A stretch of DNA of 64,000 bases from Candidatus Aminicenantes bacterium (GTDB lineage: Bacteria; Acidobacteriota; Aminicenantia; UBA2199): the NCBI GenBank assembly GCA_030610885.1, contig JAUWQW010000002.1, positions 7,375 through 71,374 of the forward strand. The letters are read 5' to 3'. Positions 1 through 64,000 of the stretch are shown one piece after another. Under the pieces are notes generated by a model that did not search any database, was not told where the DNA came from, and worked only from the letters and a program-made list of their open reading frames with translations. Both the position numbers and the translations under genes were made by a program. Each line of letters opens with the position of its first letter. Within the stretch, counting starts at the first letter, position 1.

Positions 1-209
1 AAACCTGACAAATTTCTTTTTAATTTAAGCTGATCTATTTCATTTAGTTTTACAGGTTGTTGTGTTTCTTTATCTGTATTGAAAGTTTCATCTGGAGATT
101 CCTTGACTTCAATCATAGAATTCCAGTTGTTACATTTAGGACATTTACCATAATATTTAGGACTTTGATATCCACATTCAATACATTCAAAAATAGTTTT
201 GTGTTTCAT
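1..209 (-). CDS. radA: DNA repair protein RadA/Sms, N-terminal fragment (gene runs off window start)
   Basis: Reverse-strand ATG at 207-209. Translation MKHKTIFECIECGYQSPKYYGKCPKCNNWNSMIE carries the CxxC...CxxC zinc ribbon typical of the RadA N-terminus. ORF continues beyond position 1. Confidence 0.45.
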   Translation of the reverse strand, partial: MKHKTIFECIECGYQSPKYYGKCPKCNNWNSMIEVKESPDETFNTDKETQQPVKLNEIDQLKLKRNLSG

Positions 210-263
210 TATTTTATGATTTTATAAATAAAAGATAATGATAAGGGTTTCATAAATAAGTGG

Positions 264-2354
264 CTAATTTGATTCAATTATTAATGAGAAGTCTGTAATT
301 TTTGATAACAGCTCATCCAATTTTTGTAATAATGCAATTCTGTTCTCTTTTATTTTATTATCTTCTGCCATTATCAGAACCTTTTCAAAATAATTATCTA
401 TAACAGGTTTCATCTCTATAATTTTTGAACATGCTTGAATATAATTGTCACTAAGGATTAATTCTGTAATCTCAGTTTTTGATTCCTTATAAATCTCAAA
501 AAGGATCTTTTCTTCATCTCCCATAAGAAGATCTTCAGATATGAAAAAAGTATTAAATCCCTTTATTATGTTTTTTAGTCTTTTATGAAGAGTAATTAAT
601 AGGTTAATAGAATCTGTTTCTACTATTTTTGAAACATCTTTTGCTTTTAAGAAACTTTTATAGGCAAATAAGATATCATGTGAATTTATAATTGAATTAA
701 CTACATCATATCTGAAATTTAAAAGATCTCTAAAAATATTTTCTATTCTTGATAAAAATAGTTTCTGTAATTGACTTACAAGTTTTTTTTGGTCTCCTTC
801 ATTTTCAGTAAATTTTTCAGCTGCAAGTTTAATTAATTTATAGAGATCAAAATTCATTTTAAAATCGATTATTACCTTAATTATAGCATTAGTATCTCTT
901 CTTATTCCATAAGGATCTTTTGAACTTGAGACTTTTATACCTTTTGAAACGAATCCAGCAATGTTATCAATTTTATCTGCAATTGACAAGATACCAGCTC
1001 CGATATGGTCTAATTTTTTGTCAGTGAACCCCTTTGGTTCATAGTGTCCATAAACAGATTTCCATAAGTCTTCTTCTGAATCCATCTCCTTTAAATAGAG
1101 TCCTCCCATTATTCCCTGTAATGAAGGAAATTCTCTGACCATTCTTGTTACCAGGTCATTTTTACATAAACAGGAAGCTTGTTTTATATTTTCATACATG
1201 TGGTTGTTATTTGTTTCTTTTACTAGCAATTCAATTAAATAATTCAGCCTTTCTGTTTTATCAAAAAAGGTACCAAGATCATTTTGAAACTTTACTTTTT
1301 TCAAATTTTCTCTTAAGTTAATAAAATTATCTTTTAAGTCATTGTCCCAGAAAAATTTCGCATCTTCAAAGGTTGCCTGGATCACTTTTTCATTTCCATT
1401 AGAAACAAAATGATTCTCATCAGGGATGTTTGAAACACCCACAAAAGTATTTAGAAGGTTATTATTTTTATCATATACAGGTAGTAATTTTTTTTCTTTT
1501 ATCATAAATGTTGAAATTATTTCACTTGGTAATTCCAAATATTTTTTATTAAAGTTGCCTGTGAATACAACTGGGTATTCATTATTATAAATATAGTAAT
1601 TAAGCATTTCGTCATCAATTTTTACATCTACATCAAGATCATACTCTACCTCAGTTATCTCATTTATAATTTTTTCGTCTCTTTCTTTTTCCTTTACAAT
1701 TACAAAATTTTTGTTTAGTTGTTCAATATAATTTTTAAATGAACTAATTTCAATTAAGCTTTCTGATAAAGTAGTATGTCCATTAATAAATTTTGAAGAC
1801 TTAATTCCTGCAAATTCTAATTCAATAAGTTGATTATTAAGTAAACATAGAATGTTTCTTATTGGTCTTATAAAAGGAACTCTTGATTCATTCCATAACA
1901 TTGTTTTCGAGAATGTCAGTTTTCCAAGTATTTCAGGGATGATGTTACAAAGTATATCATAAGCTTTTGGGCCTTCAGTTACTTTATGTATGCAAAGGTA
2001 TAATCCCTTTTTAGTCTCTATTTCAACAATATCTGAGAGTATAACATTGTTAAATTCCATGAATTTTTTTAAAGCAATGGTGGGTTGCCCGTTTTCATCA
2101 ATTGATATTTTTTTAGATGGTCCCAGTATTTGTTCCTCTTTGTCATCAGCCTTTTCACTAATCTCAGAAATATAGATTATAAATCTTCTGTTTGTAGCAG
2201 AGATTTCAATTGATTTGAATTTAACCAGGGTTTCAGCCAATTTTGTTTGAAAATTATCCTTGAGCTGAAAAACTATATTTTTTATTTCAGAAGCTGGTAC
2301 TTCTTCAATACCTAACTCAAATAAAAAATCAGCCATTTTTTTTCTCTGCACCAT
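264..2354 (-). CDS. glyS: glycyl-tRNA synthetase beta subunit
   Basis: 696-aa ORF starting MADFLFELGIEEVP. Length and N-terminus are typical of GlyS. Overlaps the upstream glyQ by 26 bp, as in glyQS operons. Confidence 0.85.
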   Translation of the reverse strand: MVQRKKMADFLFELGIEEVPASEIKNIVFQLKDNFQTKLAETLVKFKSIEISATNRRFIIYISEISEKADDKEEQILGPSKKISIDENGQPTIALKKFMEFNNVILSDIVEIETKKGLYLCIHKVTEGPKAYDILCNIIPEILGKLTFSKTMLWNESRVPFIRPIRNILCLLNNQLIELEFAGIKSSKFINGHTTLSESLIEISSFKNYIEQLNKNFVIVKEKERDEKIINEITEVEYDLDVDVKIDDEMLNYYIYNNEYPVVFTGNFNKKYLELPSEIISTFMIKEKKLLPVYDKNNNLLNTFVGVSNIPDENHFVSNGNEKVIQATFEDAKFFWDNDLKDNFINLRENLKKVKFQNDLGTFFDKTERLNYLIELLVKETNNNHMYENIKQASCLCKNDLVTRMVREFPSLQGIMGGLYLKEMDSEEDLWKSVYGHYEPKGFTDKKLDHIGAGILSIADKIDNIAGFVSKGIKVSSSKDPYGIRRDTNAIIKVIIDFKMNFDLYKLIKLAAEKFTENEGDQKKLVSQLQKLFLSRIENIFRDLLNFRYDVVNSIINSHDILFAYKSFLKAKDVSKIVETDSINLLITLHKRLKNIIKGFNTFFISEDLLMGDEEKILFEIYKESKTEITELILSDNYIQACSKIIEMKPVIDNYFEKVLIMAEDNKIKENRIALLQKLDELLSKITDFSLIIESN

Positions 2355-3183
2355 TTATATATTTTTTTGCAATATTATGTGAAAGATCTCTCATTGTTTT
2401 TATCAATGTAGTTCTTTCAGCTGTTGATATTGCTTTTCTTGCATCTAGAATGTTAAAAGTGTGTGAACATTTTAAAACATAATCATATGCAGGGAGGTAG
2501 AGGTTTGATTCAATTAATCTTTCAGCTTCGTTTTTATATTGATCAAATATATTTCTTAGAAAATCTATATTTGCAACTTCAAAATTGTAGATTGAAAATT
2601 GTTTTTCCTCTTCAGTTCTTAATTCTGAATAAGAAACATTATGCCCCCATTTTAAATTATAAATATTATTCCTTTTATCTAAAAACATTGCTAATCTTTC
2701 TAATCCATAGGTTATCTCAAGTGAATTTGGGTTTAGTTCAATACCTCCAGCCTGCTGAAAATATGTAAATTGGGTGATTTCCAAGCCATCACACATTACT
2801 TGCCACCCAACACCCCAGGCCCCAATTGATGGTGATGCCCAATTATCTTCATCAAATTTAATATCATGACTTCTTATATCTATACCTAAATGATTTAAAC
2901 TCTTTAGAAATAAGCTCTGCCCATTGTCAGGAGCAGGTTTTAAGATGACCTGAAACTGGTTATGTTTTTGAACCCTGTTTGGGTTTTTTGCATATCTCCC
3001 ATCATCTGGTCTTCTTGAAGGCTGCCAAAATGCAACTTCCCAGTGCTTTTTCCTTAAAACTTTGAAAAATGTATCAGGTGTCATTGTGCCTGCACCTACT
3101 TCTGTATCATATCCAGAGGCAATATAACAACCATTTTGAGACCAGAATTCTTGTAATTTAATTATAATATTCTGTAAACTCAT
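2329..3183 (-). CDS. glyQ: glycyl-tRNA synthetase alpha subunit
   Basis: 284 aa. Motifs LQEFWSQNGC, EVGAGTMTPDTF, QPSRRPDDGRYAKNPNRVQKHNQFQV closely match the GlyQ family. Confidence 0.9.
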   Translation of the reverse strand: MSLQNIIIKLQEFWSQNGCYIASGYDTEVGAGTMTPDTFFKVLRKKHWEVAFWQPSRRPDDGRYAKNPNRVQKHNQFQVILKPAPDNGQSLFLKSLNHLGIDIRSHDIKFDEDNWASPSIGAWGVGWQVMCDGLEITQFTYFQQAGGIELNPNSLEITYGLERLAMFLDKRNNIYNLKWGHNVSYSELRTEEEKQFSIYNFEVANIDFLRNIFDQYKNEAERLIESNLYLPAYDYVLKCSHTFNILDARKAISTAERTTLIKTMRDLSHNIAKKYINGAEKKNG

Positions 3184-4625
3184 TATTCACCTAAATTTTC
3201 CCATTTTAGAATATGTTTTCTTGCTGCAAGTACCTCATCTAATCTTGAAACAGGGGTTGTATATGGAGCACCTTTAATGTATTCAGGGTCATTTTTTGCC
3301 TTTTCTAATATTTTTTTCATAACATCAATAAATTCGTCTATTGTTTCTTTACTTTCTGTTTCGGTTGGTTCAATCATCATTGCACCATGAACAATCAAAG
3401 GAAAATATATTGTAAATGGGTGTATCCCGTAATCAAGAAGACTCTTGGCAATATCAAGTGTTGTTACGTTTAGATTATTGTCAGAGAATACAACTTCATG
3501 TAAAGTTTTTGATTTATATGGTAGTTCAAGGAAAGGTTCAAGGCTTTTGCGAATATAATTTGCATTTAAAACAGCATCTTCTGCAACCTTTCTGATATAT
3601 TCTTTACCAATAGACATGAGATAAGTAAGAGCCTTTACTATTACTAAAAAATTGCCATAAAAATTCTTTACTCTTCCAATGCTCTTTTCTTCATGATATT
3701 TTACAAAATAGTTGTTATCTTTTTTATATACAATTGGTGTTGGTAAATACTTGATTAGATATGAAGCTACTCCAACAGGACCTGAACCTGGGCCACCTCC
3801 TCCATGTGGAGTAGAAAATGTTTTATGTAAATTTAAATGCAGTACATCAACTCCCAGGTCTCCAGGTCTGGCAATTCCCATAAATGCATTCATATTTGCT
3901 CCATCCATATATAATAAAGAGCCATTTTTATGAAGTATTTCAGATATTTTGCAGATGTTTTTTTCAAAAATTCCAAGAGTGTTTGGGTTTGTCATCATTA
4001 AAGCAGCAACATCTTCATTTAAATATTCTTTTAATGTCTCAACATCAATAATTCCATCCTTGTTTGAAGGTATCTCTATGATTTCATATCCTGCAAAATG
4101 TGCAGAAGAAGGATTTGTCCCATGTGCTGAGTCTGGTATAAGTATTGTTTTTCTTGGATCTCCTTTTGAGCTCAAGTATTTTTTAATTATCATCATTCCA
4201 GTAATTTCACCATGTGCTCCTGCAGATGGTGTGAGTGTAAATGCTGCCATTGCTGTAATCTTTTTTAGCCATTCCTCAAAAGTTGTTATAATCTCAAGGT
4301 TGCCTTCAACAAATTTATGAGGAGAGTATGGATGTGTGGAAAATTCTTCGAAATTGGCAATTTTCTCATTTATTTTTGGGTTGTATTTCATTGTACAGGA
4401 TCCCAAAGGATAAAAACCTGAGTCAACTGAATGATTTAATTGAGCAAGGTTAGTATAATGTCTTACGACTTCTACTTCAGAAAGTTGAGGAAAATCTTTT
4501 ATATCTTCTCTCAGTTTTTTTTTGTCTATTGTTATTAAGTCATCTGAAAATTCCGTTGGGGAAAAAGAATATCCAATTTTACCTTTTCTGCTTTTTTCAA
4601 AAATTGGTTTTTGTAATTTATTCAT
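3183..4625 (-). CDS. gcvPB: glycine dehydrogenase (decarboxylating) subunit 2, PLP-dependent
   Basis: 480 aa, length and composition of the P-protein C-terminal subunit, with LHLNLHKTFSTPHGGGGPG PLP-lysine region. Sits in the gcv gene cluster. Confidence 0.85.
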   Translation of the reverse strand: MNKLQKPIFEKSRKGKIGYSFSPTEFSDDLITIDKKKLREDIKDFPQLSEVEVVRHYTNLAQLNHSVDSGFYPLGSCTMKYNPKINEKIANFEEFSTHPYSPHKFVEGNLEIITTFEEWLKKITAMAAFTLTPSAGAHGEITGMMIIKKYLSSKGDPRKTILIPDSAHGTNPSSAHFAGYEIIEIPSNKDGIIDVETLKEYLNEDVAALMMTNPNTLGIFEKNICKISEILHKNGSLLYMDGANMNAFMGIARPGDLGVDVLHLNLHKTFSTPHGGGGPGSGPVGVASYLIKYLPTPIVYKKDNNYFVKYHEEKSIGRVKNFYGNFLVIVKALTYLMSIGKEYIRKVAEDAVLNANYIRKSLEPFLELPYKSKTLHEVVFSDNNLNVTTLDIAKSLLDYGIHPFTIYFPLIVHGAMMIEPTETESKETIDEFIDVMKKILEKAKNDPEYIKGAPYTTPVSRLDEVLAARKHILKWENLGE

Positions 4626-5971
4626 TCTGTTTCTCCAATTGCATTTATCAATTTATCTATATCTTTCTTTTTGTGTATTTCTGTGAAATTAATAAGAATT
4701 GAGTTTTCGAAATCTGAATAAAAGTATTTTAAAGGAACACCTGCTATAATATTTTTTTCTTCAAGTTTTGCAATAAAATCTTCTACTTTGTTATTTTTTA
4801 TTTCAAGTACGACTTCATTGTAAAAATCTTTTTTATATTTAATATTAATGTTACTTAATTTTGAAGCCTCTTTTACAAAATATGCTGTATTTAAATGGTT
4901 TGTTTTGGAAATTTCCTTAAGCCCTTTTTGTCCCATAGTTGATAGATATATAGCTGCTCTTAATGCACATAATGCTTGATTTGAGCATATATTTGATGTT
5001 GCTTTTTCTCTTTTTATATGTTGTTCCCTTGTTGATAATGTGAGTACATAACCTTTTCTACCTTTTGTATCAACAGTTTGACCAACAATTCTTCCTGGCA
5101 TTTGTCTGAGAAATTCTTTTTTTGCACCTATAAAACCAAGATAGGGTCCTCCAAAACCAATTGGGATTCCAAAACTCTGGGCTTCTCCTACAATTATGTC
5201 TACACCATTTTCTGCAGCAGGTGTTAAAAAAGCGAGAGACATTGCTTCAGCTGTAACCTGAATTGAGAATATTTCTTTGCTGTGAGTTATATCAGAAATG
5301 GTTTTTGTTTCTTCAATAACTCCTAAAAAGTTGGGGGATTGGAATATGAAGCCTCCACAATTTTCATAAGTCTTTTCTTTAAGTTGATTTAAATCTATCT
5401 TTCCGGTTTCTTTGTCAAATTCAATAAATTTAGCCTCAAAGTTCAGGTTTTGAATATAAGTATGAATAATCTCAATATATTCTGGATGAAGGTTAGAAGC
5501 AATAAGAATACGATTTTTTTTAGATTTTCTTAATGCAAGAAGTACTCCCTCTGCTGCTGCTGTTCCGCCATCATAAAGTGATGAGTTTGAAACATCCATT
5601 CCAGTAAGCATAGTAATCATAGTCTGATATTCAAACATTCCCTGTAAACTTCCCTGACTTACCTCTGCTTGATATGGTGTGTATGGAGTTGATAACTCAC
5701 CTTTACTTATTAAGTAATTCACTACTTCAGGAATAAAATGGTTGTAAGATCCTGCACCTAAAAAGCTTAAGTAATTTGAATATTTATTTTTTTTTGCTAA
5801 TTCTCTAAATTTTATTAAAAGTTGATCTTCTGTAAGAGCTGACGGAATATCATTCATAGAAAAATAGGATTTATCTTTGGGTATATCTGAAAATAACTCT
5901 TTTGTATCTTTTATTCCCAGAAAATTTTTAATTTCTTCCCTTTCAGAATCTGTAAGAGGGAAATATCTCAT
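4622..5971 (-). CDS. gcvPA: glycine dehydrogenase (decarboxylating) subunit 1
   Basis: 449 aa N-terminal P-protein subunit. 4-bp overlap with gcvPB and position between gcvH and gcvPB. Confidence 0.85.
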   Translation of the reverse strand: MRYFPLTDSEREEIKNFLGIKDTKELFSDIPKDKSYFSMNDIPSALTEDQLLIKFRELAKKNKYSNYLSFLGAGSYNHFIPEVVNYLISKGELSTPYTPYQAEVSQGSLQGMFEYQTMITMLTGMDVSNSSLYDGGTAAAEGVLLALRKSKKNRILIASNLHPEYIEIIHTYIQNLNFEAKFIEFDKETGKIDLNQLKEKTYENCGGFIFQSPNFLGVIEETKTISDITHSKEIFSIQVTAEAMSLAFLTPAAENGVDIIVGEAQSFGIPIGFGGPYLGFIGAKKEFLRQMPGRIVGQTVDTKGRKGYVLTLSTREQHIKREKATSNICSNQALCALRAAIYLSTMGQKGLKEISKTNHLNTAYFVKEASKLSNINIKYKKDFYNEVVLEIKNNKVEDFIAKLEEKNIIAGVPLKYFYSDFENSILINFTEIHKKKDIDKLINAIGETE

Positions 5972-5980
5972 CTATTACTC

Positions 5981-6376
5981 CTAAGAAATTCCATTGAGAA
6001 AGTCGTTATATTGATTGTTATTCATTAAATTTTCAATCTCTTTATTATCTTCAATTTTGATTTTAATGATCCAACCCTTTCCATTTGGATCTTTGTTTAT
6101 ATTTTCCGGGTTATTCTCTAATTCTTCATTAACTTCGATAATTTCGCCTGATATAGGCGTATATATATCATCAACTGCTTTAACAGATTCTATATTTGCG
6201 CAAGCGTCACCTTTTTTGACTTTTTTACCAACTAAGGGTAATTCTACATAGACGATATCTCCGAATTCTTTTTGAGCAAAATCTGAGATACCTATTATTC
6301 CGATATCTCCTTCAACTTTTACCCATTCATGTTCTTTTGTAAATTTAAAATCATCTAAATTCATTTTTTCCTCCAA
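5981..6376 (-). CDS. gcvH: glycine cleavage system H protein (lipoyl carrier)
   Basis: 131 aa. Lipoyl-lysine motif ESVKAV and overall GcvH fold signature. Confidence 0.9.
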   Translation of the reverse strand: MEEKMNLDDFKFTKEHEWVKVEGDIGIIGISDFAQKEFGDIVYVELPLVGKKVKKGDACANIESVKAVDDIYTPISGEIIEVNEELENNPENINKDPNGKGWIIKIKIEDNKEIENLMNNNQYNDFLNGIS

Positions 6377-6382
6377 TTAATT

Positions 6383-7477
6383 TTATTTATCTCTTTTATA
6401 AAATGGGGTTTCCACTACTTTAGCAAGAACTTTATTATTTCTTATTTGTATTTGAAATTTTGTACCTATTTCTGTTCTCTCAACAGGTAGATATGTCATA
6501 CCAATTGCTTTTTTTAAATAAGGTGCATAAGTTCCGCTTGTAACTGTTCCATATTCTTTATTGTCAACATATATAGGATAGCCATGTCTTGCTATGCCTC
6601 TGTCTATAAGCTCAAATCCAATAAGTTTTCTGTTTATACCCTCATTTTTTTGTTTTAAAAGAATGTTTTTCCCTATAAAGTCTCCTTTTTTTAATTTTAG
6701 TATCCAGCTTAAGTTTGCTTCCAGAACAGTATGAGAGTTATCAATATCGTTCCCATACAAAGCCATACCTGATTCGAGCCTTAATGTATCTCTGGCACCA
6801 AGTCCAGCGGGTATAACGTTATATTTTCCCCCTTTATCAAGAAGATCTAAAAATAGTTTTGAAGCAGTATCTTCATCTGACTTAATGTAAATTTCAAATC
6901 CATCTTCTCCTGTATATCCGGTTCTTGAGATGATAGAATCGATTCCTTTTACTTCACCTTTTATGAAATGATAATATTTAATTGCGCAAAGGTCTTCTTT
7001 TGTAAATTCAGATAAAAGTTTTTCTGAAACAGGACCTTGTATAGCTATTTGTGAATAATCTGTGCTTTCATTATTTATATCAACATCAAAATGTACTGCC
7101 TTTTCTTTAATCCATTTATAATCTTTGTCTATATTAGATGCATTAACAACTAATAAATATTCATTTTCAGAAAGCATATAAACTAATATGTCATCAACAA
7201 AGCAACCATTTTTTGTGAGTAATGCGGAATATTGGATATTTCCCGGTTTTAGTTTTGCAGCATTGTTTGAAGTAATATATTGAACAGCATCTAAAGCTTG
7301 TTTTCCTCTTAAAAATATTTCACCCATATGGCTGACATCAAAAATTCCTCCATATGTTCTTACTGCATTGTGCTCAGTATTTATACCTGAATATTGAATG
7401 GGCATATCCCATCCTGCAAATTCCACCATCTTCCCATTCAGTATATAGTGCGCTTTGTTTAATTTTGTTTTTTTCAT
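6383..7477 (-). CDS. gcvT: aminomethyltransferase (glycine cleavage T protein)
   Basis: 364 aa, GcvT-like throughout. GGAG Shine-Dalgarno 8 nt upstream of the ATG at 7475-7477. Confidence 0.85.
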   Translation of the reverse strand: MKKTKLNKAHYILNGKMVEFAGWDMPIQYSGINTEHNAVRTYGGIFDVSHMGEIFLRGKQALDAVQYITSNNAAKLKPGNIQYSALLTKNGCFVDDILVYMLSENEYLLVVNASNIDKDYKWIKEKAVHFDVDINNESTDYSQIAIQGPVSEKLLSEFTKEDLCAIKYYHFIKGEVKGIDSIISRTGYTGEDGFEIYIKSDEDTASKLFLDLLDKGGKYNVIPAGLGARDTLRLESGMALYGNDIDNSHTVLEANLSWILKLKKGDFIGKNILLKQKNEGINRKLIGFELIDRGIARHGYPIYVDNKEYGTVTSGTYAPYLKKAIGMTYLPVERTEIGTKFQIQIRNNKVLAKVVETPFYKRDK

Positions 7478-7628
7478 TTAGAATCTCCAGTTCCAAAATT
7501 GTAAATTTATAAATAACATATAAAGCTATAAAAATCAATAATAGATTACAGCTAAGCTATTATGATACCTTTTATTACAAATAGTTTTAACATGTTAAAG
7601 GAATTATTTTTTTATTAAATATCAAAGC

Positions 7629-7658
7629 TTGACAAATAGTTAGTGTTTTATTTATAAT
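7629..7658 (+). promoter_or_regulatory. sigma70-type promoter (TTGACA-N18-TATAAT) for the 7729 gene
   Basis: TTGACA at 7629-7634 and TATAAT at 7653-7658, ~70 nt upstream of the ATG. Confidence 0.4.
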
Positions 7659-7728
7659 CTTTTTTTATATAGAGACTATTTTAGGATAAGTTATTATATA
7701 AAAGAGATACTTAAGTGGAGGAAATCTA

Positions 7729-8730
7729 ATGAAAAAAAAGATTCTTATATTATTAATTACTTTATTTGTTAGTTCATTGTTTTTATTCTCAGATGAGAAA
7801 CAGAGTTCTTGGAAAAATGCCATTTCTGAACAAAATATAGAATTGAGAATGTCCCTACTTGAACAATATGCTGAAAAATATGCACAAGAAGGGGGTTCAA
7901 ATTTAAAAGATCTTTATTATCAATTATCTCTGGATTCATTCAACCTTAAGAAATATGAAAAAACGATCACTTACGGTGAAAAGGCATTGAATTTGAAAGA
8001 TATTAAAGATAGAAATAAACTTCAATTGAATCTTTTACTTGCAAACTCTTATAATGTTACAAAAAAGGATCTTGATAAAGCTTATCATTATGCTGATTTA
8101 GTTCTTGAATTGGCAAAAACAATGAAAGCTAATGAGAATAATACAGACAAATATGATAAAAAATATATTGTACCAGCATTGAGAATTCAGATATTTATTC
8201 TGTATTCAAAAGGTAGAAATAATCCTGAAATGATGGAAAAAGCAGCAGGAAAAGCTACTGAGATTTTTAATAATTATGATAAATCGACAAAATCATCCAA
8301 TATGATTGTTACTCTGGCTAATAATTTGTATAAAATGAAAAAAATCAGAAGTGCTATTAGTGTGTTTGAGCATGTTTGTAATGTTGAAAGACCAAATTAT
8401 AGGTACTTAAGTATGCTTGCTAGCTGGTACAGTAAGATAGATGATAAGGAAAAAGCAGTAAATTGTCTTGAGAGATCTTATAGAATAAGGAAAAATGCAA
8501 AAACTGCTTATAACCTTGGTGTGATGCTTCAAAAGAGGGATATAGATAGAGCCATTAGATATTTAGCTGAAGCTCATATTATGAGACATGAAAATAAGGA
8601 AGCAAAGGACTATAAGTTATTAAGACATTTATATTATAATGTTAAGGCTTCAAAAGACAAAGCCAAAGAAGAATTGGATGCAGGTTTTCAAGAGATAATT
8701 AATTCTGCCAGATCAAGGTTAGGAAAATAA
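7729..8730 (+). CDS. secreted TPR-like repeat protein, function unknown
   Basis: N-terminal signal peptide MKKKILILLITLFVSSLFLFS. Helical repeat composition. AGGAGG-like RBS (GGAGGAAATCTAATG). Confidence 0.5.
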   Translation: MKKKILILLITLFVSSLFLFSDEKQSSWKNAISEQNIELRMSLLEQYAEKYAQEGGSNLKDLYYQLSLDSFNLKKYEKTITYGEKALNLKDIKDRNKLQLNLLLANSYNVTKKDLDKAYHYADLVLELAKTMKANENNTDKYDKKYIVPALRIQIFILYSKGRNNPEMMEKAAGKATEIFNNYDKSTKSSNMIVTLANNLYKMKKIRSAISVFEHVCNVERPNYRYLSMLASWYSKIDDKEKAVNCLERSYRIRKNAKTAYNLGVMLQKRDIDRAIRYLAEAHIMRHENKEAKDYKLLRHLYYNVKASKDKAKEELDAGFQEIINSARSRLGK

Positions 8731-8812
8731 ATAATAAGAGCATTTCCTTTTAAGTTGAAATAGAATAAAGTAAATTTTGTTAATCAAATAGCTTTTTTGT
8801 CTAGAGAAAGGT

Positions 8813-9868
8813 TTACACTACAAGTAGTATTTTACGTTTATCTTCAGTTCGGATTGTGATGTTTTGAGAATCAAAATATTCAAGGACAGGTATTGTATAT
8901 TTCCTTGTTAATGAAGTTAAGTCTTTAAATGATTTTATATCGATTTCTTCACCTTGATTTCTTTTATATTTTTTTAATCTATTTATAATCTTTTTTAATT
9001 CCTCTGAAATAATAAAGTATTTTTCATTTAATTGGACAATCTTTTCTATATTTGTTAAATACCAGAGAGAATTATTTATCTCTCTATTAGATAATGCTGA
9101 TAATTTCAGGATGTTATCTATTGAAAAAATATTTAACCTATTCTTTTTTACGATCAATTCAATTTTTTCTATTGCTATTTTTTCACTTTCAGTTAATGCA
9201 AGTTCCTGAAATATAAGCCTGTCTTTTACTATTTTAAACGAGAAATTATTTGAAACTGAGTTTAGAAGATATCTGAAAAAAATAGATAATTGAGGTATTT
9301 TTAATTTTGACTCTAATTCTGAAAGTTTTATAGTTTTTATTCTGTTTTCATAATAATGAGAAAGTAATGACTTTAAATTCAATAAACAATCCTTAAAGTT
9401 TTTATAAGAAGTTATATACAGGGTATTGTAGTCAATTATTTTAATCTTTTTTTCAAGTTCTTTTTCAATTAAGAGGTCAATAGTCTCTTTTTTATCTAAA
9501 TAGAAGAAGTAAAGCAATTTTTCTACCCTTAAAAAATTTTCAATTTCTAAAAACTCAAATAGTATATTGGTAATTTCCCCTTTTTTTTCTTTCATATCAA
9601 TTCTAATTATAATATCTAATATCTTTCTTACTTTTCTTTTATTATATTTTGATAATAATGGTAATAATATAACTATTTCTTTATTATTGTTTTTGAATTT
9701 GATTTTGTCAAGGAATTTGAGTTCAACTTGATTTTTGAAATATGCTATATATAGATCTTTTTCTATTTTTATGAAGTTTGCACTTCTTGTTTGATCAGAA
9801 ATGGTTAAATTCCCGGTAAAATTTATTTCAGAGTGATTCAATCTAACAAAATAGGAATTAAATTTCAT
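8813..9868 (-). CDS. SelB C-terminal winged-helix-like protein lacking the EF-Tu-like GTPase domains
   Basis: C-terminus LTRKYTIPVLEYFDSQNITIRTEDKRKIL resembles the last winged-helix domain of elongation factor SelB. No G-domain motifs; 351 aa only. Confidence 0.4.
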   Translation of the reverse strand: MKFNSYFVRLNHSEINFTGNLTISDQTRSANFIKIEKDLYIAYFKNQVELKFLDKIKFKNNNKEIVILLPLLSKYNKRKVRKILDIIIRIDMKEKKGEITNILFEFLEIENFLRVEKLLYFFYLDKKETIDLLIEKELEKKIKIIDYNTLYITSYKNFKDCLLNLKSLLSHYYENRIKTIKLSELESKLKIPQLSIFFRYLLNSVSNNFSFKIVKDRLIFQELALTESEKIAIEKIELIVKKNRLNIFSIDNILKLSALSNREINNSLWYLTNIEKIVQLNEKYFIISEELKKIINRLKKYKRNQGEEIDIKSFKDLTSLTRKYTIPVLEYFDSQNITIRTEDKRKILLVV

Positions 9869-9973
9869 CTTTATTTAAGATATTTATATATTAATGAGTT
9901 TATACTTGTAGAAATTGAGTAAGTAAAAGTAAATATCAATTCAATTGAAGAAATCATTTTTCTTAATCTTATG

Positions 9974-10049
9974 TGGGGTGAGTGAGGGGATTTGAACCCC
10001 CAACATTCGGTTCCACAGACCGATACTCTACCCTTGAGCTACACTCACC
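9974..10049 (-). tRNA. tRNA-His (anticodon GTG) with genome-encoded G-1 and CCA
   Basis: Reverse complement folds as a cloverleaf: acceptor GTGAGTG/CACTCAC, D-stem GCTC/GAGT, anticodon stem TCGGT/ACCGA with loop CTGTGGA (GUG), T-arm GGGGG-TTCAAAT-CCCCT. Extra 5' G pairs with discriminator C; CCA encoded. Confidence 0.85.
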
Positions 10050-10197
10050 ACAGAAAACATTCTATATTATTATAGGATGTCTGTCAATATCTCCTGTACA
10101 ATAGAAAATCAGCTTGAGATTAAATTGTTCAATGCTTGGTTTTTTTATGTCATATATGTTATATTTTTGTTTAAATTTAAATTAAGGAGAAATAGTC

Positions 10198-12360
10198 ATG
10201 AAACGGATTTCCTCTTATATATTATTCCTTTTTGTGTTTTTAAGTTCTTGTTTTAACATTTTTACAGATGAGGGTATGTATCCTCTTAGTGAGATTTACA
10301 AACTTGATCTTAAGTCAAAAGGTTTTCAAATTAATGCAAAGGAATTATACAATCCTGATGGTATTAGTTTGGTTGATGGTATTATTAATTTGAGCGGATG
10401 CACAGCATTATTTGTTTCTTCAGATGGACTTATTTTAACAAATTATCATTGTGCTTTTCGTGCAATTCAAGGAGTAACAACAAAAGAAAGAGATTATATG
10501 CATTCTGGTTTTTTAGCAAAAAACAGATCTGAAGAATTACAAGCCAAGGGGTATACTTTACGTATTATTGAATCATACAAAGATGTTTCCAGGGAGGTAC
10601 TAAGTGCTGTAAGAAGGAAGATGAGCTTTGTAGAACAGACAAAGGCAATTGAAAAAAAGATAAAGAAGATTGTTGTAAGAACTGAAAAAAAACATCCTGG
10701 AAAACGAGCAGAAGTTGCAGAGATGTTTAAAGGAAAGACTTATGTTTTATTTATATACACCTATATAAAGGATGTTCGCCTTGTTTATTCTCCGCCTCGT
10801 TCAATTGGTGAGTTTGGAGGAGAGATTGATAATTGGATGTGGCCTCGCCATACAGGTGATTTTTCATTTATGCGTGCTTATGTAAGCCCTTATGGAAAAT
10901 CAGCTGACTACTCTTTAGAAAATGTGCCGTTTCATCCAAAAAAATATATAAAAATTGCTCCACAAGGTGTAAATAAAGGGGATTTTGTCTTTATGCTTGG
11001 ATATCCAGGTAGAACTTATAGACATAGTACTTCATATTTTTTTTCCTTTGAAGAAAACGTTCGTATGCCCTATGTTGTCGAATTATATAAAAAGATGATT
11101 TCAATTATGGAAAAAATGAGCAAAAAAGGTCGTTCAATTGCAATAAAGCTTGCACCTCGAATTAGAGGTTTATCAAATGCAGAAAAAAATTATAGAGGAA
11201 AATTAAAAGGCATGAAAAGATTAAATTTGGTTAAAAAAAGAAGAGAAGAAGAAAAAATGTTGCAAAACTTTATTAATGCTGATAAGAGGCATAAACATAG
11301 ATATGGTCATATTCTAAATAAGATATGTGACATTTATATAGAGAAAAGGATTTATGCAGAATATGATCAAGTGATGAAATACCTTTTGAGAAATTCAAAT
11401 TTACTTAATCTTGCTTTTAAGGTTTATAAATCCTCAATTGAACGAAAAAAACCTGATACTGAAAGAGATTCAGTATATATGGAACGCAACTTCTCTAGAA
11501 CAAAGGAGTTCATGCTTCTAAGTTTGAAAAATTTTCATGAACAAACCGATAAGATTATTTTTAAAGAGATGTTATTGCGAGCTTTTAATTTGAGAGGAAA
11601 TAAACGAATTCCAGCAGTTGATGAAATCGTAAGAAATGTAGAACCCGAAAAAGCTATTAATGCTTATATAGAAAATTCTTATAAGTTAACAAAAATAAAA
11701 AATAGAAATTTTTTGATCGGACTGTTTGGGAAATCTAAAGAACAATTAGATAAAATGGGAGACACATTTATTGTTCTGGCTAAGAATCTATATCCTGCTT
11801 ATAAAAAATTAAAAAAAAGAGAAAAAAGATATAAAGGGGCTCTTGATAATTTATTAGCTAAACTTATAGATGTAAAGAAACAATTCTTGGGAGGAGATTT
11901 TATTCCAGATGCTAATAGTACGTTACGCTTAACTTATGGCAGGATTAAAGGGTATTCACCTTCTGATGCTGTTTATTTTAGTCCATTTACAACCTTAAAG
12001 GGAATATTTGAAAAGAATACAGGAGAAATTCCTTTTTCTGTTCCACAAAAGGTTTTAGATCTTTATTATGAGAAAGATTTTGGATGCTTTAAACATAAAG
12101 ATTTAAATGATGTCCCAGTTGCAATGCTTTATGATATGGATACTACTGGGGGTAATTCAGGAAGTCCGGTCTTTAATTCTAAAGGGGAACTCGTTGGGCT
12201 TAATTTTGATCGTGTGTTTGAAGCAACGATAAATGATTACGCCTGGAATGAAAGTTACAGCCGCTCAATTGGAGTTGATATCAGATTTATACTCTGGTTC
12301 ACTCAAAAGTTTGGAGGAGCTGATTATATTTTAAAAGAAATGGATATAAAAAACATATAA
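10198..12360 (+). CDS. S46 family peptidase (dipeptidyl-peptidase 7/11-like), secreted
   Basis: Signal peptide. Catalytic-triad contexts LTNYHCAF, ...D..., DTTGGNSGSPVFN (serine) are typical of peptidase S46. AAGGAG RBS. Confidence 0.8.
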   Translation: MKRISSYILFLFVFLSSCFNIFTDEGMYPLSEIYKLDLKSKGFQINAKELYNPDGISLVDGIINLSGCTALFVSSDGLILTNYHCAFRAIQGVTTKERDYMHSGFLAKNRSEELQAKGYTLRIIESYKDVSREVLSAVRRKMSFVEQTKAIEKKIKKIVVRTEKKHPGKRAEVAEMFKGKTYVLFIYTYIKDVRLVYSPPRSIGEFGGEIDNWMWPRHTGDFSFMRAYVSPYGKSADYSLENVPFHPKKYIKIAPQGVNKGDFVFMLGYPGRTYRHSTSYFFSFEENVRMPYVVELYKKMISIMEKMSKKGRSIAIKLAPRIRGLSNAEKNYRGKLKGMKRLNLVKKRREEEKMLQNFINADKRHKHRYGHILNKICDIYIEKRIYAEYDQVMKYLLRNSNLLNLAFKVYKSSIERKKPDTERDSVYMERNFSRTKEFMLLSLKNFHEQTDKIIFKEMLLRAFNLRGNKRIPAVDEIVRNVEPEKAINAYIENSYKLTKIKNRNFLIGLFGKSKEQLDKMGDTFIVLAKNLYPAYKKLKKREKRYKGALDNLLAKLIDVKKQFLGGDFIPDANSTLRLTYGRIKGYSPSDAVYFSPFTTLKGIFEKNTGEIPFSVPQKVLDLYYEKDFGCFKHKDLNDVPVAMLYDMDTTGGNSGSPVFNSKGELVGLNFDRVFEATINDYAWNESYSRSIGVDIRFILWFTQKFGGADYILKEMDIKNI

Positions 12361-12431
12361 ATTATATAAAAAAATATATTTAATTACGTAAATTTGTCCA
12401 TTTATTTAAGGTCTGATTTTGTATAAATAAG

Positions 12432-12460
12432 TTGCATTTTATAAGACTTATTTGTATAAT
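12432..12460 (+). promoter_or_regulatory. sigma70-type promoter TTGCAT-N17-TATAAT upstream of serC
   Basis: TTGCAT 12432-12437, TATAAT 12455-12460. AGGAGG RBS before the ATG at 12495. Confidence 0.45.
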
Positions 12461-12494
12461 TAATTTTAATTAATATGTAGGAGGATATATTATT

Positions 12495-13568
12495 ATGAAT
12501 AAAAAATACAATTTTTATGCAGGTCCAGCTATTCTTCCCTTAGAAGTTATAAAAAAGGCTCAGGAAGAATTGTTGAATTTAAATGGAATTGGGCTTTCCA
12601 TTTTAGAGATCAGTCATAGGTCAAAAGATTTTGATGATATTATAAACACAGCAAAAGATAAGATCAGAAATATATTAAATATACCTGATAATTATTCAAT
12701 ATTATTCTTACAGGGTGGAGCTAGTTTTCAGTTTGCTATGATCCCAATGAATTTACTTAAGGGTGGAAAAGCTGATTATATAAATACTGGAGAATGGGCA
12801 AAGAAAGCAATTAAAGAAGCAAAACTTTTTGGAGATGTAAATATAGCTGGAAGTTCAGAAGATAAGAATTTTAATTATATTCCTGAAAATTTAAGCTTAA
12901 GTTCAGATGCATCATATGTACATTTAACATCTAATGAGACTATTGGAGGTATTCAATGGTCAGAATTTCCTGATACAGGTGATGTACCTTTAATAGCAGA
13001 TATGTCTTCAGAAATTTGTAGTAGGAGAATTGATGTCTCAAAATTTGGTTTGATATATGCGGGTGCTCAAAAGAATATAGGACCTTCTGGTGTGACTTTA
13101 GTGATTATAAGAGATGATCTTATTGAAAAAGGTGCAGATAATCTTGCTACAATGTTAAAATATAAAACTCATGCTGAAAAAAATTCAATGTTTAATACTC
13201 CCCCTTGTTTTGCAATTTATATAATAAAATTGGTTATGGAATGGATTGAAACAAAGGGTGGAATCACAGCATTAGAAGATATAAATGAAGAAAAAGCAAA
13301 GATTTTATACAATTTGATTGATAAAAGTAATTTATATAGAGGCACTGCTGAAATTAAAGATCGTTCAAGGATGAATGTGACTTTCAGGTTATCAACAGAG
13401 GAATTGGAAAATAAATTCTTACAAGAAACAGTTAAACAGGGGTTTCTTGGGCTAAAAGGACACCGTAGTGTTGGAGGGTGTCGTGCTTCTATATATAATG
13501 CCATGCCTATTGAATATGTAAATAAATTGGCTGATTTCATGGAAAATTTCGAAAATCATAATACATAA
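12495..13568 (+). CDS. serC: phosphoserine aminotransferase
   Basis: 357 aa. N-terminus YNFYAGPAILPLEVIKKAQEEL and overall class-V aminotransferase SerC pattern. Confidence 0.85.
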   Translation: MNKKYNFYAGPAILPLEVIKKAQEELLNLNGIGLSILEISHRSKDFDDIINTAKDKIRNILNIPDNYSILFLQGGASFQFAMIPMNLLKGGKADYINTGEWAKKAIKEAKLFGDVNIAGSSEDKNFNYIPENLSLSSDASYVHLTSNETIGGIQWSEFPDTGDVPLIADMSSEICSRRIDVSKFGLIYAGAQKNIGPSGVTLVIIRDDLIEKGADNLATMLKYKTHAEKNSMFNTPPCFAIYIIKLVMEWIETKGGITALEDINEEKAKILYNLIDKSNLYRGTAEIKDRSRMNVTFRLSTEELENKFLQETVKQGFLGLKGHRSVGGCRASIYNAMPIEYVNKLADFMENFENHNT

Positions 13569-13712
13569 TATTTATTTTATATTAAAGAAAGTATTTTTAG
13601 AAAATTTATTGTTAATTCTTTTTTAACTTATAAAAAAAGTTGACTTTTATCTAAAATCACACCATAATTAAAATAAGAGTTTCTTCAGAAATGAAAGAAG
13701 CTCATTTATTAA

Positions 13713-14633
13713 ATGAATGAGGAAGGAAATAAATTGGCCAATATACTGATTGTTGATGATGAAAAAGAGATACGTTCATATTTAACAGATCTTCTAACTG
13801 AAAATAATTTTAATGTTTTTACTGCTGGAAATGGAATGAAGGCGCTTGAAATAATTGATAAAAAAAAAATAGATATTGTTTTAGCTGATGTTGTGATGCC
13901 TAAAATGGATGGGATTGCATTAACACGTTCAATAAAGGAGATAAATCCTGATATACCTGTTATCTTAATGACAGCTTATGCATCAATTGAATATGCTGTT
14001 GAGTCAATGAAGGCAGGAGCTGCTGATTTTATAAGTAAGCCTTTTAAGATCAAGTATGCACTCTTTATTATAAAAAAGGTATTGGAAACAAAACGATTAA
14101 AAGAGAAAGCAAAAAAGACTGAATACTATAAAGAGCTTTCAAATATTGATGCTTTAACATCTATTCATAATTATCGTTTTTTTAAGGAAATGTTAGAAAA
14201 TGAGATAAAAAGACATAAGAGATATAAACGTGATTTAAGCTTTCTTCTGATTGATATAGATGATTTTAAGAGTATTAATGATACTTATGGGCATTTAACC
14301 GGTGATGTTGTGTTAAAAGAGATTGCTGAGTTACTTGATAATACAGTCCGGAATTCTGATCTTTTAGCTCGGTATGGAGGAGAAGAATTTGCAGTTATTC
14401 TTCCAGAAACCTCAGAAAAAGAAGCACTTATATTAGGTAAAAGGATTGTTTCTGTTATTGAGAATCATAAGTTCAAATCAGTTGCAGATGAACCTATTAT
14501 TAAAATCAGTGTAACTGTAGGGCTTACTTCTTTTCCAAAGAATGCTTCTAATTTAATACAATTAATTGAAAATGCTGACCAAGCTCTTTATGAAGGTAAG
14601 CGTTTAGGTAAAAACCGTATTACTGTTTTCTAA
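13713..14633 (+). CDS. response regulator with receiver and GGDEF (diguanylate cyclase) domains
   Basis: REC motifs ILIVDDE, phospho-acceptor context VLADVVMPKMDG. GGDEF active site RYGGEEFAVIL. Confidence 0.85.
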   Translation: MNEEGNKLANILIVDDEKEIRSYLTDLLTENNFNVFTAGNGMKALEIIDKKKIDIVLADVVMPKMDGIALTRSIKEINPDIPVILMTAYASIEYAVESMKAGAADFISKPFKIKYALFIIKKVLETKRLKEKAKKTEYYKELSNIDALTSIHNYRFFKEMLENEIKRHKRYKRDLSFLLIDIDDFKSINDTYGHLTGDVVLKEIAELLDNTVRNSDLLARYGGEEFAVILPETSEKEALILGKRIVSVIENHKFKSVADEPIIKISVTVGLTSFPKNASNLIQLIENADQALYEGKRLGKNRITVF

Positions 14634-14688
14634 CAGAATAAAAAACCTGGGGTCATAAAAACTCCGGTCCCATATCCTAAATCCAAAA

Positions 14689-15636
14689 TCACAAATGTAT
14701 TGTTGTTCCTTCTTTATTATCTAATGCAGCTTCTATACTATCTGCATTTGTAATAATGGCTGATCCATTTGTTTTTTCTACAAATTCAATTGCTGCTTCA
14801 ATTTTTGGTCCCATTGAACCAGGCGGGAATTGATTTTCATTCAAATATCTTTTTGCTTCCTCAACATTTATGTTGAATAAACTTTTTTCATCATGCTTTC
14901 CATAATTAAGACAAACATGAGGAACTCCAGTGAGTAGAAAAAAATGAGTTGCTTTGATTTTGAGTGCAACAAGACACGCAGTTCTATCCTTATCAATAAC
15001 AGCATCGACTAGCTCAAATGTATTATCTGGGTTTCTTTTTACTGGAATACCACCTCCACCTCCAACAATAATTACATTTGTGGTTTTAAAGGCATCCGGG
15101 ATGCTTGATGCTGAAAAAATTTTTATTGGTATAGGGGAAGGTACAACTCTTCTATATCCTCTTCCAGAATCTTCAATAAATGTCCAATCAGGAAATTTAT
15201 TTTTCATATCATCAGCTTCTAATTTTGTATAAAATGGGCCAATTGGTTTTGTGGGGTTTTTAAACGCGGGATCATTCGCACTTACTTCCACTTGACTTAC
15301 TATTGTTAAAACTTCCAATCTATTAATCTTTCTATTTATAGTATTGATAATTGCAAGTTCCAGCATTGTCCCTATTTCTGCCTGGGTTATTGCATCACAT
15401 AAAGCTAAACTTAAAGGAGGAATATCTTCTTTTTGTCCAGCAAGCTGTCTTAAATATACAATACCTACCTGTGGACCATTTCCATGTACAACAACAATAT
15501 TAAAATCTCTTTCCATAAGAATTTGTATAAGGTCTGCTGCTTTGTATGCTCTTTTCATCTGTTCATTGATCGGGGTTTTACCATCTGAAAGGAAATTTCC
15601 ACCAATAGCAACCACTACTACTTTTTTCTTTTTCAT
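14689..15636 (-). CDS. arcC: carbamate kinase
   Basis: 315 aa. KVVVVAIGGN and VVHGNGPQVG motifs of carbamate kinase. Confidence 0.8.
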   Translation of the reverse strand: MKKKKVVVVAIGGNFLSDGKTPINEQMKRAYKAADLIQILMERDFNIVVVHGNGPQVGIVYLRQLAGQKEDIPPLSLALCDAITQAEIGTMLELAIINTINRKINRLEVLTIVSQVEVSANDPAFKNPTKPIGPFYTKLEADDMKNKFPDWTFIEDSGRGYRRVVPSPIPIKIFSASSIPDAFKTTNVIIVGGGGGIPVKRNPDNTFELVDAVIDKDRTACLVALKIKATHFFLLTGVPHVCLNYGKHDEKSLFNINVEEAKRYLNENQFPPGSMGPKIEAAIEFVEKTNGSAIITNADSIEAALDNKEGTTIHL

Positions 15637-15720
15637 TTAGATACTCCTTTTAAGAAAAGATTGTTATTATAACCGATTATGAGTTCTTTAGTCAAATAAA
15701 ATAATATACTATTTACCATT

Positions 15721-15753
15721 AAAAGGCAGGGGTCCCCCATTTAACGGGGGACC
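15721..15753 (-). terminator. rho-independent terminator-like hairpin (8-bp GC stem GGTCCCCC/GGGGGACC, 7-nt loop), U-run on minus strand
   Basis: Perfect stem 15731-15738 / 15746-15753. Minus-strand continuation reads CCUGCCUUUUAAUGG. Lies 55 bp downstream of the FmdB-acyP-iorBA gene string. Confidence 0.45.
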
Positions 15754-15808
15754 TGTAATTTAGAGATGGGGGAGATATATTTATATTAAGGGGGGAGAGA
15801 TGGAAAGG

Positions 15809-16081
15809 CTATTTATGTGAAACATTTTTATTATTTTTAATTTTGTTATTTTTATTTTCAAGGTTTATGCTTTTTTTCGGATCAGGTTTAGAATTTGGAT
15901 TTTTCTTTTTATAATCAGTTTCATACCATCCTGTTCCTTTTAATTGAAAGGATGATATTGAAATCAATTTTTTTACATTACCGCTGCAATAAATACATTT
16001 TTTTAGAGGTTCAGAATTTATTTTTTGTAGAAGTTCAAAGGTTTTGTTGCATTTTTCACATTTGTATTCATATATAGGCAT
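15809..16081 (-). CDS. FmdB-family zinc-ribbon protein
   Basis: [16 protein letters not shown]...CIYCSG: two CxxC pairs at the N-terminus typical of the FmdB putative regulatory zinc ribbon. Lys/Asn-rich tail. Confidence 0.55.
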
Positions 16082-16158
16082 TTTTTTCTCCCAAAACCTT
16101 ACGTATAATATTTTATATCACATACATTAAATATAGTCAATAAGCTACATCTATAAAT

Positions 16159-16431
16159 TTAAAAAATTATTTTAAAATCTGAGAATCTTTCTTTATAATC
16201 AAATTTATCTTTTATAACCTTCATTACTCTTGAAAGAGAGGGGCCATTATTCAGGAATTTTTCAAATTTTTTTATATTTTCTTCATCACCTTGAGCATAA
16301 ATCTCAACATCTCCATTAAAAAGATTTTTTACAGTACCATTGATAGACAGTTCTTTTGCACTTTTTTTTGCATAATATCTATAACAAACTCCTTGTACTC
16401 TTCCTTGAATAATATAATGTAAGGTTGTCAT
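16159..16431 (-). CDS. acyP: acylphosphatase
   Basis: 90 aa. IQGRVQGVCYRYYAKKSAKELSINGTVKNLFNGDVEI matches the acylphosphatase signature (VQGVxFR, GxVxNxxDGSV). Confidence 0.75.
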   Translation of the reverse strand: MTTLHYIIQGRVQGVCYRYYAKKSAKELSINGTVKNLFNGDVEIYAQGDEENIKKFEKFLNNGPSLSRVMKVIKDKFDYKERFSDFKIIF

Positions 16432-17003
16432 TTATTATAGTTATAGCCTCTTTCAAAAGCCTTTAAATTAAGGTCAATAAACTTAGGGGGCACATTTTTC
16501 TTAATTGTTTCAATCCATATTTTTTTGTTTATGTCCATATTAGAAGCAAGAACTCCAATAAGTACGATATTTGTAGCTTTAGAGTTACCTAACTCCTGAG
16601 CTATTTTTGTTGCAGGAATAATTATAAGTTCATTTGAATATTTTTTAAGATTTTCTATAATATCTTCAGGGTATTTGGCAAAACCTGCTGCAACTGTAAG
16701 AGGTTCCCAAATAAAATCATTCACCATAATTACGCCATTTTCACTTAAATAGTTTATATTTCTTAAAGCTTCAAGTTTTTCAAAGGATAATATATAATCA
16801 GTATTGTTTATTGAAGGTAAAGGTGATAATACCTCTTTTTCATCATACTTTATTGTAGCTATTACATCACCGCCTCTTTGGCTCATTCCATGTACTTCAC
16901 TCTTTTTCACATTAAACCCTGCTTCAAGTAAAACATCTGAGAGAAGATTGCTTGCGGTTAGAACACCCTGTCCTCCAACTCCACATATTATAATTGACTT
17001 CAT
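16428..17003 (-). CDS. iorB: indolepyruvate:ferredoxin oxidoreductase subunit beta (2-oxoacid:Fd oxidoreductase gamma-type)
   Basis: 191 aa. CGVGGQGVLTASNLL and MSQRGGDV motifs of the POR/KOR gamma family. 4-bp overlap with iorA. Confidence 0.75.
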   Translation of the reverse strand: MKSIIICGVGGQGVLTASNLLSDVLLEAGFNVKKSEVHGMSQRGGDVIATIKYDEKEVLSPLPSINNTDYILSFEKLEALRNINYLSENGVIMVNDFIWEPLTVAAGFAKYPEDIIENLKKYSNELIIIPATKIAQELGNSKATNIVLIGVLASNMDINKKIWIETIKKNVPPKFIDLNLKAFERGYNYNK

Positions 17004-18808
17004 TTTTTACCTCCATCTAAATATTCCTGAATGCTTACATCAGCTATATGTAATCCATTATTGTCTGTAAATTTAATTGCATCTACAGGACATACCTGAG
17101 AGCAGACTGTGCAACCTGTACATAGGTCTTCCACTATAAAAGCTTTTTCATTTTTAGTTGTTATTGCTGGACAACCTAATTTAAGACACATATTGCATTT
17201 TATACATTTTTCAGAATCTACTTGCATAGGTGACCATCTTGCTTTCTTATATAGTAAAATGCATGGACGTCTAACAATTATAACTGAAAGTTCTTCTCTA
17301 TCCAGTTCTCTCTTTAACAGGTCTTTTATGCCTTTAACATCATAACCATCTACTTCATATGTATGTTTAAGCTCAAGCCCATCCTTGATTAATTTAACCA
17401 GGTCAATCTTGTGTGTTTCTTCTCCCATGAGAGTTTTCCCTGTTCCGGGGTTATCCTGATGCCCTGTCATAGCAGTTATAGAGTTGTCTAATATTATTAC
17501 AGTTGATTTTCCCTTGTTGTAAATTATGTCATTTAAACCTGTTATCCCTGAATGGAAGAAAGTTGAGTCTCCGATGACTGCTGCCTGTTTTATCTTTTTG
17601 CCAGCTTTTTCAAGTGCTTTTTCTATTCCAAGTCCTACTGAAATGCTTGCACCCATACAAACACACGTATCCATTGCATTCAATGGAGGTAGTCCCCCGA
17701 GAGTGTAACATCCGATATCTCCAGTAACATATACTTTTTGTAGGTTCAGGTTGTAAAAAGTTGCTGTGTGAGGGCATCCTGCACATAAAGATGGAGGACG
17801 AATAGGTAAGGTTGAAATATCGAATTTTGGGGTTAAATCTTTTTTACCAAGTGTGGACAAAATAACATCAGGCATCATTTCACCATTTAGAGGAAACAGG
17901 TCTTTTCCGATAATTTCTTTTTCAGGAGCAGCCAATCTTGCAAAATTTTCAATAATTGGGTCATTTTCTTCTATAATGTAAATTTTGTCTACATTTTTTG
18001 CAAATTTAAGAAATAGTTTCTCTGGAAATGGGTATGGCATTGAAATTTTCAGGAACCATGCATCTTTAAACACTTCTCTTGCATATTGAAATGATATGCC
18101 AGAAGCTACAACTCCAATCTTTGAGTTACCCTTTATAATATAATTATATTTGAAGTTATTGCTGAATTCTTCAAGTTTTTTTTGTCTTTTCTCAACTTCA
18201 ACATGTTTCACTCTTGCCCTTGCAGGTAAAAGCATTCTCTTGATTGCATCCTTCTTGTATTCAATCTCAGGTATAGCTACTCTTTTGCCTAATTCTACGC
18301 TAGATTTTGAATGATCTACTCTTGTTGTCATTCTAAGCATGACTGGAGTGTTGTACTCTTCACTTATTTTTATCCCTTCAATAACAAAGTCTTTTGCTTC
18401 CTGTGAATCTGAGGGTTCAATAACAGGCATTTTTGCTGCAATTGCATAGTTACGGTTATCTTGCTCATTTTGAGAACTATGCATACCAGGGTCATCTGCA
18501 GAAACTATAATAAAGCCACCTGTTGTTCCTATATAACTTGCTGAAAATAGGGGGTCTGCAGCTACGTTTAAGCCTACATGCTTCATTGCTACAATTGATC
18601 TTGCTCCAGCAAAGCTTGCTCCTAAGGCTTCTTCCAGAGCTGTTTTTTCATTTGAGCCCCATTGGCAATATATATCGTCTTTGTACTTTGATATGTTTTC
18701 TAATATCTCAGTACTTGGTGTTCCAGGATATGCAGAAGCAAAAGTTATTCCTGCTTCATATGCACCCCTGGCTACTGCTTCATTCCCTGAAAGTAGTTCT
18801 TTTTGCAT
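17000..18808 (-). CDS. iorA: indolepyruvate:ferredoxin oxidoreductase subunit alpha
   Basis: 602 aa. N-terminus ELLSGNEAVARGAYEAGITFASAYPGTP, TPP-binding GDIGCYTLG, C-terminal 2x[4Fe-4S] CIKCNMC...CPAI and CTGCTVCSQVCPVDAI. Confidence 0.85.
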   Translation of the reverse strand: MQKELLSGNEAVARGAYEAGITFASAYPGTPSTEILENISKYKDDIYCQWGSNEKTALEEALGASFAGARSIVAMKHVGLNVAADPLFSASYIGTTGGFIIVSADDPGMHSSQNEQDNRNYAIAAKMPVIEPSDSQEAKDFVIEGIKISEEYNTPVMLRMTTRVDHSKSSVELGKRVAIPEIEYKKDAIKRMLLPARARVKHVEVEKRQKKLEEFSNNFKYNYIIKGNSKIGVVASGISFQYAREVFKDAWFLKISMPYPFPEKLFLKFAKNVDKIYIIEENDPIIENFARLAAPEKEIIGKDLFPLNGEMMPDVILSTLGKKDLTPKFDISTLPIRPPSLCAGCPHTATFYNLNLQKVYVTGDIGCYTLGGLPPLNAMDTCVCMGASISVGLGIEKALEKAGKKIKQAAVIGDSTFFHSGITGLNDIIYNKGKSTVIILDNSITAMTGHQDNPGTGKTLMGEETHKIDLVKLIKDGLELKHTYEVDGYDVKGIKDLLKRELDREELSVIIVRRPCILLYKKARWSPMQVDSEKCIKCNMCLKLGCPAITTKNEKAFIVEDLCTGCTVCSQVCPVDAIKFTDNNGLHIADVSIQEYLDGGKK

Positions 18809-18965
18809 TTTACCTCCTTTGGGTTTTTTGATAATATTTTTGTAAACAATACCTAAATTTAGGGGTTTTTTAACATTTTGTCAAGAAAATATTTCTATTT
18901 TGATTATGATAAAAGTCTTACATATATAATCAACCAGAATAAGTAATTGATTTCATGTAAGTTTA

Positions 18966-19637
18966 TTGATAAAATATTTTCAGAAACGGCTAATGAAAAA
19001 AATAATTTTTATTATTGTCATTTTTAATATTTTTAACTATTCAATCTTCTGTAAACAGAATAAAGTAAACTTTTCAATAAAAATAGAAGGATTTTATACA
19101 AAAATCACTGATGAATACTCTTGTGACCAATGGGAGGAAAAATTCACTTATAAAGGTAGCTTAGATGCAAAACCATATGTAATTTATGGGCTTTCTGTTA
19201 ATTATGGATTATATGGAAAAATATCTTTTCATATTGGATATAATTATGGAAAGAAAAGAATATCTAATTCATTTGAATTTCAAATCCCTAATCCCTGGTT
19301 TTATGATAAACAAAAAAATTATAAACAGGAAAACGAACCAATAGATTATAGAACACATATAATTGATTTAGGAGTAAGATACACTTTTTTGGAAAATAGA
19401 AAAATGTCATTTTATTTGCAAGGTGGAATATCATATTTTATTGTTAAATTTAGTACTTTTGATAATTGTGAATTTATATGGGAATATCCGGAAGGATTTA
19501 CAGTAAATAATTTTGTTTGTAAAAAATATTCTCCCAAAACTATTGGAATTAATCTTGGAACAGGAGTTATATACAATGTTTTAAAATTTAATGCTGGAAA
19601 TTTCTACCCATTTTTATGTTTAATAATAAAAATATAA
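18966..19637 (+). CDS. secreted hypothetical protein, possible outer-membrane beta-barrel; likely true start ATG 18993 (MKKIIFII...)
   Basis: Signal peptide after the internal Met. Alternating aromatic/hydrophilic pattern and C-terminal aromatic-rich end. Confidence 0.45.
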   Translation: MIKYFQKRLMKKIIFIIVIFNIFNYSIFCKQNKVNFSIKIEGFYTKITDEYSCDQWEEKFTYKGSLDAKPYVIYGLSVNYGLYGKISFHIGYNYGKKRISNSFEFQIPNPWFYDKQKNYKQENEPIDYRTHIIDLGVRYTFLENRKMSFYLQGGISYFIVKFSTFDNCEFIWEYPEGFTVNNFVCKKYSPKTIGINLGTGVIYNVLKFNAGNFYPFLCLIIKI

Positions 19638-19641
19638 GAAA

Positions 19642-20856
19642 ATGATTAAAATAAAAAAGATCAATATATTCATTATTCTTATAATATTGCTGATGAATTC
19701 CAATCTATTATTAAATGGTCAGATGTTTAGAATAATAATGCCTCAGCCTCAATTAGATGTAGATATATATTCTTATAATAAAATTTTTATAAAATGGGAT
19801 GAAATTAATATTGAGAAAAAAAAATTCGAATTTATAATCAGGATTATAAGAATTACAGGTATAAATGAAGAAATAATATCAGAATCAAATATTGCTGACA
19901 AAATATATATAGATGAAGATCTTGAACAAGGGATTCAATATAGTTATAAAGCGCATTTTATTTATCAGGGAGAAAAAATAAGTGATAATTCAGAAACTAT
20001 AAAAATAAGCTTACCTGTAACAGAATATAGTTTTTATGTAGCTGGTCATGTTTATGGAGTACCGGGTGTAAATAGTGATGGAGTTTATCATCCTTTTAAA
20101 AATAAATTTGATTATATAAATTATCATCCTTATATTGAATTTGGTGTGTTTACAGGAGATATTGTGATTACTTCCAATATATATAATTGGGATAAAATTG
20201 ATATAGATTTAGAATTATTAAATAAGCCAGTATATTTTTCTTATGGAAATCACGATTACACTGATCCCTCTTTATTAATTTCAAGATATGGTCCTACTTA
20301 TAAAAGCTTTATATATAATAATGATCTGTTTTTAATATTAAATAGTGAAATAGGTCCACACAATATAAAAGGTGATCAATTAAATTTTATAAAAAATGAG
20401 CTTGGTTCAGCAAATAATTTTCGAAATATTTTTGTTTTTGTTCATAGATTAATATGGATATCTGAGAATACTAAATATAAAATATTAGAAAAAAAAATTA
20501 ATAGTACTGTTGGTTATGATTTTAATTCTAATTTCTGGAATGAAATTGAGCCTTTATTTCATGGATTAAAAGCACAAGTTTATTTTTTTGCAGGTGACCT
20601 GGGTGTTTCATGGGCTCTTCCTGCTTTTTATGATCATTATGATAATATTTGTTTTATTGCCAGTGGTATGGGAGGAAATCCAGAAGAAAATTTTTTAATT
20701 GTAAATGTAACTAATGAAGATTTAATTATTGAAATGATAAGTTTGCAGGATATTCAATTTAAATTTAGTTCTATAAAAGACTATAACCTAAAAAATATAT
20801 CTAAAATAAAATTAGCAGAGCCTATTTTTCTTGAGGAACACGAATTAATTGATTAA
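19642..20856 (+). CDS. calcineurin-like metallophosphoesterase with N-terminal Ig/FN3-like region
   Basis: Metallophosphatase motifs GHVYG, GDIV, YFSYGNHDY, VFVHRL, GDLGVSW. Confidence 0.6.
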   Translation: MIKIKKINIFIILIILLMNSNLLLNGQMFRIIMPQPQLDVDIYSYNKIFIKWDEINIEKKKFEFIIRIIRITGINEEIISESNIADKIYIDEDLEQGIQYSYKAHFIYQGEKISDNSETIKISLPVTEYSFYVAGHVYGVPGVNSDGVYHPFKNKFDYINYHPYIEFGVFTGDIVITSNIYNWDKIDIDLELLNKPVYFSYGNHDYTDPSLLISRYGPTYKSFIYNNDLFLILNSEIGPHNIKGDQLNFIKNELGSANNFRNIFVFVHRLIWISENTKYKILEKKINSTVGYDFNSNFWNEIEPLFHGLKAQVYFFAGDLGVSWALPAFYDHYDNICFIASGMGGNPEENFLIVNVTNEDLIIEMISLQDIQFKFSSIKDYNLKNISKIKLAEPIFLEEHELID

Positions 20857-20935
20857 ATTAACTAAGAATAATAAATACCTGATCTTATTTTTCTCCTAAA
20901 AAAATTAAATTTTTTTATGAATTTGTTCGATCCAT

Positions 20936-21949
20936 TTAATATCTCATTATACTTTTTTTGTAAATTTCAGAAATGATTTTATCTCTTTTTTTAATTAATT
21001 TTTTATTGATTGGAGAAAAGCCTTTATTTACTGAATTTTTGTCTAAAATCCCCATATATTTTCCAAAAAAATCTGCAGTTAAGGTTTTTGCATTGTAAAG
21101 AGACCAGTATATTTTTTTTCTTAAAGGGATCTTTAGCTTAAAAAAGGCTATAAAAGTTCTTTGAATAATCCTTATTAATATTGATTTTAAAACACCGAGT
21201 TTCCTTCTTACATAGTATATTCCAAATTCATCTATGCTTAAATATTGATCAATACACATTCTTTTCATCAAATAACTGAAACTTACTTTATGCCAGTGAT
21301 AAAATTTTGCTTTCTTGGATATTGCAATACTCTGGTTGTTGAGTATCAACTTTTTTGCAAATAACATATCTTCACCATAAGGCACATCAGGAAATTTTAA
21401 ATTTAGTAACATTTCTCTATCAATACAGGAAGAACAATTATCAAAGTTACACAGCCTTCTTCTTAATTCCGGAGGAAATTTGTTCCAGCAAAATTTCGAA
21501 ATAGGTTCTGTTATGTCATCAAAATCTTTATACCACCCATTATGTAAATAGGCATCAACAGGATCGCAAGTTTTGCTGTCAACCTGACATACTCCATATG
21601 AAGCAAGGGCTTGATTCTTAAGTACTGGTTTTGTCAATTCTGAAAGGAAGTTCTCTCCAATGGGAATAATATCATCCGTAAAAAAAATAATGTATTTACC
21701 TTTTGCAATCTCTGCTGCTTTCATTCTTGTTCCACTATGACTGAATTCCCCTTCAGGCACATTTATAATCTTTTTGTTTTTTAGCTTACTCTTTTTGAAA
21801 TAATCAATAGTCTTGTCTTTTGAGCTGTTATCCATAAAAATGATCTCATACTCATGCTCAAATTTTTGATCTAATATAGAATTAACGAGTCTTTCAATAA
21901 CTCCTATTGAATTTTTTGTAAGTACAATAATAGAAAATAGAACTTTCAT
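20936..21949 (-). CDS. family 2 glycosyltransferase
   Basis: N-terminus FSIIVLTKNSIGVIERLVNSILDQKF and FFTDDIIP (DxD-like) are typical of GT2. Confidence 0.65.
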   Translation of the reverse strand: MKVLFSIIVLTKNSIGVIERLVNSILDQKFEHEYEIIFMDNSSKDKTIDYFKKSKLKNKKIINVPEGEFSHSGTRMKAAEIAKGKYIIFFTDDIIPIGENFLSELTKPVLKNQALASYGVCQVDSKTCDPVDAYLHNGWYKDFDDITEPISKFCWNKFPPELRRRLCNFDNCSSCIDREMLLNLKFPDVPYGEDMLFAKKLILNNQSIAISKKAKFYHWHKVSFSYLMKRMCIDQYLSIDEFGIYYVRRKLGVLKSILIRIIQRTFIAFFKLKIPLRKKIYWSLYNAKTLTADFFGKYMGILDKNSVNKGFSPINKKLIKKRDKIISEIYKKSIMRY

Positions 21950-21959
21950 TTTTTTTGCC

Positions 21960-23264
21960 TTATATAGAAATATAATCTTTTAAGATTTTATAAAAAAAGG
22001 ATTTTATCTTTATATCAAATGTCTCTCTTGTAAAGAGTTTGCTCCTTTTATATGAGTTTATACTCATATCTTTAGTTATATCCTGTTTTGTGATAAGCTT
22101 AATTGAATATATGATCAATTCAGATATTGATTTAACTCTGAAGCCAGAAATATCATGCTCAACAATCTCTCTTTGGCCTCCTCCATCAAATACTATTGGA
22201 ACAAGTTTATTCTGCATGGCTTCAACAATAGTCATACCAAAATGTTCAATTAAAGAAGGATCTGTTTGATCAAGACCACAAAGATGCCAGAAAATTTTTG
22301 ATTTATTGTATAAAGATTTTAATTCATTTGCTGATGTATTAATTATTATTTCAATGTTTGTTGCTTTATTGGATTTAATAAAATCTTGAATCTTTTGTAA
22401 GTATTGATTATCTTTTTGACTCCCTCCTGCTAAAATAAGTTTCCAATTTTTTAATATTTCAGGGTACTTTTTATTTAATTTTATAAAAGCTCTTACCATT
22501 TCCATCTGTTTTTTACTTCCACTTATTTCAAAGCGTGCAACTGACAGGATAATATTTTCTTTATCAGTTTTATCAAATGATGTTTCCATATCAACAGGAG
22601 GGTAAATATGCTTGTTAGGTTGAAATTTCCATTTCTTCTTTATCCACTCTGCAGTGTATTTACTATTAAAGATTACATGTGAGTATTTATCAGCATAAAA
22701 ATAACTGGTTGCCCTTCTTTCAGGAAAATGACATATTATCATTGAGATGTTTGATAGGGGATAAACCATCTCATTCATACTGTTATTAATAAAAATATCA
22801 TAATTCCCTGTTTCCTTACTTATTACATGAAATGGGTTCTCAATTCTCTTTGAAACCATTCCAGGGTCAATATGTGATAAGTTTTTTTCAAAAAATGGAA
22901 TTTTTATGATTTTTATTTTACAATTCGAGAGATCTAAATCGTACCATTTTAAAATGTTCTGGATACTAATTTCTCTATTAGAGATCAAAGTAATGTCAAA
23001 ATCTTTCTGAAGGGCATTTGCAACTGTAAGACCATATTTTTGACCCCCACCTATAACATGAAAAGTGTGATCATAAATGGCAATAGATGGCTTTCTTATC
23101 TTTAAAACAACTTCAGTTCTCAAAATAGTATTAAATGCCCCTTGAATTCCTGATTTTTCAGCAATTTTATATATCTCTTTTTTAAATTCTGTAAGTTCTT
23201 TGGAAGGATTATTGATTATATTTTTTATTATTTCTCTCTGTTTATCATTAATATTTATTTCCAT
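21960..23264 (-). CDS. group 1 (GT4-like) glycosyltransferase
   Basis: C-terminal EHFGMTIVEAMQNKLVPIVFDGGGQRE matches the GT-B/GT4 E-x7-E region. Confidence 0.7.
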   Translation of the reverse strand: MEININDKQREIIKNIINNPSKELTEFKKEIYKIAEKSGIQGAFNTILRTEVVLKIRKPSIAIYDHTFHVIGGGQKYGLTVANALQKDFDITLISNREISIQNILKWYDLDLSNCKIKIIKIPFFEKNLSHIDPGMVSKRIENPFHVISKETGNYDIFINNSMNEMVYPLSNISMIICHFPERRATSYFYADKYSHVIFNSKYTAEWIKKKWKFQPNKHIYPPVDMETSFDKTDKENIILSVARFEISGSKKQMEMVRAFIKLNKKYPEILKNWKLILAGGSQKDNQYLQKIQDFIKSNKATNIEIIINTSANELKSLYNKSKIFWHLCGLDQTDPSLIEHFGMTIVEAMQNKLVPIVFDGGGQREIVEHDISGFRVKSISELIIYSIKLITKQDITKDMSINSYKRSKLFTRETFDIKIKSFFYKILKDYISI

Positions 23265-23284
23265 TTAACTCTTGCTTTAAATCA

Positions 23285-23779
23285 TTACTGTTTATTCTTG
23301 TTTTTATCAAGAATCGACTCAATTTTTTCATGCATTATATCCTGGTTTTGTTCTATTTCTTTTATTTGTTTTTCGATATCTTTCAATTTCTCTTCGTTTT
23401 TCCTGAAACGAATAAAGGATGCAAGATGAAAAGCAACCAGTTCTTCATTAAATTTTCTCTGTTTTTCCAGGATCGTATTTGTATAAATATTCGATAATTT
23501 CATAAATAATCTTTTTACAAAAACAATTGGTTTACCAAGTATTTTCCTATGTGAAGATATTGATCGTTTATCAGGTCTTGGGTCAATATCTTCATTTAAA
23601 AATGATAGGCGGTTTCCCATCTCATTATCAAGTTCTTTTTCAGATAATTCCCATAAGTTAATTTCAAAATCTCTATCAATATCCTCTTTTATAAGTTCTT
23701 TAATATCATTGATTTCTTTTTTTTTATTATAAATTTCTTGTTTTATATCCTTTATTTCATCTTTTATCTTTTTTTCCAT
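23285..23779 (-). CDS. hypothetical coiled-coil protein
   Basis: 164 aa, Lys/Glu-rich heptad-like ends. No recognisable domain. Confidence 0.35.
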   Translation of the reverse strand: MEKKIKDEIKDIKQEIYNKKKEINDIKELIKEDIDRDFEINLWELSEKELDNEMGNRLSFLNEDIDPRPDKRSISSHRKILGKPIVFVKRLFMKLSNIYTNTILEKQRKFNEELVAFHLASFIRFRKNEEKLKDIEKQIKEIEQNQDIMHEKIESILDKNKNKQ

Positions 23780-23848
23780 TATAAAATCTCAGAGAGATAT
23801 ATATCATTTTTCTATTATTTTAACAAGTATAAAAAATGGGATGCTATT

Positions 23849-24655
23849 TTAGTCTAATTGTCCTTGAAGTTGCACTATTCCCACAAGGGAATCATTGTAA
23901 CGCTCTTTATATTTTGAGAAGATCTCAACATCTTTTCTTGTGTAATATGGCTTGGCTTTGAGTTCTTTTTTAAGGCCTTCAATACCTTCTTTTGCAGCTT
24001 GTTTTGCAACTTCAGCCATTTTCCTCATACCCTCTTTCTGTTGTGATGTTAGATAGGTTTCCTTAGTTAAATCTCCTAAATCTGCAGTTTTAAGGCTTGT
24101 TTCAATGCTCATAAGTAATTTATATAAAAAGTCAACCTTAGGTGCACGTTTAGCAATTTCAACAGCTTCTTCTAAGTTCTCAAAACCAGCTTCTTTTACA
24201 AGCGCTTCTATTTGTTCTTTAGTTGGACGTGCAGCATCGATTTTCTTTTTTATCTCTTCCTGCATTTTGTTTATTTTCTCTTCATCTTTTGTGCTCATTG
24301 CTTCTATTTTTTTCCCCATTTCGTTCGAAAGTGTTCCCATGGTTTTTCCAAATTCATTAAAGATTTTTTCTACCTGTGGAGCAGCTTTAAGCAATTTTTT
24401 CCAGGATTCTTCACTTACATATGGTTCTCCTTTACTTAAAACATCTTCGAATTCAGCAATAGCATGTGTTGGAAAATATTTATCTTTATTACTTTTCGTG
24501 GTGGCAACCTCTGTCTTGCTTTCTTTAACTTCTGCAACTTCCTGAGTCGTTTTCACATCTTTGGTTACTTGTTCATCCTTTTTTGTGGTTGAACCATTTT
24601 TAGAACAATATACTGATAAAAAAACAAAGAGTATAATAATTAAAAATTTTTTCAT
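23849..24655 (-). CDS. hypothetical lipoprotein
   Basis: Signal peptide with lipobox LSVYC|S. Lys/Glu-rich mature part. Confidence 0.45.
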   Translation of the reverse strand: MKKFLIIILFVFLSVYCSKNGSTTKKDEQVTKDVKTTQEVAEVKESKTEVATTKSNKDKYFPTHAIAEFEDVLSKGEPYVSEESWKKLLKAAPQVEKIFNEFGKTMGTLSNEMGKKIEAMSTKDEEKINKMQEEIKKKIDAARPTKEQIEALVKEAGFENLEEAVEIAKRAPKVDFLYKLLMSIETSLKTADLGDLTKETYLTSQQKEGMRKMAEVAKQAAKEGIEGLKKELKAKPYYTRKDVEIFSKYKERYNDSLVGIVQLQGQLD

Positions 24656-24720
24656 TTTCCCCTCCAGATTTATACTAAAAGCCTTAAATTAAAATGTCAA
24701 CAAATATTTAAAAAAAAATC

Positions 24721-24766
24721 AAAAAAATTAGTCTATTTTATTGACAATTAACTTCTAATGGATGAC
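24721..24766. repeat. 46-bp direct repeat copy A (AAAAAAATTAGTCTAT-N4-TTGACAATTAACTTCYAATGGATGAC), 42/46 identical to copy B at 30581-30626
   Basis: Direct visual alignment of the two copies; they bracket the 5.8-kb Avs-containing block. Confidence 0.8.
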
Positions 24767-27700
24767 CCCAGAATTCACACGCCCCCGTGCGGGAGGACAA
24801 CAGCCATAGGCTTTTAGTGAAATTTACCTGCTAGATTTTCTTATATATTTACCAGCGGTCATGTGCGGTTACTATGCTATCTACTCCGTAAATCTCATGG
24901 GAAAGCATAAGGTCGATCAAATCGAGAATTTTTTTTCTCGCCTCCGCGTTCGATTCAGATGATGTGTATTCGCGCTTCAGAAGATCCTGGAGCTGATGCA
25001 CATCGGTACTGAGCCGTCTATGTTGATCGCCTTTCTCCGTAATATCTGTGATGACTTGTTGAGTCGCTTCAATAACAAGATCAAGCACGTCACAAGTAGC
25101 ATCTTCCAGCATGTGCAAAATAGAGAACCCGTTATCCGGGAAAGCTGGTGATTTCAAAAACACAGCCGCGAGCTCTCGATATAACTCAACTTCTTTTGCT
25201 TGAACATTTCTGAATGCGTTTGCAGCTTTATTGCGAACTTGCTCATCTTCATCGAAGAAAAACTCTTTTAAAAGGGCTTCGGTGCGATGCCTATTCTCAG
25301 CCCAATTTATTGCATCACCTGTAACAGCAGACAAAAGCCGTCGATGATCAATGCTTACAGAAGTCAGATTATCGGCTTTGTCAATGTAGGCTTCGTTTTG
25401 AAAGCTTTCGCAGAACACAAGCCATGCTCCTATTAGTTCTTTTGTTTCGTCCCCGCTTTTTAACAGTTTTGTGACAAGTTCGTCAGCGAGTTCTGGTAAC
25501 CAATAGAAAATATACGGAAATAAGTGAATACCAGTATGGGTAATGAGTGGAGAAAGGCGCGTTGCATCGTATTGGTGTGGCGTACCATCCGGAAGGATAA
25601 TCAACCTGCGAATTGAATCAGAAAAACGCTTCTTGTTCATATTGAATAAAGGTGTCAGCGGTTTCATCATACAGCATCGCACACTGATTAGTGTCTCTTT
25701 CTCAAGAGCGATTTCAATTGCTTTCCAGACTCGGATCTCTGTCTTTGGAACTTTCCACAGAATAGAACCCAATGCTTCCCACGCCCTACCACGCGCATTG
25801 ATACCACGGATATGAAAACACTCACCTCGTTGAACGAGCATATTGATGTCTATTGTTTCGCGTTCTGTATTCTGTTCATCTGAATCTTCATTCTCATTCG
25901 CTTCTCCGTTCAGGGCATACCAAACCAATATTTCTAGTATTTCAGAATCGCCAGCGACATGAGGATGTCTTTCGAGTAACCGAGCGATATCACTGCCAAA
26001 AGGCTTATCTGGATGCTGGTGAGCACGTTTAATTGCTTGAGTTAACGATATATCAGAAGGAGCTTCCGCCTCTGCCAAACCCCATAGAATATTTTCGGTA
26101 TATGAGTGGTGAGCTGTGTCAGGGATTTTCAGACTTAAATCTGAGAACCGAATTGGGTCTTTTTTGGTAGCTTCCTGAAGTTCTCTAGCGAGCTCTCTCG
26201 CTCCGCCATCAATAAAATTGCGACCTCGACGTCTATCTTCATCATTGTCGTAGCGTTTTATTACAGACAACCAATGATGGTCTTTCATCCTATCACATTG
26301 TGCCCGCTTGATTGGAGAACCAACACAATGCAACTCCATATGGTTTGGCTCCGCAATTTTTTCTTTTGGAAATTTTCGGCGGAGTCCATACAGGCGTGAC
26401 TGAGTAACCGAATTGAGCAACTCTTCACCTATTGTTTCGAGAATACACCATTGCTTGTATCCTGAGAGATTAAGGTAACGTATGACTCTCTTTTTTGTCC
26501 GAAAGGGTTCTGTTTCGCCCTTCTGATTGATTTCTCTAAGAAGGCGAATAGCAAGATCGATTTCCGGGGTATGGTCGAGAATAGCCTGTTCAACAACCTT
26601 CTTCTCTCCAGAATTTAGATGCGGCAACGCCACATGGCAAGTATGGGCAAACGACAACCAATCAGCTCCATCCCAACCGGCACCAAAAACCATTTCGTTG
26701 GTTACAAGCGTGGATAAACGGTTCCCAAAAACAGTTGGGTTGGCTTGAATTATTTCTAAATGCAAATGCATCAGGCATTCATGCTTATAGGGATCAAGTT
26801 TTTCAAGATAGATGGTTGCTGTCTCTGGATCTTCTTGAGCAATTTTCTTGAGAGATGTACGGTACATTCCCAGAAATTCATCAAATCCGAAACGATGTCC
26901 CGAGTATGTTCTATAATTAAAATTGTACCAGCTTCCCCCGGTTTCACCTTCCGCAATCACCATGTCAATCGAACGGACTATTGCGTCAGTCGTCCCTAGC
27001 AAAAATGTTTGCGGTGTTTTTTTTGCAATCTCGGCAAGAGAGTGGGTGTCAATCGCTTTCAACTCGTCGTGCTCAAACGGATTACACCCGGGATTAAATG
27101 CAAACCAAGCCTCGAAAAGCGAATAAAGAATGCGCCCACAACGCTCAGGTGATTTTTTTCCCCATGTATGTAGCAACATCATAATGCGATGCCCTTGATC
27201 CTGGAACAGATCGTTGGGGTGCGAATTGATTACATCTTCGCATAATTGCAGAAGATCATCATCAGGTTTTCCACGTCTAACAAAACCGAACCAATTTAGG
27301 AGTCGTTTTGCACGTTCCGTATCGCTGCCCCACCAAGAACGTAATAGACTTGCGACTTCTGCTGGCCGTTCCCCTGCAATATTGGAAAGCCACCACAACA
27401 CCATTTCAGCACGTTCTTTGTCGTCACCGTCAATTTGCTTTGGAATCCAACTTTTTTCATTCAGCAAATCAAACCATGCATGAGTGGACAAAACCGCATT
27501 ACGGAAAAGCAGATGGAACTTTCCGCTTTGCTCATCAAATCGAGAAATTATCTCAAATTCCTGTTCACTAGGTTTTTCGACAGAGTTTAACCATTGGCAG
27601 ATAGCAGTCTTAATATGAAAGCGAATATCGTTACTTGAAAGAACCGACGAAAGTTCGATGAGATAACGCTGAAAATCATTTTGCCTTAAAGCTTCAAGAA

Positions 27701-29580
27701 TCTGCCGTACTTGTGTCCGCCGAAAAAGATGCTGTTCTGTTGCTGTAAGCAGATCAACTAAGCTCACGTCTTGATTTACAAATGCTCTTGCATAGATATG
27801 ATCAAAAAAGCTCTCGTGGAAAAAATTAACTTGACCACGAGACGAAATAATCAATCCTTCGGATGTCAAAATATCGACAGCGCCTAGAAAGGCATCCAAA
27901 ACCGAAACTGGAGCACTCAATTTTTGCCGCTCGCTCATCCAATTACACATGACTGTCAATGGCTGGACCAGTGACCAAGGCGGTTTTCGTTCTTTTGTTA
28001 TGGTGCGCTGTTTTTTCTCGATCAGTTTTTCGTGCAAATTTGATCGGGAATAAAATGAAAATTCCGAATCATCGATTTCCAGAAAAACTGCAAGATTAAT
28101 AGGTAAGCGAAGCAATTGGCGTTGTGGTTCATTTAACGAAGATGCATCAACGTCTTTATTTTTCAGAAGCGGCTCGATATCTGCTTTCCAATCAAGTAAG
28201 GGGACATCAATCGTTTTTGCTCGATTAGCCTCTTTCAGTCTCTTTAACCTCGGATCACTATCCAGATCAAATGTTCGGCACACAACGACAATTCTAACAC
28301 CTCCGAAATTGTGCGCATCGGTAATCAGCCGAAATATAACTTCTTTAACCTGTCCATCACGGCCCGATACCTCGCTGACAGCATCAACTTGATCAATAAA
28401 CAGAATGGAAGGTGTGGTTGGGAATGTCCCCTTCAGAGTGCTGACAGGGCCTTCTTCTCTGCCTGTCAGTTTCTTTCCGAGTTCCTCCCTTGTGCCGCAC
28501 GATAAATAGTGGTCAACTCTAAGTGCTAAATGAGGAACGTTGAGTTCACGGAGTTGCTCGATTACACCACGTACAATACCCGATTTTCCAGAACCAGCAA
28601 TACCCGTCAACAACACTAATTCTGGACCATCAGATTTGAGTATTTCATCGACAAGAGTGCCTGATTGACCCCTGGGAATCGTCTCTCCACCTGCGCCAAA
28701 AGGTGTATATGTTTGAAGATATGCTTCGGTTTCATCTTTCAACCGCTGTTGAATAGTAGGGTCAAACGCCCATTCCTTAAACTTCAGCACCCCTTGTAAT
28801 TTTATAGCATTTCGTGCAGATTCTGACGTAAGGGTTTTATTAAAATTATTTTCAAGGATATCTCGAAGATTAGGATAAGCAGCTTTCCCGCCACTTTGGA
28901 AGTATAGATCATCGTGAGATTCAATAAATAAGTCCAGGTCTATTTCAGAAATGATTCTAACATAGCTTCGTTTAAGCCAGTCGAATGCGACTTCATCGGG
29001 CTGCTGCCACTCATTTTTTAATTGCTGAAAGGAACCATTTTGATCCCCAGAAAGTATTTCCGCATATTGTTCATGTGAGTTTGAAATCCGCGCTTTTTCT
29101 GTAAGGGTTCTAAAATCTTTAGCATTGTCTTGAGAGACAAAATAGCAATATGCCTTCTTATCTGCCAATAACCGATTAGCAAATGCTTTTAATACTCCCT
29201 CTTTCTTAAGAGCATTTATTGTCCAGTTTCCTTTTGGAGCATTAACCTTGGTTTGATGCCACTCTGTAATTTCCCCACGAGCAATCGCAAATTCGAAACC
29301 TTGATATTCTGTTTCAACACCTTCGAAATTCAACCAATGTGCCTTGTCAGCAATTACATCCATTAGAGATCGGACCAGCCACTTCGCTTCGTATCGATTT
29401 CCGAGTTTATCTGCTATTCCACCTGGTATCATTTTAGGTCAGTCCAAATATTAGTTTTCATCCTAATGGGAAAAGACAATTTTATTTCACTCATATGCTC
29501 TTTATTGGACGACTGCATTTGCTGCCACAACAGAATACATAACGGTGGAAGTGAGAAAAAAAATAGAGTCATCCATTAGT
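24755..29580. mobile_element. compositionally foreign (visibly GC-richer) ~4.8-kb cassette bounded by a perfect 12-bp inverted repeat CTAATGGATGAC (24755-24766 and 29569-29580), carrying one gene (Avs-like STAND NTPase); no transposase/integrase inside
   Basis: Sharp base-composition shift coincident with the inverted-repeat ends; both terminal repeats read directly from the sequence. Confidence 0.5.
24849..29432 (-). CDS. antiviral STAND (Avs)-like NTPase: N-terminal Cap4/DUF4297-like PD-(D/E)xK nuclease domain, P-loop NTPase, long C-terminal helical-repeat sensor region
   Basis: 1527 aa. N-terminus GG...G.RYEAKW...D....EGVETE...EFAI..GEITEWHQTKV fits the D-E-QxK nuclease pattern. Walker A LLTGIAGSGKSG, Walker B-like SILFIDQVDAV, then ~1100 aa of helical repeats. 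Foreign GC content. Confidence 0.7.
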   Translation of the reverse strand: MIPGGIADKLGNRYEAKWLVRSLMDVIADKAHWLNFEGVETEYQGFEFAIARGEITEWHQTKVNAPKGNWTINALKKEGVLKAFANRLLADKKAYCYFVSQDNAKDFRTLTEKARISNSHEQYAEILSGDQNGSFQQLKNEWQQPDEVAFDWLKRSYVRIISEIDLDLFIESHDDLYFQSGGKAAYPNLRDILENNFNKTLTSESARNAIKLQGVLKFKEWAFDPTIQQRLKDETEAYLQTYTPFGAGGETIPRGQSGTLVDEILKSDGPELVLLTGIAGSGKSGIVRGVIEQLRELNVPHLALRVDHYLSCGTREELGKKLTGREEGPVSTLKGTFPTTPSILFIDQVDAVSEVSGRDGQVKEVIFRLITDAHNFGGVRIVVVCRTFDLDSDPRLKRLKEANRAKTIDVPLLDWKADIEPLLKNKDVDASSLNEPQRQLLRLPINLAVFLEIDDSEFSFYSRSNLHEKLIEKKQRTITKERKPPWSLVQPLTVMCNWMSERQKLSAPVSVLDAFLGAVDILTSEGLIISSRGQVNFFHESFFDHIYARAFVNQDVSLVDLLTATEQHLFRRTQVRQILEALRQNDFQRYLIELSSVLSSNDIRFHIKTAICQWLNSVEKPSEQEFEIISRFDEQSGKFHLLFRNAVLSTHAWFDLLNEKSWIPKQIDGDDKERAEMVLWWLSNIAGERPAEVASLLRSWWGSDTERAKRLLNWFGFVRRGKPDDDLLQLCEDVINSHPNDLFQDQGHRIMMLLHTWGKKSPERCGRILYSLFEAWFAFNPGCNPFEHDELKAIDTHSLAEIAKKTPQTFLLGTTDAIVRSIDMVIAEGETGGSWYNFNYRTYSGHRFGFDEFLGMYRTSLKKIAQEDPETATIYLEKLDPYKHECLMHLHLEIIQANPTVFGNRLSTLVTNEMVFGAGWDGADWLSFAHTCHVALPHLNSGEKKVVEQAILDHTPEIDLAIRLLREINQKGETEPFRTKKRVIRYLNLSGYKQWCILETIGEELLNSVTQSRLYGLRRKFPKEKIAEPNHMELHCVGSPIKRAQCDRMKDHHWLSVIKRYDNDEDRRRGRNFIDGGARELARELQEATKKDPIRFSDLSLKIPDTAHHSYTENILWGLAEAEAPSDISLTQAIKRAHQHPDKPFGSDIARLLERHPHVAGDSEILEILVWYALNGEANENEDSDEQNTERETIDINMLVQRGECFHIRGINARGRAWEALGSILWKVPKTEIRVWKAIEIALEKETLISVRCCMMKPLTPLFNMNKKRFSDSIRRLIILPDGTPHQYDATRLSPLITHTGIHLFPYIFYWLPELADELVTKLLKSGDETKELIGAWLVFCESFQNEAYIDKADNLTSVSIDHRRLLSAVTGDAINWAENRHRTEALLKEFFFDEDEQVRNKAANAFRNVQAKEVELYRELAAVFLKSPAFPDNGFSILHMLEDATCDVLDLVIEATQQVITDITEKGDQHRRLSTDVHQLQDLLKREYTSSESNAEARKKILDLIDLMLSHEIYGVDSIVTAHDRW

Positions 29581-29592
29581 TATTAGTTTATT

Positions 29593-29949
29593 TTAAGAAT
29601 TAATCCGAATTTGCGATAAAATGCTATGAATTAAGGAAGATCCTATTTGTCCAGGACTTACATTTATTCCATCCTTTTTTTTATAATTTTCTGCTATTGA
29701 TTCTAATTTTTGCCAATCCCCTTCAATTAAAGGTATTTTATTACGCTCCTTTGTTGCTCCTCTTAATTTTGGGCGTCCTCCTGTTGAAATTAACCTTTTT
29801 AAAATAAACTTACGTAAAGTAAACAAAGAAATAGGATTCCTTTTAGGGTCTATTTTAATCCCGATTTCTTTTGCCCCTAAAGTATCTGCAATAAGTCTAT
29901 GACTGATCCTTTTCTGATTTTTAGTTGTATCTTTAATTGTTTTTGTCAT
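29593..29949 (-). CDS. hypothetical small basic protein (possible DNA-binding; GGRPKL motif)
   Basis: 118 aa, AT-rich unlike the adjacent Avs gene. Second gene of a two-gene unit with its own promoter. Confidence 0.4.
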   Translation of the reverse strand: MTKTIKDTTKNQKRISHRLIADTLGAKEIGIKIDPKRNPISLFTLRKFILKRLISTGGRPKLRGATKERNKIPLIEGDWQKLESIAENYKKKDGINVSPGQIGSSLIHSILSQIRINS

Positions 29950-29966
29950 TTTTCCAAACCTCCTTA

Positions 29967-30413
29967 TTATTTCTTATCAAAATTTGAAATTCTAAAAAAT
30001 TTTCCATCAAACTCAAATACAATTTCTCCTTGATTACTTTCACGACCAAAACAGTGTAAAAATTCTCTGAGGGATTTTAAATTATCCAAAAAATTGTCCG
30101 CTTTTATATATGTGTAAACTATTGTAGTTTTTTCCCAAATTATATCCTCATCTCTTAAAGATGAAATGTCTTTATCATTCTTCTGAGGTATTAACCAACT
30201 CCCATCTGCCGGTGGTAATGAGGTTGCCCCCCCTCCTATGATTGTAAGTAAAGCTCTGGCCCTTTTTATCCAAGCATCAAGTTTTTTTATTTTATTTCCA
30301 TTTTTATCTTTGTTTGGAATATATAATGCTAATTGTTGAGTCGAGGGTTCTTCATCAGCACCCAAAATTTTTGCTAAGCTTAATTTGATTGTATCTAATA
30401 TTTTATCTACCAT
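29967..30413 (-). CDS. hypothetical protein; start refined to ATG 30413 (MVDKILD...)
   Basis: The longer ORF from 30470 would run through its own promoter. GAGGTGA RBS 5 nt upstream of ATG 30411-30413. Confidence 0.45.
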   Translation of the reverse strand: MVDKILDTIKLSLAKILGADEEPSTQQLALYIPNKDKNGNKIKKLDAWIKRARALLTIIGGGATSLPPADGSWLIPQKNDKDISSLRDEDIIWEKTTIVYTYIKADNFLDNLKSLREFLHCFGRESNQGEIVFEFDGKFFRISNFDKK

Positions 30414-30438
30414 ATTTCTCACCTCATTCTCTAATATA

Positions 30439-30467
30439 AATATAATACTTTTGGGGTCAAATGTCAA
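30439..30467 (-). promoter_or_regulatory. sigma70-type promoter TTGACA-N17-TATATT driving the 29967-30413 / 29593-29949 genes (and possibly the Avs gene)
   Basis: Minus-strand TTGACA at 30467-30462 and TATATT at 30444-30439, followed by RBS GAGGTGA. Confidence 0.45.
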
Positions 30468-30580
30468 CATAAAAAATAAATAATTAAGATATCTCTTTTT
30501 AAAACAAATGAGAACGGTTGAAATGTTTAAAAATATAACAGCAGCTAAAGTTGAATATTTTTTTAAAACCAGATAAAATA

Positions 30581-30626
30581 AAAAAAATTAGTCTATCTAC
30601 TTGACAATTAACTTCCAATGGATGAC
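30581..30626. repeat. 46-bp direct repeat copy B (partner of 24721-24766); also contains AATGGATGACTCT shared with the inverted right end of the Avs cassette
   Basis: Direct alignment: 4 mismatches in 46 bp versus copy A. Confidence 0.8.
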
Positions 30627-30764
30627 TCTTATAGTCCTCCTAGGAGGAAGGAAGGTAATTCTTCCATTTTTTCATCTCACCTATTGACATTCAGGTAACT
30701 TTTACCTATATTTAGATCAAAGGATGTAAAACGATTTTCCTATTTTGTGTTAAAGGGGGTTGGT

Positions 30765-31346
30765 ATGAAATGTCCAGAATGTGGGAAAAATTTTCCTCAA
30801 GATAACAAATTTTGCCCTGGCTGTGGGAAGAAAGTGTCGGATTTTATTTGTAATGCAGTTAATCAGTCAAAAAACAAAAAAGGAGTATATTTAACAAAAG
30901 AAGAAGAAAAAAGAAAAGCTGAATTATTGAAAAAGGGTACACCTACATGGCAAATGATTTTGTTATTAATTATATTTGTGGGTGGATTTTATGCAACTTT
31001 CATTTATGATTCACCGAGTGATAAAAAACCTGTTTCGGTTCAAAAACCCAAACGTCCCGAAATGAATGCATTTGTAAGATATTACCAAGGAATGATTGAA
31101 GTCACTAATAGAAACAATTACGACTGGACGCCCAAAGAAACATGGGAGGGTAAGGCTATCAAATTGGAAATAAACGATAAGTTTACATATTACTATAGGG
31201 GTAAAATGAAGGCAGGACAAACTTACAAAATACCAATTCTCAGCTTTTCTAAAAAAGATGGCACAAGGTTTAATATATTGATTTATAAACTTAAAGTAAT
31301 TTTGATAACAGGCAGTGAAGGTATAGAGATTTTGAATTGGAATTAA
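30765..31346 (+). CDS. zinc-ribbon membrane protein, function unknown (start refined from the GTG at 30747 to ATG 30765)
   Basis: MKCPECGK...CPGCGK zinc ribbon, one TM helix (ILLLIIFVGGFYATFI). RBS AAGGGGGT before ATG 30765. Upstream CTATTGACA-N17-TATATT promoter at ~30683-30716. Confidence 0.5.
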   Translation: MKCPECGKNFPQDNKFCPGCGKKVSDFICNAVNQSKNKKGVYLTKEEEKRKAELLKKGTPTWQMILLLIIFVGGFYATFIYDSPSDKKPVSVQKPKRPEMNAFVRYYQGMIEVTNRNNYDWTPKETWEGKAIKLEINDKFTYYYRGKMKAGQTYKIPILSFSKKDGTRFNILIYKLKVILITGSEGIEILNWN

Positions 31347-31381
31347 AAGTTAGAAATAAATAATTAAAATAAGGAAGACCT

Positions 31382-32320
31382 ATGAAAAAAAGTAAATTTA
31401 TATTGTTATTTGTTATGGGAATTTTATTATTTTTCTGTAATACCAACAAAATTGATGAAATCATTAATATACCAAAGGACTTCAAGCCCCAATATTCAAT
31501 TGTTGAGACAGAGGATTTAAGCTATCAGTATGTCAAAAGGATTTCGGTAAGAATAACCGTTCCTAAAGGTTTATCAAAACCAATACTTGAAAATAACATT
31601 AAGCATGCAATAAAAAAGGCATACAATGATCAGGAACCTAAACCAAAAGTAATTTGTGTTTTTGCTTATGAACTGGGCACCAATACTAATGACTATTATA
31701 CTGCCGGCAAATGTAATTTTGCTCCCTTTGGAGATTGGTCAAAGGCAGATCAGGATGTTCCTATGGATCAGTATGACTTGAAGTTTGAATTTTATGATGA
31801 ATATTTTGGAAAAAAACCAAAACCTAAAAAAGTAAAAGTAACCAAGGAAACAGCGAAAGAATACAATGTTGATCTTAATATAAGGAAAATTGCATCGAGA
31901 ACCTTTGTGGTTAATGCTAAAACCAATTTTCCTGATGGTACTATCTTACTTGTATCAGTTGGTAGAGTCCATTACTTGAAAGGAAGAAGTTCAAAATACT
32001 CGGGAGATTTATTTTCTAAAGATATAAGGGTCAAAAACGGGCTTATTAGTACAAAAATAATAATTAATGATAAGAAATGGTACAATGAACATTATTCAAA
32101 GCAAAAGAAATTAGGAAAAGACCTGATACCGGATATTGTAAAAATTTCTAAAAAAGTCAATTTTGATGTTTTGTTTTCACCTAAAAGGCAAAAATCCGAA
32201 GATATCCTTAGAATACTCGGGAAAGATGGTGAGTTTATTAAAGGGAGAGGAATTGATAAATCTTATTCATTTAATACGATGAGGGTATCCAAAGAGATCA
32301 GTATTGCTTTTTTTATTTAG
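31382..32320 (+). CDS. hypothetical lipoprotein
   Basis: Signal peptide with lipobox LLFFC|N. No recognisable catalytic motif. Confidence 0.45.
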   Translation: MKKSKFILLFVMGILLFFCNTNKIDEIINIPKDFKPQYSIVETEDLSYQYVKRISVRITVPKGLSKPILENNIKHAIKKAYNDQEPKPKVICVFAYELGTNTNDYYTAGKCNFAPFGDWSKADQDVPMDQYDLKFEFYDEYFGKKPKPKKVKVTKETAKEYNVDLNIRKIASRTFVVNAKTNFPDGTILLVSVGRVHYLKGRSSKYSGDLFSKDIRVKNGLISTKIIINDKKWYNEHYSKQKKLGKDLIPDIVKISKKVNFDVLFSPKRQKSEDILRILGKDGEFIKGRGIDKSYSFNTMRVSKEISIAFFI

Positions 32321-32408
32321 ATCATTTACTTATTTTTAAGTTTGCCTATTGGCATTATATAAAGTAGCCCTTCTCCTTTTTCAGAAATGTGTTCATCATT
32401 TTTCCTAA

Positions 32409-32487
32409 ATCTATTGACAATGAACAATAATTCTCCTAATATTTCATTAAGATGAAAAAAGGATTTTCCTATGGTGTCTTCCGTTGA
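32409..32487 (+). promoter_or_regulatory. conserved promoter-leader module copy C: TTGACA(32414-32419)-N17-TAATAT(32437-32442), leader, AAAAAAGGA RBS-like tract, ATG; short uORF MKKGFSYGVFR (32452-32487). ~90% identical over ~65 bp to copy D at 46948-47017
   Basis: Direct alignment of the two copies, which sit upstream of unrelated genes. Confidence 0.55.
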
Positions 32488-32593
32488 AGAACATTCACAA
32501 TCTTGAAAGAGAGAGATTAACTTGTATATATTAAAAAATGTATAAGGATGAGTTAAAGGAAGCATTATACGAAAGAGATGGAGAAAAATAAAT

Positions 32594-34015
32594 ATGATAT
32601 TTAAAAGGTTAAAGGAAGAATATGATTCCTACGAAAGTTTAAAACAGATCTGGGAAAAAAGGTCAACAATATTTATTTTAGAATTAATCTGGGTCATATT
32701 CATTTTATTTATATTTGTTGTAAAATATATTGATCTAAATTTCAAATCCATAAAGGGGATTATAACAAATTACATTGCGCTTCGAAATTTACTGGCAATT
32801 TATGTTTTAATAGCATTATTGATATTTGTGATATGGTATTTTAAGAGAAAAATCCCAAATATCCCTAAAGATAGAATTGGTATAATTTTTGCGATATCCA
32901 CAAAAAATCTAAGAAAAAAAAACATAATCAAAGAAGATTTTATCAGGAGAATGAAAACAGAGATTGCTTCTATTTCAACAGATAGATATGTTGTTGAAAT
33001 ACTTTCTGAATATCGATCATCTTTAATAATTGAGCCAGAAAATGAATCGGATGTATTAAAAGAGACAAACAAATATCTTAAAAGATCTAATGCTAAATTA
33101 TTAATTTTTGGAATTGCTCAAGAAAGGAATATGGCAGGGAAAGAGTATTACAATCTTATTTTAAATGCAGTCATCTCTCACCCAAATATTGACAAATCTA
33201 TAAGTGTACGGATCGGACATGATATGAGATTGGCATTACCAGAAGAAACTAGAATACCTATAGAAGACGAGTTAAGAGGCTTTGAAATTGTATCTTCACT
33301 ATATGGAATTTCGGCGAAGTTGTTTATTGGAATTGCAGATTATATTTCCCAAGATTATAGAAGGGCAATAAAAATTCATAAGTTGGTGCTAAATGAATCT
33401 GAAAACAAACCTGTAACCACTGAACTAGAAAAAACAGTACTTTTAAATATAAAAAATATTTCTAAAAAAGCTCTAATTGGCGAATGTATAGAACTTGTTA
33501 TTAGTCATTATAGAAGGACAGGTGATTATGAAGGTATGTCTGATGTATTGGACTTAGCGAAAGAAATTGACCCCAAAAATAAACCGATGGCGCTAAGCAG
33601 GGCCATTTATTATTTTCTAAATGGAAGAAATATCAAAAAGTCATTAAAAGAACTTGAAATTGCCAAAAACACAAAAGATTATACATGGGCTTATAGCATG
33701 GCATTCATAGAGGGATATGTAGGCAATTTAGATGAAGCATACAAATTATATCGAAGGGCATCTGAAAAGAAGTCAGTTCTGGATTCGTATATTCAATGTG
33801 AAGAATTTATATATAAAATCATTGAGGAGGAACCAGATAAAATCCAGTTATATTATTGCCTGGGACTGCTTATGTATATGTCAAGGGAAGACATGAAGCT
33901 TGCTAAAGAGAATTTTGAAAAATTTATAGAGCTAGCTGAAGAGAGAAAATTATTTAATGAACACGTAAATCATTCGAAAAATTATTTAAACAAAATAGAA
34001 TTAATAGGAAAATAA
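32594..34015 (+). CDS. membrane protein with two N-terminal TM helices, a cytoplasmic alpha/beta-like domain and a C-terminal TPR-like helical region; candidate partner/effector of the downstream TIR protein
   Basis: TM helices IFILELIWVIFILFIFVV and LLAIYVLIALLIFVIWYF. 27-bp gap to the TIR gene, same strand. Confidence 0.5.
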   Translation: MIFKRLKEEYDSYESLKQIWEKRSTIFILELIWVIFILFIFVVKYIDLNFKSIKGIITNYIALRNLLAIYVLIALLIFVIWYFKRKIPNIPKDRIGIIFAISTKNLRKKNIIKEDFIRRMKTEIASISTDRYVVEILSEYRSSLIIEPENESDVLKETNKYLKRSNAKLLIFGIAQERNMAGKEYYNLILNAVISHPNIDKSISVRIGHDMRLALPEETRIPIEDELRGFEIVSSLYGISAKLFIGIADYISQDYRRAIKIHKLVLNESENKPVTTELEKTVLLNIKNISKKALIGECIELVISHYRRTGDYEGMSDVLDLAKEIDPKNKPMALSRAIYYFLNGRNIKKSLKELEIAKNTKDYTWAYSMAFIEGYVGNLDEAYKLYRRASEKKSVLDSYIQCEEFIYKIIEEEPDKIQLYYCLGLLMYMSREDMKLAKENFEKFIELAEERKLFNEHVNHSKNYLNKIELIGK

Positions 34016-34042
34016 TAAAAATAAGTATGAAAGTGATATACA

Positions 34043-35032
34043 ATGAGCTATATGTCAGATAACTCTGAATCAATTATCTCTTTATTAAAAAAGAAATTAG
34101 ACCTTAAAGGATTAGACAAAGAATATCGTGTACTTGAAATTGGAAGAAGTGAAATTATAGAAGTAGAATACGACAGTTGGGGGCGGGGACAGTATTATAA
34201 TAATTTATATATTGAAATTCCGATTGAATTTTTTATTGAAATTGAGGTTGAAATTTCAAAAATTGAAGAACTTTTAAAAAAAGAACTGGAATCATTAAAC
34301 AGAGGTGATACAGGCGAGCATATCAGTTCAATCACAATAAATGCATCAAAAGAAACATCTCCTGCAGGAATTCCTTTATCAAAAATAAATAAAACTAATG
34401 GAGATTCTCTTTGGGAAAAAGGGAATTTTAGACTCTTTCTTAGTCATGTTTCAACTTCAAAGAAATTAGCACATGAATTAAAAGAAGATCTTCTTAAATA
34501 TGGGGTGTCAGCATTTGTAGCACATGATGATATAGAACCTACTTCTGAATGGCAACTAAAAATTGAGGAAGCACTTCAAAGTATGGAGGCACTTACTGCA
34601 ATAATAACCAAGGACTTTCAGAGTAGTTTTTGGTGCGATCAAGAGACTGGAATTGCAATAGGATTAAAAAAACTAGTTGTTCCTGTCCGTATGGGTGCGG
34701 ATCCACATGGATTCTTAGGAAAGTATCAGGGACTATCTGGTTTTGATAAAGAAGCTATCCAAATTTCAAAAGAAATCTTTACTGCATTGACCGGACATGA
34801 ATCTACAAGAATTAAAATGGCATTAGCGGTAATTCAACTTTTTGTTCATTCTGATTCATATTCCAATGCCATATTTAACATGAGTCTTCTTGAACAACTT
34901 CCTGTAATAACTCCAGATATGGCAGAGCAACTAAAAAAATCAGTTAATGAAAATTCACAAATAAATGGGGCTTTTGGTATTTCTGAACGTGTATCTCAAT
35001 TACTGAATAATAAGGGCTATAAAACTAGGTGA
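34043..35032 (+). CDS. TIR-domain protein (bacterial TIR_2-like, ThsB-like), with ~125-aa N-terminal and ~100-aa C-terminal extensions of unknown fold
   Basis: aa ~128-225: FRLFLSHVSTSKKLAHELKEDLLKYGVSAFVAHDDIEPTSEW...ALTAIITKDFQSSFWCDQETGIAIG...LVVPVR matches the TIR pattern (FISH/SY start, I.PG..W loop, S.WC..E with conserved Glu). Confidence 0.65.
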   Translation: MSYMSDNSESIISLLKKKLDLKGLDKEYRVLEIGRSEIIEVEYDSWGRGQYYNNLYIEIPIEFFIEIEVEISKIEELLKKELESLNRGDTGEHISSITINASKETSPAGIPLSKINKTNGDSLWEKGNFRLFLSHVSTSKKLAHELKEDLLKYGVSAFVAHDDIEPTSEWQLKIEEALQSMEALTAIITKDFQSSFWCDQETGIAIGLKKLVVPVRMGADPHGFLGKYQGLSGFDKEAIQISKEIFTALTGHESTRIKMALAVIQLFVHSDSYSNAIFNMSLLEQLPVITPDMAEQLKKSVNENSQINGAFGISERVSQLLNNKGYKTR

Positions 35033-35365
35033 TTATTTTCTTAAAATGTTTTAAAAATCTTATCTGCAGTAATAATCGAACTTTTTGGAGAATTTTCCAC
35101 AGTAGGGGAAAGCTAAAGGGGACAGTTAATTTATCTTACCTATGTTAACCTGTTTTTTCTGGGGCTGTCATAAATTGCCAAAATTTTCATTTTTACACAA
35201 ATTTTTGATTTCTAAATGTATCAGTACAGATTATATTTATCAAGGATGATAATAACAGAAAATTAAATATCCAAGGAGCGGATATTTTAAGATTTTAAGT
35301 TTTATTAAAAATATGATATAAATTTATTTTATATTGGTTTTTTAAACAGAATCAGGAGATTTTTA

Positions 35366-36436
35366 ATGAAAAATAAAAATAAGTCAGAAAAGATGAAACA
35401 TGCAACTGATATGTTACTAAAAGAACGTAATTTTATTTCAGCTATTCTGGAAACTACTGGTGCACTGGTTGTCCTTTTTGATAGTCAGGGGAGATTTATT
35501 CGAACCAATGAAGCGTTTGAAAGAATCACAGGTTTTGAAATAATTGATATTGTTGGCAAAACATTTTGGGAAGTTTTGTTAATACCGGACGATGTGGAAC
35601 ATATAAAGGGAATATTAGATAAAATAATGTCAGGAGAATTCCCCGTTGAATATCAGAGTAAAATTGTTACCAGAGGAGGCAAGACACGATCGATTGTATG
35701 GTCAATAACTGCACTGAAAGATGGTAGAGGGACTATTGAATATATTATTGGATCCGGAATTGATATTACAGAAAGCATGGTTGTTAAAGAGCTATTAAAA
35801 GAGACCAGTCAGAACCTTATTCAGAGTGAGAGGAAGTACAGAAGCCTTATCGCCAATATGCCGGGTGCCGTATACCGCAGCAGATTAAGTAGTGAGGATT
35901 CAGTAGAGTTTTTAAATAACCAGATTGAAGAAATTTCGGGATATCCGGCATCCGATTTTTATCAGGATCGGAAGAGATCGTTTAAAAGCATTGTCTATCC
36001 AGATGATTATGAATGTTTAATGAAAACCATTCAGAAGGGAATTGATAAAAAAGAACCCTATAGAGTTGAATATAGGATCTTACATGTTGATGGTTCGGTT
36101 CGATGGGTATCTGAGAGAGGTCAGGGCATTTTTGATGAAGATGGACAGGTTTTATGGATTGATGGAATGATTTTTGATATTACTGAACGAAAGAATCTTG
36201 AGAAAGAGAGAGAGGTAATGATCAGGGAACTGACCGATGCATTGAATAAGGTTAAAACACTTCGAGGGCTTTTACCCATTTGTTCGAATTGTAAAAAAAT
36301 CAGGGATGATAAGGGGTACTGGAATCAGATTGAAGAGTATATAAAGGAGTATTCAGATGCGGAATTCAGCCATAGTATTTGTCCGGAGTGTGCTCAAAAA
36401 TTGTATCCTGAGTTTTATAAAAAAAAATCGGAATAA
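35366..36436 (+). CDS. PAS/PAC sensor protein with C-terminal Cys-rich zinc-ribbon-like tail; no kinase or GGDEF output
   Basis: Two PAS-like segments (FISAILETTGALVVLFD..., NMPGAVYRSRLS...). C-terminus LPICSNCKKIRDDKGYWNQIEEY...FSHSICPECAQ. Confidence 0.6.
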   Translation: MKNKNKSEKMKHATDMLLKERNFISAILETTGALVVLFDSQGRFIRTNEAFERITGFEIIDIVGKTFWEVLLIPDDVEHIKGILDKIMSGEFPVEYQSKIVTRGGKTRSIVWSITALKDGRGTIEYIIGSGIDITESMVVKELLKETSQNLIQSERKYRSLIANMPGAVYRSRLSSEDSVEFLNNQIEEISGYPASDFYQDRKRSFKSIVYPDDYECLMKTIQKGIDKKEPYRVEYRILHVDGSVRWVSERGQGIFDEDGQVLWIDGMIFDITERKNLEKEREVMIRELTDALNKVKTLRGLLPICSNCKKIRDDKGYWNQIEEYIKEYSDAEFSHSICPECAQKLYPEFYKKKSE

Positions 36437-36470
36437 TCAAAATGAATCAGATTTTTCTAAAAACATATAA

Positions 36471-37937
36471 ATGAAAGGAGATTATAGGATGAGAAAAGAA
36501 ATAAAAGTTATTTTTGTTTTTGTTGCAGTTATTATTATTTTGTTTTTATATTCATGCTCGGGAAAGGGAGAAGAGAAGAGAGATGCTCAAATAAATTCTT
36601 CTGAAAAGATTTATGAAAAAAAAGAACTAGGAGAACCAGCAACTCAACCCTCAGGGGAACAGAAAGTTCAAGAAAAATCGGTTAATAAAGCTGTTTGTGT
36701 AAATATAGTTCGGTTTTCATTTACAGATGAAGTGGCTAAGGTTAAAGCTCCTGCAGGTAAAATATTTCTGGTTCTTGAAACCAAATGGGAAAATATTCAT
36801 CCAAAACAGAAGATTGAGAAAAGCAAGCTAGAAGGAAAAAGAGATCACACAATGGGAATGAAAAAATTAATGCAGGGTGGAGAAGAGAAAAAAGAGGAAT
36901 ATGTAGATGCTGATGTAGCATACATGGTAAGAGAATTTGTAAATCATGCTTATATATTAGCTGATGGAAAAAGTTTCAGTATGGATAAAACCACAGCTGA
37001 GATTCCAGAAGGAATTAATCCCAAAGGTGATTTCATCCTTCCAAAATTTGGTGATACAAAAAAAGTTAAATTTGTTTTCCTGCTTCCAGGTGATCATGAG
37101 AATTTGGCATTCCATTTTTTTGATTATAATTACGGACATATTCTAATTCCAATCAAAGGGGATCCACTCATTGCAAGAGGTAAGGATCAACTGAAGGGAA
37201 AATTTCTTGGTGAAATTAAAAGTGATTTTGTCAATATCAATGCTCTTGAGATCAGATTTTCAAATGAATATAAAGGTAAAAAAGCACCTGACAGCTGGCA
37301 TTATGCTCTGGTTGATCTGGCAGGAAAGAGCCTCTCAGGACAAAGGGTGAAAGACATAGTTCAGATTAAGCCAGAATCTTATGTCTGGGTCAGTACTGAA
37401 GAGGGTTATCTTTACTATAGCTGTGGCGGAAGCACAACAGATGAGGGATTTATTCGCTTTACACCTGAGGTTTATCAGCAACAGAGCGTGGCTTTTCTAT
37501 TGCCTGATATAATTAAAAATATTAACCTGGGTATCCGGATACGCAATCAAGTGTTTGTTTTGAATCTTAGTAAAGATTTTAAAAAGAAGATTCCCAATCC
37601 TATTGAGTCACATCGGGATGGAGATGTGATGGAGGTAATGGTCTATGGGATTGAAAAGAGAGATAATAAGATTATCCTTAATCTTGGGATTCAATCTCTG
37701 GCCAAGAGCGGAGTGGAGATACAGAGAAAACAGCAGTTTATTCTGATTGCCAATGAACAGAAAATTTATTTGAATGATGATGAAACCAATTCAGGTCTTT
37801 TTCGTCCGCCTTCTCCCTTTGTAATTCCTCCAGGATTTTTTGTTCGTTTTGAACTTATATATACTTCTGATATATCTCCAGAAAAGCTTTATTTCAGGGG
37901 ATTTAAAAGTGAAAAATATTTTATATTAAAATTTTAA
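36471..37937 (+). CDS. hypothetical lipoprotein
   Basis: Signal peptide with lipobox LFLYSC|SG. 488 aa, no recognisable motif. Confidence 0.45.
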   Translation: MKGDYRMRKEIKVIFVFVAVIIILFLYSCSGKGEEKRDAQINSSEKIYEKKELGEPATQPSGEQKVQEKSVNKAVCVNIVRFSFTDEVAKVKAPAGKIFLVLETKWENIHPKQKIEKSKLEGKRDHTMGMKKLMQGGEEKKEEYVDADVAYMVREFVNHAYILADGKSFSMDKTTAEIPEGINPKGDFILPKFGDTKKVKFVFLLPGDHENLAFHFFDYNYGHILIPIKGDPLIARGKDQLKGKFLGEIKSDFVNINALEIRFSNEYKGKKAPDSWHYALVDLAGKSLSGQRVKDIVQIKPESYVWVSTEEGYLYYSCGGSTTDEGFIRFTPEVYQQQSVAFLLPDIIKNINLGIRIRNQVFVLNLSKDFKKKIPNPIESHRDGDVMEVMVYGIEKRDNKIILNLGIQSLAKSGVEIQRKQQFILIANEQKIYLNDDETNSGLFRPPSPFVIPPGFFVRFELIYTSDISPEKLYFRGFKSEKYFILKF

Positions 37938-37969
37938 TTAAAACATTTTAAAACTAAGAGAGGAGTTAA

Positions 37970-40900
37970 ATGGGGTTTAAACAAATTTTTAAAGATGGTT
38001 TTGGGGAGTTCAAGAGGCGTTCCAAAATAAAAAGATTAAAAAGAAAACTGACAATCAGAGAGAAAATATTTTCAGATGAATTAACTCTCCTGGGGCAGAA
38101 AGCCTGGGAATTAAAATTGGATTTAAGTGAATATAGTTGTATTACTGAACATATTATTTCTTCTCAAAATGATCTTGACAGTATTACTAAAAGACAGCAG
38201 GAACTAGAGAATCAGAGGGTACGGATTGAACAGAAAAGAGGATCAGAAAATGATAATTTTAATTCTCAGCTAAATGCAATTGAGGCTCGAAAAAAGGAGA
38301 TTGATTTAAAATTAGTTGAATTGAATAAGGAGTCCAGAGAGATACAGAAAGAAATTGATAGGATTCAAGATCGCCTCAACCAGATAAAACGAGAGAAGGA
38401 AAAACTTGAATTAAAGATTTCGGATAACCAGACGACAGATGAAGAAAAAGTTCCTATTGAGAAAAAAATACAGTCTATAGAAGAAGAGAGGAATAATCTT
38501 GAATTAAAACCAGAAAAATCATCTAAAAAAAAAGATGAACTTCTGGAAAGTATGATGCCCTTTGAGGATCAGTCAAGCAAATTCCAGGCAAAAATTGATG
38601 AAATAAGAAAAGAGCAAAAAACTATATCAGAAAAATATGACCAGGAACTGAAAAAAACACAAAGAGAGATTTCTGATTGTCAGAAGGAGCAAAAAAAGGC
38701 AAATAGAGAAAAAATTGGTTATTTTCATAAACTTGGAAAGGCCCTTTTCTCTTCAAATTTTGTGAATAAATCGGTTAATACAGAATTGAGTACTGTAAGG
38801 AATGCAAGCAGTGAAATAAAGAATCAGGAAATGGATATTAAATCCCTTGAAGAGAGTGGAACTCCGGAATCAAAGAGGGCATTGTGGAAGTTGACGGGCC
38901 TTGTGGTTTTATTATTTGTTTTAGTCGCTGGGATTGTTTTTGTGGTAAGGATGATATCCCCTCAGGAGAATGGTAAAGAGAGAGATAGAATCAAGGAAAG
39001 GCAGGTGGCTTCTTTAGCGGAGAGAGGTATTAAATCAACATTGAACAAAAGGGAATTTGCAAAGGATTCTCAGGAGCAAGTGATAAACAAAAATGTACAG
39101 ATCGATTGGAGTGATCTGGAAATATCAGAGCATACGCTGGAAGGATTAAACCAGATATCTTTTAAACTTGAGAATTTATTTCAGGAATTTGAAAATTCTG
39201 TTTCCAATTCAAAAAAAGAAATTTCAAGTGCTCAAAGAATTATGAGTGATATTGGGAAAGATAGTCCAGAAAAACTGTTTGGATGGGTTCGGGATAATAC
39301 ATTTTTTATTCCATATCAGGGATCTCTGAGAGGCTCTGAAGGGGTGTTAATAGATAGATTGGGCAATAGCTTGGACAGAGCGATTTTACTGCACAAATTA
39401 TTAAAACTGGCTGGATATAACACCCGCCTGGCCAATGGGAGATTGACATCTGAGCAATCAAAAGAAATAATAGAAAAAATAATACCACCTCCGGATATAG
39501 ATTCCTTTATAGATGGCATTCCCATCTTAGAATCGACCAGGGAGCTCATAAAAAGGTGTTCTCATGAATACGGTATTCCCCAAGATGAGTTATTTAAAAC
39601 AATAAAAGAGAAAAAAATAGAAAAACAGCAAACAGTTGCAAAGATATCTGAAAGGGTGAATAAACTGACACCTCAACTGCTGGATCTTGTTAGAAATTTT
39701 CAGGACACAGATGTCAAAAAGATGAGACGAACCATGCTTGAATCTATCCAGGATCACTGGTGGGTGCAGTTTCAAAAGGACTCCAACTGGGTTGATTTGG
39801 ATCCAACCTCACCAGATTCTTTACCAGATGAACGTTTAACTCAAAGTGAAAGATATATTCAGCCAGAAGAACTAAACGATTCTCTCCTCCACAGGATTAC
39901 AATAAGGGTAATCATTGAACAATGGAAGGATAAACAGTTAAAGGAGTTTGTGGTGCTGAGCCAAGAGTTGCAGCCCTCAAAATGGATTGGTAAACGGATT
40001 GCGCTGGGACATCATCCTGCAGAGTGGCCAAAGTCTATAAATCTCTTTAAAGAGAAAAAGCCTTTAAGTGCCTTGAGAAAAAAAATACTGGATCAGAAAA
40101 TATGGACCCCAGTATTGGTTATGGGATCAAAAAATGTAACGAGTTTGAGTTTCTCAGATACAGGAGAAGTAAGAAAAAAGGCTTTAAAGCGTAAAAAAGA
40201 TGTAAGGAGTATTTTAAAGACATTCTCACTATCTGGCAGAGCCATGCCTGGGGAGGATTTGAAAAAAGATCATAAAGGAAAATCCCAATTAACGGCAGAG
40301 TGGATCGAATACGAGATTTTCTCGCCGGGAAAGCCAACCAGGAAAATACGGAGAGAGGTGTTTGATTTAATAGGACCCGGTTCCCGTTTCAAAAAGGAGA
40401 TATCTATCCCAGTAATCTCTTTAAAATTGCAGATGGAAAGAAATCTGGCTCTCATGGGCCAAACTGAGATTCTGCCATTGTGCTGTCAGTTGTCAAAAAC
40501 CTTTGTTGGGAATTTGATAAATGGAATCTTTCTATCCACCAAGAAAAACTTGCTTTCTATCTTAAAGGAGAAAAATTTAAAAAATATCGATTTTGTAATA
40601 GATAAAATGAATCAGTTACAGATGAAACAGATTCAACTTTATAGGCTGGCTCTTGAAAGATACAGTAAGGATAACATAATTGTTACTCCGAATATTTTAA
40701 GTTTTCATTCTTTCCTCAAAGAAAGCCATGATGAATTTTTTAACTTATACAATGCACTTGATATTGTGTCCAATGAGGTCTATCCTATCCTGAATAATAA
40801 ACCTGAAAATTTTTTTCAGGTTCGATTGAGACAAGGAATACGTGATTCTATCACCGAATTAGTAGTTATGTCTCGTTATGGGGGTAAGGAGAATTTAGCT

Positions 40901-41443
40901 GAGTTGTGCAGAGAAATGGAAAGGAATGGCGTTATATGGCTGGCAGCAGATTCTTCTAAAAATATATCTTTACTTGAATCAAACCTTCCTGAAGATATTG
41001 TTGCCCGTATGAAAAAACAATTAAATCAAGGATTTGTTGTTGTTGCCCCAGAAAAGGTTGTTTTTATAAATAGTAAACCGGTTGTTATATGGTGGCGGAT
41101 AGATCCCAGAACTGGAGATACACTGATTATAGGAGAAAAGGGATGGGGCCAGGCTATGGTCGAATATGTCGAAGAGGTAAACATTGTTATTCAGATGAAG
41201 GATATTGTTGGGTTTTATTCCAATCTCATGAAATGTGTTTATATGTCATCCGCTTCCTTTATGACAGGCGGTAAGGCAAATCGAAATCTCTTTTACAGGT
41301 GCGTTTTAGAGTTGATTTGCAGTAAGGTAAACAGCGCTGTCGAGTCATTTTTGGATATTGAAGCCGACTGGACCAATTTTATTCTTAAGCAGACAATCGG
41401 GTATATCTGGGGAGAATTTTGCAAAGCACTTTTTGGGAATTAG
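37970..41443 (+). CDS. large single-pass membrane protein: N-terminal coiled coil, TM helix, transglutaminase-like (papain-fold) domain with Cys replaced by Ser
   Basis: 1157 aa. TM LVVLLFVLVAGIVFVV. TGase-like motifs GNSLDRAILLHKLLKLAGYNTRLANG (G-x-S in place of G-x-C), HWWVQF...NWVDLDPT (His and Asp motifs). N-terminus paralogous to the next gene. Confidence 0.6.
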   Translation: MGFKQIFKDGFGEFKRRSKIKRLKRKLTIREKIFSDELTLLGQKAWELKLDLSEYSCITEHIISSQNDLDSITKRQQELENQRVRIEQKRGSENDNFNSQLNAIEARKKEIDLKLVELNKESREIQKEIDRIQDRLNQIKREKEKLELKISDNQTTDEEKVPIEKKIQSIEEERNNLELKPEKSSKKKDELLESMMPFEDQSSKFQAKIDEIRKEQKTISEKYDQELKKTQREISDCQKEQKKANREKIGYFHKLGKALFSSNFVNKSVNTELSTVRNASSEIKNQEMDIKSLEESGTPESKRALWKLTGLVVLLFVLVAGIVFVVRMISPQENGKERDRIKERQVASLAERGIKSTLNKREFAKDSQEQVINKNVQIDWSDLEISEHTLEGLNQISFKLENLFQEFENSVSNSKKEISSAQRIMSDIGKDSPEKLFGWVRDNTFFIPYQGSLRGSEGVLIDRLGNSLDRAILLHKLLKLAGYNTRLANGRLTSEQSKEIIEKIIPPPDIDSFIDGIPILESTRELIKRCSHEYGIPQDELFKTIKEKKIEKQQTVAKISERVNKLTPQLLDLVRNFQDTDVKKMRRTMLESIQDHWWVQFQKDSNWVDLDPTSPDSLPDERLTQSERYIQPEELNDSLLHRITIRVIIEQWKDKQLKEFVVLSQELQPSKWIGKRIALGHHPAEWPKSINLFKEKKPLSALRKKILDQKIWTPVLVMGSKNVTSLSFSDTGEVRKKALKRKKDVRSILKTFSLSGRAMPGEDLKKDHKGKSQLTAEWIEYEIFSPGKPTRKIRREVFDLIGPGSRFKKEISIPVISLKLQMERNLALMGQTEILPLCCQLSKTFVGNLINGIFLSTKKNLLSILKEKNLKNIDFVIDKMNQLQMKQIQLYRLALERYSKDNIIVTPNILSFHSFLKESHDEFFNLYNALDIVSNEVYPILNNKPENFFQVRLRQGIRDSITELVVMSRYGGKENLAELCREMERNGVIWLAADSSKNISLLESNLPEDIVARMKKQLNQGFVVVAPEKVVFINSKPVVIWWRIDPRTGDTLIIGEKGWGQAMVEYVEEVNIVIQMKDIVGFYSNLMKCVYMSSASFMTGGKANRNLFYRCVLELICSKVNSAVESFLDIEADWTNFILKQTIGYIWGEFCKALFGN

Positions 41444-41485
41444 AATAAAAAAGTAAACTATTGAATTATATTGTTAGGAGGTAAA

Positions 41486-44400
41486 ATGGGAATAAAAAAG
41501 ATTTTTAAAGATGGTGTAAATGAAATCAAAAGAAAAGCAGAATTTCATAGAGCAAGAAGGAATCTTAAGGAAAAAGAGAATATTAAAAAAGAAAAATTAA
41601 TACTTCTGGGTAAAAAGGCCTGGGAGTCAAAATTGGATTTAAAAAACTTTCCAGACCTTTATGAATTACTATCCAAGACTCAGAAAAACCAAGATGAGCT
41701 GGATGAAAAAGTGACTGGAATGAATCAACGAATGCAAGAGTATGAGAATAATAAAAAAGTTAAGAATTCAGATTTTGATAACCAAAGAAAAAGAATTGAA
41801 GAAAAGAAATCAAAGGTGGATTCAAAATTGAATGATGAGCAAAGTACTCTAAAAAATACCCAACTGGAAAAAGAAAAAGTTCAGAAAAGACAGAAACAAA
41901 TTGAAAAAGAAGAAGAAGAAGAACAATTAAGTACAAAGATGTCTGATGCTCAAGCGACCTTAGAGGAAAAAACCGAATTTGAAAAAAAGCAAACACAATT
42001 AATAAAGGAAAAGAAACAACTTTCTGAAAAAATTGAAAAATCTTCTGAAACAATAAAATTATTGGATGAAAAAATTAAACCACTGAAAGAACAATCAACC
42101 CAGTTTGAGAATGAAATCAATATTATCCGAGAAAATCAGAAAGAGGAAATTGGAGAGTTTGATACACTAATATCCGAAGAACAAAAAAAACTTGATGAAT
42201 GCAGGAAAAAACAGGAAGAAGTAAGCAAGCAGCAAAAACAGAATTTTTATCAATTGGGAATACAGCTTTCATCTGCCAGTACTGCAGATAAAATGGTTGC
42301 ATCTGAATTTTCAGAAATAAAGAACATAGAAAAAGAAATTGAATCTATTAAACAGGAAATTCAATCTCTGGAGAACCGGGCTTCTGAATCAAAAGGGGCA
42401 ATCTGGAAAATGGTTGGTCTGGCAGCAGCATTCCTGATTATGATTTTTGGAATTGTTTATACTGTTGGCGTTCTGTCAAAACAAAAAGTAACCAAACAAG
42501 ATACTGTTAAAGAGGACAGAATAACAGTTTCAGAGATAGATAAAAGTGAAAAAAAGGAGATTCCTGTTTCTGATAAAGGTTTAGAAGAAAGTGAAAAAAT
42601 TATGGAACCAAAGGAAGTAAACATACCTGTTGCTATCGGGGGGGCAGAGAATATGCTCTCCTCCCGCTCAAAATGGGAAGTGTGGGATAACATTAAGGAA
42701 AAGAAACATGAGGGGAAGTGGGAAATGAGATTAACTGAGATTTCAGGTGTATCCATAGGTGGAGAAAAAATTGCAACCATGCTTTTGGCCGGCGAAAAGG
42801 ATTGGAATAACTATCGGATAAATACCACAGCTCTAAGAATCGGAGTGGGTGGAGAGAAAGGATTTCTGGCTGGTCTCATCTTTGGTTATCTGGATTCCAA
42901 ACATTTTTATTTTTTAGGGTACAATTCCTCTGAGAATTGCTTTCAGATGAGTTGCAAGACCCCCGAAGGTTATCAGGTTCTGGAAACCTTCGAAGTAGAA
43001 TTCCCGCCAAATAAAGAGATCTCCCTTCAGCTTGACTTTGCAGACTCCCGGGTAATTTTTATGGCTAATGATGAAGTTATTATTGATAGGTATGATAGCC
43101 GTTTTTCAAAAGGAAAATTCGGACTTGGTGCTTCCAATATGAAAACAGATAAAATACTTTTTGATAAGCTAAGCGTTCAATCAATCAAACCAGAGGATTT
43201 GCCTGCAAAATCCTTTTTAGATTTACTATCTTCCAAGAGGGGAGCAAAGCTCATTTCACCGTCAAACGGAATTTTTAATACTCTTATTGACCATGAAACA
43301 AACTTAAAAAACAAAAAAATGAATCCCAAAGGCAGCTTTGTTATTAATCTAAAAAAAGATAAACTCCCTTCAGAGGCAGTTTATACATTTTTCAACAATA
43401 TGGAAGCAGAAGTGCACAAAGTAGGTGTCCAGCTGGGCAATTTTTTTTTCCCAAAAAATATTGAGTTCCTTATTTCAGAAAAGAGCGCAAAAAAGGGATT
43501 TAAATCCCTTGGCGTATTTAAAATAAAACCTGAAAAAAACGGCTACCAAGAATTTGCAATAGATCCGACAACTGGAAGATTCTTCAAGATTCGAATTCTA
43601 TCTGCAGGCCCATCTGGCATGGATTCTCAGATGGAAAAGAAATTTATAGAGAAAATGGGGAGGCAAATTCTGATTGCTGAAATCTTTGTTTATGGATATC
43701 AGAAAGTCAAACATAAACCATCTGTGGATACTTTAAATGTTGAAAATAAAAAGGACAGAAACAAAGATATCCATTTTATAGAAGATTTTTTATCAGGAAA
43801 CCTAAACAAATGGGAAGTATGGGTGGATCCAAAGGCAGATTCACCTAAAAGTGAATGGGGAGTGAATGTTTTAAGATTTTCTCCTGTATCATCCATGCTA
43901 ATCAATGGAGAAAAGGAATGGAAAAACTATTCCTTTAAGACAAATATATTCCCTCTTTCTCCAAGAAAGGGAAGAGATGTACATGATTATGGGATTGTAT
44001 TTGGCTACTTGGATCCAGAGCATTTTTATATTGTTTCCTACAATAAAAGATTGAAAAGGTTTGAGCTTAAAGCCAATTCACCCCAGGGATTTGAACTTCT
44101 TTCATTTGCAGAGATTAAGGGCCCAAAAGGAAAATTGGTGCCACTCCAGGTTGATTTTTTCTCAGGTCGAATAGCTTTTAAAGCCGATAATCAGACTATT
44201 TTTGACATTGATGAGAGTCGATATACATCGGGTAAAGCAGGTATCTTTACCTCTGGATCTACTCCCTATAAGCAGGGAAGAGGCGCTGTATTATTCAAGG
44301 ATTTTAAAATGATCCCTCTGAATTCAGAAACATATCCACAGAGGGATTTTCAGGATCTTTTATCTTTTAGAAGGGGAGCCAGTGTTATTTATAGGTCTGC

Positions 44401-46600
44401 TCCTCCTGCAGGGCACGAGATGCAGAGGTTGATCAATCATTCATTAACAGAAGGAGACTATAAAGAAAGTGCATATATCCTGAGATTATCAGAAACCAAA
44501 CTTCCCGAAGAAGCAGTATTCTGCTTTCCTCAAGGAAGATTTGCTGAAATTCATAAGATAGGATTTAAACTTGCGGGTGATTATTTTCCAAAAGAGATTA
44601 AATTTTTTACTTCCAACGAAACTCCCAAAACGGGGTTTAAACCCCTCACAACCATAACTCTTGAACCAAAAGCAAACAGCTACCAAGAATTCGAAACCCC
44701 TCAAAAAATTGCCAAGTACTTAAAAATTCAGATCACTGAAGGATACAATGCCAAGAAGATTTTTGTCCCGGAGATTTATGTAAAGGGTCATTTCAAAGAG
44801 CTTTCTCGTTTAAGGGAGACCAAAGAAATGTATAAGAAAACAGGGATTCGAGAAATTGAACCCAATAATTCCATAAAAGAAGCCCAAAAACTTCCCCTGA
44901 ATATTTATCTGACTGGAGATGTTTCTCAGAAGGATGATGATTATTATTTTGTCTCTCTGTCAAATAAAAATGAAAAAGATGTGGTTTTGGTAGTTACCAT
45001 CAAAAGAATAGGGATGATTAAACCAGGATTTACTCTGGAAACAGGTAAAGGAACCGCTATTTCTCCATCAAATATCCAGAGTGAAGGTGATACAATTACA
45101 TATTTTTATGATGTAAAACCAGATGATTATTTTCTGAAACTGGTTCAGCCTGAGACTTACCTGACCATAGTTTATGATGATAGTGGAAGTATGAAAGAGA
45201 GCGTTCCAGTTGTTAAACGGGTTTTGAAAGGTTATCTGGATAGTCTAAAAGAGGGGATATTCCTCAAATTGATAAAATACACAAATAAGGTTTTTAATCT
45301 ATCTGATTTTACCAGTGAGCCGGCGCTCTTAAAAAAGGCTGTTGAAAGTGAAGTTCTAGGCAGAGGTAATACAGATACTTTCAAAGGTTTGATGGCTGCC
45401 ATTGAAAGCATCAAGATAAAAGACGGAAATCGTGCAATTATCGCAATTCTGGATGAGCTGGTTTGTCAAACCCGTGAATGCAAGCAACAGTATATCGAGC
45501 TATGGGATGCTATTCTGGATACAGGGATAGTCTTTTCCACAATTGGTGTTCAGTCTGGATGGCACGGAAAAACACGATATTTTGGAAACACCAACTATCA
45601 AATATTCAGTGAGTTTGCCTATGCAACAGGAGGAGAGTTTTATCATTCTCCATCGGATGAGTTAATTAAAAAGAGTGTAGACAGAATTTTTAAACAGATG
45701 ACATCCCCTGTCCAGTATCTGGTAAAAGCAGCAATTGAGGAGAAAAAGGAGGAGGTTAAGAAAGAACCGAAAGTGAAAAAACCAGGGTCTATTCAGGTGC
45801 TATTTGAAAAAGGGGCAGAGAAAGAGATAGAGAAAAATATTGAATTGATTCTGGATGCGTCTAATTCAATGTGGGGACAGATTCAGGGTCGTAGTAAAAT
45901 CGAAATTGCGCGCGAGGTTCTGATAAAGCTGGTGCGCGGACTGCCCGATAAAATAAATGTTGGTTTGAGGGTCTATGGACACAGATATAAACTGAAAGAC
46001 AGACGGGCCTGTAAGGACTCAGAACTTATTGTTCAGATTGGAAAACTGAATAAAGATAAAATGATCCAGATAGTTAATCGAATAATCCCGAGAGGAAAAA
46101 CTCCATTGGTTCATTCAATCCTTCAAACACCCGGTGATTTTGAAAACATTGGCAAAGGGACAGTAATTCTAATTAGTGATGGAATTGAGAGCTGCAATGG
46201 GGATATCAATTCTGTGGCATCGATTCTTAAAAAATCAGGACTCGATTTAAAGGTTCATATTGTTGGTTTTGATATCAAGGGGCGGCAGGCTCGGAAGCAG
46301 TTGGAGATGATAGCTGAATCCACTGGCGGACGATACCTTGATGCAAAAAATTCAAAGGAACTGCTTTCATCACTGGAAAAAACTCTCCAGTTTGAATATC
46401 GTCTACTGAATGATAAAGGAAAGATTGTGGTAAAAGGTTATGTTGGGGAAAAGGAGATTGAGGTAATGGAAGGAAGTTATACACTTCGCCTGATGGTTGA
46501 TCCAGTCTTTTTGGAGAAGACCGTCGTTATTAGCCCTGAATCAAAACAGAGTTTTATTTTAAAAAGAGAGAATAATAAATGGATTGTCAATAAAGAGTAA
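41486..46600 (+). CDS. large single-pass membrane protein: N-terminal coiled coil, TM helix, two tandem LamG/DUF1080-like beta-sandwich modules, two vWA domains (start refined to ATG 41486 after AGGAGGT RBS)
   Basis: N-terminus MGIKKIFKDGVNEIKR paralogous to MGFKQIFKDGFGEFKR of the upstream gene. TM MVGLAAAFLIMIFGIVYTVGV. Internal repeats WEVWDN...GYLDSKHFYFLGYN / WEVWVD...GYLDPEHFYIVSYN. MIDAS motifs VYDDSGSM and LDASNSM. Confidence 0.65.
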   Translation: MGIKKIFKDGVNEIKRKAEFHRARRNLKEKENIKKEKLILLGKKAWESKLDLKNFPDLYELLSKTQKNQDELDEKVTGMNQRMQEYENNKKVKNSDFDNQRKRIEEKKSKVDSKLNDEQSTLKNTQLEKEKVQKRQKQIEKEEEEEQLSTKMSDAQATLEEKTEFEKKQTQLIKEKKQLSEKIEKSSETIKLLDEKIKPLKEQSTQFENEINIIRENQKEEIGEFDTLISEEQKKLDECRKKQEEVSKQQKQNFYQLGIQLSSASTADKMVASEFSEIKNIEKEIESIKQEIQSLENRASESKGAIWKMVGLAAAFLIMIFGIVYTVGVLSKQKVTKQDTVKEDRITVSEIDKSEKKEIPVSDKGLEESEKIMEPKEVNIPVAIGGAENMLSSRSKWEVWDNIKEKKHEGKWEMRLTEISGVSIGGEKIATMLLAGEKDWNNYRINTTALRIGVGGEKGFLAGLIFGYLDSKHFYFLGYNSSENCFQMSCKTPEGYQVLETFEVEFPPNKEISLQLDFADSRVIFMANDEVIIDRYDSRFSKGKFGLGASNMKTDKILFDKLSVQSIKPEDLPAKSFLDLLSSKRGAKLISPSNGIFNTLIDHETNLKNKKMNPKGSFVINLKKDKLPSEAVYTFFNNMEAEVHKVGVQLGNFFFPKNIEFLISEKSAKKGFKSLGVFKIKPEKNGYQEFAIDPTTGRFFKIRILSAGPSGMDSQMEKKFIEKMGRQILIAEIFVYGYQKVKHKPSVDTLNVENKKDRNKDIHFIEDFLSGNLNKWEVWVDPKADSPKSEWGVNVLRFSPVSSMLINGEKEWKNYSFKTNIFPLSPRKGRDVHDYGIVFGYLDPEHFYIVSYNKRLKRFELKANSPQGFELLSFAEIKGPKGKLVPLQVDFFSGRIAFKADNQTIFDIDESRYTSGKAGIFTSGSTPYKQGRGAVLFKDFKMIPLNSETYPQRDFQDLLSFRRGASVIYRSAPPAGHEMQRLINHSLTEGDYKESAYILRLSETKLPEEAVFCFPQGRFAEIHKIGFKLAGDYFPKEIKFFTSNETPKTGFKPLTTITLEPKANSYQEFETPQKIAKYLKIQITEGYNAKKIFVPEIYVKGHFKELSRLRETKEMYKKTGIREIEPNNSIKEAQKLPLNIYLTGDVSQKDDDYYFVSLSNKNEKDVVLVVTIKRIGMIKPGFTLETGKGTAISPSNIQSEGDTITYFYDVKPDDYFLKLVQPETYLTIVYDDSGSMKESVPVVKRVLKGYLDSLKEGIFLKLIKYTNKVFNLSDFTSEPALLKKAVESEVLGRGNTDTFKGLMAAIESIKIKDGNRAIIAILDELVCQTRECKQQYIELWDAILDTGIVFSTIGVQSGWHGKTRYFGNTNYQIFSEFAYATGGEFYHSPSDELIKKSVDRIFKQMTSPVQYLVKAAIEEKKEEVKKEPKVKKPGSIQVLFEKGAEKEIEKNIELILDASNSMWGQIQGRSKIEIAREVLIKLVRGLPDKINVGLRVYGHRYKLKDRRACKDSELIVQIGKLNKDKMIQIVNRIIPRGKTPLVHSILQTPGDFENIGKGTVILISDGIESCNGDINSVASILKKSGLDLKVHIVGFDIKGRQARKQLEMIAESTGGRYLDAKNSKELLSSLEKTLQFEYRLLNDKGKIVVKGYVGEKEIEVMEGSYTLRLMVDPVFLEKTVVISPESKQSFILKRENNKWIVNKE

Positions 46601-46636
46601 ATGGGTGGATGTGGAAGAAACTTTCAGCAAAATAGT

Positions 46637-46690
46637 TTTGAGTTGATGGGTAGATGTGTAAATGGGTAGATGGGTGGATGACAAGTGAAA
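46637..46690. repeat. direct repeat copy 1 of a GGGTAGATG-rich ~45-bp element (AGTTGATGGGTAGATG...GGTAGATGGGTGGATGA); partner at 47908-47960
   Basis: Direct alignment. The copies flank the HEAT-lipoprotein cassette. An 11-bp inverted repeat ATGTGGAAGAA (46608-46618 / 46754-46764) brackets the low-complexity tract. Confidence 0.6.
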
Positions 46691-46947
46691 AGGCAAAAGT
46701 AAAAAGTAGGGTCTGGGATTTGGGGGTTGGGATTTGGTGAAAAAGCTGAATGCTTCTTCCACATGAACTTGCACTTGAACATGAACTTAGACTTAAACTT
46801 AAACTGATAAAGGAAATACCATTTAACCAATCAACAATTAGTTCATTCAACTATTTAAACAAGTGTTTAGTTTTGAGTTAAAAAAAACGATACTAAAAAC
46901 TATCTATTCATAAAGATTTGTACAAAATTTTTAATGATCCAATTCGG

Positions 46948-47046
46948 TCTATTGACAATTAACAATAATTTCACTAATATTTCATTGAGATGAAAAAAGG
47001 AATTTCCTATGTTGTTATTTTTAAACAAAATATAACATTCAAATGA
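46948..47046 (+). promoter_or_regulatory. conserved promoter-leader module copy D: TTGACA(46952-46957)-N17-TAATAT(46975-46980); uORF MKKGISYVVIFKQNITFK (46990-47046) ending 8 nt before the main ATG
   Basis: ~90% identity to copy C (32409-32478) including the uORF start MKKG(F/I)SY. Confidence 0.55.
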
Positions 47047-47054
47047 GATTATAA

Positions 47055-47816
47055 ATGAAAAAACGACTGATTCTTTTTTGCGTATTTCTTTTTTTTATTT
47101 CTGCGTGTGGAGTCGATGAAGATGAAATTAACGAACTCGCCGAAGAATGTGCTGCAGGTGATCATGATGCCTGTTCAGAACTAGCCGACATTGCAAGGAG
47201 CGATAAAGATTGTAAAGTACGCTGCGTTGCAGGCGAGAAATTGACTGATCAAAAGATTATAGCCGGCATTGCAATGAGCGATAAAGATTGGGGAGTAAGC
47301 TTCGTTGCAGTCGAGAAATTGACCGACGAGGCTGCGTTAGCAAGTATCGCTCTTGAGGGTAATTTTCATAACAGTGCTGCCCTTAAAAAGCTGGCGGATC
47401 CAGCCGCACTTGCTAAAGTTGCTGTGGATGATAAAAACTGGAGAGTCCGCCTGATTCGTAAGTTTATAGCCGCGTTTGATTCCGTGCCAACTGAGCACAG
47501 AGAACGTCTCATGTTGGCCGTTTTTCCGGCTATTCGTACATTAAGCTATCCAGCAGTTTCTTCTAAAGTCGGAGATATAGTTTCAATCAAAACAAACTGG
47601 GATGGCACGAGCCAATATTACACCGGGGTTTTTATAGGACATAAGCCCGGCGAAATGTTCACATTTTCGATTAAAGTTCGAAAACTGACTGAACCTCTGT
47701 CGCATACATGGGGCACAAACTTTCCATTCAAAACCTCAAGTTTGTCATTTTTGCCTGCTGACATTAATGCCTCTGATCTCTATCAAAAAGCATTCGATAA
47801 GCTGACCGACAAATAG
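47055..47816 (+). CDS. HEAT-repeat (PBS-lyase-like) lipoprotein, visibly GC-richer than flanks
   Basis: Lipobox FFISAC|G. Repeated D(K/D)DxxVRxxAxEKLTD / DKNWRVR units typical of HEAT-like repeats. Confidence 0.55.
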   Translation: MKKRLILFCVFLFFISACGVDEDEINELAEECAAGDHDACSELADIARSDKDCKVRCVAGEKLTDQKIIAGIAMSDKDWGVSFVAVEKLTDEAALASIALEGNFHNSAALKKLADPAALAKVAVDDKNWRVRLIRKFIAAFDSVPTEHRERLMLAVFPAIRTLSYPAVSSKVGDIVSIKTNWDGTSQYYTGVFIGHKPGEMFTFSIKVRKLTEPLSHTWGTNFPFKTSSLSFLPADINASDLYQKAFDKLTDK

Positions 47817-47907
47817 ATTCTCACCGACATCACAAGGAACGATAAATGTGAAAAGGGGTCAGGTCTCAACATTAGACATTCAATGTAAAAGGCAATATTA
47901 GTTCTAA

Positions 47908-47960
47908 GTTTTAAGTTGATGAGTAGATGGGTAGATGGGTGGATGAGTAAAGAGTGAATT
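47908..47960. repeat. direct repeat copy 2 of the GGGTAGATG-rich element (AGTTGATGAGTAGATGGGTAGATGGGTGGATGA)
   Basis: Direct alignment with 46637-46690. Confidence 0.6.
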
Positions 47961-48191
47961 GAAGAGAAGTTAAATAGTTAATTAGAGTAATAGTTAAATG
48001 GTAAAAAACAATTAGATATTCTTGGGGTCATGGCTTTCATTTTAGTACTGCACTCAAAATGCATGTGAATTTACATTCTATAGAAAGGATATGTTTTCTG
48101 TAAAATTTACAAAAGTTTATTGACATTAGAAATTTTTTGTATCAATATAATATTATATATAAAAGTATAAAAGGGAGTTAAATTAATTAAA

Positions 48192-48824
48192 ATGGATGAA
48201 GAATATAATGATAAGAATGTTGAAAAAAATTTTGATCTTGACTTGACTAGAATCTGGCGATTAGCAAAAGGCAATAATGTTAGTTGTTGGTTACTTTCAA
48301 CTAGGGAATTATTAAGTGCAACTAATTTATTGGATATTAATATAAAAAAATTAAGTGATAATTATCCTATTTTGTTTGATGATAAAAGTAATTATCCAAA
48401 ATCCTTATTTGCTATTGAACCTAATAGAATGTTAAAGGGAATGGTTGTTGAAGCAGTATTTAAGGCTTTATGGTTAGACAAAGGAAATGAAATACTTGTT
48501 GAGGAAGAAAAAAACGGCAATAAAAAATTGGTTTATAAGAAAATACCAGGTGTAAATGATCATGATTTATTAAGCTATTTAAACATATTAGATTTATCAT
48601 TTAATGTGGAAGAAAAAAATTATTTAATTATTCTATCCGATCATATTGTTGCTGATGGAAGATATCCAATTCATAAAAAAGAAAAAGAAACAACATTATC
48701 TAGTAATTATATTAAAGATGAATATAATTACTTAAAAAATATCTTCGTCAAAATACTTAATAAATTTAAAAAAGATGATCCAGAGGTTATTTCAGAAATA
48801 GATAAAATCATTAAATTGCTATAA
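48192..48824 (+). CDS. hypothetical protein (possibly the orphaned target-recognition portion of a degraded DNA methyltransferase)
   Basis: 210 aa with no recognisable motif. Lies immediately upstream of the MTase C-terminal relic. Confidence 0.35.
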   Translation: MDEEYNDKNVEKNFDLDLTRIWRLAKGNNVSCWLLSTRELLSATNLLDINIKKLSDNYPILFDDKSNYPKSLFAIEPNRMLKGMVVEAVFKALWLDKGNEILVEEEKNGNKKLVYKKIPGVNDHDLLSYLNILDLSFNVEEKNYLIILSDHIVADGRYPIHKKEKETTLSSNYIKDEYNYLKNIFVKILNKFKKDDPEVISEIDKIIKLL

Positions 48825-48881
48825 AGGATAGGGGGATAGTCTTTTGAAGGTTCATCTGTTCTTTCTTCTCTTGAAACATAA

Positions 48882-48995
48882 TCAGCTCTCTGGGCGGGGT
48901 TTGATAATATAGGCAACAAAATCGACAAATTAGTATATAAATTGTATAATTTAACAGATGAAGAGATAAAGATTGTTGAAGGTGAAAAAAAGTAA
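48882..48995 (+). pseudogene. C-terminal relic of an Eco57I/PglX-type (type IIG RM or BREX) N6-adenine DNA methyltransferase
   Basis: Start-less 37-codon frame SALWAGFDNIGNKIDKLVYKLYNLTDEEIKIVEGEKK*. The tail IDxLVYxLYxLTxEEIxIVEG is the characteristic C-terminal end of this methyltransferase family. Confidence 0.5.
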
Positions 48996-49009
48996 AATAA
49001 CAAAAAGAA

Positions 49010-50320
49010 TTAATATGTTTTTATCAGAAATAAAATTATTCCTTCTACCATATAAAAAAGACTTTCTAAGTGTTTTTCATCAAAATATTCAAGAGAGTGC
49101 TTAGGGTTATTTAACAATTTATGAATTTCGCTAACATTTCTACAGAAAAATTCGATAATTTTTTTATCCGATCTTCTTGAGTTTAATATATATTCAATTC
49201 TTTGACTTCTTGTAATCTTATCTTTTTCTTCAATGTTAAAATGTGCTTTCACTACATTATCAGGAGCAAGCTTCCGAGGGGTCCAATCCAAAAATTCTAT
49301 CATTGAAGTAGCACTTTGACGACATTTATCTGGATTATCTGAATACAAAGTCTCCCAAGCTCCTTCTCGCATTCTATCCAAATTTGGATCTATTGAAATT
49401 AATATCTTTTTCAACTTCCTATTTTTAACAGCTTCATTAGAAAAATCTATTTCAAAGTCTTTTATTTCAGGATGTTCTTTTCCTATTGGATATGGAATTG
49501 AATAAGATAAATTTTTATAAATTAAAGAAGAAGCTTCCAATTTAAAAAAATTTTTATCTATTATCAAAAGTTCCTTTTCTTTCATAATTTTTTGAATTCT
49601 CTCAAAAGAATAATCCTGAAAATATTTAGTAGTATTTAATACACTACTCATCAAAGGTTTTATGTCAGTCTTAAATATACTATTGAGAGATAAAGAATTC
49701 AAAGACGAAATTTTTGAGGATATCAACTGAGATGCTTGCAGGTTTTTGCTAAATAATGAAAAAGTTTCACTGAGCTTTTTTGTTGAACCTAAGAAAGAAT
49801 CATGTGTAGACTTTATCTTCCTTGTAATTTCGGCCATCGAAGAAAATTTAGACATCGGCTCTAATGCCATTTTCATTTCTTCTTTCATTTTAATAATAGG
49901 TTCTGATGTTATTCTCATGGTTTTAGCAATTTCTCCATAAGAAGGCCCTAATGCTCTTCTCATTACATCCATTTCTTTTATATGAGATTTATTCATTTCT
50001 CTTATCATTCTTTCTATTCCTGAATGATAAGGATATAATCTTTTTCGATCCTGCATTAGATTTTCCCCTAAAGAAATTGCAAAATTGCCTGTCATTTTTG
50101 ATAAATCTAATGCTTTTATCTCCTCTTTATATTTAGATGTTAAAAAATATCCTGCATCATTCTTTCTTACTAAATTTTCCTTTATCAACAATTTTATTGA
50201 ACGGTTGATAGATGAAGGGCTTTTATTTAAAGAATCAGCTATTCCCTTTTGAGTTCTAACTTTATTTCTTTCTAAAATATTAAGAATTCCTTTTTGAAGC
50301 TTTGATCTTCTTTTATTCAT
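49010..50320 (-). CDS. winged-HTH protein with C-terminal HEPN-like Rx5H motif (Abi-like candidate); start refined to ATG 50320 (MNKRRSKLQ) after GAGGT RBS
   Basis: N-terminal MarR/ArsR-like wHTH GILNILERNKVRTQKGIADSLNKSPSSINRSIKLLIKENLV. C-terminal CRNVSEIHK (R-x5-H). Confidence 0.45.
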   Translation of the reverse strand: MNKRRSKLQKGILNILERNKVRTQKGIADSLNKSPSSINRSIKLLIKENLVRKNDAGYFLTSKYKEEIKALDLSKMTGNFAISLGENLMQDRKRLYPYHSGIERMIREMNKSHIKEMDVMRRALGPSYGEIAKTMRITSEPIIKMKEEMKMALEPMSKFSSMAEITRKIKSTHDSFLGSTKKLSETFSLFSKNLQASQLISSKISSLNSLSLNSIFKTDIKPLMSSVLNTTKYFQDYSFERIQKIMKEKELLIIDKNFFKLEASSLIYKNLSYSIPYPIGKEHPEIKDFEIDFSNEAVKNRKLKKILISIDPNLDRMREGAWETLYSDNPDKCRQSATSMIEFLDWTPRKLAPDNVVKAHFNIEEKDKITRSQRIEYILNSRRSDKKIIEFFCRNVSEIHKLLNNPKHSLEYFDEKHLESLFYMVEGIILFLIKTY

Positions 50321-50620
50321 AATAACCTCATAAATTGATTTTAAGATTAACATTAAATCACAAATTACGGTTATTGTCAATACTATTGTGAATTAAAAGC
50401 GTAGTAAAATTTAAGAGCTTAAAGTGAACTTGGTGCTAGGCCTATATCTTTGACAATTAAAAAATAAAATTTATTATAAAAAACATTGCAAAAAACAAAA
50501 CCTGATCCCAAAATTTACATTTTAGTATGATTTCGTGTAGATTTTTTAATGAGGCAACGATACCTGTTTCATATAGATTTTTAATGATTCAACCCAAATA
50601 ATCAAGTAAGGCCATTTATG

Positions 50621-50683
50621 GGTGAGCAGGGTGACAGCAGGGTGACGGTGCATGACGGTGACAGCAGGGTGACGGTGCATGAC
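50621..50683. repeat. GC-rich 27-bp tandem repeat (GGTGACAGCAGGGTGACGGTGCATGAC x2 plus a partial unit)
   Basis: Units at 50630-50656 and 50657-50683; partial GGTGAGCAG at 50621-50629. Confidence 0.8.
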
Positions 50684-50726
50684 AATTTGACATTTTTGTT
50701 ATAAAAGATATTTATGCGTAAAAAAT

Positions 50727-50993
50727 AAAAGGGACGGTCTTTTGAAGTATTGATTTTCTTTCATTGTTTCTTTCTTCTCTTTGTATGAAAATACAAACTC
50801 CCTAAAGAACCAAAAGACAAATCGCTAAATAAATCAAATTCTATGACCTCCCCATATGTCAATCCACTTAAATCTTTTAATAATACCAAAAATTCTCCTC
50901 TCAGCCTTTTGCCTTCATGTGTAATGGTGTTTATATCTTCTAACTTTATTCCATACTTCTGTTCAAATTCAAATATTATTTTCTCAACAGGCT
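50727..50993. repeat. older partial tandem copy (~95% identity, ~263 bp) of the left inverted repeat plus the 3' end of the HUH transposase element
   Basis: 50731-50993 aligns with 51005-51267 at a constant offset of 274 bp, with a few substitutions and small indels. Confidence 0.75.
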
Positions 50994-51002
50994 CATAAAT
51001 AT

Positions 51003-51980
51003 AAGGGACGGTCTTTTGAAGTATTGATTTTTCTCACCGTTTCTTTCTTCTCTTTGTATGAAAATACAAACTCCCTAAAGAACCAAAAGACAAATCGCTA
51101 AATAAATCAAATTCTATGACCTCCCTATATGTCAATCCACCTAAATCTTTTAATAATACTAAAAATTCTCCTCTCATCCTCTTGCCTTCATGTGTAATGG
51201 TGTCTATATCTTCAAACTTTATTCCATACTTCTGTTGAAACTCAAATATTATTTTCTCAACAGGCTCAAAGTAGCGATCATCAGTCCGCTTGTTCTCTCT
51301 CACTGATCTCTCTTTCCTTCGATCATACTTCTTTTCTGCTTCCTTTATAAACTCTTCATCACCAAATATTTGCCCATACTTTGATCGTTTAACTACATAC
51401 TTCTGCTTATGAGCACTTTGTAAGGACATAAAAAAATTTTCTTTTATGCCAAAAAGATCTTCAACAAAATTCTTATCAATAAAACTCTTATTGTCTCCTG
51501 AGAAATATAATGATCCGCTTGACCAAGAATAGTTATCAAATCTATCCACAAGGTTTGCTCTTACTGGATTTTGAATAACATATACTATAGCCTGGACCAG
51601 ATATGGCTCATTCTGAATCAATGTTGATTTAAACCGATCCTGGAACACATACCCCTTTCCTCCTATAACCCTCCTGTAGTAAAATCCATACTGGCTATTC
51701 AGATTTCTCATAAACTCAGAGAGCCTACCACTACTATTTTGCAATAATAAATGGTAATGGTTGTCCATAATACAGTATGCCAATATGCGCATTCTGTAAA
51801 TCACTGACTTTTCAGCAAGTAATTCAATATATTTTGATTTCAGTTCTGCACTTGAGAATATTTTCTCTTCATTGACTCCCCTGTTCATAATATGGTGAAA
51901 AGCACCTTCCCATGTTAGTCGTGCATGTCTCATACTATAATTATAATATAATATTTCAATACTTCAAAAGACCGTCCCTT
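51003..51980 (-). mobile_element. small HUH-transposase element (IS200/RAYT-like) bounded by perfect 25-bp inverted repeats AAGGGACGGTCTTTTGAAGTATTGA (51003-51027 / 51956-51980)
   Basis: Inverted repeats read directly; a single HUH transposase ORF lies between them. Confidence 0.65.
51034..51933 (-). CDS. HUH Y1 transposase (IS200/IS605 TnpA / REP-associated tyrosine transposase-like) with C-terminal extension
   Basis: HUH motif in CIMDNHYHLLLQ; N-terminal ~140 aa fits the Y1 transposase fold pattern; 299 aa. Confidence 0.65.
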   Translation of the reverse strand: MRHARLTWEGAFHHIMNRGVNEEKIFSSAELKSKYIELLAEKSVIYRMRILAYCIMDNHYHLLLQNSSGRLSEFMRNLNSQYGFYYRRVIGGKGYVFQDRFKSTLIQNEPYLVQAIVYVIQNPVRANLVDRFDNYSWSSGSLYFSGDNKSFIDKNFVEDLFGIKENFFMSLQSAHKQKYVVKRSKYGQIFGDEEFIKEAEKKYDRRKERSVRENKRTDDRYFEPVEKIIFEFQQKYGIKFEDIDTITHEGKRMRGEFLVLLKDLGGLTYREVIEFDLFSDLSFGSLGSLYFHTKRRKKR

Positions 51981-52038
51981 TTTCCTTGTATAATTAATAA
52001 TATTTTATTATATTTTAACTCTCTCATTTTAATAACCT

Positions 52039-53016
52039 TTAGAATTCCTTATATATCTCTTTTTTTTCATTTGGTTTTATTTTGATATAAATATCAAAGT
52101 TGAATTTTTTCCTTGTATTTACTCCACTTCCATATACACTTAATTCAAATGTTCCAGGTTCAAATCCCCCAATCCAGAATTCTCCGTTTTTATCTGTCCA
52201 TAAATTCATCACTTCAAAATCCTTGCCCGGTTCATCAATTTTTACAAAAGTTACATCTGCCATATACAAAGGTTCTTTTGTATCTGCGTATTTTATCACT
52301 CCATGAAGAACCTGACCAGTAGTAAAATCTGCCACATATTCAATTGTTTTTGTTTCTCCGCTTTCTAACAAAACATCCTTATAGGTTTTTGTTTTATAAC
52401 CCTCAGGTTTTATTTCTATATCAACTACTCCCTTTTTGAAAAGGTAGGTTTCAAACTCACCTCCATCTATATAGTGTTCTTTAATCACATCAATAAATCC
52501 GGGGTGTTTGATCTTAAAGCGGACCAGCTCATTATATCGTTCCATTCCTCTGGGAATTTTCCCAAGAACTTTTATTATTAGTTTGGCTTCCTTTTCTAAT
52601 TTTATTTTGAAATGTTTAATCTCTCCCTCTTTTACGGAAATTCTCTCGATTTTAAAAGTATCAGTACTATTCCCTCCTTCACCAATGATTTGGAGTGTTT
52701 CCTTGTTGTAAGCATAAATCGGGCCGAATGTGGAATAACCCTCTTTAAAAATTGATAAAAAATATATACCTTTTTTTACATCATCAATTTTAAAATAACC
52801 TTTTGTGTCTGTTTCCACTATATCAAAAGCTGAGTAATCAACTGTATTGTTGTAGAAATCGCATTCAAATAAATAAACACATGCTCCTTTAATTGGTTGG
52901 CCTGTATCTTTATCAACAACCGTGCCCTCAACTCTACTTGTAATCAATGAATATAAATTAAACTGAAACAAACTTAATACAAAAACAACTAAAATAAATA
53001 ACTTAATTCCTTTCAT
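52039..53016 (-). CDS. secreted hypothetical protein with carboxypeptidase-regulatory-like beta-sandwich N-terminus
   Basis: Signal peptide MKGIKLFILVVFVLSLF. GTVVDKDTGQPIKGACVYL resembles a CarboxypepD_reg-type domain. Confidence 0.45.
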   Translation of the reverse strand: MKGIKLFILVVFVLSLFQFNLYSLITSRVEGTVVDKDTGQPIKGACVYLFECDFYNNTVDYSAFDIVETDTKGYFKIDDVKKGIYFLSIFKEGYSTFGPIYAYNKETLQIIGEGGNSTDTFKIERISVKEGEIKHFKIKLEKEAKLIIKVLGKIPRGMERYNELVRFKIKHPGFIDVIKEHYIDGGEFETYLFKKGVVDIEIKPEGYKTKTYKDVLLESGETKTIEYVADFTTGQVLHGVIKYADTKEPLYMADVTFVKIDEPGKDFEVMNLWTDKNGEFWIGGFEPGTFELSVYGSGVNTRKKFNFDIYIKIKPNEKKEIYKEF

Positions 53017-53257
53017 TTTTTAACCCCCCATTTTAATGATTTCATATAAAACTTCCTTTTAAATTTAAATTATTTTTAAAGTTACTTTTTATTTAACACA
53101 TAAAAAAAAGATTGTGAATGTTTTTTAAGAAAAATAATTTTTTTATTCATACAATTTGCATATTAATTATCAATTTTTTTACCTTCTATATTTTAAATAA
53201 ATTAGATCAAATTATTTGACACTTCAAGCTTTTTAGTATAAAAAATAACCTTAATTA

Positions 53258-54250
53258 TTGAATAGAAAAAACATGAAAAAAGAAAATAACAAATTAATTG
53301 CAATAACGGGTGCTTCAGGTTTTATAGGAAGTCACCTTGTCAACTTTATGAAAGATAAAGGCTTTAGTGTTAGAGTATTAATAAATAAAACTGACCTGAA
53401 AAGAGATGATATAGAAAAATTTTATGGATCAATAAATAATCAAGGTATCATTAAAAAATTCCTTAAAAATGTTAATATAGTGTTTCATCTGGCATCAGCT
53501 TTAGGAAATAGAATTATTTCAAATGAAGAGTTCCTGAATATTAATAAAAATGGAACAGAAAATTTACTGAAAATTGCAGTAGAACAAGGAGTAGAAAAAG
53601 TTGTACATTTCAGCTCTGCAGGAGTATATGGTAAATCATCTGGATTAACCCCATTAAAGGAATATGATACTTTGAACCCTGTTGATATTTATGAAAAGAG
53701 TAAACTTGAAGGAGAAAAAATTGTATCCTCATATACTGATAAACTCAATATTAGTATTATCAGACCTGGATGGGCTTACGGAGAAGGTGACAGAAGAACA
53801 TTCAAACTCATAAAACAGATAAATTCAGGACTATTTTTTATTGTGGGTAAAGGTAATAAACTTCAATCTCCCATTTATATTGATGATCTTATAGAAGCTG
53901 CGTATAAAATTTCTTTAAATGGAAAAAATGGAGAGATTTATAATGCTGGGGGAACCCCGATACAAATAAAAAAAATGGTTGATCAAATTGTCAGATCACT
54001 TAAAAAGAAAATTTTACCCTTTAAAATGCCTTTGTTTTTAATATATCCGCCTGCTTTCATACTTGAAAAACTCTTCTCCTTTTTTAATAAAGAGGCACCT
54101 TTAACAACCTCAAAATTGGCTTTTTTTATAAGAGGTAAGCCATTAAATTCAGATAAATTGAATAATGAACTCAACATAAAGTCAGAAATATCATTTTCAG
54201 AAGGAATAAAAAAAGCAATCAAATGGTATAAAAAAATGAATTGGCTATAA
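53258..54250 (+). CDS. NAD-dependent sugar epimerase/dehydratase (extended SDR)
   Basis: Rossmann motif ITGASGFIGSHLV; YxxxK context YEKSK. Confidence 0.8.
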   Translation: MNRKNMKKENNKLIAITGASGFIGSHLVNFMKDKGFSVRVLINKTDLKRDDIEKFYGSINNQGIIKKFLKNVNIVFHLASALGNRIISNEEFLNINKNGTENLLKIAVEQGVEKVVHFSSAGVYGKSSGLTPLKEYDTLNPVDIYEKSKLEGEKIVSSYTDKLNISIIRPGWAYGEGDRRTFKLIKQINSGLFFIVGKGNKLQSPIYIDDLIEAAYKISLNGKNGEIYNAGGTPIQIKKMVDQIVRSLKKKILPFKMPLFLIYPPAFILEKLFSFFNKEAPLTTSKLAFFIRGKPLNSDKLNNELNIKSEISFSEGIKKAIKWYKKMNWL

Positions 54251-54325
54251 TCTTAGACTTTAGCCTAAATACCTAGTATAAATCATTATATTCAAGTTGA
54301 CAAAAACCTATAATATTAGTAAAGT

Positions 54326-55189
54326 ATGAAATCAAAAAAGGAGATATATTATATAATGAACAATAAATTAAAAAAAGAAGCGATTGTCCAATTTTCAGGT
54401 GGAATTGATTCATTATACACTGCATACCTCCTTGGTCAAAAATACGATAAAATACATCTTTTGACTTTTTACAAAGGTTATCTTCATTTTGGCTTAAATT
54501 TCAGTAAGTCAAAAATAGATAATCTAAAAAAAATATTAGGCAATGAAAATGTAATTTCTAAAGTTATAGATATGAAGGGTCTTTTCAAAAAAATGACAGT
54601 TAAAGATTTTTTTAAAAACTCAAAAAAGTATGGAAATGAAACTTCATGGTGTATTCCATGCAGAGCATCTATGGCAATAATGAGCATAATATATGCTCTT
54701 GAGAACAACATTCCTGATTATACAGATGGAGCAAACTGGGAACAAGCACCCGACCAGGAGAATTTACTGGTTACTGCTGACAATTTTCCTGGTTATCTTA
54801 ATTTGATAAAAGAATTATCAAATTTATACAAAGTAAACTATTTTTCACCTGTTTATAAATTAAATACAAGAGAAGAGAGAAGAGAGCTTCTTTTAGATCT
54901 TGGCTTTAAAATAGACTGGAACAGTCTGGATGTTGATAAACCAAAATCATTAACAAATATATTTAACAGAGATTTTTACAAAAGATACCAACCAATGTGT
55001 ATTTCAGGCTGGCTTATTCATTGGAAAAGAAACTTTTTAAACAAAAAAGTTAATACAAGCGAAGAGCAAGTATTGGGATTTATTAAACCTAAACTTGACT
55101 TATTCGGAAAAAATTATATAGAGACACATTTTAAAGATAGAGGTAAAAATTTAAAAGAAATTTTAAATAAAAGAAATCAATTTAAATGA
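54326..55189 (+). CDS. PP-loop ATP pyrophosphatase family protein (N-acetyl-sugar amidotransferase / QueC-like)
   Basis: PP-loop SGGIDS; Cys-containing WCIPCRAS region. Located in a polysaccharide-modification gene cluster. Confidence 0.55.
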   Translation: MKSKKEIYYIMNNKLKKEAIVQFSGGIDSLYTAYLLGQKYDKIHLLTFYKGYLHFGLNFSKSKIDNLKKILGNENVISKVIDMKGLFKKMTVKDFFKNSKKYGNETSWCIPCRASMAIMSIIYALENNIPDYTDGANWEQAPDQENLLVTADNFPGYLNLIKELSNLYKVNYFSPVYKLNTREERRELLLDLGFKIDWNSLDVDKPKSLTNIFNRDFYKRYQPMCISGWLIHWKRNFLNKKVNTSEEQVLGFIKPKLDLFGKNYIETHFKDRGKNLKEILNKRNQFK

Positions 55190-57708
55190 ATGGAAAATCA
55201 AAAACAAGGCTACTCTTAAATTCAAGAATACTACTGAATTCTATTCTATATGTTGACTTGATTCTTATCATTTATTCTTTTTTTTATCCTTCATTGCCAA
55301 AATTACATATAATTTATTTACCAAAAAAGTTCTTAATTCTAAACCTTGCATTTATATTATTAATCTATATCATTAAATATAAAAATAAAATCATAAAATA
55401 TCTAATTAGCAAAACATTCAAAAAAAACATAAAAATTTATATTATAATTCTATTTCTGATAGTTTTAACGAGAATTCCTTTCCTCATCTATCACAACGCT
55501 TTTTTAAATTCAGACAGTTGTGTAACACTCCTTATGATTAAAAATATCTCAAAGGGAGAGAGTTTTCCTATATATTTTTATGGTCAATTATATCAAGGCT
55601 CTTTAAACAGCTATATTTCTTCTATTTTTTACTTTTTAACAAACAATTTGAAATTGTCAGTTATTATTTTCAACATCTTGTTTTTTTCTCTATTTGTTTT
55701 TCTTAGTTTATCTTTAATTAATAAGATAACAAATTCTACACAAAATTTCTACACTATTTCAATTCTATCACTTCCAATTACAATATTGCTTTTTTATTCT
55801 TTAGAATATATAAGAGGTTATGCATTAATTATATTTCTTGAAATTTTACTGGTTTTTTATGTTTATCAAATTATTTCTAATAAAAAAACCAACTTTTTTG
55901 GAGCTGGATTGACCGCAGGTATCTTGTTCTGGATATACCAGCCATCTCTTTCTATCATATCTATTTCTTTAATATCAATTGCCATATTCTCTCTTTTTCA
56001 AAAGAAAATAAAACTATTTATTAGTTCAATTTCCTGTATTCTCCTCGGTTTTATATTTGGAAATTTTGTTCATATTCTTGCTGAAATAAATAATGGATTT
56101 ATAAATACAAAGGCAATTTTTTTACCAAAAGATAACGTTAATATTTCAGCTTTTTTTAAAGGAATCCCTTTTTTTAAGATAATATATATTCCTGTAACAG
56201 ATTTAGATGCAAATATTATTATCTCAACTTTTTTATCAATACTTTTTATTTCAGGACTTTTGATTTTAATCTATCAGTTTTTAAAAGAAAAATCATTTAA
56301 ATGGCTTTTTTTGCCTTTGATTTTTTTCACAATTCTTCTTTTAACTTCTCTCTCAGGATATCCACCAACACCAAGATTTATCATTCATTATAAGTGCTAT
56401 TCTTTTTTTACTATCTTGATTATTGCTCTATCTTTCAAAAAAATAAATATATTTAACAAAAAAGGCTTTAAAATACTATTTTTGGTCTGTTTCATTATTT
56501 TTTCTATCTTTAAAACAAATGCTTCGCTTCTATTTCTAAAAAAACCGCATAAAAATAACACCAATGATATTAGATCAATAAATAAAATAAAAAATAATAT
56601 AATTGTTGGAAATTACTGGAATACTAGCAGAATCTCCCCGTTTTTAGATAAGAGTAAAATCATTACTCCTGCACCTTATTTTTTTTCAAAAAGTGGAATG
56701 TTTAAATTTTCTAAATATCATTTCAACAATCTACGGGTTGGAGATATATGGAGTAAAGAGAAAAAAACATTCATTTCTACAAGAAAAAAAGAAAAATCAA
56801 TAGATGAATTTTTAGACCATTTTGATATAAATTTTACAAAAATGACTTTACCTTCAAAAAAGTATATTCTTTACTCAAATTTTTCAAAAAAATTATCCCC
56901 ATACTTTTACTCGATTCTTACTCTGAAATTAAATACACATTTTGTAAAAACAATAGTAGATTCATATACAAATATAAAAAACACCTTCTCTAAAAAACCA
57001 GAAATTAAAATAAAGAACAATCAAGTTATCTTATCTATTGATGACTTTGTCACACGCGTTAAATCTAAAGAAGATCAAAAACCAATCAAAGACTGCAGGT
57101 TTGTATTAATTAATAAAAAATCCAGTCTAAGCTTCCCAATAACCTTAAAAAAAACAAGTTACTCTATACCGGATGGAATGGCCTTTGAAACCGGAAAATT
57201 CAAAAAGTACATTTATTTCTTAAACATCCCAATAATTTATTTAGGTGAATCTGTGATGAAATTCGATATAAACAAAGGAACAATTCTAACATCAAATTTA
57301 AGTGATTCTTTAATATTCGGTGATCCTGCAAAACGTAATAAAAATGTATTAAGAAGAGGAATTCCAATTAATAACATAAAATTTAAAATTTTAAAAGATA
57401 ATATTGATTATCTTGAGTTCGAACTATACTCTTTTTTTAATTTCGCATCAGCAATTTGGACAAACACCTATAATCAGTATATCTTTATTAATAATACTCC
57501 TTTTTATATGAAATATGGAAAAAACAATATTAAGTATAAAGTTAAGATCGGTGAAAAATTAATTTTAAACACAAAGTATAAGACTTTCTTTCGTGCAAAG
57601 GATTCTGCTGATAATATAATTTTTGTAAATACAGGTGTAATCCTTGAAAGAATCATTATTCACAGAAAGGATTCATCAATTAAAATAATCAAACCTTTTT
57701 TAAACTAA
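55186..57708 (+). CDS. large polytopic membrane protein (>=10 TM helices) with ~390-aa soluble C-terminal domain; possible polysaccharide polymerase/glycosyltransferase C-type
   Basis: Hydrophobic helices throughout aa 20-450; 4-bp overlap with the upstream gene. Confidence 0.5.
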   Translation: MNGKSKTRLLLNSRILLNSILYVDLILIIYSFFYPSLPKLHIIYLPKKFLILNLAFILLIYIIKYKNKIIKYLISKTFKKNIKIYIIILFLIVLTRIPFLIYHNAFLNSDSCVTLLMIKNISKGESFPIYFYGQLYQGSLNSYISSIFYFLTNNLKLSVIIFNILFFSLFVFLSLSLINKITNSTQNFYTISILSLPITILLFYSLEYIRGYALIIFLEILLVFYVYQIISNKKTNFFGAGLTAGILFWIYQPSLSIISISLISIAIFSLFQKKIKLFISSISCILLGFIFGNFVHILAEINNGFINTKAIFLPKDNVNISAFFKGIPFFKIIYIPVTDLDANIIISTFLSILFISGLLILIYQFLKEKSFKWLFLPLIFFTILLLTSLSGYPPTPRFIIHYKCYSFFTILIIALSFKKINIFNKKGFKILFLVCFIIFSIFKTNASLLFLKKPHKNNTNDIRSINKIKNNIIVGNYWNTSRISPFLDKSKIITPAPYFFSKSGMFKFSKYHFNNLRVGDIWSKEKKTFISTRKKEKSIDEFLDHFDINFTKMTLPSKKYILYSNFSKKLSPYFYSILTLKLNTHFVKTIVDSYTNIKNTFSKKPEIKIKNNQVILSIDDFVTRVKSKEDQKPIKDCRFVLINKKSSLSFPITLKKTSYSIPDGMAFETGKFKKYIYFLNIPIIYLGESVMKFDINKGTILTSNLSDSLIFGDPAKRNKNVLRRGIPINNIKFKILKDNIDYLEFELYSFFNFASAIWTNTYNQYIFINNTPFYMKYGKNNIKYKVKIGEKLILNTKYKTFFRAKDSADNIIFVNTGVILERIIIHRKDSSIKIIKPFLN

Positions 57709-57717
57709 TTTTATCTC

Positions 57718-59532
57718 TTATAGATATCCAAGTGATTTAAAAGCATTGATCATATCTTTATCTATTGTGACCTTTTCTCCATCTCTTTTTATATTTATTT
57801 TACCTTTTTTTACTATTATATTAAAAAGGTTTATAAATTTTTTTACCTTCATCATATTTTCAATGTATTTATTATAAAGCTCTCTTGAGTCTTTCAATAA
57901 ATCATAATATTCATATTTACTATATTCAGGAGGAGGAGGAGTAAAAAACGATTTCGTTTTATCAGTATATGGTAGATTATAAATAATCTTATTATTATTT
58001 TCAATAATTGATATTTTAAAAGGCAAAGCTGGAACATAAAAGCCATTCGTAATAGATGAGATAATTATTCTATCTTTTGATTTTCCATTTAAAACCTGAA
58101 TCAGATCCAATCCATCAACTTTTTTTATATCATAAGAAATATTATAATAATTTAAAATCGTAGGCATTATATCTATCAATGCAACTTCTTTTTCTTCATT
58201 TTTACCTCTAAATTCTTCTTTTGGAAATTTAACAATCAATGGGACTTTTATTAATTCATTATAGAGTGAATGACAATGTCCCCAACCTGAATGATCAAAG
58301 AATTCTTCCCCGTGATCAGAGATAAAGATAATCATTGAATTGGAATAAATTTTTTTCTTTTTTAAATAATTAATAAATTTACCAAACCACAAATCAAATT
58401 GCAATATTTCAGCATCATATAAATCTATATACGCATACTTCATATCTTTTGATAGTTTAGCAAATTGTTTTCTGTGGTTTGAACCTACAGTAGGGGCAGA
58501 CAAACTAGTATATTTAGGATTTTTATTGAAAACATTTAAGTGCTTTATTTCAGGATTGTAAGGACTATGAACCTGGTAAGTATGTAAAAAGTAAAATGAT
58601 CTTGGGAAATTATTATTTTCAATATCTTTGATAGCTAAATTAAATAAATTTTTTGAAGCATATGAAGATCCTTGATCATTACCAATACTTTTATAATAAT
58701 CAAATCCACGGAAAAAGCCAAATCTTGAAGAAATATAAATACCCCCATTTAAACTCCTAGTTGAAAATTGCTGAGACATCTCTTCAATTAAAAAATTAAT
58801 CCCTGAAGAAAGCATTGTCCCTCTTTTCATACCATGATTAAATTCATAAAGGGAAGTAAATAAAGACATATGAGAAGGTAATGTCCATGGTGATTGAGAA
58901 TATGCATTTTTAAACACAACGCCATCTTTTGAAAAACTATGTATATTTTTAGCTGTATTTCTCTTATATCCATATGTAGGTAGATGATCCGCCCTTAAAG
59001 TATCAGCACAAATCAAAAATACATATTGCCTTTGCTCAATCGGTTTTGTTTTATAAAAAATTGGCTCTCCTATAATTACTGCTCCATTTCCATTTATTTC
59101 AATATTTATTTTATCTTTTGCGGATAATTTTAATTTCCTTTTTATGGTCTTTTTTCCTGTTTTATAAAATCTTTTTTTTATAATCTTTATATCATTGCGA
59201 TAAACATCAATCAAAATTCTATTATCAATTTTAACAAATAGTTCAAAGTTAAAAATGAAATCACCTTTCAAATTTGGTTCAAGACTAATTTTTTGTCCTC
59301 TACCTTCCAAAACAAGAAGATCACCTTTGATCGTAAGCCCACCCGTTTGATAATATTTTGTTTGGTTAACATTAAAAGATTTTAAATTATAGGTTTTTAA
59401 TATATTGCTATTAACAGACTTAGATACGTTTAGCTCAACTCTCTTGAAATCTACTTTTTTTTTTATACAAATATAAAATATTGAAACACATATAATTAAA
59501 ATAAATAATGTTATAAATATCTTTTTTTTCAT
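57718..59532 (-). CDS. sulfatase-family (alkaline-phosphatase superfamily) membrane-anchored hydrolase/transferase
   Basis: N-terminal TM. Metal/nucleophile region LICADTLRADHL; FISDHGEEF motif. Confidence 0.7.
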   Translation of the reverse strand: MKKKIFITLFILIICVSIFYICIKKKVDFKRVELNVSKSVNSNILKTYNLKSFNVNQTKYYQTGGLTIKGDLLVLEGRGQKISLEPNLKGDFIFNFELFVKIDNRILIDVYRNDIKIIKKRFYKTGKKTIKRKLKLSAKDKINIEINGNGAVIIGEPIFYKTKPIEQRQYVFLICADTLRADHLPTYGYKRNTAKNIHSFSKDGVVFKNAYSQSPWTLPSHMSLFTSLYEFNHGMKRGTMLSSGINFLIEEMSQQFSTRSLNGGIYISSRFGFFRGFDYYKSIGNDQGSSYASKNLFNLAIKDIENNNFPRSFYFLHTYQVHSPYNPEIKHLNVFNKNPKYTSLSAPTVGSNHRKQFAKLSKDMKYAYIDLYDAEILQFDLWFGKFINYLKKKKIYSNSMIIFISDHGEEFFDHSGWGHCHSLYNELIKVPLIVKFPKEEFRGKNEEKEVALIDIMPTILNYYNISYDIKKVDGLDLIQVLNGKSKDRIIISSITNGFYVPALPFKISIIENNNKIIYNLPYTDKTKSFFTPPPPEYSKYEYYDLLKDSRELYNKYIENMMKVKKFINLFNIIVKKGKINIKRDGEKVTIDKDMINAFKSLGYL

Positions 59533-59617
59533 TTTTACTTTTATATCACAATGTCCTCAATATTGTCAATAAAAACGGACTATTGAAATAATGTATAGAT
59601 TATAATAAAATAATATT

Positions 59618-60364
59618 ATGCATGACTACGAAAAAGAAAATATAGGTGAACAGAAAAAGCTATTAGAAAAAAGGAATGGAGTCTTTAAAAAATATAAAAA
59701 TTTATTCCTTGGTGATGTTTCTCTATTATATTTTTTGAAATACGAACTTGTTATAACCCTATTTTCCTCAATCTCAGGGGCTCTGGGGTTTGCCCTGAGA
59801 AAAATGTTTTTCCCAAAATTATTAAAAAAAACTGGCAGAGGTGTGGTATTCGGAAAAAATATGACAATCAGGCATCCGAAAAAGATCGAAATAGGAGACA
59901 ATGTTGTTTTTGATGACAATACTGTAATTGATGCAAAGGGTGACAACAATAAAGGAATAAAAATTGGAAGTAATGTTGTAATAGGAAGAAATACAATAAT
60001 AAGCTGCAAAGGAGGTGATATTGAAATCGGAAACTTTTCAAACATTGGACCAAACAATTATTTGATTTCTGAAAGCCTATTAAAAATAGGTAACTATGTT
60101 TTTACAGCAGGGCAAACATATATAGTTGCAGGAGGAAACCACAGTTTTGAGAAAAGAGATATACCTATCTGGTTCCAGCCATCAGTATCAAAAGGTGGAA
60201 TAATAATTGAAGATGACATCTGGATTGGTGCTTCTTCAACAATACTTGATGGAGTTAAAATTGAAAAGGGCTCTATAATTGGTGCAGCGACTCTTGTTCA
60301 TAAAAGAATTCGCCCATATTCAATAGCACTTGGTGTTCCTGCTCAGGTTATAAAAAAGAGATAA
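59618..60364 (+). CDS. hexapeptide-repeat acyl/acetyltransferase (left-handed beta-helix)
   Basis: Repeating [LIV]G.N..[IV] hexapeptides: IEIGDNVVFDDNTVIDAKG, IKIGSNVVIGRNTII, IWIGASSTILDGVKIEKGSIIGA. Confidence 0.75.
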   Translation: MHDYEKENIGEQKKLLEKRNGVFKKYKNLFLGDVSLLYFLKYELVITLFSSISGALGFALRKMFFPKLLKKTGRGVVFGKNMTIRHPKKIEIGDNVVFDDNTVIDAKGDNNKGIKIGSNVVIGRNTIISCKGGDIEIGNFSNIGPNNYLISESLLKIGNYVFTAGQTYIVAGGNHSFEKRDIPIWFQPSVSKGGIIIEDDIWIGASSTILDGVKIEKGSIIGAATLVHKRIRPYSIALGVPAQVIKKR

Positions 60365-60392
60365 TATCAGATCTATTTTCTATTAATATAAA

Positions 60393-61181
60393 ATGAAATC
60401 CTGGCAAGAAAAACTTTTTAAAATAAGTCTTATGAAAAAAGACAAAGTACGAATAATCTCAAAACTTATAGATTTCTCAAATAAAGAGGTATTTGACCTT
60501 GGGTGCAAAGGAGGCATTGTCTCATACTATTTAAAAAAGAATGGAGGAAATTGGATTCACTCAGATCTTGACTTAGAAAATTTGTTTAATTCTAAAAAAA
60601 TATTAATTAACAACATATTCCAAACATCTGAAAGCACACTGCCTCTAAAAGACAACAAATTCGACATAGCTCTTGTCCTGGATTTTCTTGAACATGTTGA
60701 TAATGATGAAAAGATCCTTAAAGAGATTAGTCGAATATTAAAAAAGAATGGGAAGATTATAATTTCAACCCCAATAAGCGGGAATTTTTTTTCTATAAAT
60801 TGGATAAAAGTAAAATTTGGTTTAACTCCTCAAATTTATGGCCACAGAAGAGAGGGCTACAGCTTATCTAAACTGAACAAAATGCTTGAAAATAATGGTT
60901 TTAAAGTTATATATTCCTCAACCTATTCTAAGTTCTTTGTTGAATTCTTTGAAACTGCTTTGAACATAATGTATATTAAAATGAATAAAGTTAAGACAAG
61001 TAATTTAAGAAGCGGAGCAATATCTCCATCCTCTGAAAAGGATTTAAATAAAAACAGCAAACTTATGAAAATTTATTCTACTTTTATTTACCCGGTAATC
61101 TACTTAATAACAAAAATTGACAAGTTGTTATGGTTTAAAACAGGCTATGCAACATTGGTAATTGCTGATAAAAAAATGTAA
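60393..61181 (+). CDS. class I SAM-dependent methyltransferase
   Basis: Motif I VFDLGCKGG; post-I acidic LDFLEHV; ILKKNGKIIIS. Confidence 0.6.
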   Translation: MKSWQEKLFKISLMKKDKVRIISKLIDFSNKEVFDLGCKGGIVSYYLKKNGGNWIHSDLDLENLFNSKKILINNIFQTSESTLPLKDNKFDIALVLDFLEHVDNDEKILKEISRILKKNGKIIISTPISGNFFSINWIKVKFGLTPQIYGHRREGYSLSKLNKMLENNGFKVIYSSTYSKFFVEFFETALNIMYIKMNKVKTSNLRSGAISPSSEKDLNKNSKLMKIYSTFIYPVIYLITKIDKLLWFKTGYATLVIADKKM

Positions 61182-61252
61182 ACTAACAAGATCATCTTAC
61201 TATTTCTATATATATTGCTTTTTTTCAATTAAAATGATAGACTTTTTTCGCA

Positions 61253-62779
61253 ATGAAAAGAAAAAAAATTACAATAATTTTATTAATTCCTATCATAATA
61301 TTCATTTTAGGGTACTTAATTCTTAAACCTTTCTCAAATAGAGAATCTAATTATGATATACTCTGTATAGGAGATAGCATTACAACAAGCCCCTATGGGG
61401 ATTACACAAAACATCTCGCTGATTTTATTAATACAAAAGATATTAAACTAAAAGTGTATTCAGGCGCAAGACCCGGAAACACAACTGGAGAATATCTTAA
61501 ACACTTGAAAAGATCAAACTTGTTAGAAAAAACCAACCCCAATTATGTGATAGTAATGCTTGGTACAAATGATGTAAGAATAGATAGAGACAATACACCG
61601 ACCAACCAATTCTACAACAATATGAAAACAATCATAAAAATAATAAAAAATCATAAAAATCCAGATGGTTCAAAAATTATTATTTTCATAGCTACAATAC
61701 CACCCATTTTTAACATTGATTTAAATCCATTTAATGAAACATCAAAAACAAGAATTGATAAAGAAATTGTTCCTTCAATAAAGAAAATAGCAAAAGAAGA
61801 AAAAATTAATATTATAGATATATATACTTTTTTTAAAAATAAACCTGAATTACTGCCCGGAATACATCCAAATAAAGATGGATATTTATCTATAGCTAAA
61901 TTTATGTTTAAAAATATTCTTCCATATATAAAGGGGTTGGAATTATTACATAGAAACAAAGAAAAACTTCCATCCCGCTTTAAAGGAAAAATTGCATTTC
62001 AATCAAATAGAGCAGGTAATGAAGATATTTTTATTATAGACAAAGATGGAGTAAGGCAGATAACATATTCTCAAGCTAATGATGGTTACCCATCTTTTTC
62101 TCCAGATGGAAAAAATATTGTATTTAAATCAGATAGATCCGGAAAATTTGAAATCCATGTCACAGACATGAATAGAAATATAAAAAAACTATTTAAATCT
62201 CCAACTGAAGATAAAGCTCCATTCTGGACATATGATGGTAAGTACATATTCTTTTGTAGAATTGTTAAAGGAAAGGAGCAAGTATTTAAATACAGCTTAT
62301 CAACAAAAAAAATAGAGCAAATAACAAATTATAGAGGAAGAAATGCTTTGCCTGCTGTCTCTCCATCTGGTAGATATATGCTTATTACCTCTCACAGATT
62401 CATCGGATGGAATCTTTATAAAGTTGATCTCAAAACAGGTGAACATTATAAATTTGCAACAGGGTATGGTGCATGCAGAGCAAAATATTCACATTCAGGC
62501 AAATCAGTTGTTTTGGTGTCTCATGAGTTTGATAAAAAAGGAGATCTGTTTTTAACACCTCCTGACAAATTCTCACCAATAAGATTAACAATTGACTCTG
62601 AAAATGCCGACTATTTCCCTGCTTTTTCTACTGATGATAGATACATTGTTTATTCATCAGCTCCAAAAACAAAATCAAAGCATTACAATATTAAAATTAT
62701 AGAGATTTCAACAAGAAAAATCTGGGAAATCACATCATCTCAAGCTAATGACAGATTCCCATATTGGGGAAAAGATTGA
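61253..62779 (+). CDS. SGNH/GDSL hydrolase fused to a TolB-like beta-propeller
   Basis: GDSL block ILCIGDSIT, block III MLGTNDV. C-terminal repeated YPSFSPDGKNIVF / FPAFSTDDRYIVYSS PD40-type blades. Confidence 0.65.
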   Translation: MKRKKITIILLIPIIIFILGYLILKPFSNRESNYDILCIGDSITTSPYGDYTKHLADFINTKDIKLKVYSGARPGNTTGEYLKHLKRSNLLEKTNPNYVIVMLGTNDVRIDRDNTPTNQFYNNMKTIIKIIKNHKNPDGSKIIIFIATIPPIFNIDLNPFNETSKTRIDKEIVPSIKKIAKEEKINIIDIYTFFKNKPELLPGIHPNKDGYLSIAKFMFKNILPYIKGLELLHRNKEKLPSRFKGKIAFQSNRAGNEDIFIIDKDGVRQITYSQANDGYPSFSPDGKNIVFKSDRSGKFEIHVTDMNRNIKKLFKSPTEDKAPFWTYDGKYIFFCRIVKGKEQVFKYSLSTKKIEQITNYRGRNALPAVSPSGRYMLITSHRFIGWNLYKVDLKTGEHYKFATGYGACRAKYSHSGKSVVLVSHEFDKKGDLFLTPPDKFSPIRLTIDSENADYFPAFSTDDRYIVYSSAPKTKSKHYNIKIIEISTRKIWEITSSQANDRFPYWGKD

Positions 62780-63750
62780 AAAAAACATTAAGAAATATAA
62801 TTATTCCTCTTATTATTACAATAGGGATCTTATATATTTTTTTTAAGGACATCTCAATAAATGATATAAAAAAAGCCTTTTCAAACATTCCAACTACCTA
62901 TTTGTTTCTGTTTATTCTTCTATATATTATTGGAACTATTTTAAGAGCTATAAAATACAATGTACTTATATCAAAAAAACTCAAGTTTAAAGATATTTTT
63001 TTAATTACTCTGGTTAGAAATTTCTCAGTTGACCTCTTACCTGCAAGATCTGCTGCTTTGATCTTCTATTCATATTTAACAAAAAAGAAAGGGATATCAT
63101 TAGAGGAAGGAGCTTCAAGCTTTATTGTTTCTATGTTCTATGATGCATTAGCCTTATCCCTTTTATTAGGAACTATGTTCTTCTTTGTTAAAACTCAAAT
63201 GAACCAGACTGTTATATATATAGGGCTATGTTTTATTTTTATAGTTTCTATAATCATTATTTTCTTTACTGATAATATAATTAATCTGCTTCTAAAAATA
63301 AAATTAATAAAAAAAATTTCTAAACTTAAAAATATTTTAATAAATATTCATGAATATCTTATTGAACACAAAAAAAATTCAGAAAGACTATACATTTTTT
63401 TTCTGAGTTTTATAATCAGATTCATAAAGTATATCTCAGCATATATATTATTTGTAGGAATTGTTAAAATCACAGGCTCTATTCAATCTCTTTCAATGTT
63501 CAGCTTTGGGCTTGCAGGAACAGAGTTATCATCACTCCTACCCATTCAAGGACTCGGAGGCTTTGGTACATGGGAACTTGCATTCGCATTTGTTTTTAAA
63601 GTTCTTGAAATTCCCGGAAATGTGGACCCACGTTTAACAGGTATTGTCATTCATATAACAACACAGATATGGGAATATTCTATTGGGTTACTTGCTTTTC
63701 TCTATATTTCATTTGAAAGAAAAAAAAGCCAGAACAAAAAAACTATTTAA
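62764..63750 (+). CDS. flippase-like / lysylphosphatidylglycerol-synthase-TM-type polytopic membrane protein (UPF0104-like); non-ATG (TTG) start at 62764 or 62776
   Basis: No in-frame ATG near the 5' end. 8 predicted TM helices. Overlaps the stop of the upstream gene. Confidence 0.45.
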   Translation: MGKRLKKTLRNIIIPLIITIGILYIFFKDISINDIKKAFSNIPTTYLFLFILLYIIGTILRAIKYNVLISKKLKFKDIFLITLVRNFSVDLLPARSAALIFYSYLTKKKGISLEEGASSFIVSMFYDALALSLLLGTMFFFVKTQMNQTVIYIGLCFIFIVSIIIIFFTDNIINLLLKIKLIKKISKLKNILINIHEYLIEHKKNSERLYIFFLSFIIRFIKYISAYILFVGIVKITGSIQSLSMFSFGLAGTELSSLLPIQGLGGFGTWELAFAFVFKVLEIPGNVDPRLTGIVIHITTQIWEYSIGLLAFLYISFERKKSQNKKTI

Positions 63751-64000
63751 AATCTTTCAATTATTGCCGCTCAAAAATACTCTTTTCACTCTCAACTTCT
63801 TTTTCATTATGTTCAGCAGTAACTGTAACTGCGTATTCATATTTTTCAGCATCAGATTGATTTTTAAATCCTGATATAGTATGAACATATTCATAATTAT
63901 TAACTGATTCATTATAATTAACTTTAGTCAAAAATTGCCATTCATCAGCTTCATTTGCCCTAAAATACAAACTAAAATTAACTAATTTATCAAATTTATC

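Follow-up and report, generated by a model that had tools for sequence, protein, structure and literature searches.

A truncated lipoprotein gene of foreign composition among dispersed intergenic repeat modules in Candidatus Aminicenantes

RESULTS

Features of the locus

The DNA analyzed here (hereafter the window, meaning the whole stretch of 64,000 nucleotides) has a GC content of about 29% and represents a low-GC member of Candidatus Aminicenantes. The locus of interest contains one lipoprotein gene, a mosaic of short repeat blocks on its left and a further repeat on its right. Its features, and a related element elsewhere in the window, are as follows.

32410..32477, + strand: second copy of the promoter core, ahead of ORF 32594-34015
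46597..46612, + strand: third mini-cluster of the octamers, two units (GTAAATGG GTGGATGT), overlapping the TAA stop of the upstream 1709-aa VWA gene
46609..46628 and 46745..46764, + strand: inverted-repeat arms of 20 nt each, 90% complementary, enclosing blocks A-D
46634..46683, + strand: left direct repeat, block A (AGTTTTGAGTT) and block B (five tandem 8-mers of the GTAGATGG type)
46683..46752, + strand: block C (AAAAGK repeats) and block D (GGGTCTGGGATTTGG x2, rich in G-runs), ending the G-rich, C-poor half of the mosaic
46753..46862, + strand: block E (GAACTT/AAACTT hexamers) and block F (CCATTTAAC/CAATCAAC 8-mers), the C-rich, G-poor half
46862..47016, + strand: long form of the promoter module, with block A at 46870 first and the core at 46948-47016
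46995..47917, + strand: segment shared with metagenome contig L001
47055..47816, + strand: 3'-truncated lipoprotein gene, with signal peptide and lipobox, degenerate HEAT-like repeats and then a conserved alpha+beta domain
47817..47852, + strand: in-frame remnant of the next HEAT-like repeat (ILTDITRNDKCE), beyond the TAG stop
47907..48006, + strand: right direct repeat, block A (47908-47917), block B (47915-47946) and degenerate 8-mers (47947-48006)

Direct repeats and the mosaic left of the gene

An earlier note on this DNA, made from the sequence, had described direct repeats bracketing a single gene, and these were recovered as a pair of about 42 nt (46634-46683 and 47907-47948). Each consists of AGTTTTRAGTT followed by four to five tandem GTAGATGG-type 8-mers (TRF period 8); positions 46634-46675 match 47907-47948 at 86% over 42 nt, and BLAST aligned 32 nt at 91% (E 1.6e-4). 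Within the window, the repeat motifs are confined to this locus (6 matches vs 0.23 expected, and 4 vs 0.06), and 0 of 100 shuffles of the sequence reached the observed counts. Homologues of the left block occur in two other loci, L125 (223-293, 92%) and L108 (12450-12500, minus strand), and the mini-cluster at the VWA stop codon is kept in a third, L205, and diverged in a fourth, L204. The right-repeat stretch is almost devoid of C (2.4%), its degenerate 8-mers are the inverse of block F, and the fold of 47817-48020 was worse than those of shuffled sequences (z +2.28). The only flanking inverted repeat (46822-46858 and 47970-48006) is of low complexity and 76% complementary; the counterpart of this block in L001 has the opposite orientation.

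The inverted repeat that had been noted as 11 bp proved to be longer, with the 20-nt arms listed above. The pair of arms is not conserved, since they are found singly in L205 and L125, and the region 46609..46764 folds no better than shuffled sequences (z -0.58). Positions 46601-46752 contain 37% G and 4.6% C, and the half formed by blocks E and F contains 21% C and 8% G; this two-part strand skew is common to four loci. Blocks C and D match two sites in L125 (326-366 and 5021-5082) at 88-89%, and blocks E and F match L108 (12236-12330, minus strand) and L204 (2231-2308). The alternating sequence reported previously was confirmed as a tract of GAACTT/AAACTT hexamers at 46761-46805 (TRF period 6).

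A promoter module shared with other loci

The gene had also been described as preceded by a copy of a portable promoter, and the comparisons support a promoter element in common with other loci and genomes. The core comprises a -35 element (TTGACA at 46952), a 17-nt spacer and a -10 element (TAATAT, ending at 46980), followed by TTCATTGAGATGAAAAAAGGAATTTCCTATGTTGT, with 10 of 12 promoter positions matched. Positions 46948-47015 are 90% identical to 32410-32477, the long form of the module is 84-86% identical to copies in L108 and L125 over 138-149 nt, and the core was found in eight GTDB stretches, mostly Ca. Aminicenantes MAGs, preceding unrelated genes.

A 3'-truncated lipoprotein gene of foreign composition

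The single above-noise ORF between the direct repeats (47055-47816, 253 aa) is compositionally foreign, in keeping with the impression that it is GC-richer than its flanks. Its GC content of 43.2% compares with 27-32% in housekeeping ORFs and ranks highest or second-highest in the window, and its GC3 is 37.4% compared with 17-24%. That the gene is native and owes its GC content merely to amino-acid and repeat composition is barely credible: its product abounds in repeats of Ala, Asp, Lys and Val and has homologs in Acidobacteriota, the wider phylum, but the shift extends to third codon positions (37% vs about 20%), only 24 homologs were found among 5.8 billion proteins, none of them a conserved neighbour, and the gene is both truncated and missing after the same VWA gene in L204. 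One full-length homolog is located on an Acidobacteriota contig of 46% GC.

By inspection, the protein carries a signal peptide (MKKRLILFCVFLFFISAC-G) and a lipobox, FFISAC, in which ISAC (residues 16-19) fits the lipoprotein pattern [LVI][ASTVI][GAS]C, and the lipobox is kept in the homolog P0002 (FVSAC); the previous designation as a lipoprotein is thus retained. As to the proposed HEAT-like repeats, full-length homologs match the profiles but the protein itself does not. With the HEAT/PBS-lyase profiles PF02985 and PF13646 and the Pfam gathering score as the threshold, three homologs scored above the threshold (P0002, HEAT 36.9 bits and HEAT_2 38.0; P0003, 41.3 and 35.9; P0007, HEAT 29.0), whereas the window protein gave no Pfam HEAT match even at E<=10. 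In an AlphaFold (AF2) model, residues 22-140 form a helical-hairpin solenoid (pLDDT about 90); a Foldseek search of the PDB returned nothing below E 0.2, the best weak match being CpcE/F lyase.

The gene is not intact: tblastn alignments of P0002-P0005 continue past the TAG stop codon, and the C-terminal ~170-190 aa are missing; these alignments and a codon comparison point to the in-frame remnant at 47817..47852. The homology is to HEAT-repeat relatives of 340-440 aa, and the gene is a remnant that has acquired a nonsense codon and lost the C-terminal repeat block. Of the seven coding differences from the L001 copy, five are non-synonymous. Two fall in the first HEAT-like repeat, C57 and G60 in place of the R and V of L001, and with these the window copy departs from the repeat consensus VR..AV.KLTD. 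Coding differences (7/762) are nevertheless rarer than those in the flanking non-coding DNA (5/161; Fisher p 0.04), a hint of some remaining constraint on the truncated gene.

A 923-bp segment in a second context

The segment 46995..47917 is 98.7% identical (911/923) to L001, in which the flanks differ and a CRISPR array lies upstream. The left limit of the match falls within the promoter core, ~360 nt inside the left direct repeat, and the right limit falls at block A, where the octamers of the right repeat begin; these limits coincide with neither repeat pair. In each of the two known contexts an A+B block follows the gene, so the octamer block may travel with it, which agrees better with a cassette-like unit than with pure coincidence.

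We weighed the idea that the gene forms a discrete 1.27-kb cassette, with the ~45-bp direct repeats as att sites or a target duplication, captured behind the portable promoter. In favour of it, the repeats exist and are not a chance occurrence, and the gene has a foreign composition and recurs in another context. In L204, which is 95% identical to the window at the nucleotide level in the VWA gene, the 630 nt that follow the VWA stop contain no lipoprotein gene. The foreign composition of the gene and its variable neighbourhood are thus upheld, but the direct repeats do not delimit an inserted unit: the homology limits lie elsewhere, an octamer block is missing upstream of the gene in L001, and in L108 and L125 these blocks stand behind unrelated genes. 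Moreover, imperfect tandem 8-mers such as these are common across many taxa, and the segment contains no integrase, transposase or attC-like hairpin. This makes the cassette very unlikely.

The machinery expected of mobile DNA was sought more widely. When 43 ORFs of the window, each at least 120 aa long, were scanned with Pfam, no integrase (including intI) was detected, and the sole recombinase-like gene found was a Y1 (IS200/RAYT-like) ORF at 51034-51933, 3 kb away, flanked by the REP-like motif GGTCTTTTGAAGTATTGA in inverted orientation. Neither attC-like hairpins nor terminator-like sites, including intrinsic terminators, were predicted in 46300-48400, and the locus gave no Rfam match. A target-site duplication was not found, and the locus lacks the combination of terminal inverted repeats with such a duplication that characterizes IS elements, MITEs and transposons.

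An assembly artefact, in which the near-identical 923-bp segment or the dispersed modules led two strains or loci to be joined into a chimera, would account for one segment having two sets of flanks; the related contigs L205 and L129 end inside modules, and the source is apparently uncultured (a metagenome assembly). However, the module copies within the window share ~90% identity across no more than 70 nt, a length and a divergence at which a normal assembly would not collapse them, L001 belongs to another sample record and has 12 differing positions, and the composition shifts fall at gene boundaries rather than at repeat junctions. We therefore regard an artefact as highly improbable.

Mosaics at other loci

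We compared six loci pairwise and found common pieces of 22-131 nt with 87-100% identity, in differing orders; the sample comprises these six loci only, two of which carry the same cassette. The repertoire includes the short blocks A (AGTTTTRAGTT), B (GTAGATGG-type 8-mers), C (AAAAGK), D (GGGATTTGG or GGTTAGAGG), E (AAACTT) and F (CAATCAAC-type 8-mers), several unique pieces of 25-60 nt, and a promoter-bearing module of ~70-150 nt. Modules occur at two or three sites in the window, at two in L125, and in L001, L108, L204 and L205, all of them intergenic and on low-GC Aminicenantes-like contigs. The mosaic begins 10 nt past the end of a nuclease-like gene in L125, and it follows a glycosyltransferase operon in L108. 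Behind the VWA gene, L204 and L205 (92% nucleotide identity) diverge from the window 7-30 nt past the stop codon and carry other module combinations.

A search for the repeat elsewhere gave a divided answer. The octamer array alone was found in at least 120 metagenome stretches with GC contents of 28-70%, and is a generic, widespread simple sequence, an outcome that the earlier note had itself named as counting against its reading. The non-octamer modules, in contrast, are restricted to low-GC Aminicenantes-like loci and absent from 120 other octamer-bearing loci. Modules are not present in every intergenic region, since within the window they occur only around the lipoprotein gene and at 50620-50683; they may be linked to variable or island DNA.

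All five A+B blocks observed lie 10-220 nt downstream of a gene end and are co-oriented with the gene. Because the mosaics usually start just past a stop codon in this orientation, with a G-rich half followed by an unstructured C-rich half, they may conceivably serve as 3'-end regions, in Rho-type termination or as insulators separating one transcription unit from the next; a neutral or parasitic nature is just as possible. A separate proposal is that the mosaics are selected as 3'-end or insulator elements (Rho-dependent termination zones or protein-binding arrays), one per transcription unit, in which case their duplication would be uninformative on gene movement. The placement of the A+B blocks, the absence of predicted intrinsic terminators and the conserved two-part skew agree with such selection, as does the identity of the modules between the window and L108 (84-95%, vs only 67% in neighbouring coding DNA). 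However, one partial mosaic, the second site in L125, lies between divergent gene starts, the blocks after the VWA gene differ completely in content among close relatives, a difference that speaks against the need for a precise sequence, and the independent cases number only four. We consider selection as cis-elements possible but doubtful.

DISCUSSION

Each of the two direct repeats is the A+B block of its own mosaic, one located after the VWA gene and the other after the lipoprotein gene. They are not insertion scars, because they are copies of what appears to be a dispersed mosaic repeat family, present across a group of uncultured Aminicenantes, around a broken, foreign-looking gene. The locus is probably best explained as a foreign, decaying gene fragment shuffled by recombination among dispersed intergenic modules. 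Some intergenic regions of this lineage would be assembled from a common repertoire of short modules, with order and copy number varying by locus, and the tandem blocks would grow and shrink through slippage. The gene, a remnant of a larger HEAT-repeat lipoprotein that occurs in higher-GC Acidobacteriota, with non-consensus substitutions, would have been placed by recombination between dispersed modules with the promoter core as the left breakpoint and block A as the right; presumably, no dedicated mobile element took part in its arrival.

The modules have the properties of small interspersed mosaic repeats: they are non-coding, multi-copy, intergenic and lineage-restricted, and their sub-modules vary in order and number. 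The BIMEs and REP sequences of enterobacteria are short, non-coding and multi-copy intergenic elements, often located at gene ends, and are mosaics of sub-motifs in variable order and number. The window modules are likewise multi-copy intergenic mosaics, with the RAYT-like gene and its inverted REP-like flanks nearby. However, REP sequences are imperfect palindromes whose hairpins are recognised by a REP-associated tyrosine transposase (RAYT), whereas the window blocks consist of 6-8-nt units in tandem with extreme strand skew, and their octamer and hexamer blocks lack both palindromes and structure. The BOX elements of Streptococcus pneumoniae (boxA-boxB(n)-boxC) are co-transcribed with their neighbours, are considered probably parasitic and can affect expression (Croucher et al. 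2011, PMC3049150). They share with the window modules a modular, interspersed and lineage-restricted character and a variable number of internal units, but their modules are 45-60 nt long with extensive secondary structure (PMC3049150), and those of the window are shorter, simple tandem and unstructured. The STRR (short tandemly repeated repetitive) sequences of filamentous cyanobacteria, usually 7-bp repeats, are of unknown function (PMC2670836). Like the window blocks, they are intergenic, repeat a 6-8-nt unit in tandem and recur at many loci within a lineage; they differ in phylum and unit sequences, they are reported to form hairpins, which the window arrays do not, and the window mosaics concatenate several unit types. 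The window mosaics belong among BIME/BOX/STRR-like repeats, a known kind.

Two further comparisons concern the gene and its promoter. As in an integron cassette, a single short ORF has an external promoter before it and a repeat after it, and occurs in more than one context. However, the locus has no attC-type imperfect palindrome and intI is absent from the scanned ORFs. In addition, the repeats consist of 8-mers in tandem, part of the promoter element belongs to the shared segment, and truncation has reduced the ORF to a remnant. Re-used or 'mobile' promoters exist in prokaryotes, and the ~70-nt core of the window (TTGACA-17-TAATAT and ~35 nt) resembles them in being ~90% conserved before unrelated genes in several MAGs, but no transposon ends are visible around it.

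Overall, the locus represents a rather unremarkable part of a variable genome region. A more far-reaching reading, which we consider unlikely, is that the Aminicenantes modules (block A, AGTTTTRAGTT, the octamer arrays and the promoter core) are previously undescribed recombination joints that swap genes or gene fragments between loci without a dedicated integrase. If so, defence islands and a CRISPR-array flank would be among the loci involved, and each swapped unit would already carry a promoter at one end and an end-of-transcript element at the opposite end when it arrived.

Direct repeats within an intergenic mosaic

The locus is bounded by a 1709-aa VWA-domain gene (41471–46600) and a 210-aa ORF (48192–48824), with the lipoprotein gene (47055–47816) between them. 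The earlier note had described direct repeats and an inverted repeat at this position, and both are present. The direct repeats (46634–46675 and 47907–47948) share 86% identity over 42 nt (91% over 32 nt by BLAST), and each consists of AGTTTTRAGTT followed by four to five tandem 8-mers of the GTAGATGG type (TRF period 8); their motifs occur at no further site in the 64-kb window, and the observed counts were reached by no shuffled sequence. The inverted repeat has 20-nt arms at 46609–46628 and 46745–46764. In the left intergenic region (46601–47054), short tandem-repeat blocks follow one another in the order listed below.

Tandem-repeat blocks upstream of the lipoprotein gene
46597–46612: octamer mini-cluster, two octamers over the stop codon
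46634–46681: block A+B, AGTTTTGAGTT and tandem 8-mers
46683–46708: block C, AAAAGK repeats
46709–46737: block D, GGGATTTGG repeats
46761–46805: block E, GAACTT/AAACTT hexamers
46815–46858: block F, CCATTTAAC/CAATCAAC 8-mers

The left mosaic folded at the level of shuffled sequences (z = –0.58) and the right copy (47817–48020) folded worse than every shuffle (z = +2.28), and a structured RNA or attC-like element was rejected on these values. A G-quadruplex in block D was also rejected, since the four-G-run motif of the window is not conserved in L125 or L108, two low-GC Aminicenantes-like contigs that carry mosaic modules. Rfam gave no match at E ≤ 1 in 46400–48300 and, at the gathering score, a tRNA (9977–10048) alone in the whole window; a terminator scan returned no sites, and no intrinsic terminator was predicted at the locus. 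A perfect tandem repeat of two 27-bp units (GGTGACAGCAGGGTGACGGTGCATGAC) lies at 50630–50683, and related GGGTGACGGTGCATG pieces occur in spacers of L001 (802–831), L125 (~1822) and L205, contigs of the same kind; this repeat is therefore another module of the same repertoire.

We searched metagenomes with a degenerate three-octamer pattern and obtained at least 120 stretches, with GC contents from 28% to 70%; many of the matches listed are plainly unrelated sequences, including microsatellite-like arrays. This breadth marks the octamer array, taken by itself, as generic simple sequence. Further copies of the mosaic as a whole came only from low-GC contigs of the window's lineage. In L108, blocks A-B-C-D-E-F follow a glycosyltransferase operon that matches window 20976–22298 at just 67% in its coding DNA; ahead of this operon lies the long form of the promoter module (84% identity over 149 nt). 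In L125, from the Ca. Aminicenantes MAG CSMAG_2431, blocks A-B-C-D begin 10 nt past the end of a gene, another, partial mosaic separates divergent genes, and a gene whose sequence resembles proline iminopeptidase has the promoter module in front of it. None of the other 120 octamer-bearing loci among the matches listed contained a non-octamer module. An all-against-all comparison of six loci revealed a network of shared pieces of 22–131 nt (87–100% identity) in varying order, a pattern that, judged from the sequences, marks a mosaic repertoire of interspersed repeats within a spacer prone to recombination. Both direct repeats belong to this dispersed family; a reading of them as insertion marks is disfavoured, with the octamer array so widespread and the blocks present at unrelated genes.

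In viral contigs, a scan for the promoter core gave 0 matches, and an 18-mer from the A-rich block C matched 71 stretches, which we take to be chance occurrences of an A-rich word. A genome scan with a pattern from the VWA C-terminus returned 599 matches, among which no relative was confirmed. Look-ups for exact copies of the lipoprotein and of the products of ORFs 48192–48824 and 49010–50380 returned no recorded protein. In unrelated, often high-GC contigs (L030, L035, L038, L054, L058 and L083), (GTRGATGR)n arrays are directly followed by their reverse complement and would form long, nearly perfect hairpins; the simple repeat is used differently there.

A re-used promoter core

The promoter module noted earlier ahead of the gene is present, with a –35 TTGACA at 46952, a 17-nt spacer and a –10 TAATAT. 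Its core, TATTGACAAT-N5-ATAATT-N4-TAATATTTCA...GGAATTTCCTATG, was found in eight stretches of GTDB genomes, six of them from three Ca. Aminicenantes MAGs, ahead of unrelated sequences. The ~70-nt core (32410–32477 and 46948–47016 in the window; L108 and L125–L132 elsewhere) is ~90% conserved ahead of unrelated genes; it comprises TTGACA-17-TAATAT, a small TTCAT..ATGAA hairpin, AAGGA and an ATG, and homology ends a few bases past that ATG. The short ORFs of the module (MKKGISY... and MLLFLNKI) were discarded as genes, being not conserved outside it. The MAGs with the core include several of Ca. Aminicenantes (GC 31–46%) and two bins that carry the labels Desulfobacteraceae and Anaerolineales, perhaps through mis-binning.

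A second promoter-like pair (24715–24766 and 30575–30626; 52 nt, 90%; AAAAAAATTAGTCTAT..TTGACAATTAACTTC.AATGGATGAC) brackets a 1527-aa AAA-ATPase gene of 43% GC with a weak PADLOC match to PDC-M54A, another GC-odd segment between repeated promoter elements. The surrounding island (24849–50380) has defence-like genes, for a TIR-domain protein (34043–35032), the large AAA ATPase and a wHTH plus pPIWI-associated-nuclease-like protein (49010–50380), and in addition a PAS/transglutaminase-like/VWA gene block of 35–36% GC. Beyond it, at 50723–51982, lies a RAYT-like Y1 transposase ORF (51034–51933, minus strand; Pfam Y1_Tnp, 6.7e-9), which scored 66.9 bits against the NCBIfam REP-associated tyrosine transposase model, under the 80-bit cut-off. 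Inverted REP-like GGGACGGTCTTTTGAAGTATTGA copies flank this ORF, a 273-bp tandem duplication (50723–51268, 95%) repeats its 3' end, and the REP-like motif is also found in L108, near 14535–14560.

Composition and truncation of the lipoprotein gene

The mean GC content of the window is ~29%, and housekeeping ORFs (glyQS, gcvPT and others) have a GC content of 27–32% and a GC3 of 17–24%. The lipoprotein ORF reaches 43.2% and 37.4%, respectively, which confirms the higher GC content of the gene relative to its flanks, third codon positions included; only the 1527-aa AAA gene (24849–29432) has a comparable composition in the window.

The product has 253 aa, with a signal peptide and a lipobox (FFISAC), and just 24 homologs were found in 5.8 billion proteins. 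The close full-length homologs have 340–440 aa, several begin with a signal peptide, and one (P0002) also has a lipobox; they consist of HEAT-like repeats (D.D..VR..AV.KLTDQ.LLA.IA), a conserved central domain of ~130 aa and a second HEAT-like block. Pfam gathering scores were passed by P0002 and P0003 (HEAT and HEAT_2) and by P0007 (HEAT); the window protein had no match to Pfam HEAT even at E ≤ 10, and none in NCBIfam or PADLOC. Its AlphaFold model (mean pLDDT 77) is a helical-hairpin solenoid (residues 22–140) followed by an alpha+beta domain, and a Foldseek search against the PDB gave nothing significant, the best weak match being the CpcE/F phycocyanin lyase. A look-up by protein cluster yielded no names of organisms.

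The ORF ends with ...FDKLTDK, precisely at the expected start of the second repeat block. In tblastn searches with P0002–P0005, alignments cross the TAG stop into ILTDITRNDKCE, and homology ends thereafter. Because the TAG lies opposite TCG in L002, the 46%-GC contig encoding P0002, it is plausible that the stop arose by a single-base nonsense change. Relative to P0002, the window protein also lacks one N-terminal repeat. Since homology runs through the stop and a repeat block is absent, what had been called a cassette is a gene remnant, truncated and foreign in composition. The closest sequences to the LepA of L002 are from Acidobacteriota. The P0002 gene lies within a run of HEAT-like-repeat lipoprotein genes (L002 6287–13502). 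Three of the spacers of this run, of ~210 nt each, are near-identical, and the 5'UTR and signal-peptide region is 68–74% identical to window 47001–47097.

Limits of homology and related loci

A protein 98% identical to the window lipoprotein (P0001) is encoded on L001, a metagenome contig of 2015 bp. At the DNA level, identity is 98.7% (911/923) and confined to 46995–47917; thus the shared unit runs from within the promoter element to block A, and the direct repeats do not delimit it. Upstream of this segment, L001 has a CRISPR array with the repeat CTTTGAACTCTACCTATAAGGAATTGAAAC and a TTGACA promoter unlike that of the window; after block A it continues with an A-run, an F-type block and octamers (GTGAATGGGTGGATGAGTGGATGGGTAG) and then unrelated sequence. 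The array (L001 1–660) comprises at least nine 30-nt repeats, the last one degenerate, and ends ~290 nt upstream of the truncated lipoprotein gene; its repeat is absent from the window. Seven of the 12 window/L001 differences are coding, five of them non-synonymous; in the first HEAT-like repeat, C57 and G60 of the window correspond to R and V in L001, differences that take the window copy away from the consensus VR..AV.KLTD.

Close copies of the VWA gene end occur on two contigs, L204 and L205. The source names of VWA homologs point to Aminicenantes as well. L204 is 95% identical over 44483–46607 and loses its similarity within a few bases of the stop, where other combinations of modules take over (GTTGAAA, GGTTAGAGG, AAGATTAAG, blocks E and F); within 630 nt of the stop it has another promoter and an ORF start, and no lipoprotein gene. 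L205 (92% over 45752–46630) also diverges past the stop into other combinations, and its last piece is a 62-nt module found in L001 ahead of the lipoprotein segment. The gene is variable; it occurs in at least two contexts and is absent from the 630 nt after the VWA stop in L204. Of the earlier note's reading, a foreign and variable gene behind a promoter stands, while a repeat-bounded insertion and an intact cassette do not.

A discrete cassette, with the direct repeats as att sites or a target-site duplication, is argued against by the limits of homology with L001, by the same blocks at unrelated genes, and by a search in which neither recombinase nor hairpin was found. The locus likewise fails the tests that define an integron cassette and an IS or MITE insertion. 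That the gene is native and of odd composition is contradicted by its GC3 shift, the rarity of its homologs and its absence in L204. An assembly chimera is unlikely, given that the copies of a module inside the window do not exceed 70 nt and are ~90% identical.

Proposed origin and possible function

We propose that recombination between dispersed modules, homologous or illegitimate, brought the fragment to the locus, with breakpoints presumably in the promoter core on one side and at block A on the other, and that the tandem blocks may vary via slippage.

All five A+B blocks seen sit 10–220 nt downstream of a co-oriented gene end. Right after stop codons, the mosaics of four loci (window 46601–46862, L108, L125 and L204) exhibit a strand skew, the first half having 26–37% G and 5–9% C and the second half 21–33% C and 8–11% G. 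An unstructured stretch rich in C and poor in G behind a gene resembles a Rho-type termination zone, and the skew hints weakly that the mosaics might act as such zones. Any function would be a loose one, to judge by the partial mosaic that L125 has between divergent genes and by the way blocks are freely exchanged behind one and the same gene.

Among known elements, the mosaic comes nearest to BIMEs/REP, pneumococcal BOX elements (PMC3049150) and cyanobacterial STRR sequences (PMC2670836), which are likewise intergenic, multi-copy, modular and in each case restricted to one lineage. Unlike them, the mosaic concatenates several 6–8-nt tandem units, has an extreme strand skew and lacks hairpins. 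Our search of the literature on Aminicenantes found no description of such repeats or of a re-used promoter core.

These results document a mosaic simple-sequence intergenic repeat family and a re-used promoter core in uncultured Candidatus Aminicenantes, a lineage in which short direct repeats around a GC-odd gene should not be taken for insertion scars. Metagenome assemblies are likely to be broken or confused by mosaic elements, which may also mark hot spots of variable-gene exchange. If the mosaics are termination or insulator elements, they would help to place the boundaries of transcription units in a phylum without a genetic system.

Follow-up and report, generated by a model that had tools for sequence, protein, structure and literature searches.

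Genes that resemble RAYT genes and are flanked by terminal inverted repeats (TIRs) were named TIRYTs, and the units that they form TIRtrons, in 2013 (Di Nocera et al., BMC Genomics 14:522; PMC3733652). The majority of the TIRs published there, not all, share the sequence GGGGWSAS, and TIR families are found as singles, dimers or clusters. TIRYTs were classified in 2018, when Quentin et al. (BMC Genomics 19:475; PMC6006769) equated them with subclass 2.1 of the TnpA_Y1 transposases, a subclass that has a C-terminal Bac_DnaA_C or helix-turn-helix (HTH) domain (HTH_23 or HTH_28-like) and a conserved Ser motif. Lineages related to the Acidobacteria have many members of this class. The RAYT groups of Bertels et al. 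(2017) do not address TIR-flanked members.

Two other systems with HUH/Y1 enzymes are relevant for comparison. RAYTs, as in E. coli TnpA_REP, are proteins of about 150-190 aa encoded by single-copy genes and devoid of an HTH domain, and their REPs are GTAG-tagged hairpins read as folded ssDNA. The TnpA proteins of IS200/IS605 elements (IS608, PDB 2VHG; ISDra2) have about 130-155 aa and no DNA-binding extension, and the ends of these elements are asymmetric subterminal hairpins with guide sequences instead of TIRs. Insertion of IS200/IS605 elements occurs 3' of a short specific sequence.

Here we describe a 978-bp element from a Candidatus Aminicenantes bacterium, located in a 64-kb stretch of DNA (hereafter the window), where it is the sole locus of its kind. 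We consider it probable that positions 51003-51980 constitute a TIRtron, that is, one TIRYT gene bracketed by perfect 25-bp TIRs. As the class has already been described, the element is a further member of it, present in several copies in Aminicenantes.

Architecture of the element and its inverted repeats

The following features were delineated at the locus:

51003..51980, minus strand: whole element, 978 bp, in the order TIR, promoter-like site, Y1 transposase gene, TIR
51956..51980, minus strand: upstream (left-end) TIR, which reads AAGGGACGGTCTTTTGAAGTATTGA on the gene strand and starts 47 nt ahead of the ATG
51003..51027, plus strand: downstream (right-end) TIR, 6 nt past the stop codon
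51034..51933, minus strand: TIRYT gene, 299 aa, the single ORF between the TIRs, containing DNHYHLLLQ
51940..51967, minus strand: sigma-70-like promoter candidate, with the -35 box TTGAAG within the TIR, a 16-nt spacer and the -10 box TATAAT
50723..50996, plus strand: older unit of a 274-bp tandem duplication, comprising a second right-end TIR and the last 241 bp of the gene
50620..50683, plus strand: GC-rich array GGGTGAGCA-GGGTGACAGCA-GGGTGACGGTGCATGAC-GGTGACAGCA-GGGTGACGGTGCATGAC, two 27-mers and a partial unit

An earlier note on this DNA had described perfect 25-bp inverted flanks around a single ORF with an HUH motif of the IS200/RAYT superfamily and a C-terminal extension of about 150 aa, and all of these features were confirmed. 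The two 25-nt arms of the element are 100% complementary, the ORF product matches Pfam Y1_Tnp (E 6.7e-9), and the extension is present and conserved across the protein family. Exact copies of the 25-mer occur in the window at 50729-50753 and 51003-51027 on the plus strand and at 51956-51980 on the minus strand, and none appeared in any of 100 shuffles. The promoter candidate agrees with 10/12 consensus positions; this is a consensus match only, and sigma-70-like sites in the region are not above chance (10 observed vs 9.2 in shuffles). No intrinsic terminator was found. The single Rfam match between 50200 and 52200, to RAGATH-30 inside the gene, scored below threshold (21.5 bits vs 59.5, E 0.37) and was taken as a chance match.

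TIRs of 23-32 bp are present in 8/9 family loci, the window included, and the arms are perfect inverted copies at 7 other family loci as well. These TIRs start with (G)GGG[AT]CGGT and lie 44-59 nt before the ATG, and the core GGGACGGT is common to the window and its homologues; both the tip, (G)GGGWCGGT, and its distance to the start codon are conserved between proteins of 47-66% identity. The tip AGGGACGG of the window element agrees with the published GGGGWSAS at 6/8 positions; the homologue tips GGGGACGG agree at 7/8, consistently with G instead of A at position 7, and a second element type (L037/L005), with the tip GGGGTCAA, also reaches 7/8. The upstream TIR is invariant in all five full copies of the element that we located. 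Across these copies, 1/50 TIR columns vary as against 15.4% of third codon positions, a figure biased by the retrieval of the related copies through an exact match to the 25-mer; when only the unselected partner TIRs are counted, 1/25 columns vary (P about 0.09 vs the third-position rate).

No excess of hairpin structure was detected in either flank on either strand (fold z -0.37 to +0.03 vs shuffles), the TIRs of three homologues likewise did not fold beyond shuffles, and a GTAG or CGTC tag is absent from the flank sequence. Because its flanks do not fold as hairpins, the element is neither a classical IS200/IS605 element nor a REP/REPIN doublet. The remark in the earlier note that inverted flanks are atypical for IS200/IS605 was upheld, and its proposal that they behave as a REP pair or REPIN-like doublet was not. 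Nor does the TIR resemble the DnaA box TTWTNCACA, and the TIRs of the class are likewise unlike that box (PMC6006769).

The transposase and its copies in Aminicenantes

The 299-aa protein has the RAYT/IS200 HUH fold, with the HUH motif H59-Y60-H61 and the catalytic tyrosine Y118. The catalytic tyrosine, which the earlier note had left for alignment, is invariant in the family and aligns with Y115 of E. coli TnpA_REP (PDB 4ER8), which matches the catalytic core best, in structure as in sequence; the HUH motif and Tyr are equivalently placed in both proteins, and both have an NPV motif after the Tyr. The conserved Ser motif after the catalytic Tyr region, a trait of subclass 2.1, is present as Y135-x-WSS, in which Y135, W137, S138 and S139 are invariant in 41 sequences. 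It is followed by a middle region (about 140-205) and a predicted C-terminal HTH domain (about 225-298). By its predicted fold, this domain, conserved family-wide, resembles the dsDNA-binding domain IV of DnaA. None of the 41 family members has a Pfam match to Bac_DnaA_C, and no sequence-profile match to DnaA domain IV (PDB 1J1V, 3PVP) was detectable; therefore the HTH assignment rests on predicted structure. Homologues of the protein number roughly 490. The NCBIfam RAYT model REP_Tyr_transpos gives the protein 66.9 bits, under its curated cut-off of 80, and relatives are labeled 'REP element-mobilizing transposase RayT' at JGI; for such 300-aa proteins the 'RayT' label in genome annotation is imprecise.

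Compared by published descriptions, the element matches the TIRYT/TIRtron class, which has been equated with subclass 2.1. Between TIRs with a G-rich tip, which also occur singly and in clusters, it encodes an HUH/Y1 protein that resembles RAYTs, is about 300 aa long and has a Ser motif past the catalytic region and a predicted C-terminal HTH. It differs in three respects, namely the mismatch of its tip (G)GGGACGGT to GGGGWSAS at position 7, the absence of a Bac_DnaA_C match in Pfam, the likeness being structural only, and the presence of the whole unit in multiple copies with intact ORFs in at least one metagenome-assembled genome (MAG), whereas the published accounts stress TIR repeats.

Five intact full copies were found, in the window and at the loci L001, L006, L008 and L014, which are 978-981 bp long and 95-97.5% identical. 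Homology between the window and each of the four others ends no more than 10 nt from the TIR tips on both sides, the flanking sequences being unrelated, and dN/dS among the full copies is 0.12-0.22. The whole unit thus exists in at least five copies with intact ORFs under purifying selection and in unrelated contexts. Two of these copies, with different flanks, are in one MAG (L008, L014). In MAG CSMAG_2431, full copies number at least two, and a truncated copy and a left end that lies at the edge of a contig are also present.

As the earlier note had suggested checking, the 25-mer was sought elsewhere, and it occurs both around the gene and alone: it was located in 13 contigs of 5 MAGs and in 4 metagenome stretches, and lies by itself in intergenic DNA at L002, L004, L007, L011 and L018. 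Only a few solo 25-mers were counted per MAG, and these counts are lower bounds, the MAGs being incomplete; every related copy is from a fragmented MAG. Besides the full unit, Aminicenantes MAGs contain TIRs on their own, copies with internal deletions and tandem TIR-tip arrays, the arrays being in L006, beside the right end, and in L009. In L037, a different TIRYT element occupies the slot downstream of the neighbouring CarboxypepD_reg gene; in L005/L012 the occupant of the slot is a type-1 element, which this second type interrupts.

None of the five full copies has a target-site duplication or direct repeats at its junctions. Their left end is always preceded by AAAA(A). As no empty site was recovered, this run may be part of the element itself, and the ends given here are putative, as is transposition. 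Scans of viral contigs with the 25-mer and with the protein family returned nothing, and a tblastn search of plasmids yielded nothing closer than distant matches in the core domain, none of which exceeded 37% identity. The distant homologues P0008 and P0109 are found in one conserved context in many samples, as expected of domesticated single-copy genes.

Alternative readings and a proposed model of transposition

The locus could also be read as a REPtron, in which a domesticated single-copy RAYT between two inverted REPs, a REPIN-like doublet, disperses the REPs and not itself. Several observations are in keeping with this: the closest solved relative is the RAYT TnpA_REP, the JGI label names RayT, inverted copies of a short repeat flank the gene, the flank also occurs solo in intergenic DNA, and some of the distant homologues have one copy whose context is fixed. 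We nevertheless regard this reading as unlikely, given that the flanks are not palindromic and have fold energies equal to those of shuffles, that they have no GTAG or CGTC tag, that the score with the RAYT model is below its cut-off, that the gene is multi-copy along with its flanks, unlike RAYTs, and that a handful of solo copies was found rather than tens to hundreds.

With IS200/IS605 the element shares the HUH/Y1 fold, the lack of a target-site duplication and the multi-copy state, but that it is an ordinary insertion sequence of this family with incidental inverted flanks seems very improbable: its TIRs are perfect and unfolded, unlike the asymmetric hairpin ends of that family, their position and tip are conserved across homologues of 47-66% identity, and the protein, about double TnpA_IS200 in size, has a conserved extra domain. 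DDE elements and MITEs typically show perfect 25-bp TIRs, and derivatives of them that are solo or short. The further alternative is accordingly that the TIRs are those of a DDE-type element or MITE in which the Y1 gene lies by chance or through capture, and that another transposase drives movement in trans. We give this explanation almost no credence, as the element has no DDE gene, no target-site duplication accompanies any of the five full copies, and the TIR tip varies together with the Y1 gene in seven distinct lineages, at a fixed spacing of 44-59 nt.

Under the TIRtron assignment, a mechanism can be proposed. Since no biochemical study of any TIRYT was found in the searchable literature, every step of the model is patterned on IS608 and TnpA_REP. 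The HTH domain would bring the enzyme to each TIR by binding its inner, double-stranded part, which would carry the -35 box of the gene's own promoter candidate, and autoregulation would therefore be likely. The HUH/Tyr centre would nick one strand at or next to the conserved tip with formation of a 5'-phosphotyrosine link, as in IS608 and TnpA_REP; on a single strand, the TIRs could pair as a 25-bp panhandle that unites both cleavage sites. Both ends would then be joined, and the unit, or a TIR alone, re-inserted without target duplication. A further proposal can be put forward only tentatively: TIRYT units may be a genuine and still active family of autonomous insertion sequences, whose HUH/Y1 nuclease is aimed by a DnaA-domain-IV-like dsDNA-binding domain that reads TIRs and not ssDNA hairpins. 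To our knowledge, such hybrid end recognition, in which an HUH/Y1 enzyme is combined with a dsDNA-binding domain on TIRs, has been described for no family of insertion sequences. If the autonomous reading is true, the arrays in L006 and L009, the 274-bp duplication and possibly the 27-mer array would be traces left by recurrent nicking and rejoining of the right end.

The locus and its relatives provide a compact, well-defined test system: a 978-bp unit, found several times in differing contexts, has perfect ends of 25 bp and an intact gene on which purifying selection acts, and its tip, (G)GGGWCGGT, is kept between proteins only about half identical. Two questions are thereby made testable: whether RAYT-like enzymes with an HTH domain can move their own gene, and how an HUH enzyme uses inverted repeats that are not hairpins.

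The tandem duplication and the GC-rich repeat beside the element

Upstream of the right end by window coordinate, the earlier note had reported a repeat of the left flank and the gene end at about 95% identity, and this was confirmed by two direct repeats, 50755-50995 / 51028-51268 (241 nt, 95% identical) and 50723-50757 / 50997-51031 (a 35-nt block, 97% identical), which together are a 273-274-bp tandem duplication that includes the TIR on the left by coordinate. The remnant at 50755-50995 differs from the gene at 13 of its 241 nt, 5 of the changes being synonymous and 8 non-synonymous, stays in frame and lacks an ATG of its own; it is a pseudogene fragment encoding the HTH domain, recognized by the family profile in hmmsearch with E 7e-32. 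The extra right-end TIR and 241 bp at 50723-50996 would have arisen later, by tandem duplication of 274 bp, and be decaying now. The suggestion that this stump is the remainder of another complete element, which had inserted in tandem and was later mostly deleted, stood as a possible though not a likely origin: tandem or nested TIRYT arrangements are known in L005/L012, and the stump keeps an intact right-end TIR, but the repeated sequence forms a single uninterrupted block of 273-274 bp, the duplication seems to extend about 6 nt past the TIR (AAATAA / AAATAT, 5/6), and beyond the other end of the element there is no 5' half that could derive from an older copy. Because of these outer nucleotides and the missing older 5' part, the simple duplication fits equally well or better, the two origins being not fully separable from one locus. 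An origin by nested insertion was rejected, there being no matching 5' half beyond the other TIR.

The GC-rich tandem repeat is present as noted earlier, in two copies of the 27-mer GGTGACAGCAGGGTGACGGTGCATGAC at 50630-50656 and 50657-50683, where local GC is 0.38-0.40 vs about 0.21-0.36 around it. A G-quadruplex reading of the array was dropped, as it has four GGG tracts but one loop is 24 nt. The idea that the unit is a cognate REP-like target was abandoned: the 27-mer shares only GACGGT with the 25-mer, and no copies of it were found in the rest of the window, in 14 related loci or in the metagenome collection. The array is not part of the repeat family of the 978-bp element. We rather favour the view that the array has nothing to do with the element and is either a local minisatellite or a fragment of foreign GC-rich DNA, in line with its uniqueness in the searched sets, the short shared GACGGT, the lack of folding beyond shuffles (z +1.3 and +1.9) and the lack of any Rfam match. 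Against this view, the array contains GGTGACGGTGC, a 10/11 match to the TIR tip GGGGACGGTGC of L023 (score reached by 66/3000 shuffles), and GGGT[GA]CGGTGCATGAC, comparable to the TIR GGGTCGGTGCTTGAC of L027 (29/3000), a weak resemblance to TIR cores of other TIRYT lineages with p about 0.01-0.02 in a comparison made post hoc. In addition, TIR-tip arrays adjoin a right end in L006, and the 27-mer array is oriented in the same way as the adjacent right-end TIRs. Judged by these sequence likenesses, the array may at most be a relic TIR-core cluster of another TIRYT lineage.

Architecture of the transposase unit

The element of 978 bp (window positions 51003-51980, minus strand) consists of a single HUH transposase gene bracketed by perfect 25-bp inverted repeats, just as the earlier note had read it from the sequence. 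We call the repeat upstream of the start codon the left end, and that downstream of the stop codon the right end. The region contains the following features:

50630-50683: GC-rich 27-mer GGTGACAGCAGGGTGACGGTGCATGAC, two tandem units, with a partial unit before them, from 50620
50729-50753, plus strand: third exact copy of the 25-mer
51003-51027, plus strand: right-end repeat, exact 25-mer AAGGGACGGTCTTTTGAAGTATTGA
51034-51933, minus strand: single ORF between the inverted copies, 299 aa, containing DNHYHLLLQ
51956-51980, minus strand: left-end repeat, exact reverse complement of the 25-mer

With up to three mismatches allowed, neither the rest of the 64-kb window nor 100 shuffled versions held a further match to the 25-mer. 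The left-end repeat includes a -35-like TTGAAG hexamer with a TATAAT 16 nt away, a promoter candidate by consensus match; TTGAAA or TTGAC(A/T) is present at a similar place in three related loci (L023, L024, and L027) and in a second element type of the same superfamily.

In the 299-aa protein, Pfam detects only Y1_Tnp (E 6.7e-9); the protein's score against the NCBIfam RAYT model, 66.9 bits, is under the cut-off of 80. Of 493 relatives obtained from a database search, most are about 300 aa long and align along their full length with 46-57% identity; Aminicenantes and Acidobacteriota MAGs account for many of them, and several are labelled 'RayT' by JGI. Residues H59, H61, Y118, N122, P123, Y135, W137, S138, and S139 are invariant in an alignment of 41 sequences. 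The first match in a PDB profile search is E. coli TnpA_REP (4ER8), where Y118 aligns with Y115 in 'VDYIYINP', which we take from that structure to be the catalytic tyrosine. The tyrosine whose absence would have spoken against the proposed IS200/RAYT-type HUH enzyme is thus in place. The AlphaFold model built on the family alignment has a pLDDT of 88.7, and we regard the fold and the catalytic residues as established. In an exhaustive HMMER search, clusters at 50% identity numbered 97 at E <= 1e-30 and 9,858 at E <= 1e-10; the family is a modest clade within a very large superfamily.

Terminal inverted repeats and class membership

The flanks had been interpreted as a REP pair, or REPIN-like doublet. 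They are instead terminal inverted repeats (TIRs): hairpin folding of both flanks on both strands gave no excess over dinucleotide shuffles (z -0.37 to +0.03), and the flanks of three homologues likewise fold no better than shuffles. At seven other family loci, whose proteins are 95, 66, 58, 56, 53, 49, and 47% identical to the window protein, the gene lies between inverted repeats of 23-32 bp (97-100% complementary where measured) that begin 44-59 nt 5' of the ATG and end 25-61 nt 3' of the stop codon, except in L020, where the right repeat terminates within the coding tail. At one family locus, L035, no bracketing inverted repeats were seen. The outer tips are similar across loci, while the inner parts are divergent.

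Outer tips of the inverted repeats
Window: AAGGGACGGTCTTTTG
L024: GGGACGGTCTTTTG
L020: TGGGGACGGTCTTTTG
L025: ATGGGGACGGTCTTTTA
L022: GGGGACGGTCGTTTA
L023: AAAGGGGACGGTGCGTTG
L027: GGGTCGGTGCTTGAC

RAYT-like genes with TIRs instead of REPs were named TIRYTs (TIR-associated tyrosine transposases), and their units TIRtrons, by Di Nocera et al. 2013 (PMC3733652). These authors described many TIRs as sharing the motif GGGGWSAS, found TIR families as single, dimeric or clustered copies, and saw one Acidobacteria group that was sharply defined. In the study of Quentin et al. 2018 (PMC6006769), 20 of the 26 TIRYTs fall in TnpA_Y1 subclass 2.1, whose members end in a Bac_DnaA_C/HTH-like domain, carry a short Ser motif downstream of the catalytic region, and have no REPs in their vicinity. 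The window element has the features of this class with two reservations: its tip matches GGGGWSAS at 6 of 8 positions (7 of 8 in the homologues), differing at position 7, and its HTH assignment is structural only, because Pfam finds no Bac_DnaA_C in any family member examined. As a RAYT or REPtron, the element fails on hairpin REPs, on the curated score, and on single copy; as an IS200/IS605 element, it fails on subterminal hairpins, which it lacks, and on the absence of TIRs, which it has. The earlier interpretation is close but misfiled, and the element is a member of the already described TIRYT/TIRtron class. In the literature searched, these two studies are the only ones to mention TIRYTs or TIRtrons, and neither is experimental. 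With its clean architecture and its IS-like copy behaviour in Aminicenantes, the element would be a good subject for the first biochemistry on the class.

In L020, the downstream repeat (3899-3942) codes for the C-terminal tail of P0008, the 58%-identical homologue. Its source, MAG_102, also has two solo window-type 25-mers (L004 and L007); after each of them come AAT, some 10 nt, and then a T-run. Extra partial tips AAAGGGAC, for example AAAGGGACAAAGGGACGG, lie directly outside the repeats in several loci (L023 2940-2960 and 3966-3986; L005 1332-1345; L007 outside the TIR at 7651-7675); the insertion target may resemble the repeat tip, or end-processing may have recurred.

Copies and turnover in related genomes

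The flank is not unique to this locus: exact copies of the 25-mer are present on 13 contigs from five MAGs (four Aminicenantes or unclassified, one labelled Thermodesulfobacteriota) and in four metagenome stretches. Full units were identified in L001 (with L016 and L017 at the same site), L006, L008, and L014, where homology to the window breaks off no more than 10 nt from the repeat tips on either side and the flanking genes are unrelated; L008 and L014 are from one MAG and have different flanks. With lengths of 978-981 bp, the five full copies are 95.2-97.5% identical, and all have intact ORFs of 299-300 aa; dN/dS is 0.12-0.22. These are multi-copy units under purifying selection. Variable columns amount to 1 of 50 in the repeats, 3 of 22 in the spacer, and 15.4% of third codon positions, a count biased by one repeat per locus being chosen by the 25-mer search itself; for the partner repeats only, the excess conservation is weak by itself (P about 0.09). 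Tip conservation across lineages is the stronger argument.

The strongest sign of insertion turnover here comes from one intergenic slot. The right-hand neighbour in the window encodes a CarboxypepD_reg protein, and downstream of its orthologue in L037 (71% identical) lies a different element of the same superfamily, found at these positions:

L037 3530-3843: second TIRYT type
L005 800-1010: second TIRYT type
L012: same arrangement as L005

Its protein begins with MARPLRIQYEGALYHV and is 35% identical to the window protein across the first 81 residues; its upstream repeat AGGGGTCAAATCTTTATAATTGACA contains a -35-like hexamer, and its tip GGGGTCAA matches GGGGWSAS at 7 of 8 positions. A window-type element in L005 and L012 keeps its left end and first 320 bp, where it is directly interrupted by the second type, the tip of the latter being tandemly doubled (TAAGGGGTCAAAT). 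Occupants of the slot thus differ between related genomes, and no empty site was recovered.

The junctions of full copies show no visible direct target duplications; AAAA(A) always precedes the upstream end, and AT(CT) often follows the downstream end. Solo repeats occur in L002 (two), L003, L004, L007, L011, L013, and L018. Extra tips directly outside the ends are found in L006 (2135-2229, right end), with three tandem 16-nt units AAGGGACGGTCTTTTG(AA)CATAGGT, and in L009 (2053-2097, left end), with one AAGGGACGGTCTTTTG. In a deletion variant (L015 317-360), the right-end repeat is joined to the counterpart of window 51294-51330, about 270 bp of the gene 3' end (HTH domain) being lost between TTCTCTCAC microhomologies.

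The conserved tip and spacing and the lack of target duplications are observed, unlike the steps of the mechanism that we propose. By analogy with DnaA domain IV, the HTH would dock on the double-stranded inner repeat; because docking at the left end would overlap the promoter -35, autoregulation via this TIR is possible. As in IS608 and TnpA_REP chemistry, the HUH/Tyr centre would cut one strand at the conserved tip via a 5'-phosphotyrosine intermediate, after which joining of the ends would be followed by re-insertion of the unit, or of a lone repeat, without duplication. In single-stranded DNA, both repeats could pair as a 25-bp panhandle, juxtaposing the two sites, and tandem tip arrays could arise where an end is nicked and rejoined several times.

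Several partial occurrences were also observed. In L002 (359-866), two 25-mers in direct orientation, 483 bp apart, surround a small hydrophobic-protein ORF whose last codons and TGA stop lie, by eye, within the second 25-mer (...DLVKKRDGLLKY*); inner sequence beside one copy recurs in L011 (68 nt, 94%). Short right-end remnants, comprising the repeat and about 30-50 bp of the gene 3' end (L003 6150-6266, L013 3210-3326, and L011 1139-1240), are fused to a common sequence of about 65-125 bp containing CTTGAATTTTAAAACTT(G/T)ACA that is repeated within and between MAGs; possible readings are a non-autonomous derivative and a common repeat in the neighbourhood. In L010 (1-123), a 2-kb contig binned as Thermodesulfobacteriota, the element's right end and final 121 bp lie at the contig edge with 95% identity, reflecting either cross-phylum transfer or a binning error.

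Repeats beside the element

The adjacent stump (50723-50996) had been viewed as the remainder of an earlier tandem copy. The repeat of about 95% stands: 50723-50996 and 50997-51270 form a tandem duplication of 273-274 bp, 95% identical across 241 nt and 97% across 35 nt around the repeat, and the stump retains the last 78 codons in frame (13 mismatches in 241 nt) without an ATG. Its origin from two tandem elements followed by a deletion is possible, but past the other end there is no 5' half of an older copy. The simplest reading of the stump is that the right end plus 241 bp was duplicated locally in tandem, because the repeat unit is one contiguous block, about six nt outside the repeat look doubled too (AAATAA versus AAATAT), and that 5' half is missing.

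The 27-mer array, with a GC content of 0.38-0.40 versus about 0.21-0.36 in its surroundings, was suggested as a cognate REP-like target. It has only GACGGT in common with the 25-mer, and no other copies were found in the window, 14 related loci, or the metagenome collection; it is not the cognate repeat. Oriented like the adjacent right-end repeats, it contains GGTGACGGTGC, a 10/11 match to the L023 tip GGGGACGGTGC, and GGGT[GA]CGGTGCATGAC, compared with the L027 repeat GGGTCGGTGCTTGAC. In this post hoc comparison, the observed score was reached by 66 of 3000 composition-preserving shuffles and by 29 of 3000 that kept the tandem structure. The resemblance is suggestive, and the array might be a relic TIR-tip cluster of another lineage, a reading we hold as less likely than not.

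Just upstream of the array, window 50531-50593 contains a 35-36-bp direct repeat (TTTCGTGTAGATTTTTTAATGAGGCAAC... / TTTCATATAGATTTTTAATGATTCAAC...). A 47-nt stretch 85% identical to it lies in L013 (3416-3462), about 90 nt outside the solo TIR and in the opposite relative orientation to the window. Farther away, intergenic TTTTGGGGTCAAATGTCAACA (30450-30470) has the 10-nt tip GGGGTCAAAT in common with the second TIRYT type, and GGGGTCAAA occurs twice in the window (there and at about 23047, minus strand) versus 0.3 expected; the full 25-nt repeat of this type is absent from the window even with three mismatches allowed, and the site may be a solo repeat relic. The left neighbour (49010-50380, minus strand) encodes a 456-aa protein whose only match is a weak, Sta1/Lrs14-like one to a winged helix at the N-terminus (E 4e-4 to 9e-3, below cut-offs); the TTG listed as its start probably lies too far upstream, and MNKRRSK... 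looks like the real one.
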